From an uncultured Candidatus Saccharibacteria bacterium (lineage in GTDB: Bacteria; Patescibacteriota; Minisyncoccia; CAIUEV01), in contig CAZRPR010000006.1 in NCBI GenBank assembly GCA_964602125.1, positions 2,108-37,959 on the forward strand: a stretch of 35,852 nt of DNA. Direction: 5' to 3'. How positions within the stretch are numbered: position 1 is the stretch's first letter; every line of letters starts with the position of its first letter. The notes beneath the pieces are model-generated. The model saw only the letters and a list, made by a program, of their open reading frames with translations, ran no database searches and was not told the DNA's origin. Of this stretch, positions 1 through 35,852 are shown in pieces. The translations under genes and the position numbers were made by a program.

Positions 1-2
1 AT

Positions 3-788
3 TATGGAGAAACAGAGCTTGTTGACGGAGAACCAGGGGAGATCAGAACTGTGTTCTACAATCTCTTGAAAAATGCTGTCGAGGCAATGCCAAAGGGTGG
101 CAAAATAACTCTGGAAACAGGTGTTCACGAAGAAGAAGCCGTCTCCTATGTCAGAGTTACCGACACCGGGATTGGAATGGATGAAGAAACTAAAAAAAGA
201 ATCTTCGACCCTTTCTTTTCAACCAAAGGATTTGAGCCGGGACGTGGACTCGGGATGAATGCTGTTTACACCATCGTTCGGGATCACGAAGGAAAGATCG
301 TTGTCACCGAAACAGCTGTTGGCAGAGGAACTACCATCGAGATCAAGATTCCTTTTGGAAAAAAACCGGTAAAAAATTCAGTAAATAAAAGCCCTAACGA
401 GCAAGAAGTTTCTGCCAAAATTTTGTGGGTTGACGATGAAGAAATGGTCAGAACTTTGGGGAAAGAACTGCTTACTCGATTAGGTCATTCGGTTGAAGTC
501 GCTGCCAGTGGGGAAGAAGCTTTGGCACTTTTAGAAAAAAACCAACACAGCTCCTATGATCTTATTATTACCGACGTTGGTATGCCAAGAATGAGTGGTT
601 TGCAGCTGGCAGAAGCCGTTAAAGAAAGATGTTATGTGGGCTTAAAAGTTGCGGTGGTGACTGGATGGGGAGATAATCTTTCAGTCGAAGAAAAAAGAAA
701 GTGTGGAATCGGCTATGTCCTTGGCAAACCAGTATCCATGATGGATTTGAAAAATTTGGTTAGAGAAGCGCTCCAATCAAAAATTTAA
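3..788 (+). CDS. C-terminal part of a hybrid sensor histidine kinase (HATPase_c + receiver domain); 5' end lies outside the window
   Basis: Frame is open from position 3. N-box NLLKNA, G1 DTGIGM, F-box FDPFFSTK, G2 GRGLG, then REC domain (VDDE, DLIITDVGMP, KP). Confidence 0.93.
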   Translation, partial: YGETELVDGEPGEIRTVFYNLLKNAVEAMPKGGKITLETGVHEEEAVSYVRVTDTGIGMDEETKKRIFDPFFSTKGFEPGRGLGMNAVYTIVRDHEGKIVVTETAVGRGTTIEIKIPFGKKPVKNSVNKSPNEQEVSAKILWVDDEEMVRTLGKELLTRLGHSVEVAASGEEALALLEKNQHSSYDLIITDVGMPRMSGLQLAEAVKERCYVGLKVAVVTGWGDNLSVEEKRKCGIGYVLGKPVSMMDLKNLVREALQSKI

Positions 789-794
789 AAGTTT

Positions 795-830
795 ATCCCG
801 GTGTTTCAATGAGACACTGGGATTTTTTTT
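795..830 (+). terminator. Rho-independent terminator
   Basis: ATCCCGGTGTTTC-AAT-GAGACACTGGGAT 13-bp stem (two G-U pairs) followed by a T-run, just after the kinase stop codon. Confidence 0.85.
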
Positions 831-901
831 GTTAAAACCCATTTTACTTCAAGTATTTATCTAGAAAAATAAATATTTTTTCGAGATTTTCAGTTTTTAA
901 A

Positions 902-1663
902 TTATTTTTTATAAAATATTCTGGCGACAAAGAATATAAATAATACTAAGCATATAATCGCAGTCGCGATGACACTCGGATATTGTCCGTCAAAACCGCC
1001 GACCGACAAATGTTTAAAAAGTATCCATGAATATGCCCAGATGAGCACCATGCCATAGACGATGTTTTTATCTTTACGCATTCGCAAAATTCCAATCAGT
1101 GCTCCAACTAGCAAAATAATGCTGGTCCAGATAAAGTCGGCAATCCCAAATCCATTCCAACCAATACTCACCAAAAATACCGCAATATTGGCAATCGTCG
1201 CAACTGTTATCCAGCCAAAGTAAAGACTGAAAGGAGTCCAAATAGAAATTTTTTCAATTGATGTAAATTTTTCTGCGCGGAGGATGTCGGCAATTTTAAT
1301 CAGAAGAAAAAGCAACACCGCCATAATAATCACCGAGACACCTATATAGTCATAATGCCAAGCAAATATCCAAGAAATATTAGCAAGGGAAGTAGCAATA
1401 AAAAACGGATTGATTTGCTGGAGAAGCTTTTCTGTTTTTTGATCTTTTTTTACAAACTGGTACAGAACATATCCGCCAAGCATTAGATAAATCAAACCCC
1501 AAATGGAAAAGGCTGGACCAGCTGGAGCGAACAGATTGGGGTAGGCGTCCGATATTTCACCGGTGGAGCGATTATTGATCGGCAAACCGTTAGCCAAAAA
1601 ATTTACCACCACCATGGCGACATAGGCAACCCCCGCCATTATTTTCATCAAAATGTTTTTCAT
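902..1663 (-). CDS. TspO/MBR-like tryptophan-rich integral membrane protein
   Basis: Multi-TM protein with NLFAPAGPAFSIWGLIY, NISWIFAW and SLYFGWITVATIAN motifs. Confidence 0.75.
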   Translation of the reverse strand: MKNILMKIMAGVAYVAMVVVNFLANGLPINNRSTGEISDAYPNLFAPAGPAFSIWGLIYLMLGGYVLYQFVKKDQKTEKLLQQINPFFIATSLANISWIFAWHYDYIGVSVIIMAVLLFLLIKIADILRAEKFTSIEKISIWTPFSLYFGWITVATIANIAVFLVSIGWNGFGIADFIWTSIILLVGALIGILRMRKDKNIVYGMVLIWAYSWILFKHLSVGGFDGQYPSVIATAIICLVLFIFFVARIFYKK

Positions 1664-1786
1664 GTTTTTTTATTACTTATTTTAAAATTTTAATCCTAAA
1701 TTTAGTTTTTTGAAAATTGGAAAATACAAAAAAATCGGAGAGAATGTTGTTTAGTAGGCAAAACATTTTTATCTTACAATAAATAT

Positions 1787-2782
1787 ATGCGTGGCAACCA
1801 ACCGATTATCGAAGTCAGAAAATTAAAGAAAAGTTTCAAACATTCCAAAAGGGAATTGGGGTTGAAAAATACACTCAAAAATATTTTTTACCTCGCTAAA
1901 AAAACTAAAAAGTTTGCCGTTAAAGACGTAAATTTCAAAATAAAAAAGGGAGAATTTGTTGGTTTTTTGGGACCCAATGGTGCCGGCAAAACGACTACCT
2001 TAAAAATGCTTTCCGGCATAACCAATCCCGATTCCGGTGAAGCTCGAGTCATGGGATTTATCCCATGGGAAAGAAAACCCGACTATCAAAAAAGATTTTC
2101 TATGGTTATGGGACAAAAATCTCAACTTTGGTGGGACTTGCCCGCCATGGAAAGTTTTCTTCTCAATAAAGCTATTTATGAAATATCGGATGAAGATTTC
2201 AAGTCGAGAATAGAAGAGCTAACAGAGCTACTCGAAGCCAAAGATCTACTCAACAAGCAAGTCCGCCAGATGTCCTTGGGAGAACGTATGAAATGTGAAC
2301 TAATCGCCTCGATTCTACACAACCCGGAGGTTCTATTTTTAGACGAGCCGACAATCGGTCTTGACGTAGTTGCTCAAAAAAATATCCGAGACTTTCTGAG
2401 ACAATATAACGAAGGAGAAAAAACTACCATTATTCTGACTTCCCATTACATGGGCGATATTATGAAACTTTGTAAAAGAATAATCATTATAGACAAAGGA
2501 AAAATAATTTATGATGGACTGATTAGCAAGTTAATAGAAAAATACGCTCCCAACAAAACTATTACTGTCTATTTAGATCAAGAAGTGAAAAGAAAAAATT
2601 TGGAAATTTTCGGTAAAATTATTCAACTGGACCAAACAAAGGCCGTCTTCGAAGCCCCAAGAAAAAAAATAAAAAAACTAGCCGCCGACATACTCTCTTC
2701 TGATTTACCCATTAAAGACATTGACATCGCCGAACCAGGAATAGAAAGCATTATTAGAAACATTTTTAAAAGCGGCTTATGA
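1787..2782 (+). CDS. ABC transporter ATP-binding protein
   Basis: Walker A GPNGAGKTT, signature MSLGERMK, Walker B LFLDEPTIGLD, H-loop TSH. Confidence 0.95.
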   Translation: MRGNQPIIEVRKLKKSFKHSKRELGLKNTLKNIFYLAKKTKKFAVKDVNFKIKKGEFVGFLGPNGAGKTTTLKMLSGITNPDSGEARVMGFIPWERKPDYQKRFSMVMGQKSQLWWDLPAMESFLLNKAIYEISDEDFKSRIEELTELLEAKDLLNKQVRQMSLGERMKCELIASILHNPEVLFLDEPTIGLDVVAQKNIRDFLRQYNEGEKTTIILTSHYMGDIMKLCKRIIIIDKGKIIYDGLISKLIEKYAPNKTITVYLDQEVKRKNLEIFGKIIQLDQTKAVFEAPRKKIKKLAADILSSDLPIKDIDIAEPGIESIIRNIFKSGL

Positions 2783-3570
2783 AAAAATATTTTCTGATTT
2801 TTAAAAATGCTATTCGCGAAGGTATGGTCTATCGGCTAGACACCTTAACTTTTTTCTTTTCAGAAATTCTGATTTTCTTCTCCCTTTTCTATCTTTGGAG
2901 TTCCGCCTATGGAGAAGCCGGCGTTATCGGAAATTACTCTCTGAGGGAAATGCTATTCTATTACCTGGCAGCTCATTTTATTTTACTAACGGCTAAAAAC
3001 AATGAAATTGCCTGGATGATCGGGGACGAAATAAGAATGGGCAGTTTCAACACTTTTCTAGTTCAACCAATAGATTATTCCAAGTATATTCTATCCTATA
3101 TTCTCGGAAAATCATTTTACAACACTTTGATTTTTACTTCCGCTTTTTGCATTATTTTTATTATTTTCGGTCGATATCTTGACCCACCAAACGAAATATC
3201 CCGATACATTTATTTTATTATATCCGTCGGCTTGGGTTTTTTTATTCATTTTTTCTTCGCCTACATCATCGGTCTCTCCACTTTTTGGTTAGGCATGATC
3301 CAGGGAATAAATTTTTCTTTTTGGTCGATTTCCTCTCTGCTTGAGGGAAGCTTGATTCCTCTCGATTTACTGCCCACTTTTTTACAAAAAATAAACGACT
3401 TTTTGCCTTTTAAATATACCGTATTCGTTCCGGTTTCTATTCTTAACGGAAAAATTGACCCCACTCCGATTCTATTTCTAGTCCCGCTTCTTTGGATTTT
3501 ATTTTTGATTTTTTTAAGTAAAATAATTTTTAAAAGAGGAGTGAAAAAATATGAAGGCTTCGGTATTTAA
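2779..3570 (+). CDS. ABC-2 type transporter permease (DUF990-like)
   Basis: About 6 TM segments, IRxGxFNTFLVQP motif; ATGA overlap with the ATPase gene. Confidence 0.85.
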   Translation: MKKYFLIFKNAIREGMVYRLDTLTFFFSEILIFFSLFYLWSSAYGEAGVIGNYSLREMLFYYLAAHFILLTAKNNEIAWMIGDEIRMGSFNTFLVQPIDYSKYILSYILGKSFYNTLIFTSAFCIIFIIFGRYLDPPNEISRYIYFIISVGLGFFIHFFFAYIIGLSTFWLGMIQGINFSFWSISSLLEGSLIPLDLLPTFLQKINDFLPFKYTVFVPVSILNGKIDPTPILFLVPLLWILFLIFLSKIIFKRGVKKYEGFGI

Positions 3571-4369
3571 AAAATTTTGGCGCTATTTTAAGGTTTTCTT
3601 TATTATCAAGAAACTAGGCTTTGTCGGTCGAACTTTCTACCGACTAAATTTCTCTTTACTTATTTTTGCCGTTTTTTTTCAAATGATTCTGAGCGTTATT
3701 TTTGTTAAAACTGTTTTTTCTTTTGTCCAAAATATCGCCGGCTGGTCTTATTTCGAATCGCTCTTAGTGCTCGCCTCCTACATGATTGTGGAGGGTGCGG
3801 TCTGGATGCTTTTCGGACAGATGGGTGCCATAAAAAATCTAATTCAAAGAGGCAGTTTAGACTCTCTACTGATCAAACCGATAGATACTCAGCTCTTGGT
3901 TTCCGCTTGGAGAGGAGACTTAGAAGATGTTTCCCGCATCTTTACCGGTCTGGGGGTTTTAGTCTACGCTCTATCCAATTTAGATCTTTCTCTTGAATTT
4001 ATTTTAGTTAATTCGGTGTTTTATTTTTTTCTTATCATTAACGCCATCACAATTGCCTATAGTTTCGCCCTTTTCCTTCAAACAATGAGTTTCTGGCTAA
4101 TCAAAGGGTACTCTTTAACAAATATTCAAGACTCGATTCTTTCCGTCAGTAAATTCCCGACTGATATCTTTTTTAATAAAATCGTTCGCTTAGTTTTTAC
4201 TTTTGCCGTTCCCATTGCTTTTATTTCAACCGTGCCGGCGAAAATTTTTTCCGAAGGATTTAACTTTATTTTTCTTTTAGAGTCTTTCGCTATTGCCAGT
4301 CTGTTTTTTTGGTTATCCCGTAAATTCTGGCTCTACGCTCTTCGCAAATACATTAGCGTCGGAGGATAG
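3551..4369 (+). CDS. ABC-2 type transporter permease (second, DUF990-like)
   Basis: IQRGSLDSLLIKP and KFPTDIF...FTFAVPIAFISTVPA motifs; overlaps the previous permease. Confidence 0.85.
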   Translation: MKASVFKKFWRYFKVFFIIKKLGFVGRTFYRLNFSLLIFAVFFQMILSVIFVKTVFSFVQNIAGWSYFESLLVLASYMIVEGAVWMLFGQMGAIKNLIQRGSLDSLLIKPIDTQLLVSAWRGDLEDVSRIFTGLGVLVYALSNLDLSLEFILVNSVFYFFLIINAITIAYSFALFLQTMSFWLIKGYSLTNIQDSILSVSKFPTDIFFNKIVRLVFTFAVPIAFISTVPAKIFSEGFNFIFLLESFAIASLFFWLSRKFWLYALRKYISVGG

Positions 4370-4439
4370 CTATCCATTGATCTTGTACGACACTATACTG
4401 ATTTTCTTTTTTAGGACAAAATAATAAAAAATACCCCAC

Positions 4440-4467
4440 AAAAAAAGGAGAGACTTTTTGTCTCTCC
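4440..4467 (-). terminator. Rho-independent terminator of the 4488-5324 gene
   Basis: GGAGAGAC-N5-GTCTCTCC perfect 8-bp stem (4447-4467) with a T-run on the minus strand, between convergent genes. Confidence 0.75.
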
Positions 4468-4487
4468 CGTGGGAAAATTTATTCTTA

Positions 4488-5324
4488 TTACGAACTAGAC
4501 GGCCAACGTCTAGAAATAAATTCGTAGCCGAAAACTCCCAGAGTTCCGCCAATTAAAGCTCCCTTAATAACACTATCAAAAAAATATCCTAAGCTCGCAC
4601 CAACGATGGCACTAAGCATACAAAGAAATTTTCTGTCTGTGCAGATAGCTTCAAAAAGGGAAATGGTATTTTCTATAAGAATAGGTATCCATTTTTTCAA
4701 AAAGTTAATACCCGCAGGCACTTTTCTGATAATACGATAAATCAATTTGGTAATGCCCCCAATCAAAACCAATGCAGATTTTGGGTACCAGTAAAAAAGA
4801 AAAAAGATGGGATTAGCTTTAAGGAGCACCTCTTTTGATTGCCTGACAATTTCTGCTGGTGTTAAACATGAATTATTTGTTGCCAATTTTTCGTCCCGAC
4901 TCGTTTTTTCACGAATTTTGTACTCTGTATAAAAAACAGAGAATATACTGGCTATCGCAATTGATATTCCGATAGCACCAGCTATAAAATCAGACCCTCC
5001 TTGTTTTTTCCCAGCAAGTACTTCTGGGGGCAAGACTTCATATAGAAGCCAAAGAGGAACACCAAATGATATAATAAAATTTATCATACCGAGAAAAGCG
5101 TCCATCAATTCCCAAAAAAATCTGTTTTTTTCTTGACCGTTGTACTTTACGAGAGATGATTTGACAGCCTTGATTATCCTTTCAAAATCATAGAAAAAAT
5201 AACCACTGGCTCCGCCTACCAGAAGACCAAGCCACCAAAAATAAGTGTTTAGTTGCAAAGCCACTAGCGTTCCGATGCCGCCACCAAAAGCGCAAACTAG
5301 AAAAACCCTGAAATTATGAGACAT
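4488..5324 (-). CDS. Hypothetical multi-pass membrane protein
   Basis: Hydrophobic Gly-rich helices. Start reassigned to ATG at 5324 (MSHNF...), which has GGAGG upstream. Extended -10 TGATATAAT at 5402-5410. Confidence 0.7.
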   Translation of the reverse strand: MSHNFRVFLVCAFGGGIGTLVALQLNTYFWWLGLLVGGASGYFFYDFERIIKAVKSSLVKYNGQEKNRFFWELMDAFLGMINFIISFGVPLWLLYEVLPPEVLAGKKQGGSDFIAGAIGISIAIASIFSVFYTEYKIREKTSRDEKLATNNSCLTPAEIVRQSKEVLLKANPIFFLFYWYPKSALVLIGGITKLIYRIIRKVPAGINFLKKWIPILIENTISLFEAICTDRKFLCMLSAIVGASLGYFFDSVIKGALIGGTLGVFGYEFISRRWPSSS

Positions 5325-5550
5325 TTTTACCTCCGTAGTAAAGTTTTTAAAGAGCACTCTTTTTAGAGTTGATTCTACTTCTTTTGTAGGTAGCAAAGTA
5401 GATTATATCAGTATTTTAGCCGGGTCAAGGCAAAAAAAGTTTATAAAAATAAATAGAATAATTTAGCTTACTCCAATTTTCAAATTTTCACGTTTTTGTC
5501 AACATAATCGTGAAAAACATACAAAAAACAATACTTTTTCACGTTTTTGA

Positions 5551-5586
5551 AGGGGGTTAATATTCACCCATCAATATTAACCCCCT
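5551..5586. repeat. Perfect 14-bp inverted repeat
   Basis: AGGGGGTTAATATT-CACCCATC-AATATTAACCCCCT, downstream of Fic gene 1, with no U-tract. Confidence 0.85.
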
Positions 5587-5608
5587 ATCTGATTTGGTTT
5601 ATATCTAC

Positions 5609-6550
5609 CTATCTTTTCCTAGCTCTTCCTTCTAAATATCTATTTACCGCTTCAAGACTGGTAAGCCAATCCCTTCCTTGTTTATACGCCTCCAATTTCC
5701 CTTGGCGAATTAATAAATTGAGATATTTAGCTGAAAAGGAAGTTTTTGGGCTAATCTCAGAGAGAGGCAAATATTTTTCTTTCTTTACTCCGCTTGGAGT
5801 AATAACTTTCAGATATATATCAAGGGATCTTTCTACACTTTGAGCGATAAAACGGACTAACTTTGAAAAATCGCCCTTATCCGCTTGAGATAATACCTCG
5901 TAATATTTTTTGCGATCGTTTTTGAGTATAATAACTAGAGGATAACCTCTTTGCATTAAAATCAAATTCATAAACAATCTGGCAGTCCGGCCGTTTCCGT
6001 CAAAAAATGGATGTATATAAACCAATCTATGATGGGTGAGAGCCGCCAGTTCTACAGGATGTAACTTTTTTATATTTTTTTGTAACCAAGAAATTAATTT
6101 TTTCATTTCTTTTGACACCTCTAATGCATCTGGGGGAGTGTGGTCGGCTCCGCCGATGATAACATTACTATTTCGATATTTGCCCGCCCAGTCCCTATCA
6201 GTTTCTTGAACTATAATTTGATGTAAATTACGAATCAATAGTTCCGACATCGTGTGATGTTTATTTTTTTCAACTAAATCGGAGAGATACTCCAAAGCTT
6301 CATGATGGTTTTTAGCTTCCAAGTGATCTTTTAGCGGTTTTCCTTTAATCGTAATCCCTTCATTGATAACAAGAAAAGTTTCTTTAAGAGTTAAGCTGTT
6401 TCCCTCTATTCCGTTAGAATTATAAGTCATTTCAATTCTAAACTGCTCTTGCAGCTTTTTAACTAAAGCAGGCGGAAGGGGTCTTAACTTATCAATCTTT
6501 TTCAGTTTTTCCTCTAATCGGTTGATTAAATTTTTGTCTAAATAATTCAT
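5609..6550 (-). CDS. Fic-domain protein (class II) with C-terminal excisionase-like HTH
   Basis: Catalytic HPFFDGNGRTAR; inhibitory helix SNGIEGN; C-terminal LSEI...YLNLLIRQGKLEAYKQGRDW. Confidence 0.92.
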   Translation of the reverse strand: MNYLDKNLINRLEEKLKKIDKLRPLPPALVKKLQEQFRIEMTYNSNGIEGNSLTLKETFLVINEGITIKGKPLKDHLEAKNHHEALEYLSDLVEKNKHHTMSELLIRNLHQIIVQETDRDWAGKYRNSNVIIGGADHTPPDALEVSKEMKKLISWLQKNIKKLHPVELAALTHHRLVYIHPFFDGNGRTARLFMNLILMQRGYPLVIILKNDRKKYYEVLSQADKGDFSKLVRFIAQSVERSLDIYLKVITPSGVKKEKYLPLSEISPKTSFSAKYLNLLIRQGKLEAYKQGRDWLTSLEAVNRYLEGRARKR

Positions 6551-6553
6551 AAA

Positions 6554-6604
6554 ATTTCTTAATATGGTTTAGCGATATATTAAACCTATACCATATTAAG
6601 AAAT
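6554..6604. promoter_or_regulatory. 15-bp perfect inverted repeat directly upstream of Fic gene 1 (putative operator or RNA hairpin)
   Basis: ATTTCTTAATATGGT (6554-6568) ... ACCATATTAAGAAAT (6590-6604), 3 bp from the ATG. Confidence 0.6.
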
Positions 6605-6736
6605 AACACAAATTTTTCTTGTTTTACTCGATATAAAAATTACATAATTTTAATTATTTTCTGGTGCTCAGCTAACTAGGAACTCTTTTTTTATTTATTC
6701 TCTGAGACCTAAACTAATATTCATTTAGAAAAAAAT

Positions 6737-7789
6737 TTAGATTTTTCGATAACGGCTTCCTCTACCCAAACCAATCCTTTCGATTAATTTCAAGACAACC
6801 AGCCGAGACAAAGATTGTTTCAAGGTCGCTATCGGAATCGATTTCTTAAGCAAAGCATCAACTTCAGAGACACTTAAAGTCTCAAGTTGGAACAACTGAT
6901 AAATTCTAAGTTGTTTTTCGGAAAGCAATTTCTCCGGCTGATCTTTTTTCATAATAGATTCGGCTCTTTTAACTTGTTCTTCTAGCGTCTTCAACAAAAA
7001 ATCGAGCCAAGGGGCAATATTCTCTTTTCTTGTTTTGTGCTTGGACTGGGTTTTACGCAGGGCTAAGTAATAATCGATTTTTCTTTCTTCTATAATTTCA
7101 TCCAACGAAATATAGGGAACATACGTGTAACCGAATTTAAGCAGAAGCAAAGTAGTAAGTGCTCTTGAAAGCCTGCCGTTTCCATCGCGAAAGGGGTGAA
7201 TGGCTAAAAATTCAAAAATAAAATTAGCAATCAGGATGAGAGGATGAGTTTCTCCTTTTTTTGTTTCGTCCTCTAACCAATACAGGACATCGTCCATCTC
7301 TTTCTTGGTTAGATATGGTTTAGTCGGTTCGAAAATAACAATTTCCGCTCCGTTCTCTTTACGCATAATTACCTTATTATCAATTGTTTTGTATTTACCT
7401 TTGTGAGGTTTGTCTTTATCAGAAAAATTCAGTAAGATTTGATGAAAATGTAAAATTTGACTCTCGGTAATTTTGAGAGTTTGCCAGTTATCGAAGATTC
7501 TACCCAACAAATCAGCATAGCCTGCCACTTCCTGCGCATCGCGACCTTTGGGTGAAGCCGACTTCAGACCCCGCAAAAGACGTGCCACTTCATCGTCTGA
7601 CATTTTCGATCCCTCGATACGCGTAGAAGCCCCGGAGCTGGTGATAAGTACGCTTCGCTTCAGTCTGCCTAGCGTTTGCGGACTCAATCTCAAGCTACCC
7701 TTCCACAAGCCCTTAAACTCGTCGATTTGAGCAATCTTCCGCAGAATTTCTTGGCTGAGAACAACTCTTTTATTAAAACGATTCTGCAT
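6737..7789 (-). CDS. Fic-domain protein with C-terminal winged HTH
   Basis: HPFRDGNGRLSR; STRIEGS inhibitory motif; C-terminal ...LSRLVVLKLIERIGLGRGSRY. Confidence 0.92.
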   Translation of the reverse strand: MQNRFNKRVVLSQEILRKIAQIDEFKGLWKGSLRLSPQTLGRLKRSVLITSSGASTRIEGSKMSDDEVARLLRGLKSASPKGRDAQEVAGYADLLGRIFDNWQTLKITESQILHFHQILLNFSDKDKPHKGKYKTIDNKVIMRKENGAEIVIFEPTKPYLTKKEMDDVLYWLEDETKKGETHPLILIANFIFEFLAIHPFRDGNGRLSRALTTLLLLKFGYTYVPYISLDEIIEERKIDYYLALRKTQSKHKTRKENIAPWLDFLLKTLEEQVKRAESIMKKDQPEKLLSEKQLRIYQLFQLETLSVSEVDALLKKSIPIATLKQSLSRLVVLKLIERIGLGRGSRYRKI

Positions 7790-7810
7790 AATTTATTGGT
7801 TATAATTTAA

Positions 7811-7847
7811 CTATATCCAATTATATATGATTATATCCGATTGTCAA
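7811..7847 (-). promoter_or_regulatory. Consensus sigma70 promoter of Fic gene 2 overlapped by 10-bp direct repeats
   Basis: TTGACA (7842-7847) -16 bp- TATAAT (7820-7825); repeats CTATATCCAA / TTATATATGA / TTATATCCGA. Confidence 0.75.
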
Positions 7848-7873
7848 GTGCTTGGGTTAGTCAAGGACGTTAG

Positions 7874-7892
7874 CCTGCCCGCCTTTGGCGGG
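7874..7892. repeat. GC-rich REP-like mini-palindrome
   Basis: CCTG-CCCGCC-TTT-GGCGGG in an AT-rich background. Confidence 0.6.
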
Positions 7893-7980
7893 AACTATTT
7901 TGGAGAGGGTAGGGGAGTATATTCACTTTCCAGACTTTACCCGCCACAGCGTCGGATTTGGTAGCAAAAAATCTGAGCCA

Positions 7981-8013
7981 TCTTGCGTAATTCTTGCGTG
8001 ATTCTTGCACGAT
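7981..8013. repeat. Three tandem 11-bp repeats
   Basis: TCTTGCGTAAT / TCTTGCGTGAT / TCTTGCACGAT, abutting the stop codon of Fic gene 3. Confidence 0.8.
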
Positions 8014-9143
8014 TATTTATTCTTAAACAAATTCAAATATTCCTCCAATGAATAAAGTCGATTACGAGAGAAGCCAGTAATTTCTTTCAGAAGACCGAGT
8101 TTTTCAAGTGATGCTAAGAGACTATTGGCTGTATTAAAAGTGACTCCAAATTCTTTCATAATGGTTTTTGACCCGACGATCGGTTGAGAAAACAAAAACA
8201 AAAGCACCTCGCCAGAAATTTTTGCACGTCTGCCTAGCGTCAATATTTTATTTTCATAACGCTGTCTCAAATCAATTATCTTCTGGAAAGTATTCTTTCC
8301 GCTTTTAGCAGTTTCGATAATACCGCTCAGAAAAAATTTTATCCATTGTTCTAGATTATTTGACACCCTGACCATAGTCAACGCATCATAATATGCGCCT
8401 TTATTTTTTTCAAAAAAAGCAGACAGATAAAGCGTGGGTTTGTTTAAAATCTCCCTTTCAATAAATTGTAAAGATACAATTAGTCTCCCAATTCTACCAT
8501 TGCCGTCCAGAAACGGATGGATAGTTTCGAACTGATAATGGCAAATGGCAATTTTAATGAGAAGCGGAATATTAAGATTTTTGTTGTGCCAGAACTTTTC
8601 CCAATCAGCCAGAAGCCCCGGCAGTTCATCTTTGTGTGGTGGAACGAAAAAAGCATCAACAAGACCTGAGCCACCAATCCAATTTTGGCTGTTCCTGATT
8701 TCACCTGGATGCTTGTATTTTCCACGTACTCCGGAAAGCAAAGCTTTGTGAGTTTCCCGAACAAGCCTTATGGACAAAGGAAGCTTTTCCAACTGCCCGA
8801 TGGCGTACTCCATGGCCTTTATATAATTTTGAACCTCCTGCCAATCATCACGTTTTTCCAAGCCGACCTCTTCTTTGGGCAATATAGCTTCATCTACGCC
8901 AGTTTTAGTCCCTTCAATACGGCTAGAAATAGTTGCTTCCTTAACAGCATGCATTTTGATAAAAAAATTAACGTCTGGAACTAGGATGGAATAGGCATTC
9001 AACTCTCCTAAATACCTCATAGCTTCTTCCAGGAGAAGGTTAATTTTTTTGTCCTGAAAATCAAATTCATGATTTATGAAATTCGGACTGAAGCTTTTGT
9101 ATTCAAATTGTTGCTTATATTTTCCAGCAATAAATTTGTTCAT
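8013..9143 (-). CDS. Fic-domain protein (SoFic-like: N-terminal domain, Fic core, C-terminal wHTH)
   Basis: [12 protein letters not shown]; SSRIEGT; FVPP; C-terminal [18 protein letters not shown] at 9143 preferred over TTG at 9173, which lies inside the operator repeat. Confidence 0.92.
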
Positions 9144-9147
9144 CTTT

Positions 9148-9201
9148 TTGAGATATAAATTATTATATCTCAACTTTATTGATTTTTTTGAGATATGTCA
9201 A
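9148..9201 (-). promoter_or_regulatory. Promoter/operator of Fic gene 3
   Basis: TTGACA (9196-9201) -17 bp- TAAAGT (9173-9178); inverted repeat TTGAGATATAA-ATTA-TTATATCTCAA (9148-9173) plus a third TTGAGATAT half-site (9188-9196). Confidence 0.7.
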
Positions 9202-9251
9202 ATTATAACTTGGGAGACAAAAAGGAGGGTCTGGCCTCTGTTCGTACACAA

Positions 9252-9261
9252 TGGCTGGGGC
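9252..9261 (+). repeat. Left att core of the tRNA-Gln island
   Basis: TGGCTGGGGC, identical to 21665-21674, which is the reverse complement of the tRNA-Gln 3' end. Confidence 0.75.
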
Positions 9262-9318
9262 TAGTGGATGTATTTAGGAATTTGAGATTGGGGGAAATTG
9301 AAATGGAATTAGAGAATC

Positions 9319-10455
9319 TTAAGGTTGGATGTTTACCAGCTTAAGTTTCTCTATTTCCTTAAAATAAGGGCTTTTTTTTAATTGGTTTTGAAATTCTTTT
9401 TTGAAATTAATTTTTTCCTTTTCACTATTTGACCAAGCTTGATCCAAAAATTCCCAAGCTAATTTTTCGTTGCTTGTATAAATTAAGTCCAGCATATAAC
9501 CCCAAAGAATAGGGGAGACTCCCACTATTTCGCTATTTATCGCTCCGTCTTCATCTGATTCTATTAATGCAATCTTTTTACTAAAATCTTCTTGAGTTGG
9601 CGCAGGCTTTTTCATCAAATCAAGATTTAGTTTGAAAGAAGATGATTCTTTGTCGTAGCTTAAGATTACTTCGGGGGCAGGGGATGTGGCGTAAGCAGTT
9701 TTCCAATAATTAAAAGTTGAATCAGATCCTATTAATTCATAAATGCCGTCATCGTTCACATCTTTCGATAAAAGACCGTGGTCTCTTTCATCTAAATTTA
9801 GCGCCTTCACACCTTTTTCTTCTTTAATAAAAGCCCTGTATTTCCAACAACAATGGGCTCCACCAGTAAAGGTTTCTTCGAGTATATCGGGAATTTTATC
9901 GCCGGAGAAATCACCGACAGAAAAAGCATAGGGCTCTGACCAATCTTTAATGGGATAATTTCTTACTATTTTTTGCAATTCCACTTCCGGAACACATCTT
10001 TTGAAAACCGTATTTTGATAAGCGCAGGTAATACCAGTCCATTTGCCAGTCACTTCGACATTTCCTTCCAGGACTACGTGTTCTGGAAAGGCATCGGAGT
10101 TAATCCCGGCGTAAAAATAAGGAAAGTCTTTGTCTTCAGGGATTTTTTTAATCCCATAGCTTTGTCCGCTCATGAATACAGCCATAATCTCTCCTTCCCA
10201 AACGACATCAATCGGTTTATCAAAAGTCGTTTCTTCTTTGTCTTTTCCAACAAGCTCAGCTTTTCTGGCTTCTTCGGTGTTTTCTGTTGTTAAATTTTGA
10301 GAGATTAATTTTTCTTTTGATGCTTCCATAGCAGTTTTTCCGCTATTTTTGTTGCTGGAATAAATAACAAAAATTACGCTGAAAATGAGTGCAATGGTCA
10401 AAATTAAATTAAGCACAGTAAAATTTTTTCCATCAGGACGTTTTGAGTTTTTCAT
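9319..10455 (-). CDS. Membrane-anchored exported hypothetical protein
   Basis: N-terminal TM helix; FG-GAP/DxDxDG-like loops (GDFSGDKIPDIL, KDVNDDGIYELI); TGGAHCC motif. Confidence 0.75.
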   Translation of the reverse strand: MKNSKRPDGKNFTVLNLILTIALIFSVIFVIYSSNKNSGKTAMEASKEKLISQNLTTENTEEARKAELVGKDKEETTFDKPIDVVWEGEIMAVFMSGQSYGIKKIPEDKDFPYFYAGINSDAFPEHVVLEGNVEVTGKWTGITCAYQNTVFKRCVPEVELQKIVRNYPIKDWSEPYAFSVGDFSGDKIPDILEETFTGGAHCCWKYRAFIKEEKGVKALNLDERDHGLLSKDVNDDGIYELIGSDSTFNYWKTAYATSPAPEVILSYDKESSSFKLNLDLMKKPAPTQEDFSKKIALIESDEDGAINSEIVGVSPILWGYMLDLIYTSNEKLAWEFLDQAWSNSEKEKINFKKEFQNQLKKSPYFKEIEKLKLVNIQP

Positions 10456-10482
10456 GGAAGATTAATTAATATTTCTGATTAT

Positions 10483-11031
10483 TTATCCGTAAGTGATAGA
10501 CTTATGAAGATTATCCTCGAAAATTCTTTTTGACTCATCATAACTCACATGAAAGTTCATTATATCAAAGAAAAGCGTTCCGTCGGGCAGGTAATACAGG
10601 TAATGTCTCGTTATACCAGACATATTATTTCTAAGAGGGCCCTTGTCTAGACGTTTAATTTCAGAGACTAATTTGCCTTCTACTTTAGAGTAAACAAGCA
10701 TATTGCCTTTATCTAGGGCAAGTACTAGATTGACATTGAATTTCGAGGGCATATTTTTAAAATCAAACTCAAACATCTTGTAGCCTTCGTATGGTTCCGA
10801 TACTGGGAAAATTGTTTCCTTTTCGGGATCAAGTAGCTTTGCGTCTTCTAAATAGAAAGCAATAAAAACTTCGCTGTTGTTAAAATAAGCGTTGTGTGGT
10901 TTGTTTTTCGACTTCAACTTAATTGTCTCTAATTTAGATGAATCCGGCTTTATTTTTTCTATTCTTCTTTTCAGACCTTCATTGAACAGACTTTGCGCTA
11001 TTTCTTGCTTTACTAATCTCTTGTTGGACAT
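10483..11031 (-). CDS. Hypothetical protein, paralog of 11108-11578
   Basis: Shares TIKLKSKxKP..AY.NNSEVFIAF.LED, VYSKVEGKL.SEIK and YYLPDGTLFF with its neighbour. Confidence 0.75.
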   Translation of the reverse strand: MSNKRLVKQEIAQSLFNEGLKRRIEKIKPDSSKLETIKLKSKNKPHNAYFNNSEVFIAFYLEDAKLLDPEKETIFPVSEPYEGYKMFEFDFKNMPSKFNVNLVLALDKGNMLVYSKVEGKLVSEIKRLDKGPLRNNMSGITRHYLYYLPDGTLFFDIMNFHVSYDESKRIFEDNLHKSITYG

Positions 11032-11107
11032 ATTTATCTTTATTTAAGAGTAAATTTTTACTATTCAGACTTTCTCTCTCTTCCACAGTTAAGTATTGCT
11101 CAAAACA

Positions 11108-11578
11108 TTAGGGCAGAAAAGTTTTAAGCCAACGCTTAATCATCTGCCACCTTGTATAGCTGACCATGGGGCAATATTCTGTGTATTTCAATATTTCAAA
11201 AAAGAGAGTTCCGTCTGGTAAATAATATTTGTGAAGCTGTGATTTTCCAACTACACTTTCTGAAGTGCCAGAGCTTGAATATTTAATCTCAGAGATAAGC
11301 TTTCCCTCAACTTTGGAATATACAGTTAGATTGCCTCTCTTGAGAGCATTTGCAAAAGAATATTGATAAGACCGAGGCATTTTGTCAAGGTTGAAATCAA
11401 ACATTCGACAGCCTTTAAGAGGCTTCGGAATATCAAAAAGGGCTTTTTTGCTAGGATCGAGTGGTTTTGTATCTTCAAGGTGAAAGGCGATGAAGACCTC
11501 ACTATTATTGTAATAAGCGTCTTGAGGCTTATCTTTTGATTTTAGTTTAATCGTTTTTAGTTCGGGCTGGGAACTCAT
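11108..11578 (-). CDS. Hypothetical protein, paralog of 10483-11031
   Basis: Same shared blocks as above. Confidence 0.75.
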   Translation of the reverse strand: MSSQPELKTIKLKSKDKPQDAYYNNSEVFIAFHLEDTKPLDPSKKALFDIPKPLKGCRMFDFNLDKMPRSYQYSFANALKRGNLTVYSKVEGKLISEIKYSSSGTSESVVGKSQLHKYYLPDGTLFFEILKYTEYCPMVSYTRWQMIKRWLKTFLP

Positions 11579-11785
11579 ATTGTTTTAGATATTTATACTC
11601 TAACTTATTTATACATCTTTTTTTTGTTTGGATATCAAATTTATTCTCTTTGGAGAATGAAACTTGGAAAGAGAAGGACTCGCATAATTCTTTATTTTCT
11701 TTAAGAAATGAAAAACTAAATTGATTTTTAGCTTTATTTGAGATAGAATTTAAGAAATCAAGACTGAAATAATTTTAAAAATGTA

Positions 11786-12883
11786 ATGAAAAACGTAATT
11801 GAAATTTTAGAGAGATATTACAAACCGTTTATTGACGAAAAGAACGAATGGAATTTTTTTCTCGGTCTTGCGGACTATGTTAAGTTTATTGCGGAAAATA
11901 AAGAATTTACACCTATACTTTTGAATATAAAGAAACAAAAAGAGAAAGATTATAAAAAGCTTGTTGATTTGGAAAAAAGGGTGGCAAAAGAGCTTGATAT
12001 CTCAAAGAAGCGACTGCTTGAAATCATAAAGAAGAACAAAATATCTTATGAATCGCTTAATAATGAGTTGAGAAAGTTAAAAACTTTTGAAGAGGGTGGA
12101 ACAGAAGGTGAAAAATACAAAGTTATGATACTAGACGATATTCTATTTAGTATTGCAAGAGATATGGTAAATAATGGGCATTCGAAAATTTTACAAGAAT
12201 TTGTTGATAACAACAGAGAGCCACAGAATATTTTTGGAAACTTTGTTTTTTCTAAAACAATTCATTTATTTGTGAGGGAACAAGAAAGAGTTGATTTTAA
12301 GAAAAAAACAGAAGCTTGGGGAATATGGGATAAATTATACGAACTTTATCTGGTAACTTATAAAGGTGACGAGATAGAAAAAGACTTTGAAAAAAATAAA
12401 AGCAGTTCGCTTTTGATCACAAGCTTTTGGTTATTGAAAGGTGAATTACTGAACATGCAGAAAGGACAAGATACAAAATATAAAATTTTCGATATAGATG
12501 AATATCGACAATCTTCAAACAGGATACACAATTTCTTTCTTAAAGAGATATATGGCACTTCTAATGATGAAGAGGAGACAAATGTTTTATCTTTTCAAGG
12601 TGGTATTCTTAATTTTCAAGGTAAAAAAATTAGCATAAGCCAAAGAGGAAAGACAGCAAGACCTTATGACCTCTTAGAGCTTATTTTTACCGATAAAGAC
12701 AAAGTATGGAACTACGATGAAATATGGGATACGCTTTTGGGAAATGAATACGATCCAAAAAAATGGAGAACAATTTATTATGCAGGAAGAAAGATAAATG
12801 AAGCTGTGGCTAAGAAAACCACAGTAGATGATTTTTTAGAAATTACTAAAAAAATAATACAAATAAAAAACCAATATCTCTGA
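11786..12883 (+). CDS. Hypothetical protein with C-terminal OmpR/PhoB-like winged HTH (putative element regulator)
   Basis: C-terminus LLELIF...VWNYDEIWD...TIYYAGRKIN resembles a Trans_reg_C fold; N-terminal domain not recognised. Confidence 0.6.
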   Translation: MKNVIEILERYYKPFIDEKNEWNFFLGLADYVKFIAENKEFTPILLNIKKQKEKDYKKLVDLEKRVAKELDISKKRLLEIIKKNKISYESLNNELRKLKTFEEGGTEGEKYKVMILDDILFSIARDMVNNGHSKILQEFVDNNREPQNIFGNFVFSKTIHLFVREQERVDFKKKTEAWGIWDKLYELYLVTYKGDEIEKDFEKNKSSSLLITSFWLLKGELLNMQKGQDTKYKIFDIDEYRQSSNRIHNFFLKEIYGTSNDEEETNVLSFQGGILNFQGKKISISQRGKTARPYDLLELIFTDKDKVWNYDEIWDTLLGNEYDPKKWRTIYYAGRKINEAVAKKTTVDDFLEITKKIIQIKNQYL

Positions 12884-12884
12884 A

Positions 12885-12961
12885 GTTTACAAACTGTTTA
12901 GAAACTTTTGTAAACCACTTTTTTGCTAACCTGAAGATGTAATATCCTCAGGTTATTTTTT
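12885..12961 (+). promoter_or_regulatory. Triple near-palindromic 10-bp sites plus a hairpin (operator, origin or terminator)
   Basis: GTTTACAAAC (12885), GTTTAGAAAC (12896), TTTTGTAAAC (12906); hairpin TAACCTGAAGAT-GTAAT-ATCCTCAGGTTA (12927-12955) followed by Ts. Confidence 0.6.
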
Positions 12962-13141
12962 ATGTCTGAAAAAGATAAACAATTTTACGAAAATCTAGCA
13001 GGCGAGCCACTTTCAGAGCAAGAGGCTTTTGAGGCGAAGAGTAACTTTGTGGGATTTTTCGATTTGCTTTTTGAAATAGACCAAAGAATTAATGAAAAAA
13101 ATTATGACCAAGATAACAGAAATTCAAATTATACCGATTAA
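12962..13141 (+). CDS. 59-aa small protein missing from the ORF track
   Basis: MSEKDKQFYENLAGEPLSEQEAFEAKSNFVGFFDLLFEIDQRINEKNYDQDNRNSNYTD*; fills the gap and overlaps the SpoVG-like gene. Confidence 0.7.
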   Translation: MSEKDKQFYENLAGEPLSEQEAFEAKSNFVGFFDLLFEIDQRINEKNYDQDNRNSNYTD

Positions 13142-13421
13142 GCCAATAAACGGCCTCGTGGGATTCGCCAGCGTGGTTCTGGACGAGAAAATCTATCTCA
13201 GCTCAATTGGGATACACAAAAGACTAAACGAAGAAGGCTACAGGCTTACTTATCCGACAAGAAAAGTCGGGAATAAAAGCTTAAACATATTTCATCCGAT
13301 CAGCCGAGAAGTCAGTTTAGCTATCGAGCAGGCAATAATAACTAAAACAACAAGCTTATTTAATAAAAAAGTAATGAACTTCAATGCTAGACACAGTTAT
13401 TTTAACCATTCCAATGGGTAA
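13104..13421 (+). CDS. SpoVG-like nucleic-acid-binding protein
   Basis: KITEIQIIP...LVGFASVVLDE...IGIH...RLTYPTRK...IFHPISRE...IEQAII matches the SpoVG pattern; ATG at 13104 (alternative start 13092). Confidence 0.8.
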   Translation: MTKITEIQIIPIKPINGLVGFASVVLDEKIYLSSIGIHKRLNEEGYRLTYPTRKVGNKSLNIFHPISREVSLAIEQAIITKTTSLFNKKVMNFNARHSYFNHSNG

Positions 13422-14544
13422 ATTTCAAATCCAAAGACCAGAGTATTTCCAACCCCATGCAAACTATATTTTAAATAATAATTATTATTTAAAAGCTTTT
13501 AATAACCCTAGAAGACCGAAATGTTCAGAATATTTCCCCCGACTAACTTTATATCGAAGACCTTCTAGAATCTCCTCTGCTGTCGAACTAAAAATAGAAT
13601 TTTCCGCTCCAAAAATTATTTTTCAAAACAATCTGGACGAATTAGATGAAGATTATTTCTCAAGGATTATCGAACTGTTGCACTTAAGAATAATGGCTAT
13701 GGGAACAGATATTTCTCACGAAAATTTAGCTAACGCTTCCGTCTCTTCTTTTCATCCCTCAAAGAATATAAAGCTTTCGGGATATTGGACAGCAACCGCA
13801 GTCATAAAAGAATTAAACAAGCTGGCCATTCCAAAAATCTTTGATCTGGATAACAAAGATTACAACAACGGCGGGCATTCCTTACAATATTACACCAATT
13901 CCCATTCTTTGGTTTTCTACGACAAGATAACCGACATGGGGAAGCCCGCAAAAAGGTCAATAGACAAAGAAAAGACAGGCCTTCAAACAGAGCTTTTTAA
14001 GAAATTTGAGGAGGTTAGAAGAGAAAAATCAGGAAACCCAATCGAAATACTGCGAATGGAAGTCAGACTTTCCAAAAAGAGAAAAATGAATAACATTCTT
14101 CAAAAATTAGGCTATTCGACTGACCCCTGCTTTAGGGAAGTTTTCAATAAAGAGCTTTGTCAAAAGATACTAAAGGAATATTGGAAGGAATTGGTGCTGA
14201 AACAGAATTTATTTCTGCTCAGCAGTAATAATAATCCGCAAAAAATTCTAGAAAATACTTTAAAAAATAATCCATCAATGCAATTAAAACAGGCGATCCA
14301 CGAAACGGGATTGATTGCCTTAGCCAAAGACGAAGAGGGGATGAGAGGTCTCAGGCAAGTTATTGAAAGTAAATTCAGCACGAGAACTTGGTATAGAACA
14401 GAAAAAGAAATTAAAGCAATGAGCGAGGACTTAACACCGAGCGATTGCTATGAATTTGTAGGAGATATTTCAAAAAGCATCGAGGAATTTAGAAGCTTTC
14501 ATTACAATAATTTGATTAGATTTAATAATTACTTAAAAACTTGA
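13384..14544 (+). CDS. Phage/plasmid replication initiator, gene II/X (Rep_trans-like) family
   Basis: N-terminal LDT, KIEFSAPKI..xNN, LVFYDK and ILRMEVRL blocks in the order typical of gpII/X-type rolling-circle initiators. Confidence 0.65.
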   Translation: MLDTVILTIPMGKFQIQRPEYFQPHANYILNNNYYLKAFNNPRRPKCSEYFPRLTLYRRPSRISSAVELKIEFSAPKIIFQNNLDELDEDYFSRIIELLHLRIMAMGTDISHENLANASVSSFHPSKNIKLSGYWTATAVIKELNKLAIPKIFDLDNKDYNNGGHSLQYYTNSHSLVFYDKITDMGKPAKRSIDKEKTGLQTELFKKFEEVRREKSGNPIEILRMEVRLSKKRKMNNILQKLGYSTDPCFREVFNKELCQKILKEYWKELVLKQNLFLLSSNNNPQKILENTLKNNPSMQLKQAIHETGLIALAKDEEGMRGLRQVIESKFSTRTWYRTEKEIKAMSEDLTPSDCYEFVGDISKSIEEFRSFHYNNLIRFNNYLKT

Positions 14545-14568
14545 CTGTAAACAATTGTAAAGTATAAT
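14541..14568 (+). promoter_or_regulatory. Sigma70 promoter of the HTH-mod-res-integrase operon
   Basis: TTGACT (14541-14546) -16 bp- TATAAT (14563-14568), with TGTAAA direct repeats 10 bp apart in the spacer region. Confidence 0.75.
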
Positions 14569-14598
14569 TAGATTAAGACACACGGATAATTTAAACTT

Positions 14599-14787
14599 AT
14601 GGAAAAACAAGATAAAGACAAAGAATTTTACACAGCCAAAGAACTGGCGGAAAAATTAAGAGTGAATGTAATGACGATCTACCGTTATATTGATGCTAGT
14701 AAGCTGGAAGCTTATAAGATTGGGAAGGAGTTTAGAATTGAGAAAAAAGAGTTTGAGAAATTTCTTAATAAGGTAAAAACTAGATAA
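14599..14787 (+). CDS. Excisionase-family (HTH_17) DNA-binding protein
   Basis: YTAKELAEKLRVNVMTIYRYI...KLEAYKIGKEFRI. Confidence 0.88.
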   Translation: MEKQDKDKEFYTAKELAEKLRVNVMTIYRYIDASKLEAYKIGKEFRIEKKEFEKFLNKVKTR

Positions 14788-14791
14788 TTAC

Positions 14792-17302
14792 ATGAAAAAA
14801 ATTAACGAAAATAAATTCTACAAAGCACTGGAAAACATCTTTACTGGTGCTAACATTGAAGGTGAGTCTGGCTATGTCAATCTTCTTAAAATTAAGTCGA
14901 GCTATTACAAGCTAATTTTGGAACAATTCAAGAAAGATGTTGGCAAAGAAACAATAATTACCGATTCTTTCAAGGAGGAGTTTTTTGATAAACTCTATTC
15001 TTTTTTTGAAAAATATTTTTCAGAGTCTGGCAGCGTGTATTTTGTCAAAACTGCCAACTGGCAAAGAGTGTACGAGCAAGTTTACACTGACAATAAAGAT
15101 GTTGTACTGTTTTGGAAAACCCATATGCTCTATTATGTTAAGAGCGATATTTTATTTCAAAGCATTGATGTGGAAATAGAAGATGAGGAAAACAAGCAGA
15201 AATACAATTTCTTTTTTGATGTTGGAAGTCTCCAAGCCAAGCAGAATAATGAGAAAAAATCTCTTGTTTTTACTTTTCGTAAAGTCAGAGAAGAAAAAAC
15301 CAGCGAAGAAGTTTTAAACGAGAAACAAGGTAAAAAAACTTATATTTTTGACGTGGCTTATAGTGAAAGAGGGAACAAAACAAAAGTTGAAGATATTGCC
15401 AAAACGACCAAAATTCCTGAACCAATAGTTGAGAAAGCTCTAGCTACTTTCCGTAAACAGTCCGAAGTTGATTTCTTTATCAACAAAAATGCTGAGAAGT
15501 TTTTGAGCGAACAGTTGGATATGTATTTACACCAAATTTTGCTAACGGAAGAAAACAAATTTGAGCAAAAAAGACTTGATCAAATCAAAATAATAAAAAC
15601 CTTTGCCAATAAAATTACAAAATTCATCGCTCAATTTGAAGATGAACTGGTGAGAATATGGAACAAACCAAAATTTGCCTTAAATAGCAATTATGTTATT
15701 ACTATAGACAAGCTTTCCGAAGAGCTAATCAAAAAAATCGCCAAACACAAGAATTTACCCGAGCAAATCAATGAATGGCAGGAGTTGGGAATGGTTGATA
15801 AAGGCTTTGATTTTACAAAAAGAGAAGATAAACACAAACACTTACCAATCGACACTAAATACTTTAAAGACTTAGAAATAGAGATTCTTAATCTATCCGA
15901 AAATCTAGACGAAGCACTTGATGGAAGATTAATCCACTCTGAAAACTACCAAGCACTTAACACTTTACAAGAAAAATACAAAGAAAAAGTACAGTGCATC
16001 TATATCGACCCGCCATTTAATACAGGAAATGACTTTGCTTATGTCGATAAATTTCAAGATAGCACTTGGCTTAGCTTAATGAATGACAGAATAAAGACTG
16101 CTAGAAAATTCTTGAAAGATGATGGAAGTTTTTATTTACATTTAGATGATAACGCAAATGATTACGGAAAAAATATTATCAAAAAACTATTTACCGAGAT
16201 AGTAGAAATCATATTTGATACAAACTCCACAAAGGACGAAGAGGCAGATTTGTTTGGTTATAAAAGTTTTGGTAAAAATTTTATTCTAAAACATCAAACC
16301 ATATTCTTCTGTAGAAATGAAAATTATAAATTCAACAAATTGTGGAAACCAAACAGAAACACAACAGGGCTAGGAATAGGATGGCTCGATCTTATCGCAG
16401 AAAAAAAAATAGATGTAGAAAGACCACAGAAAATTGAAGACTTTAATTATTTTATTGAATGCTGGGAAAATAATAATTTAGTTAGAAAGCAAATCAACGT
16501 TAATGAAAAATTATTTCCCGTTGGTGATATATGGAATGACATATTTTCTTTTACTCAATCCGAAATGAGAGTGAGTGAAAGCTTTGCTTTCAGCTCTTCT
16601 CAAAAACCAGAAAATTTAATTAGAAGAGTTTTCCAATCCACAACTGACCAGAAAGATTACATCTTAGATTTTTTTGGGGGGCTCGGAACTTCTTTTGCTG
16701 TAGCTCACAAGCTTAATAGAAAATATTTAGGTATTGAACTAGGACAACATTTTAACGAATTTTATACTCAAGACAAAGAAAGAAAAATGGGTATTCTCGG
16801 AAGAATGAAGTGGGTATTGTACGGAGATCAAAAGATTACTGTCATTGATAAAGCGAGAAGACCTCATTTATCAAAAGACATAGATTGGCAGGGCGGTGGT
16901 TTCTTTAAATATTACTCCCTCGAGCAATACGAAGATACTCTTCGCAATATGAAATATAAAGATAGCTCTCCAAACAGTATTTTTGATAATCGCAAACCTT
17001 TCGAACAATATGCTTTTTACGCTGATCAAAAATTTGCCAATGTTTTGGAAGTGAAGAAAGACGAATTGGAAATAAATTTTGATAAGCTCTATCCAAACAT
17101 TGATTTCGCCGAAACCATTTCAAACTTGCTTGGATTACCAATAAAAAAAATCACAAAAACAAGTGTTATTTTGCAAGAAGGGGAAGAGGAAAGTAAGAAT
17201 TATAGTGAAAGAGAAATCAAGATCGATTATAAGAATATGACCAACGAAGAAAAACTGGCCTTTGTGAGACTGCTTAAACCCTTGCTTTGGTGGGGTAAAT
17301 AA
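14792..17302 (+). CDS. mod: Type III R-M system adenine methyltransferase (Mod)
   Basis: IYIDPPFNTG (motif IV) precedes LDFFGGLGT (motif I); QKPENLIRR; WQGGGFFKYY; directly upstream of res. Confidence 0.9.
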   Translation: MKKINENKFYKALENIFTGANIEGESGYVNLLKIKSSYYKLILEQFKKDVGKETIITDSFKEEFFDKLYSFFEKYFSESGSVYFVKTANWQRVYEQVYTDNKDVVLFWKTHMLYYVKSDILFQSIDVEIEDEENKQKYNFFFDVGSLQAKQNNEKKSLVFTFRKVREEKTSEEVLNEKQGKKTYIFDVAYSERGNKTKVEDIAKTTKIPEPIVEKALATFRKQSEVDFFINKNAEKFLSEQLDMYLHQILLTEENKFEQKRLDQIKIIKTFANKITKFIAQFEDELVRIWNKPKFALNSNYVITIDKLSEELIKKIAKHKNLPEQINEWQELGMVDKGFDFTKREDKHKHLPIDTKYFKDLEIEILNLSENLDEALDGRLIHSENYQALNTLQEKYKEKVQCIYIDPPFNTGNDFAYVDKFQDSTWLSLMNDRIKTARKFLKDDGSFYLHLDDNANDYGKNIIKKLFTEIVEIIFDTNSTKDEEADLFGYKSFGKNFILKHQTIFFCRNENYKFNKLWKPNRNTTGLGIGWLDLIAEKKIDVERPQKIEDFNYFIECWENNNLVRKQINVNEKLFPVGDIWNDIFSFTQSEMRVSESFAFSSSQKPENLIRRVFQSTTDQKDYILDFFGGLGTSFAVAHKLNRKYLGIELGQHFNEFYTQDKERKMGILGRMKWVLYGDQKITVIDKARRPHLSKDIDWQGGGFFKYYSLEQYEDTLRNMKYKDSSPNSIFDNRKPFEQYAFYADQKFANVLEVKKDELEINFDKLYPNIDFAETISNLLGLPIKKITKTSVILQEGEEESKNYSEREIKIDYKNMTNEEKLAFVRLLKPLLWWGK

Positions 17303-17324
17303 TTTTAGCTTGACGAGAATAACT

Positions 17325-20192
17325 ATGAAAAATACTTTAGAAAAAATAATCGAGGAAAAAAGCTATGATGACTTAGGACTATGGTGTTTGCCAAACTTGA
17401 GCAAGTTTTCCGACGCCAAAAATCTCTACGAATACCAAATAAACGCTCTTAAAAATATTACCAAAGTGTTGCATGAATATTTTGGAGAGAAAAAAGAAAA
17501 CGAAGACAGGAAAAAACATTTATTCGATTTATATAAACAGTATGGGTTGGATAATAAAAGTTTTTCCGTAAATAAATTTGCAAGCAGGACGGATAGACAA
17601 AACGATAAAATAAATAGCAGATTTTCGCTCTTCCAAAATCATTTCAAAATTTTCGGTGATGGAAATGACGAATATATTTCAGGAGCGAATTTTATGAATC
17701 GTGCCTGTTTTTGGATGGCAACAGGGAGTGGTAAAAGCCTTGTCTTAATAAAGACTATTGAACTTTTGGACTATCTCCAATCGCAAGGATTACTAGACAA
17801 AAAAGAGATCTTGCTTTTGCTCCCTCGCGAAGACCTTATAAAACAATTTGGCAAAGAAGTCGATGAGTTTAATAAGGGAAGAGAAAGACGCCTTGAACTT
17901 ATTAATTTGAAAAAGTATGAGGACGACAAACAAGGCTTTGCCTTTAATAACAGTATTAAAATCTATTATTACAGAAGTGATTTAATTAGAAACGAGAGAA
18001 AAGAGAGCATTCTTGATTATAAAAGTTATGAAAATAACGGTAATTGGTATGTATTCTTAGATGAAGCACATAGAGGAGGAAAAGAGGACTCACTAATGCA
18101 AGATTATGTTTCTATTTTAAGCAAAAATGGATTTTCTTTCAACTTCTCGGCGACTTTTACCGATAGCATAGATTATCTTACGACTTGCTATAATTTTAAC
18201 CTTGAAAAATTTATTCTAGCAGGCTATGGAAAGAATCTATATCTTAGCCAATCGTATTTTGATTTCAACAAAGAGAAAGACGATTTTAGTGAAAGAGAAA
18301 AACAAAAACAAGTAATGAAAGCTCTGATAACTTTTTCTATCGTTAAAAAAGCTAAAAAAGAAAAAACTTATCACCATCCGCTAATGATAGCCTTGGTCAA
18401 TTCGATTAACACAAACGACGCCGATTTACTCATCCTTTTTAATAAGCTAGAAGAAATCGCTATCGGAAAAACTGATGAGCAATTATTTAAAGAGGCTAAA
18501 GAAGATATTTTAATTGATCTCCAAAACCATATCTCTTATGTTTTCGGAGAAGAAAAACTTTATTTTGAAAAGGATATTTTGAGAGAGCTGAAGCCTAAAG
18601 ACATTTTCGAAATGGTTTTTAATGCTTCAGATCAAGGCAAAATAGAGCTCATCGAAGGAGAAAAAGGCAAAGAAATCATTTTAAAATCAGAAAACAGCGA
18701 AAAGCCTTTTGCTCTTATTAAAATTGGAGATGCAGGTAAATTTAAAAAAGAACAGTTAGGAGATGGCTATGCTGTTGTGAAAGGTTTTTACAACAAGAAA
18801 TTCTTTGAAGAGATTAACGACAGTGAAGATATAAATTTGCTCTTAGGAAGTAGGAGTTTCTATGAAGGTTGGGATAGCAATCGTCCCAATGTTATTAGCA
18901 TGATAAATATAGGGAAGCAAGACGCTAAAAAGTTCGTTTTACAAGGAATTGGAAGAGGAATTAGAATCGAACCATTCAAAGGCGAGAGAAAGAGACTGCC
19001 TCAAAATCATGCAGATAAAAATATTTTACTTGAAACATTGTTCGTTTTTGCAACTGATAAAAATGCCGTTAAGGCAATTATAGAAACCGTGGAAAACGAA
19101 AAAAACACCGACGAAGTAGAAATATCACTTTTTGAAAACAAGAAAAAACCTTTTGATTTACTTATTCCTGTGTATGAAGATGAGAAAACGAGAGGAAAAA
19201 TTGCCAAATTTAATATAGAAGCGGAAAGTTTGGAGCGTTTTAAAAACTATCTCGAATCTTTTGACACAAACACCTTGCTTGTTAAAACTGGCATACCTCA
19301 AAAAGACCTCGAATTTTTGCTAAAAGAAATAAAAAACAATGCTTTTTTTCAAATCAAGGAAGAGAATATCTATAGCGATATGGACTTGCTTTTGCAAACA
19401 ATGACAAGCCATGTTTCTGTTAAAAATAAATTTGTGTCGGGAATTAAAGAGGTTGCCGATGAAATAATACACTTTAAACACATAAAAGTTATTAATTTTA
19501 GTGATTCTGATCTGCAAGTTTTTAAAGATGAGATTGAAAAGGTCGGCAATTATGAAGAGATTAAAGAATCGGACATAGACGAGCTTTTCGATAAAGGAAA
19601 AATCAGTAGAGAAGAATATAAAAGAAGAATTAAGGCTGTCGATAGAAATAAATCGGAATCAAGCTTCAAAGATCTTAAAATAAAAAAGATTGCCGAACAT
19701 TATTATTTACCCATTATCTATTCAGAAAAGGAAAAAATAGAATATATCAAGCATGTTATTGAAGTGACCAGTGAAGTAACTTTTATTAAAAACTTAGAAA
19801 AACATCTTGAGTCAAACAAACCTGACTGTGATTGGATGTTTAGTAAGCTCGATCAGAATCTAGATTCCTTTCATCTTCCATATTTTTACAAAAAAGAAAA
19901 TATTTATCGGAAATTTTTTCCAGACTTCATCTTCTGGATTAAAAAAGACAATAATTATAGAATCATTTTCATAGACCCAAAAGGTACCACTAACGCAGAT
20001 TATCAAAACAAAGTGGATGAATTTGAAAAATTATTTTCAGAAAATGGCAAAGCCAAAGTCTTCAAATATAAGAATTTCAAAATAACTTTCGATTTAAAAC
20101 TTGTAGCTCAAGACGTAAACAATGTAAGTGAAAAATATGAAAAATATTGGCTTGGAAATAAAGATTTTGGATTTTTAAAATATAATTTATGA
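17325..20192 (+). CDS. res: Type III R-M system restriction subunit (Res)
   Basis: MATGSGKS, LDEAH, FSAT, EGWD, QGIGRGIR helicase motifs; C-terminal FFPDF...FIDPKG PD-(D/E)xK nuclease. Confidence 0.9.
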   Translation: MKNTLEKIIEEKSYDDLGLWCLPNLSKFSDAKNLYEYQINALKNITKVLHEYFGEKKENEDRKKHLFDLYKQYGLDNKSFSVNKFASRTDRQNDKINSRFSLFQNHFKIFGDGNDEYISGANFMNRACFWMATGSGKSLVLIKTIELLDYLQSQGLLDKKEILLLLPREDLIKQFGKEVDEFNKGRERRLELINLKKYEDDKQGFAFNNSIKIYYYRSDLIRNERKESILDYKSYENNGNWYVFLDEAHRGGKEDSLMQDYVSILSKNGFSFNFSATFTDSIDYLTTCYNFNLEKFILAGYGKNLYLSQSYFDFNKEKDDFSEREKQKQVMKALITFSIVKKAKKEKTYHHPLMIALVNSINTNDADLLILFNKLEEIAIGKTDEQLFKEAKEDILIDLQNHISYVFGEEKLYFEKDILRELKPKDIFEMVFNASDQGKIELIEGEKGKEIILKSENSEKPFALIKIGDAGKFKKEQLGDGYAVVKGFYNKKFFEEINDSEDINLLLGSRSFYEGWDSNRPNVISMINIGKQDAKKFVLQGIGRGIRIEPFKGERKRLPQNHADKNILLETLFVFATDKNAVKAIIETVENEKNTDEVEISLFENKKKPFDLLIPVYEDEKTRGKIAKFNIEAESLERFKNYLESFDTNTLLVKTGIPQKDLEFLLKEIKNNAFFQIKEENIYSDMDLLLQTMTSHVSVKNKFVSGIKEVADEIIHFKHIKVINFSDSDLQVFKDEIEKVGNYEEIKESDIDELFDKGKISREEYKRRIKAVDRNKSESSFKDLKIKKIAEHYYLPIIYSEKEKIEYIKHVIEVTSEVTFIKNLEKHLESNKPDCDWMFSKLDQNLDSFHLPYFYKKENIYRKFFPDFIFWIKKDNNYRIIFIDPKGTTNADYQNKVDEFEKLFSENGKAKVFKYKNFKITFDLKLVAQDVNNVSEKYEKYWLGNKDFGFLKYNL

Positions 20193-21664
20193 AAGCAATA
20201 ATCCTCGCCAGAGTATCAACCGAAGAGCAAAGGGAAGCAGGGAACTCTCTACCCGCTCAAGTTGAGCGTTTGAAGAGCTATTGCAAAAGAAAAGGCTTTG
20301 AGATTGTAAAAACTTTTAGCTTCGATGAAAGTGCCTACAAGACCAAGCGGGACGAGTTTGATAAGATTCTCGAGCATCTTAAAGGCTCAAAAGAGAAAAT
20401 CGCAGTTTGCTTTGATAAAGTGGACAGATTATCAAGAAATGTTTTCGATAAAAGGGTTTCGTTGCTCTACGAAAAAGCTATTGCCGATGAAATTGAATTA
20501 CATTTTGCTTCAGATGGTCAGGTTATAAGCAACAACATGTCGGCCGTTGAGAAATTTCAATTCGGAATGAGTCTTGGTCTGGCTAAATATTATTCCGATG
20601 CTATCAGCGACAACGTAAAGAGAGCTTACGAGCAGAAATTACGCAATGGCGAATGGATTGGGAAAGCTCCGCTGGGATATAAAAACATCGATCTAGAGAA
20701 TGATAAGAAATCAATCGTGGTCGACGAGAGCAGGGCATTTTTAATAAAAAAACTTTTTGAATTATATGCCAGCGGTAAATATTCAATGAAAACACTAACA
20801 AAAGAAATGGCAAAGCAAGGGCTGAAAGGCACAAAAACTGGGGAGCCGATAGCCACCAGCCAAATGGAAAAAATTCTGAAAAATCCCTTTTATTATGGAA
20901 CAATGCGAGTTAAGAAACAATTATATCCTCACAACTACGACCCTATAATTTCTCGCTATCTATTTAATAAAGTGCAAGAAGTCATTAACAGCTATAACCG
21001 ACAAAGATTCAAAAGAACCAACAAACCTTATATTTTTCGAGGATTACTCAAGTGTTCTGATTGCGGATATACCGTTAGCCCTTACACCAAAATAAAGAAA
21101 AACGTCCTTGTTTATTATCGATGCACCAACTACGGTGGTAATTGTAAGAATGTTACCAACATCAAAGAAAAGGAGCTTGTCGATCAAATAGCGGAAGTGT
21201 TTAAGAGTATAAAGCTGGAAGACTCAGTCGTGGATAAATTGAAAGACGAACTGAGAAGAACTCACGAATCGGAAAAAAAGTTTTACGAACAAAGCTTGAG
21301 AACTATTAAAAATAAGCTCGAGAATATCGATAGAAGACTGAAAGTCATGTATGACGATAGATTGGACGGACGTATTACTACGGAAGACTATGACAAGAAA
21401 GTGAAAGAATACGATTCAGAGAAACAAGATTTAATGATTCAGTACGAAGAACATAATAAAGCCGACATAAACTTCTATATTACGGCCAGCAGAGTGCTAG
21501 ACCTGTCCAACAGAGCTTGGGAAATCTTCCAAAGTTCTGAACCAGAAGAAAAAACTCAACTTCTCAAATTTGTACTTAAGAACTTAGAGCTTAGAGGCAG
21601 AAAGCTTGTCTATGAGCTAAAAAATCCCTTTCAAGGGATAGTCGAATACCAAAAAACTGGAAAT

Positions 21665-21679
<15 letters not shown>
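20189..21679 (+). CDS. Large serine recombinase (integrase); 3' end runs into tRNA-Gln
   Basis: LARVSTEEQ catalytic Ser, DRLSRN, APLGY, ILKNPFYYG recombinase domain, CSDCG...YYRC zinc ribbon, coiled coil; stop codon lies inside the tRNA. Confidence 0.95.
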
Positions 21680-21739
<60 letters not shown>

Positions 21740-21892
21740 AACTTACTTGTTCTTTCTATCGCTTTTTTATTAAAAAATCAAACTCGTTATTATTGAGAAG
21801 GGCAGGGGACCAATTTTTATTCTTAAAAATAGAGTGTTAAACTGAAAAAGTCATTGAGACAGCCAATTTTATTACTTTTTATATTCTTACTG

Positions 21893-22717
21893 ATGAAAAC
21901 AAAAAATAAATCCATCGGTATTTTTGATTCCGGTTTCGGCGGATTGAATATTATGCGACATATTGTTAAAGAATTACCAGATTACGATTTTGTTTATCTG
22001 GGCGATACCGCCCGAACGCCTTACGGCACTCGTTCCAAAGATGTGATCTATGAGTTTTCCGTCGAAGCTGTTAATTTTCTCTTTTCGAGACAATGCGAAT
22101 TGATTGTTTTTGCCTGCAACACCGCTTCCAGCGATGCAATTAGAAAGATACAACAAGAACTTTTGCCCAAAAAATTTCCTCAAAAAAGAGTGCTTGGCGT
22201 GATTATTCCGGCAGCGGAATCGGCTGGAGAAAAGACTAAAAATCTAAGAGTGGGCGTCATGGCCACAGAGGGCACAGTCAAATCGGGTTCTTTCGAGCGA
22301 GAGTTGAAAAAAATCAACCCGAAAATAAAAGTTTTTCAAAAAGCTTGTCCACTTTTGGTCCCGATTGTTGAGGCAGGGGAACACCATTCAAAAATTACTC
22401 CGATTATACTCAAAAAATATCTAAATCCTTTAATGAAGCAAAAAATAGATACCTTAATTCTGGGTTGCACCCACTATGGCATCCTCAAAAATCAGATTAA
22501 AAAAATAGTCGGCGAGAAAATAAAGATAATTTCCGAAGCGGAAATCGTGGCGGAAAAATTAAAGGATTATCTGAAACGCCATCCGGAAATTGAGTCCAAA
22601 TTAAGCAAGAAGGGAAGTCGAATTTTCTTCTCCACCGATCTAACGGAAAACTTTCAAAAATTGGGTAGTAAATTTTTTGGTCAGAATATCGAAGTCAAAA
22701 AAGCGGAACTTAATTAG
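21893..22717 (+). CDS. murI: Glutamate racemase
   Basis: IGIFDSGFGGL, PYG, ACNTAS and LGCTHY motifs; ATG at 21893. Confidence 0.96.
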   Translation: MKTKNKSIGIFDSGFGGLNIMRHIVKELPDYDFVYLGDTARTPYGTRSKDVIYEFSVEAVNFLFSRQCELIVFACNTASSDAIRKIQQELLPKKFPQKRVLGVIIPAAESAGEKTKNLRVGVMATEGTVKSGSFERELKKINPKIKVFQKACPLLVPIVEAGEHHSKITPIILKKYLNPLMKQKIDTLILGCTHYGILKNQIKKIVGEKIKIISEAEIVAEKLKDYLKRHPEIESKLSKKGSRIFFSTDLTENFQKLGSKFFGQNIEVKKAELN

Positions 22718-22812
22718 CTTAACAATTTTAATCTAAACAAAATCCCAAATCGACGCAGGAATAAAGAGGTTTTACAATAAAGTTTGTTCACCTAACCTAT
22801 TTGAAGAAAAAA

Positions 22813-23631
22813 ATGCTTGGAAAAATCACAAAAAACATTCCCATTCACTCTCGCTGGAAGCTTGCCCTCAGAACTTTGCCTCTAATAATTTTTATTGTTT
22901 TAGTTAAATTCGGTATTCATCAGCTTGGATATGAATTTTTAAGCCTGAACTCACTTTTTACCGCCATCATATCGGCTAATATTTTTTTAATTGGATTTCT
23001 CCTGTCTGGAACGCTAGTTGATTATAAAGAGAGTGAAAAATTACCAGGTGATCTCTCCGCTAGTATTGAAGCGATGGCCGATGAGGGTTCTATTATTTAC
23101 GAAAACAATAAGAGCACTGAAGCGAAAAATTTCCTGCTAAAACTATTAAATTTCAACGAAGCCTTGATTAGTTGGTTACATAAAAAAGAGAAAACCGACA
23201 AAATAATGGGGGCTTTGTTTGATTTTAATAAAGACTTTTTGGTTTTCGAGAAGCAGACTCAGGCCAACTTCATTGTTCGTATGAAACAAGAGCAAAATAC
23301 AATCAGAAAAATAGTCAACAGAATTCATACCATAAGAGAAACCTCCTTTCTTGCCACCGGCTACGCCATATCTGAAATAATTACCTTCGTCCTTGTAGCC
23401 GGATTAATTTTTATAAAAATGGATCCATTTTATGAAAGTATTTTTTTTGTTTCCTTTGTTAGCTTTATTCTTGTTTACATGATCAGATTTATAAAAGATC
23501 TAGACAATCCGTTTGAATATGAAACAAAAAATAGCTCCATCGACGAAGTTTCTCTAAAACCGCTACTTGATTCCAAGAACCGCCTCAATTTAATTTGCAT
23601 AAACGCAAATAAAGAAAAATCCCAAAAATAA
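22813..23631 (+). CDS. 4-TM membrane protein (DUF4239/bestrophin-like)
   Basis: 2+2 TM layout with a soluble middle region and C-terminal IKDLDNPF; co-transcribed with the ATPase. Confidence 0.55.
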   Translation: MLGKITKNIPIHSRWKLALRTLPLIIFIVLVKFGIHQLGYEFLSLNSLFTAIISANIFLIGFLLSGTLVDYKESEKLPGDLSASIEAMADEGSIIYENNKSTEAKNFLLKLLNFNEALISWLHKKEKTDKIMGALFDFNKDFLVFEKQTQANFIVRMKQEQNTIRKIVNRIHTIRETSFLATGYAISEIITFVLVAGLIFIKMDPFYESIFFVSFVSFILVYMIRFIKDLDNPFEYETKNSSIDEVSLKPLLDSKNRLNLICINANKEKSQK

Positions 23632-23636
23632 AGAAG

Positions 23637-25541
23637 ATGAAAAAAATCCATACAGCAAAAGATAAATTTCGAACAATTTATAACAAATCGGCCCTACCTA
23701 AATCCGAAGTAGCTTTATTGATTTTTTTAGTAATTGCTCTGATTACTCACTACTCAAAAATTCTTTCTTCCGGTTTCGATTCAGCTTTATTAGCTTTCTT
23801 TGCTAGCGTGGCCACCTTGCCCGTGATTTTGAGTGCCTATCGTTCGCTAAAAAACAAAAAAATAACAGTTGACCTTTTAGCTTCCATTGCTCTGATTGTC
23901 TCTATTCTTAACCAATATTGGGCTTCGGCGGTTTTTATTAATTTAATGTTAACCTCTGCTAGAATATTCGACAGTTATGTTCAAACGCGAGGTCGAAATG
24001 CCATCAAAAGCCTTCTAAAACTAAGACCGGAAAAGGTTAAAGTAAAAATCGGCAAAAAAATTATCGAAAAAACTCCTGATGAAATAAGTAAGGGAGATTT
24101 AATAGTAGTAGAGCTTGGTGACAGAATTCCCGTCGATGGAATAGTTGAAAGCGGTCAGGCTCAAATCGACCAGTCTTCTTTGACTGGAGAGTCATTGCCG
24201 GCTGACAAAAAAGTGGGGGACAAAGTTCTAAGTTCTACTCTCAACATATCGGGCTCACTGGTTATTCGAGCAGAAAAAGTTGGTAAAGACACTACTTTTG
24301 AAAAAATAATCAAACTTGTGGAAGAATCCCAAAAAGGTAAAATTACCATCGAAACAACTATTGAAAAATTTACCGGTCGCTATATTATAATCACTTTTGT
24401 CGTCGCTATATTAATTTATGTCGTCACCAAAGATCTAAGTCTTGTTCTCTCTGTTCTTCTTGTGACGTGCGCCGACGACATTGCCATAGCTATTCCGATG
24501 GCCTTCTCTGCCGGTATCGCTTCGGCCGCTAAAAGAGGAATTATTATTAAGGGCGGCGCTTTTTTAGAAGCCTTAAATAGTGCTAAAACAGTTATTGTCG
24601 ACAAGACCGGCACCCTAACCAAAATGAAATTAAAAGTTAAAAAAATAGTTCCCCTAAAAAATCACGAAGAAGCGGAAATTATTTCCTTAGCTGCCAGTGC
24701 CGATTTTTTTTCTAACCACCCAATCGCCCAAACTATAATAGCATCTGCAGAAAAAAAAAGAATTCGATTCACAAAATCATCCAGATTCAAAGAATATCCG
24801 GGTAAAGGCTCTCAGGCTTTTTTGAGAAACAAAGTTATTACTTGTGGCAAAATTGATTTTCTTAAAGAAAAAAAGGTTGAGATCGAAAAAGAAGAAAAAT
24901 CACTAATAGCAAAAGCGATAAAAAATTTTAATGGCAGCATCCTTTATCTTGCCCTCAACAAACAACTGATCGGATTAATTTTGATGGAGGACGAAGTCAG
25001 ACCGGAAGCTAAAGAAACTGTAGAAAAATTAAAGTCTCTTGGAGTCAAAGAAATTATAATGCTGACGGGAGATAACGAACGAGTCGCAAAGAAAGTTTCT
25101 TCTGAAGTGGGAGTCACTTCCTTCCACGCTAATCTTTTTCCGGAAGAAAAAGTGGCTTACGTTAAAAAATATCTCAGTCAAAAAAGCAAGGTTGTTATGG
25201 TTGGAGATGGAGTTAATGACGCAGCTGCCCTAGCCGCTTCCGACATTGGCATCGCTATGGGGGCGGCTGGCGCCGACACGGCTGTTGAAGCCTCAGACAT
25301 CGCTCTGATGAAAAATGATTTTTCAAAAGTAGCCGAAGCTTTTGAGCTAAGTAAAAAAGTTAATCGAATTTCTCGCCAAGACTTTTGGATTTGGGGCTTT
25401 GTAAACTCGGCCGGTTTATTTTTAGTCTTCAGTAAGATGATTGGGCCAGAGGGAGCCGCTTTGTTTAATTTTGTTACTGACTTCCTACCACTTTTAAATT
25501 CAGTTAGAATGTTCACCTATCGACCAAGTAGAAACAGATAA
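23637..25541 (+). CDS. P1B-type heavy-metal-translocating ATPase with atypical metal motif
   Basis: TGES, DKTGTLT, HP, MLTGD, GDGVNDA; no N-terminal CxxC domain; CADD in place of CPC. Confidence 0.93.
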   Translation: MKKIHTAKDKFRTIYNKSALPKSEVALLIFLVIALITHYSKILSSGFDSALLAFFASVATLPVILSAYRSLKNKKITVDLLASIALIVSILNQYWASAVFINLMLTSARIFDSYVQTRGRNAIKSLLKLRPEKVKVKIGKKIIEKTPDEISKGDLIVVELGDRIPVDGIVESGQAQIDQSSLTGESLPADKKVGDKVLSSTLNISGSLVIRAEKVGKDTTFEKIIKLVEESQKGKITIETTIEKFTGRYIIITFVVAILIYVVTKDLSLVLSVLLVTCADDIAIAIPMAFSAGIASAAKRGIIIKGGAFLEALNSAKTVIVDKTGTLTKMKLKVKKIVPLKNHEEAEIISLAASADFFSNHPIAQTIIASAEKKRIRFTKSSRFKEYPGKGSQAFLRNKVITCGKIDFLKEKKVEIEKEEKSLIAKAIKNFNGSILYLALNKQLIGLILMEDEVRPEAKETVEKLKSLGVKEIIMLTGDNERVAKKVSSEVGVTSFHANLFPEEKVAYVKKYLSQKSKVVMVGDGVNDAAALAASDIGIAMGAAGADTAVEASDIALMKNDFSKVAEAFELSKKVNRISRQDFWIWGFVNSAGLFLVFSKMIGPEGAALFNFVTDFLPLLNSVRMFTYRPSRNR

Positions 25542-25584
25542 ATTTTATCGACAGAAGAAAAAAAACAAGCTAGAAAAAGAAGAT

Positions 25585-25669
25585 GGAGAGGTCGCATAGT
25601 GGTCTAGTGCGTCTGACTTGAAATCAGATGTGTCGCAAGGCACCCAGGGTTCGAATCCCTGCCTCTCCG
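25585..25669 (+). tRNA. tRNA-Ser (TGA), CCA not encoded
   Basis: GGAGAGG/CCTCTCC acceptor stem, TCTGA-CTTGAAA-TCAGA anticodon arm, long variable arm, GTTCGAA T-loop. Confidence 0.96.
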
Positions 25670-25803
25670 CATCTACAATTTTGTATCGTGCAGACTCACA
25701 CGCCTGCAGTATTGAAGCTATGTTTGGGCAATTTTGGTTACAAATGAAAAAGGCAATAATGGCAATAATTGTTGTCTTTTTTCTTTTCCCGGCTTATTTA
25801 AGT

Positions 25804-27132
25804 TTAAGCCACTAGTTTTAGTTTCTTATCTTTGTAAATTATCTTCGATCTCAAATTTCCCAGCAATTCCCTTTTTTCCGAAACCGCTCCTTCTTTAAGT
25901 AGATATTTAGCGTAATTTCGAATATTTGTTTCTTTACTAGTCTTTATCTCAAAACTTTCTCCCATAACCGATCTTTGAAAAATATTGAATCTGGTAATCT
26001 CATCTTCCAGTTTTTGCCTCATTCCCAGCTCGTTAATATCCATTTTATCGATAATTTTTAGCAGTTCCGTAATTAAATCTTCCTCCCGAATATACTTGTT
26101 TTTGCAATGTCGATCCCTAGCCCTTGAGCAGGAATAATAGATGTACTTGGCATGAGTGCCGTCTTTAAGCAGTTTGTATTTTTCTTCGGCTGATATACCC
26201 GATCCGCAATGGCCGCAGGTGAAGAGTTTAGTAAAGGAAAATTCATGGTTTTGCCTTACGATTTTGTCTCTTTTCAACCACGCTTGAGCTTTTTCGAAGA
26301 GTTCCTGGGTAATAATGGGTTCATGTTTTCCGGTATACCAGTTACCACCCTTGATTGGATATTCAAATATTCCGTAATAAAAGGGGTTATCCAATACTCG
26401 ATAGACACCGGCCAGTGTCAGTGGTTTGTTACCCCTGGTGTAGAAATTGAGTTCATACCTGAGCCAGTGGTAAATCTTTCTGCCTGAATAATGTTCATGG
26501 GCTACTTTTTCAAATATTTTTCTGATGGCCGGCGCTCTTTGGGGATCTTGGATAACTTGGCATTTTTTGTCCATATGTTTTTGATTGAGGTATCCTAGCG
26601 GAGCGACAGTCGGCCATAACCCCATTTCACATCTAGCTCGGAGTCCTCTTTTTACGTTAATTCCTCGATTATCGTTTTCTAATTTAGCCTGAGAACCCAA
26701 TATCATCAGAAGGAACTTCTCATTAGGAGAATTAGTGAATCTTTGCCCGTAAGTCCGGATTTCTTTTAATGCTCCGCTATCCATAAGGTCAACTATTTTC
26801 CCCAGATCTCCGGCGTTTCTTGATATACGATCCGGTGCCCAGGTGAGGATCCCGTTGAATTTCTCTTGCTGGATTTCTTCCACAATCTCGTTAAAGACTG
26901 GTCTTTTTCCGGTTTCTTTGGCTGAATGGGATTCCCGCTTGATATTAACGATATTTAGGTTTTCCCGCTCAGCTAGATTCAGCATTTCTTTGATCTGCGA
27001 ATCGATTGATAGTATCTGTCTTTCCTCAGATTCAGAGCTTTTCCGTGCGTAAAGGCAGTAATTTACTACTTCTTGTTTTACCGGTTGATAGCTGGGAGCT
27101 ATATTTTGGATCTGTTGAGTAGCGACATTCAT
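25804..27132 (-). CDS. Large serine recombinase
   Basis: YARKSSES, DRISRN, APLGY, VLDNPFYYG, HEPII, CGHCG...YYSC zinc ribbon. Confidence 0.94.
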   Translation of the reverse strand: MNVATQQIQNIAPSYQPVKQEVVNYCLYARKSSESEERQILSIDSQIKEMLNLAERENLNIVNIKRESHSAKETGKRPVFNEIVEEIQQEKFNGILTWAPDRISRNAGDLGKIVDLMDSGALKEIRTYGQRFTNSPNEKFLLMILGSQAKLENDNRGINVKRGLRARCEMGLWPTVAPLGYLNQKHMDKKCQVIQDPQRAPAIRKIFEKVAHEHYSGRKIYHWLRYELNFYTRGNKPLTLAGVYRVLDNPFYYGIFEYPIKGGNWYTGKHEPIITQELFEKAQAWLKRDKIVRQNHEFSFTKLFTCGHCGSGISAEEKYKLLKDGTHAKYIYYSCSRARDRHCKNKYIREEDLITELLKIIDKMDINELGMRQKLEDEITRFNIFQRSVMGESFEIKTSKETNIRNYAKYLLKEGAVSEKRELLGNLRSKIIYKDKKLKLVA

Positions 27133-27327
27133 GTGTTTTTTTGTTAATTATTATCTATCTTTAACACAAGGAATGACGCAACCCTTAAGTTTGTCAAGGC
27201 CAAAAGCCCGCTATTCTCAATATCCTCTTGAACATTTGCTAAAATGCTAATCTTAAAATTACCCTAAAAAACCATCCCTAAAGATTTCCCTGATTCTAAT
27301 TCCTATACTATATTATAGCTACAATTT

Positions 27328-27496
27328 GGCCGCCTAAACTTACGTCTTCGGGCGTAGGCATGGCATCAAAACCTCGTTGATAGAAACGGTCTCCTGTAGA
27401 CCGGCGCTCATCAACGAGGTCTATGTCCGAAAGGATATAGGACGATTCCGAAAGGTTTCGTCGCCGGCTCAGGGGACCTTTTTTGTTTTCTGAGTC
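27328..27496 (+). ncRNA. Unassigned structured RNA (leader or ncRNA)
   Basis: Four hairpins: one cUUCGg-capped with a CCUAAA/CAUGG receptor, one 11-bp perfect stem, two GAAA-capped; G-U pairs and tetraloops indicate the + strand. Confidence 0.7.
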
Positions 27497-27641
27497 AAGA
27501 ATATTAACAAATATTTAATCAGGAAACAGATGGAGAAAAAAATTCATCGAGCCAATGTAAGGAAAGTTTCGTACCCCATCATCAAGCTTTGTCTCACGCT
27601 ACTGAATATTCTGTAGCTTTTTTTATTTTTAAATCATTTAA

Positions 27642-29036
27642 ATGGAAAAATCGGCCAATCAAAACCAGAATTCGCCGAATCAAACTAAAAAGAAATGGTA
27701 CAAAAAAATAAGATACTGGATCCTCATTATATTTGTTATGTTCCTAGGGCTATGCGTGATAGGTTATATCGGATCAAGAGGCGTACCAATGCTAAGATCA
27801 ATGGGTTTATCGAAAGAATTTCGTCAGTCAAACCTAAATGTTCCTGGTTACAATGTTGGTGCTAATGAGAATGTAAGGGTTTACCAAAATAGCAATTTTC
27901 TGCAAGAAGTAAAAGCAAATGATAAAGGTGAGTTTCAAGTGGCATTAAATCTTACCGAGGGAGAGAATATTGTATATATGGAAATACTCAAAGACGGTAA
28001 GACAAAAAAAAGTATTGATTATAAATTTGTTTATTATCCCGAAAAACAAGCTGGGATAAAGTCAGAAAATGAACAATCTTCTGAATCTAATCAACCGGAT
28101 CAAAAACAAACCGAAGTAAGGAATCCATTCGAAAAAGACAATAAAAATGGAAATAACATCAACGCAAAAGAAAATAAAACAGAACCCGCAAAAAAAGAAG
28201 CTATTTTATCCCTTAGAGATAAATCAGGAAAAATACTTGTACAAGATATAAATATTTGGAATGGAGCTGGAACAGGTGGAAACATCATGGCCATAGGAAC
28301 TGTGCCTGATGGTACTAAAGTTGAAGTCTTGGAAATTAAGACTGTTGAAGGAATTGTTTATTATCGCATCAAGTCATCGGTGGGCAAGGTCTCTATTTTA
28401 CCTACCACTTTTGCCGCCAGAAAAAAAGCGATGGAGGAGCGGCCCGAGAGCGAATGGAATATTGATGCTGATCCAAGCTTTCCAGTTGAAGGATGGGTAA
28501 CTGGCAGGTCTATTCTAAATGAATCTAATCAACCGGATCAAAAACAAACCGAAGTAAAGAATCCGTTCGAAACAGCTGATGAAATAAAAGATAATGTTGA
28601 TACAAAAAAAGAAGAAACTTCGGTAGATAAAATCAATTCCATTGTTAAAAATATTGGAGACAAGTTAGAAGTAAGTGTATGGGATATAAAACAGAATTTT
28701 GCCAAGAATAACACACCACCCCCTTACGAAATAATAGTTAATGCTGGCCCAGGGTACATTGCTGATTGCTATTATGCCAAACAAACAGGGTATGAAATAA
28801 TGAAAAAACTATACACGGATGATTTAGTGAAAGATAAAATTGCACGAGTGAAATTTACTTCTTGGGGGCAATTAAAAACAAGTGTTGGATCAGAGGATGG
28901 TTTAAAAACGCCATGGAATATGAATGGTCCAACTAATTACTGGACTGTTATGCTTAATTTGAAAGAGAGTCAATATGAAAAAGGTCCACTCAATCAAAGG
29001 ACTTGGGGTGAATATATAGACAGCGGTTGTTATTAG
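27642..29036 (+). CDS. Membrane-anchored modular surface protein (Ig-like, SH3b-like and unknown C-terminal domains)
   Basis: KKWYKK + TM helix; ANDKGEFQVALNLTEGEN Ig-like segment; IGTVPDGTKVEVLE...YYRI...EGWV SH3b-like segment; duplicated linker. Confidence 0.75.
   Translation: MEKSANQNQNSPNQTKKKWYKKIRYWILIIFVMFLGLCVIGYIGSRGVPMLRSMGLSKEFRQSNLNVPGYNVGANENVRVYQNSNFLQEVKANDKGEFQVALNLTEGENIVYMEILKDGKTKKSIDYKFVYYPEKQAGIKSENEQSSESNQPDQKQTEVRNPFEKDNKNGNNINAKENKTEPAKKEAILSLRDKSGKILVQDINIWNGAGTGGNIMAIGTVPDGTKVEVLEIKTVEGIVYYRIKSSVGKVSILPTTFAARKKAMEERPESEWNIDADPSFPVEGWVTGRSILNESNQPDQKQTEVKNPFETADEIKDNVDTKKEETSVDKINSIVKNIGDKLEVSVWDIKQNFAKNNTPPPYEIIVNAGPGYIADCYYAKQTGYEIMKKLYTDDLVKDKIARVKFTSWGQLKTSVGSEDGLKTPWNMNGPTNYWTVMLNLKESQYEKGPLNQRTWGEYIDSGCY
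28082..28572 (+). repeat. 53-bp intragenic direct repeat (2 mismatches)
   Basis: 28082-28134 and 28520-28572, 438 bp apart, encoding ESNQPDQKQTEV(R/K)NPFE. Confidence 0.92.
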
Positions 29037-29082
29037 AGCTTATTGAGATAACTTTTTGATAAATAATAATTAAACTAAATAT

Positions 29083-29406
29083 ATGAAAAAAGAAGAAGTC
29101 CCTAATCAGGTTAAGAAATGTCCTTATTGCGCGGAAAAAATAAAAACAGAAGCCATCGTTTGCAAACATTGTGGAAGAGATCTTAGCTCTTACATGAAAC
29201 AAGATGGACCTGAAATTAATATAAAGAACAATCCTTCATATACTTCTTTAACAATTCTTTCTTTTATTCTACCTATTATAGGAATTATCTTGGGCATTGT
29301 ATACCTTACAAAACCTGATAGGCCGGCTAAGAAGTTCGGGGAACATCTTTTGGCAATAGGGATCTTGGGTTGGATAGTATTATCAATCGTTTTTTCTATA
29401 TTTTAA
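29083..29406 (+). CDS. Zinc-ribbon membrane protein
   Basis: CPYCAE...CKHCG followed by two TM helices. Confidence 0.8.
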
Positions 29407-29423
29407 TTTTTCACTAAAAAGAA

Positions 29424-29903
29424 ATGCAATCTGAAATAAAACAAGGAATTAAGGCGGTAGGTTGTGGAATACCTCTCTCGATAATTGTTCTTATCATTAT
29501 CCTTATTTTTATAAGGGAATTTAATTCAAATAACGATGTTGAGAACAATGTAGACAGTGGTTTCAAGAGATCGGATTTTAGTAATAGTGGAATAAATAAA
29601 GTTAATAATGATTCTACAAGTAAAAAAGCAAAAATAGATATCCTTAGCCATAGTGTTAAAAAAGTTTACGGAAACACTAGTATAGTAGGAGAAGTTCAAA
29701 ATAATGGAAGTTCTTCCGTTTCTTTTGTAAAAGTTACGGCAACATTTTATGACACGAATGGTAAGGTAGTAGACACTTCTTTTACTTATGCGGGTGATAC
29801 TGCCAATACTCCCTTGAGTCCCGGAAAGAAGTCCCCATTTGAGATAGGTTTGATAGGAAATACGCCCTTTAACACTTACAAACTCGATGTAGACTGGAAT
29901 TAA
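29424..29903 (+). CDS. FxLYD-domain exported protein
   Basis: N-terminal TM; IVGEVQNNG...VTATFYDTNGKVVD...LSPGKKSPFEI. Confidence 0.8.
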   Translation: MQSEIKQGIKAVGCGIPLSIIVLIIILIFIREFNSNNDVENNVDSGFKRSDFSNSGINKVNNDSTSKKAKIDILSHSVKKVYGNTSIVGEVQNNGSSSVSFVKVTATFYDTNGKVVDTSFTYAGDTANTPLSPGKKSPFEIGLIGNTPFNTYKLDVDWN

Positions 29904-29946
29904 GTGAACTTTTTTTGTAAAAAAATAAAATTCAAACATTTAATTC

Positions 29947-31389
29947 TTATTGAGCTGTAATCAATACCCCAGCCACAGGCTTTTTGGCTCTTTTCTGAAT
30001 CTCGGTAAGATTAATTGAAAAAGCGTCAGCCAAATCATCATACTTTTCGATTCCAAAATTCACCAGCTGGTCAATCAAAATTTCTGTTCCTTTTTCGGGG
30101 AAGAACACTTTCCCTGATTGAACCAAAGCTGAAACCATTGAGAGCCGGGCTCTTTTGTCCTGGCCATGGACCATCACTCCTTCGGTTTTAAACCCTTTAT
30201 TTCTGAGCATCTCAACCATTACTCCTTGGTATCCCACATCCTCCACGAAGATATGGGGTAAATATCCCGAGTTTCGTAACCTCTCTGCAATATTAATAAT
30301 CTTCTCCTGGGTTTGGAGAGACGTTAGCCTTTTATTTATCGGACTAGGTTCAATGTATATTTGCATTTCATCGCCGTAACCATAAACGTGAGCGACAACG
30401 ATAGCCGTGTAATTAGCTGTGTCTTTCAGAGAAATGGCCAAGTCAACACCAATAGCGGTAAAGCGGTATCCCTCTCTCGGGTTGGGAAGCTTGTCGTATT
30501 TTTTAATCCAATCTCTTTGAATAACTCGATCATTGTCAGGCAAGATTGTTAAAAGGTATTCTCGATACCAGGCTTGCTCGCTTCCAACTTTGCTTTTGGC
30601 TAATTCAATGGCTTCTTTGTCGGGAAATTTTCCCAGCCACAAACACTTGCCATTTTCATCCAGCAGAGGATATTCTCTATAAATACCGTTAAAGCTTTCA
30701 TCCTTGATATCTCTTTCCAATCTCATCAGCGTTGAATCCTCATGGAGAAGGTTCCCAACAATAATTATCTTAGTATCTTTGTCTCCGGCCGGAATCACTT
30801 CCCCGGTCAGCCAATTGTGAGTTTTGTCTCTTCCTTCTTTGTTTTTAATCGAAGCCAAATCTTCAATATCGTCACAGATTATGAGATCTGGTCGATGTTC
30901 TCCGTGTCTGATTCCCCTAATACTTTGTTCGCTTGAAGCTGCCGTTATTTTTGCCCCGTACTTCGAAAGGATAATCGAGCTTGCTCCCCAGTCTCCCTTA
31001 CCATGGCGGAACGGCTCAAAATCTTTCCTTAGCAGGTCATTCCCCTCCAACTCCATCTTGATGTGCTTTAGCATCAGCCTTGCTTGCTCTTGGTTCTGGC
31101 TAAGGATTAGAACGAATTTACACCTGCCGCTGAGTACTGCCCAAATCGGATAGGATAAAGTAAAAATTGTCGACTTAGCTGAATTCCTAAAAGCTACTAT
31201 CACCGCTCTCCTAATCGCATCGTCTTCTGTTATGGAAATCATTTCCTTTTGAAATGGAGCCGTCTTATGTTTCACGTAATGGGAAAAATAGGTGTGGAAA
31301 AACCATAAGTGGCTTTTTGTAACCGTTTTCACTCTTACGTTTTGGTCCTTTATTAAAAGACTAGGAATGCTTTTTTTTGCTGGTGTCAT
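29947..31389 (-). CDS. Phage terminase large subunit
   Basis: Walker A variant AFRNSAKST, IRG..RPDLIICDDIED, RNase H-like IGVDLA ... DKRAR ... YDDLADA. Confidence 0.88.
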   Translation of the reverse strand: MTPAKKSIPSLLIKDQNVRVKTVTKSHLWFFHTYFSHYVKHKTAPFQKEMISITEDDAIRRAVIVAFRNSAKSTIFTLSYPIWAVLSGRCKFVLILSQNQEQARLMLKHIKMELEGNDLLRKDFEPFRHGKGDWGASSIILSKYGAKITAASSEQSIRGIRHGEHRPDLIICDDIEDLASIKNKEGRDKTHNWLTGEVIPAGDKDTKIIIVGNLLHEDSTLMRLERDIKDESFNGIYREYPLLDENGKCLWLGKFPDKEAIELAKSKVGSEQAWYREYLLTILPDNDRVIQRDWIKKYDKLPNPREGYRFTAIGVDLAISLKDTANYTAIVVAHVYGYGDEMQIYIEPSPINKRLTSLQTQEKIINIAERLRNSGYLPHIFVEDVGYQGVMVEMLRNKGFKTEGVMVHGQDKRARLSMVSALVQSGKVFFPEKGTEILIDQLVNFGIEKYDDLADAFSINLTEIQKRAKKPVAGVLITAQ

Positions 31390-31798
31390 TACGTTTTACA
31401 GTTAATCCCGCAAGAAGAAGGGCCCTCCGGACCGCTTCTTCTTGCTCATTAGTTAATTCTCTTGATTCATTACTTTTCTCTGTAACTTCCACTCTGGTCT
31501 TGTAGGCTTCATGCCGATGCTTGAGCCAGAACTTACTCGCTGACATATCTTTGTTTCCGATAGCCGAAATAATGCTGTATTCGGCAATGTCGTTTATTGT
31601 CTTTACTCCTTCATGAAGAGCCTGGTCGGCTTTTTCGGCAAACTGCTGGTCTTCTTTTCTCCAGCGGTAATAAGTAGCTCTGCCAACATCAATCTTTTTG
31701 CAGGCGGCCTGGACGATCGGAACTTCTCGAAGCTTTTTCAAAAGCATCTTTTTAAGAATCGCCGTTCTATCATCGGTTAAATTATTCTTCTGTTGCAT
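31361..31798 (-). CDS. Putative terminase small subunit (HTH)
   Basis: IVQAACKKIDVGRATYYRWRKEDQQF HTH and ASKFWLK helix; directly upstream of and overlapping TerL. Confidence 0.7.
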   Translation of the reverse strand: MQQKNNLTDDRTAILKKMLLKKLREVPIVQAACKKIDVGRATYYRWRKEDQQFAEKADQALHEGVKTINDIAEYSIISAIGNKDMSASKFWLKHRHEAYKTRVEVTEKSNESRELTNEQEEAVRRALLLAGLTVKRNDTSKKKHS

Positions 31799-32573
31799 GA
31801 TCTTCTATTACTGGATTAATAACTCTCTTTGCTTTCCTGCCAGTGAGTTTCTCAAACCTTCTAATAATCACTCGGCAATACTCAGGATCGATTTCCACCA
31901 TAAAACATTTTCTCTTGGTCTGCTCGCAGGCTAAAAGGGTTTGTCCTGACCCTCCAAATCCATCGTAAACTGCATCGCCAACTTTTGTGCTGTTAAGAAT
32001 TAATCTACGAAGCAGTCCCACAGGTTTCATGGTAGGGTGCTCCTTGCTTTTACTGGGTTTAGGACAAACCAAAACACTTTTGTCTTTGGATTTTCGAAAT
32101 TTATGTTTACCCACCCAGCCGTAAGCGATCAGCTCGTGCTGGGGAAGATAATCCATTCGGCCGATGACCGCATGAGTTTTCACCCAAATGAGTAACTGGG
32201 CGAATTTACAGCCAGCTTTTTTCATCCCTTCCCGCAAGGCAAAAAGCATCTTGTCGGAGTTAAAGATGTAAAAAGTGTTGCTGCTTGCTAAATATGGCTT
32301 AATCGCCTCAATCCAATCTGCAGTAAACTTTTGATATTCTTCCTCGCTTTGCACCTGGTCGTTTTGAATAATTTTTCTATCTCTTTTTTCTTTAAAGAAT
32401 CCTTTTTTCCCTTCCACATAAGCTACGCCGTATGGCATATCATTCAAAACTGCGGTGATCTCATTTTCTCCGAGCAGATTTTTCACCAGTTCCGAATCTC
32501 GCGAATCGCCGCAAGCCAAAAAATGGTCTCCGAGTTGGAAAATATCTCCCGAATTAATTAAATCTTTTTCCAT
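31782..32573 (-). CDS. N6/N4 DNA methyltransferase (DMPY variant)
   Basis: LGDHFLACGDS, NDMPYGV, HPTMKPV, YDGFGGSG, EIDPEYC. Confidence 0.88.
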   Translation of the reverse strand: MEKDLINSGDIFQLGDHFLACGDSRDSELVKNLLGENEITAVLNDMPYGVAYVEGKKGFFKEKRDRKIIQNDQVQSEEEYQKFTADWIEAIKPYLASSNTFYIFNSDKMLFALREGMKKAGCKFAQLLIWVKTHAVIGRMDYLPQHELIAYGWVGKHKFRKSKDKSVLVCPKPSKSKEHPTMKPVGLLRRLILNSTKVGDAVYDGFGGSGQTLLACEQTKRKCFMVEIDPEYCRVIIRRFEKLTGRKAKRVINPVIEDHATEE

Positions 32574-32583
32574 TGCATTAAAT

Positions 32584-33888
32584 TTAGTTGATTAATTGAG
32601 CACTCTTGCCTGTTAAAAGCTCATATCTCTTGACTATTAAATCACAGAACACTGGATCTATCTCAACCGTAAAGCAGACTCTCTGCATCTGCTCGCAGGC
32701 GACCATTGTTGAACCTGATCCTCCGAACAGATCAATCACAATGTCTCCCTGCTTAGTGCATCTCCTGAGCGGTTTTTCGTGAAGGGTCGGCGGTTTCTGG
32801 GTGGGATGTTCGTATTCCTGCGCTGGCAGTCTTTTTACCAACCAAATGTCAAACAAATCCAGAATGTCATCAATCGTTCGGTTGCCGACGCTTATTTCTT
32901 TGTTAAGAATCTCGCCTAGATTATTAATATTCGGCGCCAAATAGGGATTCCCTCTTACGGCGTAAACACAAGGCTCATAAGCTTTATTAAAAGCCGTCTG
33001 CGGAGTGACATTAAAGTTATTTTTAATCCACAAACACACTCGCTTGTTATTAAGCCCAGCTTTGCGAAACATCCCCTGCACCAGACCGACATAATTCTGA
33101 TCGCACCAATAAAAGACGTGGCAGTCTTTTTGAGCTGAATTTAGGCCGTTTGTGAGTGTTTTTGTTAAAAAAGAGGCGTATTCCTTTCGACTCAGGTTAT
33201 CTTTTGTCTTCCCGCCGTACTTTCCCTTGTTGCCAATTCCTTTGTTGTAATCAAGGGAAATGTTATATATCGGGTCGCAATAAAGCATTGTAGCTTTCTC
33301 TTTCCCCACTAGTTTTGAGATGACTGCCTGGTCGGTGGAATCACCGCAAACGAGTTTGTGTCTGCCTAATTGATATAAATCTCCCAACTTGATTTTGGGA
33401 ATTTTAATCTCGGAAATTTCTTTTTCCAGATCGAATCCGTCATCTTCCGTTTCTAAGGCGTCATCCCAAATTTTTCCTAAATCAGAATCATCAAATCCCA
33501 CGTCCAGAAGCAGTTCGATATCAAAAGACTTGAGGATCTCAAGATCCCATTCTCCCGTATTTCTATTGAGCCTTAAATTGAGTTCTTTTTCTCTTTTGAT
33601 GTCAGGAATGTTGAGATAGACGACAGGTATTTTCGTAAATCCCATTTTCTTTGCCATCGCCAATCGGAAGTGGCCGCCGATAACTATGTTTTCACGCCCC
33701 TTAGCACAATTGACCACGCATGGGTCAACTAGCCCGAACCTCTTAATACTCTCTTTTAATTTTTCTTCCGCCTGCTCATTCCATTTTCTGGGATTATAGG
33801 TGCTTGGTTTCAAAGAGCTGATTTTTACATACTCTACTTTTAGTTTCTTATCGCCTATCATTAGGCCTTTTTTACCGTCTTTAGACAT
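32584..33888 (-). CDS. ParB-like N-terminal domain fused to N6/N4 DNA methyltransferase (DPIY variant)
   Basis: LKPSTYNPR...ESIKRFG...IGGHFR ParB domain; CDPIYNI, HPTQKP, DLFGGSGST. Confidence 0.88.
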   Translation of the reverse strand: MSKDGKKGLMIGDKKLKVEYVKISSLKPSTYNPRKWNEQAEEKLKESIKRFGLVDPCVVNCAKGRENIVIGGHFRLAMAKKMGFTKIPVVYLNIPDIKREKELNLRLNRNTGEWDLEILKSFDIELLLDVGFDDSDLGKIWDDALETEDDGFDLEKEISEIKIPKIKLGDLYQLGRHKLVCGDSTDQAVISKLVGKEKATMLYCDPIYNISLDYNKGIGNKGKYGGKTKDNLSRKEYASFLTKTLTNGLNSAQKDCHVFYWCDQNYVGLVQGMFRKAGLNNKRVCLWIKNNFNVTPQTAFNKAYEPCVYAVRGNPYLAPNINNLGEILNKEISVGNRTIDDILDLFDIWLVKRLPAQEYEHPTQKPPTLHEKPLRRCTKQGDIVIDLFGGSGSTMVACEQMQRVCFTVEIDPVFCDLIVKRYELLTGKSAQLIN

Positions 33889-33985
33889 TTTGGTAAGATT
33901 AAGAATTTTAATAATTCTCTTACCTCCTGCCTCTTTCCTATGCCTATTTACTTTTACTCTTTACTAATTGTCTTTTTACGCTTTT

Positions 33986-34525
33986 CTAATATTCTTCGTA
34001 ACAGGTCTTTTTTTTGAGCTTCTTAAATTCCTTCAATACCACCGCAAGATTCTCCCAGTAGCTTTTTCCGTTGTTTTCAGCAATGATTTTTTCCAGTCTG
34101 TCCGCCAGCTTTTTTTCTAATTCTTCCGTAAAAATGTTGACGCAGATAGCATGGACCAGGATATATGGAGATATCATTTTTTGCGCCATCATCCAATAGC
34201 TGTAAGGGCCTATCATTATTCTATATCGGTGGGAGTTGCAGTTTATAACAAATGGATATCTTGGAGAGATATCCAACCTGCAGCCGACTTCTCCGAACCT
34301 TATGATTGCGTGCTCCTTAGTCCAACGATAAGGGGGCAGGTAGTATCTGGGATAAACCAAATCTCCAACAGCCATTATATCTGTTGAGAAGGACATATCT
34401 CCGATTTTCACCCTGCCCATTTCATCCAGTCTTGGATTGAAATTTTTGTTGCCAATTGCTCTTTCCATTGTTGTGTCGTGTTTAATAATTAGTTTATTAT
34501 ATGAGAAAGTGACTGTTTTCTGCAC
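33986..34525 (-). CDS. Hypothetical protein (start uncertain, possibly MERAIG)
   Basis: 179-aa ORF heading the MTase-terminase operon; no recognisable motif. Confidence 0.55.
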   Translation of the reverse strand: MQKTVTFSYNKLIIKHDTTMERAIGNKNFNPRLDEMGRVKIGDMSFSTDIMAVGDLVYPRYYLPPYRWTKEHAIIRFGEVGCRLDISPRYPFVINCNSHRYRIMIGPYSYWMMAQKMISPYILVHAICVNIFTEELEKKLADRLEKIIAENNGKSYWENLAVVLKEFKKLKKKTCYEEY

Positions 34526-34528
34526 AAA

Positions 34529-34595
34529 ATAAAAAACCGCCAGGTAAAATATGCTTAAATTGATAAAGCCTATACTTTACTTTGGCGGTTTTTAT
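34529..34595 (-). terminator. Long terminator/attenuator-like hairpin upstream of the MTase-terminase operon
   Basis: AAAAACCGCCA..GTAAA.TAT.GCTT pairs with AAGC.TATA.TTTAC..TGGCGGTTTTT; T-runs on both strands. Confidence 0.65.
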
Positions 34596-34798
34596 AATAC
34601 TGTTGTCCAAATTTTCTAACATAAAATAACCCACCCGTTCATCTTCGGTCAATAATTTCGCTCTTTTCTATTTACTTGTGACCATTAACTTTGGGTTATT
34701 TGTCTCCAAAATGAAAACACCACTGAATATAAAATAGCACATTTTTTCAAAACAGCGCAAGTTTTTGTAAAGCTAATGTATTTATATTAAATATTTTT

Positions 34799-35005
34799 TT
34801 AACTCTTCCACTCCTCATGTGATAGGATAAGCCTGTTTAATTCTTCTTTCTCACTTTGCCATTTCGGTAAATAGCTAGTAAGTAGATTCATAAATTTTTC
34901 ACTGTGTTTTTCTTCAATTAAGTGAAGTAGTTCATGCACAATCACATATTCAATACAGCTCAAAGGTTTTTTGGCCAGCTCAAGATTAAACCAAATATTT
35001 TTCTG
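34799..35005 (-). pseudogene. C-terminal fragment of a YgjP/DUF45 (M48-like) metalloprotease-family gene
   Basis: IWFNLELAKKP..CIEYVIVHELLHLIEEKH...F...LP.W; about 65 aa with the N-terminus missing. Confidence 0.8.
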
Positions 35006-35011
35006 CTTAAG

Positions 35012-35315
35012 CAAAAAGGCTAAAAAAAGAATAAGTTTTACTTTTACAAACTTATCTCTTACTCAAAAGAAATATGTGACACTGAGGCTCAGTGGGAGGA
35101 AGGTGAAAGTTGTGGGACTGCGAAGAAGTGGTGTTGATTCAATTGTTACGGTTGAATTAAAGTATGCAAAGTGGGGGCGAGGAAGCTATAATCTGGCTAT
35201 GAGTTACAAAAATCAAACTAAAGTAGCTTACAAAGACAAGAAGGGTAAGACAAAATATAAAAAAGGCTGGGAAAGAGGGAACGTAGCTCAGGACGGGGTG
35301 CTGTTGATACAATAA
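35012..35315 (+). pseudogene. Probable C-terminal fragment of a basic beta-rich protein
   Basis: About 100 open codons with no credible start; the listed TTG start lies in the antisense strand of the DUF45 fragment. Confidence 0.5.
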
Positions 35316-35443
35316 GGATTACTAGATGAAGAGTTCAATAGAAAATCTTTACTAATATTAATTATTTAATTATCGATCTTTTCCTTTTTTAAAAGATTAG
35401 TGATAGGCTTCGGTTAAATATAATTTTTCTAAAAACTAAACCA

Positions 35444-35852
35444 ATGAAAAAGATGTGCAGAAAATTGCAATTCACACTCGCACTTGTAGCTGTGACTTTA
35501 GGCCTGGCTTTTTCGGGATTGTACAATAAAGCATTCGCCGGTGCGGGAACATACGATATTGTCTACTCTATCGCTATCCAATCCGACGGTAAAATTATAA
35601 TCGGAGGAGACTTCGAAACTTACAATGGTGTTGCTAGAAACGGCATTGCTCGTCTCAACACAAATGGCACATTAGACACTAGCTTTGACCCCGGTACAGG
35701 AGCTGATAATAACATTTCGAGTCTCGCTATCCAATCCGACGGTAAAATTATAATCGGAGGATGGTTTGAAAATTACAATGGTGTTGCTAGAAAATATATT
35801 GCTCGTCTCAATACAAATGGCACATTAGACACTAGCTTTGACCCCGGTACAG
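35444..35852 (+). CDS. Secreted delta-60 repeat (DUF5122) beta-propeller protein, truncated by the window end
   Basis: Signal peptide MKKMCRK...KAFA, then 153-bp/51-aa repeats IAIQSDGKIIIGGxFxxYNGVAR..IARLNTNGTLDTSFDPGT (35571, 35724). Not in the ORF track. Confidence 0.9.
   Translation, partial: MKKMCRKLQFTLALVAVTLGLAFSGLYNKAFAGAGTYDIVYSIAIQSDGKIIIGGDFETYNGVARNGIARLNTNGTLDTSFDPGTGADNNISSLAIQSDGKIIIGGWFENYNGVARKYIARLNTNGTLDTSFDPGT

Follow-up and report, generated by a model that had tools for sequence, protein, structure and literature searches.

A family of large serine recombinase genes that span their own attP and exchange their C-termini on integration into tRNA genes

The recombinase gene and its repeat at tRNA-Gln

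The window, i.e., the whole stretch of 35,852 nucleotides analysed here, comes from an uncultured Candidatus Saccharibacteria bacterium (contig CAZRPR010000006.1 of assembly GCA_964602125.1), and all coordinates below refer to it. A large serine recombinase (LSR) gene occupies positions 20189-21679 of the plus strand; its integrated short form encodes 496 aa and ends in GNWLGR*. The stop codon TAG (21677-21679) lies inside an antisense tRNA-Gln(ttg) gene, located by ARAGORN at 21665-21739 on the minus strand. This tRNA gene is intact and shares its 3' end with the final four codons and the stop of the LSR, in agreement with the initial annotation, according to which the recombinase runs into tRNA-Gln and stops at 496 residues. 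Pfam domains found in the protein are Resolvase (PF00239; 2.5e-22, residues 3-156), Recombinase (PF07508) and Zn_ribbon_recom (PF13408). In family alignments, R8, V9 and S10 of the catalytic domain are invariant and the zinc-ribbon cysteines C289, C292 and C312 are conserved, and the AlphaFold model of a homologue, P0015, contains two long helices (343-390 and 396-447), as expected for a coiled coil inserted in the zinc-ribbon domain. By its catalytic, Recombinase and zinc-ribbon domains and by the geometry of its att sites, the window protein is classified as a large serine recombinase with predicted recombination activity. Tyrosine recombinase chemistry was rejected, because serine recombinase domains alone were found in the LSR. 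Membership in the CcrB/DsiB-type cassette recombinases was rejected as well, since the score against the NCBIfam model SCCmet_CcrB is far below its cut-off (105.6 bits versus 900), the comparison being made via the CcrB model and not the DsiB sequence; the score against XisF was 108.7, with a cut-off of 375.

The decamer TGGCTGGGGC occurs in the window exactly twice, as had been claimed, at 9252-9261 and 21665-21674, in both cases on the plus strand. Shuffling predicts 0.02 matches, and none of 100 shuffles reached two copies. Given the position of the tRNA-Gln gene, the repeat corresponds to the CCA end, the discriminator and six acceptor-stem bases of the tRNA; the distal copy was assigned as the attL core and the proximal copy as the attR core. 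Judging from the identity of the two copies, the crossover must be confined to this 10-bp block. The core block common to all family members spans about +0 to +6. The circle between the two sites would measure 12,413 bp (21664 - 9252 + 1), and the 522-aa protein predicted for it also proved arithmetically correct (495 + 27 = 522). We think it probable, as one part of the explanation developed below, that 9252-21674 is a 12.4-kb integrative element in the 3' end of tRNA-Gln of a small-genome host of the CPR/Patescibacteria type.

Two genomes of the same genus (G001 and G002) carry tRNA-Gln with the same flank and no LSR, and their identity to the window begins at 21667. The left flank of the window has scattered matches only, about 3-4 kb from tRNA-Gln in G001; these are compatible with the proposed left border and are no proof of it, the relatives being too distant. 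In assembled (Logan) contigs from four runs of one study, two of them possible sources of this DNA, we found neither the 21664/9252 joint nor the empty site (a skip of 9262-21674); rare variants are lost from such contigs, and the result carries no information on excision. X1 and X2 of this material show the integrated form without a break. A contig over 21661-21740 with eight differences was set aside as another organism's tRNA-Gln, not the window's site. For the second LSR, no repeat of at least 10 nt of the tRNA-Ser end was detected to its right.

A syntenic backbone is common to the window element and 28 other elements. Three of its plus-strand ORFs are found in the same order: one of 365 aa (11786-12883; 11 of the 28 elements), one of 59 aa (12962-13141; 18/28) and a SpoVG-like ORF (PF04026; 13092-13421; 7/28). 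A 386-aa backbone protein (13384-14544, plus strand) has homologues in 20 of the 28 elements and no Pfam match. PF05144 (Phage_CRI) is present in 25-31% of the members of its atlas look-alikes (score 0.96-0.97), and a role as rolling-circle replication initiator is possible, as a lead only. The 62-aa HTH protein of the excisionase family (14599-14787, plus strand; TIGR01764, 47.7 bits with a cut-off of 28.8; PF12728; phrog_66) has homologues in 22 of the 28 elements and is a candidate for the directionality factor or for a regulator. Between the HTH gene and the LSR, Pfam identifies cargo genes for an N6/N4 DNA methylase (14792-17302, plus strand; homologues in 12/28 elements) and a ResIII/SNF2 helicase-type protein (17310-20192, plus strand), a pair that appears to be restriction-modification-like cargo. 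Three minus-strand ORFs (9319-11578) represent variable cargo with no Pfam or PHROG family.

The detached tail and its family

Beyond 9261, the frame that follows the distal decamer reads LVDVFRNLRLGEIEMELENLKVGCLPA, and the 27 open codons announced by the initial annotation are indeed present, with a stop at 9342-9344. The plus-strand segment 9252-9344 (WLG, the tail and the stop) has the form of a detached C-terminal module of the LSR, in frame with it only if 21664 is joined to 9252; its end is overlapped by 26 bp by the first of the variable cargo ORFs. It should be noted that 27 open codons alone are weak evidence in DNA of 35% G+C (the estimated chance is roughly 1 in 7), and that an in-frame ATG at 9195 would permit a separate 49-aa ORF. 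The weight behind the window tail is therefore that of the family comparison, not of the open frame by itself.

Homologues of the LSR were located at 78 genome loci. At 57 of them, the LSR ORF terminates within an antisense tRNA gene or past its 3' end, the tRNA species being Asn (30 loci), Gln (8), Glu (8), Asp (8), Arg (2) and Tyr (1). The other 21 loci include eight with the same read-through without an ARAGORN call, six with an uninterrupted conserved tail, and seven of other kinds. With tRNA-Pro as the target at one viral locus, at least seven tRNA species are used across the family. Conserved tails of 26-37 aa follow the distal att copies in frame across the family, with the consensus WLPhhDxFRThNWxxIxxEL. 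A tail HMM built from 16 uninterrupted long forms alone added 21 tails at E<1, each of them located upstream of an LSR on the strand of that gene, the first opposite-strand match having E=1.2; after one iteration, there were 39 matches at E<1 on the LSR strand and none on the other. When residues 455-522 of P0015 were used as the query, 16 proteins of 37 candidates were found, and the tail was present in P0015 itself alone; thus, long forms are rare among predicted proteins. P0015 is encoded on a 6.4-kb contig. Leftover tail arrays without an LSR were observed at L060 (three tails) and at L005, L063 and L033 (two each). The 24 loci consisting of whole contigs all lack an exact terminal repeat of 12-300 nt.

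Both DNA states occur in relatives. Two IMG/VR records, the provirus L091 and L092, which has direct terminal repeats, share 11,606 nt at 100% identity and diverge inside the TGGCTG core: the LSR ORF of the provirus enters tRNA-Gln and has 567 aa, and that of the free genome continues to 596 aa. This pair is indirect evidence, the sole one here, that recombinases of the family catalyse attP x attB recombination. The L091 record stops short of the far end of the provirus, and attL lies outside this comparison. L021, as assembled, contains two 100%-identical copies of one element in tandem, with the upstream LSR joined to its tail. The attP lies inside the LSR gene, integration swaps the C-terminus, and this is a conserved family-wide design, not a local accident. 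The central claim of the initial annotation, an att site within the LSR gene and a C-terminus exchanged by integration and excision, is borne out by the layout across the family, by both states of a related phage and by the perfect tandem of another element.

The window tail has FRN and LRL in place of the consensus FRT and LNW, and the general tail HMM matches it weakly (E=9.1, and 1.6 after iteration). Outside the att half-site, its residues 11-30 resemble the tails of relatives (shuffle p=0.0004 for L005:4490, 0.0016 for L008 and 0.0004 for L026). This resemblance bears on the alternative that the decamer and the open frame arose by chance, or that the window holds a fixed remnant with its true borders elsewhere. 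The lack of the 21664/9252 joint in assembled contigs (with the loss of rare variants) agrees with such an alternative, as do the fact that runs of 27 open codons are no rarity in AT-rich DNA and the decay seen in several relatives, where tail arrays are left over with no LSR. However, a second decamer did not appear in any shuffle, and the window tail, besides being similar to those of relatives, stands at the family's usual place, the far end of the syntenic backbone. The LSR, the tail and the tRNA are all intact, and related genomes have tRNA-Gln without the insertion. We consider chance or a remnant very improbable.

Coding signals and architecture of the attachment site

Starting from +39 nt, the tail frame has a median of 20 open codons, the medians of the other two frames being 9 and 4 (Mann-Whitney p=2.5e-5, n=31), and the tail length is 26-37 aa in 28 of the 31 cases. 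The entropy by codon position over +27 to +54 nt is 1.43, 1.26 and 1.61 bits; in 15 of 19 tail codons, the second position has a lower entropy than the third. Pooled over nine pairs, pN/pS is 0.46 for tail codons 11 onward. The open frame, the codon periodicity and the pooled pN/pS are signs of coding and indicate a translated peptide. An upstream in-frame ATG is absent in 23 of the 31 distal tails, and ATG, GTG and TTG are all absent in 17; tails without an in-frame start codon cannot be genes of their own. The sole close pair that includes the window (with L005:4490) has pS of 0.31 and pN of 0.34 over 17 codons, i.e., no synonymous excess. In the AlphaFold2 model of the P0015 long form, the mean pLDDT is 89, and the tail, at about 57-63, is modelled as two helices (495-500 and 503-517). 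Complex prediction for the tail and the LSR body, with two alignments, produced a score of 0.14 (the mark being 0.32), which gives no answer either way.

The inferred P' half-site of attP covers 9262-9290 and the inferred P half-site 21636-21664, both on the plus strand. The former contains a mimic of the tRNA arm (TAGTGGAT..TAGGAAT), in which the T-loop-like motif is placed 5 bp outward of its position in the tRNA arm itself; the latter is embedded in the last LSR codons (..ATAGTCGAATACC..). In the window, the GAAC-type motif has position +20 in the tRNA arm but +25 in the tail arm, and L021 and L091/L092 have the same 5-bp geometry. Among 22 loci, the tail-arm position of GAAC is +25 in 12 and +24 in 4; one locus has a shift of 2 bp, and no such motif was detected at the other five. 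Left arms of the family carry GAACT at about -21 to -17, inverted relative to AGTTC at +19 to +23. Complementarity of the arms peaks at two centres, +0.5 and +4.5, and the symmetry centre is ambiguous. As a component of the same overall explanation, in which we have good confidence, attP would be a tRNA mimic: its P' arm copies the acceptor and T-stem in register and has a T-loop-like GTTCNGAAC about 5 bp beyond the real T-loop. A 5-bp attB register shift of the zinc-ribbon domain has been described for phiC31, and, by analogy, the displacement observed here is the attB/attP register difference known for this domain of serine integrases.

The first ~10 tail codons double as the P' half-site; therefore, part of the tail conservation is a constraint on DNA, and the best conserved tail residues, LxDxFRT, which coincide with the half-site, may be conserved as DNA. 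The att assignment could accordingly be right without the tail being a working peptide, if it is conserved as half-site DNA and the rest of the frame is simply carried along. The top conserved codons (CTG..GAC..TTC AGA ACT) repeat the tRNA acceptor/T-arm in a shifted register, and in four tails R is changed to G with the DNA motif NGAAC kept; the low AlphaFold confidence in the tail and the lack of a purifying signal in the window/L005 pair point in the same direction. On the other hand, conservation extends past any known serine-integrase half-site, to W at +36 to +38 and E-L at +54 to +59. At the hydrophobic residue at +45, the second codon base alone is fixed (entropy 1.57/0.33/1.69). The variable base of the NGA codon is never such as to give TGA, which is what translation of this codon would predict. 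Considering, in addition, the significantly open frame, the narrow length range and the pooled pN/pS, we regard a tail conserved purely as DNA as unlikely.

Integration of mycobacteriophage BPs is said to remove an ssrA-like tag. If the tail were, as in BPs, chiefly a C-terminal degradation tag, the integrase of the free form would be short-lived and that of the prophage stable. Tail ends are rich in non-polar residues, ClpP is present in the genome, and several ends are of the -AA type: HLAA, AIAA and KVAA in a viral subgroup, PMAA in L099 and VLAA in a short tail of L060. Against this, A is the last residue in 6 of the 31 tails, no end dipeptide occurs more than twice, and the conserved part is the N-terminal and middle region of the tail, not its end. 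The earlier suggestion that the -LPA end of the window tail resembles a ClpX-type degron gained no support: the ends are not conserved in the 31 tails, and, in the 87%-complete genome, the best ClpX match has 25 bits (the family cut-off is 371) and no tmRNA was found. A degradation tag as the main function appears quite unlikely.

Proposed mechanism and related systems

Returning to the attP-spanning LSR, we propose that, in the circular or tandem form, the gene spans its own attP and would encode a 522-aa protein ending in WLG-LVDVFRNLRLGEIEMELENLKVGCLPA, with the ~30-residue tail module of the family. On integration, the crossover would take place within the W-L-G codons, which correspond to the CCA end and the acceptor stem of the tRNA. 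The tail would then be stranded 12.4 kb away at attL, and the gene would read one codon into the antisense tRNA (…WLGR*). All Pfam domains of the LSR (residues 3-337) are kept in the integrated ORF, only the last 27-30 of 522 residues being displaced. The layout, its conservation and the two states in relatives are observed. The long form may be the enzyme under selection to act in integration, when the element is free, and the short form made after integration may have a changed or reduced activity; on this reading, the DNA state would set the isoform that is made. The conserved 62-aa HTH protein of the excisionase family may serve as a separate excision factor, and this excisionase-like gene could control directionality without any role of the tail. 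Taken as a whole (the element, the attP-spanning LSR, the tail swap, the tRNA-mimic attP and the inferred roles of isoforms), this is the best explanation and is likely to be correct.

A more tentative extension, possible in our opinion and not the expected outcome, is that the detachable tail is a built-in directionality device. The tailed enzyme would perform attP x attB recombination, and the tail-less prophage enzyme would be locked or shifted to attL x attR, by itself or together with the 62-aa HTH protein. The T-loop motif would be the zinc-ribbon target, allowing the family to hop between tRNA species, and tandems would rebuild or exchange tails.

The SSV-type and BPs analogies drawn in the initial annotation are apt, and Mx8 IntP is closer still, with attP inside the integrase gene and a new 3' end. 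As in Mx8 IntP, the integrase ORF crosses attP and receives a new 3' end on integration, while the catalytic part remains whole. Mx8 reportedly integrates at the 3' end of a tRNA-Asp gene, with the exchange of about 112 residues for 13. According to the descriptions of IntP, attP is inside the integrase coding sequence, and a recombinant gene whose 3' end is new arises on integration; the protein altered in this way continues to be produced, and the 3'-end change was proposed to regulate integration and excision (PMC6070905; Islander paper). IntP belongs to the tyrosine recombinases and has a long attP of the arm type, whereas the enzyme considered here is an LSR with a short attP of two half-sites; unlike in Mx8, only ~27-30 residues are exchanged, and the family is large, with at least seven tRNA species. 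In SSV-type integrases, as described in PMC7253208, att is translated within the integrase and integration splits the gene, which was proposed as directionality control; these tyrosine recombinases are said there to be restricted to archaea, to give two inactive halves, and to lack observed tandems that rebuild the gene. In our family, by contrast, the catalytic and DNA-binding domains stay together, the C-terminal module alone is lost, and a tandem rebuilding the full gene is seen (L021). Membership in the SSV-type suicidal integrases was rejected, there being no split into inactive halves and the Pfam domains being retained.

For DsiB, a serine recombinase of Dehalococcoides ssrA genomic islands with tmRNA (ssrA) as the target, the authors suggest that it is fully functional maybe only on the circle; they found the overlapping ends divergent and doubted their function, and their account of DsiB reports no conserved detached tail (PMC3146451). 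In comparison, the present family has a conserved tail, a coding signature and both DNA states. In BPs, attP lies in a gene and integration alters the C-terminus of the product (PMC4557955); there, however, it is the repressor gene that is split, the integrase belongs to the tyrosine recombinases, and a degron role is unsupported here. Our family shares with phiC31, Bxb1, A118/LI and SPbeta the domain set, the two half-sites and an outer motif displaced outwards by about 5 bp in attP relative to attB. In those systems, however, attP is outside int, the targets are protein genes or intergenic regions, and directionality is achieved via a separate RDF, which in phiC31 and SPbeta binds at the base of the zinc ribbon and coiled coil. 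The attP-in-gene layout is thus already known for tyrosine integrases (Mx8 and SSV) and was noted, without evidence of function, for DsiB. In the Islander paper of 2014, serine recombinases are said not to target tRNA genes, which this family does. Our literature search, covering the main texts of a limited set of papers, found no paper on a tRNA-targeting serine integrase family with attP in the gene; a prior report is possible.

The C-terminus of the LSR reports whether the element is free or integrated, which bears on the control of direction in small elements without an obvious factor. The tRNA-mimic attP with its 5-bp shift would be a readable rule for target choice. The value of serine integrases lies in the strict one-way course of their reaction, which is lifted only by a separate directionality factor; dozens of natural pairs of long and short isoforms and of attP and attB are available here, and they might yield self-limiting integrases for genome engineering. 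Elements of this family are a common kind of mobile DNA in CPR, Dependentiae and related bacteria with small genomes.

The integrase gene, tRNA-Gln and gene content of the element

The 10-mer TGGCTGGGGC occurs only twice in the window, at 9252-9261 and 21665-21674, and no pair of copies was seen in any of 100 dinucleotide-preserving shuffles (0/100). Because ARAGORN places a minus-strand tRNA-Gln(ttg) at 21665-21739, the repeat is identified as the CCA, the discriminator and six acceptor bases of this tRNA. The ORF of the large serine recombinase (LSR; 20189-21679, 496 aa, with Resolvase, Recombinase and Zn_ribbon_recom domains) ends in GNWLGR*, with its stop within tRNA-Gln; beyond 9261, the LSR frame gives LVDVFRNLRLGEIEMELENLKVGCLPA and stops at 9342-9344. 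Repeat search, ARAGORN and translation thus confirm what the initial annotation had observed, namely, the 10-mer pair, the LSR running into tRNA-Gln and the open in-frame tail, and its figures for a 12,413-bp circle and a 522-aa joined protein are correct. Neither the circle junction nor the empty-site junction of this element was found in the assembled contigs matching the window.

Two genomes of the same genus (G001 and G002) have tRNA-Gln and the right flank as in the window, without the LSR; their identity with the window starts at 21667, and their tRNA-Gln genes do not encode CCA. In both (G001:C63 and G002:C16), the discriminator is followed by C and then TGATGA. CCA is encoded in the occupied tRNA-Gln of the window (21665-21667), and the same bases form the conserved W codon of the LSR. 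Since the occupied gene encodes CCA, whereas the G001 and G002 genes do not, integration may alter the making of the tRNA-Gln 3' end.

The backbone of the element is syntenic with 28 elements, in the order 365-aa ORF, 59-aa ORF, SpoVG-like ORF, 386-aa ORF, 62-aa HTH protein and LSR. The 386-aa ORF (13384-14544) has homologues in 20 of the 28 elements and no Pfam match; some Atlas look-alikes of its product carry Phage_CRI / G2P, a family of rolling-circle initiators from filamentous phages, which hints, as a lead only, that the excised circle may replicate. The 62-aa protein, of the excisionase family (TIGR01764 above cut-off; homologues in 22/28), also matches the MAD1 model below cut-off. 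In the window, genes for a methylase and a ResIII-type helicase separate the HTH gene from the LSR; together with the HTH gene (14599-20192 in all), they resemble restriction-modification or methylation-associated defence cargo.

A second LSR (25804-27132, minus strand, 442 aa) has 30% identity to the first and matches the integrase family phrog_95 at 1e-63. It points towards the 3' end of tRNA-Ser(tga) (25585-25670), 133 nt away, in a similar layout without overlap; a search to its right for a tRNA-Ser end repeat of at least 10 nt found none. Immediately beyond the element's left border lies a Fic/DOC-family gene (Fic_N, Fic, HTH_13; 8013-9173, minus strand), which may be mobile itself, because its homologues (66-74% DNA identity) are scattered in relatives.

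Conserved tails at distal att copies

Among 8000 candidates scored, 2598 proteins were LSR homologues with E<=0.001, and the best 120 are mostly 492-540 aa long. Their C-termini very often read ...WL(R/P/G)xxDSNLxP; this end is an antisense tRNA, with W (TGG) encoded by the CCA end and DSN by the T-loop. We compared 78 genome loci (CPR/Patescibacteria, Dependentiae and others) and 25 viral loci, designated by L numbers below. In 57/78 genome loci, the LSR stop falls within or past the 3' end of an antisense tRNA (Asn 30, Gln 8, Glu 8, Asp 8, Arg 2, Tyr 1); another 8 read through likewise with no tRNA called by ARAGORN, 6 have an uninterrupted non-tRNA tail, and 7 are of other kinds.

Proteins and ORFs that do not enter a tRNA share the end WLP-hh-D-x-F-R-T-h-N-W-x-x-I-x-x-E-L...; for example, the long-form homologue P0015 (522 aa, 65% identity to the window LSR) ends in ...KEWLPIVYMFRRLELKKMEESLEILKLSLSQYAI. 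A search based on DNA repeats only found a copy of the tRNA end, followed by an in-frame tail, upstream of integrated LSRs in L021 (18-nt repeat), L027, L029, L034, L046, L055, L060 (three times), L077 and the window. An HMM trained on 16 uninterrupted forms alone detected 21 more tails at E<1, all upstream of an LSR on the same strand, and opposite-strand matches started at E=1.2; one iteration brought the matches at E<1 to 39, every one of them on the LSR strand. The window tail matches this general model weakly (E=9.1, then 1.6 after iteration); its residues 11-30, outside the att half-site, are similar to tails of nearer relatives in shuffle tests (L005:4490, p = 0.0004; L008, 0.0016; L026, 0.0004; L017, 0.001). 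For the tail of P0015, AlphaFold predicts two helices (pLDDT ~60). Conserved in-frame tails are present at distal att copies of tRNA-terminating LSRs, the survey of which the initial annotation had proposed.

The tail as a probable DNA half-site and peptide

The tail appears to be both a peptide and a DNA site, its first ten codons probably forming the P' half-site, i.e., the tail-side arm of attP. In L021 and in the L091/L092 pair, this arm is identical to the tRNA arm up to and including GCTGGAC, followed by ~5 added bases and then TCGAAC or TCAGAAC. The tRNA arms of 22 integrated loci have the GAAC motif from +20 onwards. In their tail arms, its start is +25 (12 loci), +24 (4) or another position (1), and the motif was not found in 5. 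The GAAC offset matches the 5-bp attB/attP register shift described for the zinc-ribbon domain in phiC31. The left arm, within the last LSR codons, carries inverted GAACT; arm complementarity has maxima at centres +0.5 (0.355) and +4.5 (0.354), against a background of ~0.25. Because a GAAC-type motif is shared by the tRNA, tail and left arms, F-R-T of the tail (TTC AGA ACT) is likely to be largely a DNA motif.

Past ~+27 nt, the signal in the tail appears to be that of translated sequence. For the three codon positions, entropy amounts to 1.43/1.26/1.61 bits over +27..54 and 1.70/1.50/1.81 over +54..84, and in 15/19 codons it is lower at position 2 than at position 3 (hand-calculated one-sided sign test, ~0.01); at one hydrophobic position, the middle base alone is fixed (1.57/0.33/1.69). 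After +39, the tail frame remains open for a median of 20 codons and the two alternative frames for 9 and 4 (n=31, p=2.5e-5), the tail is 26-37 aa long in 28/31, and pN/pS pooled over 9 pairs is 0.46. An in-frame upstream ATG is missing from 23 of 31 distal tails, and a start codon of any kind from 17; thus, these tails are readable only if joined to an upstream ORF. It should be noted that two observations speak against the peptide reading: the window/L005 pair alone gives no purifying signal, and the window tail has an in-frame ATG at 9195.

The proposal that the -LPA end is a ClpX-type degron is unsupported, as tail ends are not conserved. ClpP is present in the genome, which is 87% complete, and in the same assembly no ClpX was found above cut-off and no tmRNA was detected. 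Long-form tails of viral contigs L086-L090 and L099 end in -AA (HLAA, AIAA, KVAA, PMAA), and most genome-borne tails differ.

Free and integrated states, and known systems

L091 and L092, classified in IMG/VR as a provirus and a genome with direct terminal repeats, respectively, share 11,606 nt at 100% identity and diverge inside TGGCTG. In the provirus, the LSR ORF enters tRNA-Gln (567 aa), whereas in the free genome it continues (596 aa) and ends in a tail with relatives in L086-L090. L021 contains one element twice, with copies 100% identical across the 1464-nt LSR and 682 nt upstream, and the LSR of the upstream copy runs unbroken into its tail. The arrangement (L021 683-2242 and 10001-11470) is a perfect tandem of a 9.3-kb element on a 188-kb MAG contig. 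Either the tandem is genuine, or the assembler combined a circle and a prophage in one path; the attP junction exists in the sample either way.

In L028 (5826-7487), a distantly related LSR (26% identity to that of the window) is fused in frame to the tail of a neighbouring 3.2-kb element; therefore, successive insertions at one tRNA pass tails between integrases. Serial tails lie upstream of one LSR in L060 (2005-2046, 2367-2426 and 4272-4364), L005 (3640 and 4490) and L063 (3051 and 3732), and L033 likewise has more than one; these sets of two or three are element arrays, or decayed remnants, accumulated at a single tRNA gene.

Related arrangements have been described. In Mx8, attP lies within int, and integration creates a new 3' end with altered properties (PMC6070905). 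SSV-type integrases, a type said to be restricted to archaea, have attP inside the gene, and the split is proposed to serve as directionality control (PMC7253208). The gene of the Dehalococcoides serine recombinase DsiB always overlaps attL at the ssrA end; its authors considered that it might be complete on the circle alone, but observed divergent ends (PMC3146451). The 2014 Islander paper names Mx8 and SSV as integrases extending across attP and describes serine recombinases as not known to target tRNA genes. Among the papers covered by a literature search, none describes this LSR family or a serine integrase with a conserved detachable tail.

The structural part of the earlier interpretation, att inside the LSR gene and a swapped C-terminus, is upheld by the comparative evidence; its degron detail is not. 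As its functional part proposes, the long and short forms may differ in directionality or stability. That attP lies within the LSR gene, such that integration would exchange the C-terminus of the protein, is well supported by these genome comparisons, and the finding is of real interest for work on serine integrases and mobile elements.

Follow-up and report, generated by a model that had tools for sequence, protein, structure and literature searches.

A LOOT RNA ahead of prophage cargo genes in a Candidatus Saccharibacteria genome: a candidate cis-acting transcription-attenuator leader

The 35,852-nt stretch of DNA analysed here (hereafter the window; contig CAZRPR010000006.1 of the uncultured Candidatus Saccharibacteria assembly GCA_964602125.1) carries a LOOT RNA between the integrase and the packaging genes of a prophage, and we consider it rather probable, with no great confidence, that this RNA serves as a cis-acting transcription-attenuator leader of the prophage cargo genes. 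Searching the window against Rfam with cmscan gave a full-length match to LOOT RNA (RF03000) at 27331–27459 (+), which spans model positions 1–121 of 121 and scores 68.4 bits against a gathering score of 46.4 (E = 5.5e-11); the only other matches at gathering score were two tRNAs. An extended, family-based LOOT model (R1) matched the window at 27319–27497 with 91.3 bits, and the copy in the window is the only one in the 910-kb, 63-contig assembly. The RNA is an ordinary member of an already catalogued family. An earlier note, made from the letters alone, had called it unassigned and a novel riboswitch, leader or non-coding RNA on a mobile element, and had itself proposed the cmscan search that, with this match above the gathering score, overturned the claim of novelty; the placing of a leader or non-coding RNA on a mobile element survived, and the riboswitch reading, in its small-molecule sense, found no support.

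LOOT was reportedly discovered in marine metagenomes and taken there for a likely trans-acting sRNA, and its name is said to stand for 'lots of outstanding tetraloops'. The source of the motif is the survey of Weinberg et al. 2017 (PMC5737381), in whose main text, as far as it is searchable, the word LOOT appears solely in a reference. In the Rfam 14 paper (PMC7779021) LOOT is labelled a 'metagenomic-based RNA' in a figure legend, a table of the Rfam 15 paper lists two added covarying pairs for it, one sentence of the CaCoFold paper gives it about 43 base pairs in six helices, and its Rfam type is 'Gene; sRNA'. A search of the full-text literature returned the 2017 survey, the Rfam papers and the structure-prediction paper and found no functional study of LOOT; papers that can be searched in full text do not give its host, context or function. 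Since 2017 LOOT has stood as a strongly covarying orphan RNA known from metagenomes alone, and the functional picture developed below, that of a leader with a terminator in its tail, is new relative to the literature found.

Read directly, the sequence contains all four hairpins and the U-run where the earlier note had placed them: P1 (27332–27364), with a UUCG loop and the internal loop CCUAAAC/GCAUGG; the long hairpin P2 (27371–27420), with an apical hairpin at 27387–27403 and the inner strands CGGUCU/AGACCG; P3 (27421–27440), with a GAAA loop that is invariant in the LOOT family; and P4 (27441–27462), whose loop is GAAA here and GNRA in the family. The hairpins were thus correctly seen but the extent given for the unit was too short, as the –10-like hexamer at 27309–27314, the ACAAU at 27321–27325 and the tail at 27462–27478 belong to it as well. 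The minimum free energy fold of the window sequence yields P1–P4, and the segment 27328–27496 folds at –82.7 kcal/mol against –49.8 ± 3.9 kcal/mol in 200 dinucleotide shuffles (z = –8.44, with 0 of 200 as good). Four consecutive hairpins were recovered by single-sequence folding in 70 of 72 family copies. The GC content is 0.50 in the Rfam match against 0.37 across window positions 27001–28000, in agreement with the description of a GC-rich region within AT-rich DNA.

The GAAA tetraloop/11-nt receptor module occurs in group I/II introns, RNase P and the c-di-GMP-I riboswitch, and its signature had been noticed in P1. Nine of the 11 receptor positions are identical in the window, and to that extent the signature is real: C1:G11, C2:G10, U3, the A4–A5 platform, A8 and U9 are all found in LOOT P1. 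The canonical receptor CCUAAG/UAUGG, with its G6:U7 wobble under the AA platform, is absent from the window, which has CCUAAA/CAUGG; the wobble is replaced by A:C in 43 of 70 LOOT copies (the window included) and by C:U in 17. The receptor halves read CCUAAAC/GCAUGG in 43 of the 70 and CCUAACC/GUAUGG in 12, while the P3 loop is GAAA in 70 of 70 and the P4 loop GNRA in 65 of 70. An A:C wobble can mimic G:U. In the 11-nt receptor the wobble under the platform matters for docking, and a change from G:U to G:C is reported to cost 4.33 kcal/mol (Geary et al. 2008, PMC2275092). Docking of the P3 GAAA loop into the receptor-like loop of P1 is a plausible prediction from this pattern. Apart from the receptor, LOOT contains no multi-helix junction or conserved internal loop, and no conserved single-stranded seed is visible in the family, where the conserved bases are explained by the tetraloops, the receptor and the linkers.

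The Rfam model ends at P4, and every LOOT copy then has a segment complementary to apical P2, followed by a U-rich run. In the window this 3' tail (27462–27478, +; covered by model R1) forms a duplex of –31.5 kcal/mol with apical P2, its core pairing joining CAGGGGACC at 27470–27478 with GGUCUCCUG at 27388–27396 (+), and the terminator-like U-run U6GU4 (27479–27489, +; U6 at 27479–27484, then G, then U4) comes directly after the helix. RNAalifold, applied to a sequence-only MAFFT alignment of 70 LOOT copies, itself picked the long-range tail–P2 helix; both partners vary in 8 of its 8 pairs, and pairing is kept in 96.8% of cells. For the whole LOOT structure 95.1% of cells are paired, compared with 67.7% in shuffles and 32–42% when the structure is slid along the alignment; the alignment (A1) misaligns the basal and apical stems of P2, and these two stems, excluded from the covariation counts, rest on the Rfam consensus line and on single-sequence folds. 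The tail pairs with its own P2 at a median of –24.65 kcal/mol and with the P2 of other copies at –13.1 kcal/mol; its own P2 ranks first as a partner in 34 of 70 copies and no lower than sixth in 64 of 70. Set against LOOT whose tail is left unpaired, the fold with tail–P2 pairing is the more stable one in 57 of 70 copies (–67.0 against –57.1 kcal/mol in the window), and by a column-anchored count the 10 nt that follow the tail helix hold six or more T in 66 of 69.

In the apical P2 hairpin the tail spans the whole 5' strand and the loop and reaches over most of the 3' strand, so that the apical hairpin and the tail–P2 pairing are mutually exclusive. Two pairs of the tail helix are U:G in 38 and in 45 of the 70 copies, respectively, and the presence of many U:G pairs indicates that the pairing is at the RNA level and strand-specific. 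An intrinsic terminator is expected to have a stable helix immediately before a U-tract. The covarying tail helix and the U-run together look like a long-range terminator, though the helix is an unusual one, long-range or pseudoknotted, and a scan of 27100–27750 for simple hairpin-plus-T terminators scored nothing on the plus strand. The one terminator-like site that the scanner reported there is on the minus strand (27403–27387), where UUUCUAUCAA comes after the apical P2 hairpin.

A –10-like hexamer, TATATT (27309–27314, +), which we predict to be part of a promoter, lies 6 nt upstream of the conserved ACAAU (27321–27325, +), the putative transcription start or RNA 5' end. This is a family pattern: 51 of 72 LOOT copies have an ACAA at 9–28 nt before the receptor CUAA, and TAnnnT occurs 4–9 nt upstream of that ACAA in 44 of the 51, against 5 of 51 at a shifted control offset. 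A consensus scan of window 27100–27750 found no canonical –35/–10 promoter. The hexamer before the conserved ACAA, together with the co-orientation of the downstream gene described below, leads us to conclude that LOOT opens a transcription unit. The five sequencing runs listed as holding window 26800–28200 are DNA, and none is recorded as RNA. The 5' ACAA (27321–27324) is complementary over four bases to UUGU (27483–27486) within the U-run, a UUGU that is conserved family-wide, as UUUGUGUUU or UUUUUUGU in most LOOT copies; such a pairing could close the RNA ends or compete with termination, and both elements are near-invariant, which makes covariation uninformative.

Of the 84 LOOT matches that scored above cut-off in the samples of relatives, class and phylum, 72 were taken for the study of gene context (the 12 lowest-scoring phylum-sample matches and one sub-threshold match were left out). 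The first downstream open reading frame (ORF) is co-oriented with LOOT in 69 of 71 copies and the upstream ORF in 35 of 71, counts in which related genomes are not independent observations. In an independent set of 72 LOOT copies the downstream ORF was co-oriented in 56 of 63 evaluable cases and the upstream one in 38 of 69, and in viral contigs the downstream ORF was co-oriented in 7 of 7. The median gap from the end of the Rfam match to the downstream ORF was 57 nt in the 71 evaluable copies, ORFs having been called by a crude longest-ORF rule that makes gap lengths approximate.

In the window three plus-strand cargo genes follow LOOT. The first (27642–29036) encodes 464 aa with one N-terminal hydrophobic segment (residues 21–48) and no Pfam or PHROG family; the second (29083–29406) encodes 107 aa with the Pfam domain Zn_ribbon_3 and two hydrophobic segments (51–79 and 85–107); and the third (29424–29903) encodes 159 aa with an N-terminal hydrophobic segment (7–36) and a weak DUF3426 match (24.9 bits, below the 27.7 cut-off). 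Each protein having one or more such segments, the earlier description of three exported-protein genes is a fair one, in the sense of exported or membrane-anchored. Relatives of the second gene recur downstream of other LOOT copies (a BLAST cluster of 10). Across the copies, the downstream genes have no common function and most have no Pfam family; those with an assignment include methylases, restriction enzymes, SNase, DUF4352, zinc-ribbon membrane proteins, Ltp lipoprotein, KAP NTPase and glycosyltransferase. Pfam annotation of the context copies revealed no shared pathway or transport function, and BLAST clustering of the neighbours revealed no conserved protein family or partner gene.

A second relation to the downstream gene was seen in part of the family. 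A copy of the 5' strand of P2 ends 0–5 nt before an ATG in 16 of 70 LOOT copies, where cross-locus controls lead one to expect 0.7 (below the 1st percentile of those controls), and in these copies the 3' strand of P2 could mask the ribosome-binding region. No such copy was found before the start codon in the window (–6.0 kcal/mol, rank 63 of 70).

The first long ORF of the window, cargo gene 1, starts 152 nt after the U-run. The gap contains a 28-codon small ORF (27530–27616, +; MEKKIHRANV...) preceded by AGGAAACAG, and a hairpin GCUAC/GUAGC (27598–27617, +) that holds the stop of the small ORF and is followed by a T-run at 27618–27630; together these could be a second attenuator or a remnant. 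With a small ORF and a second hairpin and T-run in this space, a separate promoter for the cargo genes is possible in the window.

The surroundings of the RNA are those of a prophage or prophage remnant beside a tRNA-Ser gene, in a very small genome of candidate-phyla-radiation type. The feature order is tRNA-Ser (UGA; 25585–25670, +; ARAGORN and Rfam tRNA), the likely integration site; a minus-strand large serine recombinase, the prophage integrase, divergent from LOOT (25804–27132; Pfam Resolvase, Recombinase and Zn_ribbon_recom; phrog_95, E = 1e-63); LOOT; the three cargo genes; and a convergent minus-strand prophage block (29947–33888; Pfam and PHROGs, phrog_38 with E = 9e-79 among them) made up of the terminase large (29947–31389) and small (31361–31798) subunits, a DNA methyltransferase (31782–32573) and a ParB-methyltransferase (32584–33888). 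DNA similarity to a genome of the same genus (G002) runs through the ATPase gene and the tRNA-Ser and stops at 25671, with nothing shared beyond. An integrase beside a tRNA, packaging genes and a loss of similarity at the tRNA end are the marks of prophage cargo, and it is this break at the tRNA-Ser 3' end, with the co-oriented next gene in 69 of 71 copies and the position of the RNA between the integrase and the terminase block, that upholds the earlier placing on a mobile element. The last 22 bases of the tRNA-Ser occur once in the window, where no second attachment site was found, and elsewhere in the assembly two near-matches to the tRNA-Ser end were found, both on other contigs; the far prophage end was not found.

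LOOT travels with serine-recombinase prophages. Among the 41 LOOT copies of the class sample, 21 have a PF07508 recombinase within 7 kb, where chance would give about 3–4% (a rough estimate from match density). Such a recombinase occurs in 26 of the 29 genomes with LOOT and in 49 of the 122 others, a contrast that kinship overstates. In a genome of the same family (G003:C27:841-1888) a serine recombinase is some 700 bp away from a tRNA-Ser gene resembling that of the window, which suggests that related elements use the same tRNA-Ser integration site. The window itself holds a second integrated-looking element, without LOOT, at 14599–21739, with an excisionase-like HTH gene (14599–14787), a type III restriction-modification pair (mod 14792–17302, res 17310–20192) and a second large serine integrase (20189–21679) whose end overlaps tRNA-Gln (21665–21739, –). 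At 5609–9173 (–) three Fic/DOC-domain genes of 313, 350 and 386 aa stand in a row.

Matches above cut-off were found in 10 of 61 relatives, 29 of 151 genomes of the same class and 30 of 151 of the same phylum, and in none of 14 control genomes; the matching genomes are all of 0.5–1.3 Mb and hold up to four copies each. A pattern scan of named-species records returned at least 119 stretches. Of the 80 listed, 76 proved to hold LOOT by the extended model; as labelled, 54 of these 76 bear Patescibacteria/CPR names, 10 generic names and 12 other MAG labels. Among the matches listed, these 12 labels from outside Patescibacteria (L227, L177, L253, L232 and six 'uncultured Bdellovibrionales' among them) take in a complete genome of 853 kb under the label TM6 and short contigs given as archaea; such records may be mislabelled or misbinned MAGs or may reflect real spread beyond the phylum. 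In IMG/VR, LOOT was confirmed in 10 of 43 pattern-matched loci, and the four annotated ones carry either a serine integrase, terminases and ParB-methylase like those of the window or genes for portal, major head, tail and lysin. In the phage contig L163 (3673–3846) LOOT heads a portal–major head–tail–lysin (amidase) operon, and a second, weaker LOOT match (37.2 bits) lies at 446–577, 3 kb upstream of the first. Reverse-transcriptase genes (phrog_1423 / RVT_1) adjoin LOOT in three loci (L171, L135 and L111).

The attenuator reading starts from the observed family membership, fold, tail covariation, promoter position, gene orientation and prophage context, and adds to them termination, control of read-through and docking as its predicted steps. 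LOOT would be the promoter-proximal leader of a three-gene membrane-protein cassette (27642–29903). Transcription would start about 10 nt before P1, hairpins P1–P4 would fold co-transcriptionally, and the invariant GAAA of P3 would probably dock in the receptor-like loop of P1. The emerging tail (27462–27478) would then be able to invade the apical hairpin of P2, and the tail–P2 helix, formed directly before U6GU4, would act as an intrinsic terminator, with most transcripts stopping at about 27489, some 170 nt long. Anything that keeps the tail off P2 would let the polymerase read through into the cargo genes, and in about a quarter of LOOT copies the 3' strand of P2 may pair with the P2-5'-strand copy before the start codon as an added translational gate. 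Against this reading stand the great diversity of the downstream genes (restriction-modification, nucleases, membrane or surface proteins, one phage portal/head operon), with no common signal evident, and the absence of the P2-strand copy in the window and in some three quarters of LOOT copies.

The main competitor holds that LOOT is a free-standing gene for a trans-acting prophage sRNA, with its own promoter and terminator and with other RNAs or proteins as its targets, and that the next gene is incidental. The Rfam typing as 'Gene; sRNA' agrees with this, as do the RNA's own –10 box, terminator-like tail and U-run, the presence of up to four copies per genome, the lack of a conserved downstream protein family and, in the window, the 152-nt gap with its further hairpin and T-run before the long ORF. 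A trans-acting sRNA would bear no fixed relation to its neighbouring gene, however, and here LOOT shares its strand with the next gene in 69 of 71 copies and with the previous one in 35 of 71, a downstream bias replicated in 56 of 63. The median gap from the U-run to the ORF is about 25 nt, which in most LOOT loci leaves no room for a separate promoter, and the covarying P2-strand copy at the ribosome-binding region of 16 of 70 copies is sensible only on a joint transcript of LOOT and gene. With no conserved single-stranded seed visible in LOOT either, we judge the sRNA explanation unlikely, if the most serious of the alternatives. That the inverted repeats act instead as DNA, as a recombination (att) site, a packaging (pac) site or an origin of the element, is suggested by the integrase and terminase genes close by; this possibility was considered and is disfavoured by pairs kept through G:U wobbles on one strand only, by strand-specific GAAA/GNRA loops and the receptor motif, and by the promoter upstream, and we give it hardly any credence.

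Two further proposals concern what would control the terminator, and are special cases of the cis-attenuator reading. By the first, which is no true alternative to that reading, LOOT may be a phage antitermination site, at which a phage or host protein on the GNRA hairpins, or the RNA itself on the polymerase, allows passage of the built-in terminator. The prophage location, the two adjacent conserved GNRA hairpins, the succession of promoter, structured RNA of about 170 nt and putative terminator ahead of genes, and the position of LOOT at the head of the late operon of L163 all suit this idea, but no conserved partner gene was found among the LOOT neighbours, many copies precede restriction-modification or surface-protein genes that lysogens should express, and some LOOT loci have no phage genes nearby; as a specific mechanism it appears improbable. 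Still more doubtful is a riboswitch in which tetraloop and receptor form a pocket for a small-molecule or ionic ligand, Mg2+ or a cyclic dinucleotide for instance, whose binding chooses between P2 and the tail–P2 terminator. GAAA/receptor pairs occur in several riboswitch classes, and the aptamer-like compact fold with such a pair, the two conserved pairings that exclude each other ahead of a U-run and the anti-SD-like arrangement in 16 of 70 copies would fit. The Rfam scan, however, gave zero matches to riboswitch families at gathering score, the downstream genes are heterogeneous and share no pathway, the receptor is the one conserved internal loop of a fold that lacks multi-helix junctions, and the switching helix is variable in sequence, and it is on the first two of these grounds that the earlier riboswitch claim is judged unsupported.

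Within the preferred reading, that of a cis-acting attenuator leader, a broader proposal can be put forward more tentatively, and we lean slightly towards doubt about it: LOOT may be a portable cassette of promoter plus conditional terminator, and not an sRNA, that meters any cargo in prophages and integrative elements of Patescibacteria, its tetraloop–receptor fold gating the invasion by the tail and, in some copies, the ribosome-binding site. If this is true, the cargo metered would range over defence systems, nucleases, surface proteins and even a late structural operon, and LOOT would be the first class of regulatory RNA that is specific to the mobile elements of these ultrasmall bacteria; its terminator, long-range or a pseudoknot, would be an unusual one. 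The placing of LOOT in Patescibacteria prophages, where it would head cargo operons with a terminator switch, makes the proposal one that purified polymerase and a template of some 400 bp could test, and gives a first handle on gene regulation in the mobile elements of almost uncultivable bacteria.

Compared with the LOOT family as modelled in Rfam, the RNA in the window has the same four-hairpin order, the receptor-like loop in P1, GAAA on P3 and GNRA on P4, so that the core is without difference; the 5' ACAAU after the –10 box, the 3' tail and the U-run all lie outside the 121-position model, and the gene context seen here argues for a leader in place of the sRNA of the Rfam typing. Phage leaders that gate a terminator are exemplified by lambda nut/boxB with N, the lambda pR'–tR' 6S RNA with Q, and HK022 put. 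Like these, LOOT has a promoter, a short structured RNA and a putative terminator before phage genes, hairpins of GNRA type and a prophage setting; unlike them, it also precedes cargo genes that are not of phage type, and the likeness is one of arrangement in which homology is not expected. With riboswitch and attenuator platforms LOOT shares two exclusive pairings on the same strand followed by a U-run, and in 16 of 70 copies the 5' strand of P2, its 3' strand and the copy before the start codon stand in a three-way relation like that of anti-SD sequestration. It departs from those platforms in having neither a coherent regulon nor a conserved pocket, and in a putative terminator helix that either spans a long range, with P3 and P4 inside it, or forms a pseudoknot with basal P2.
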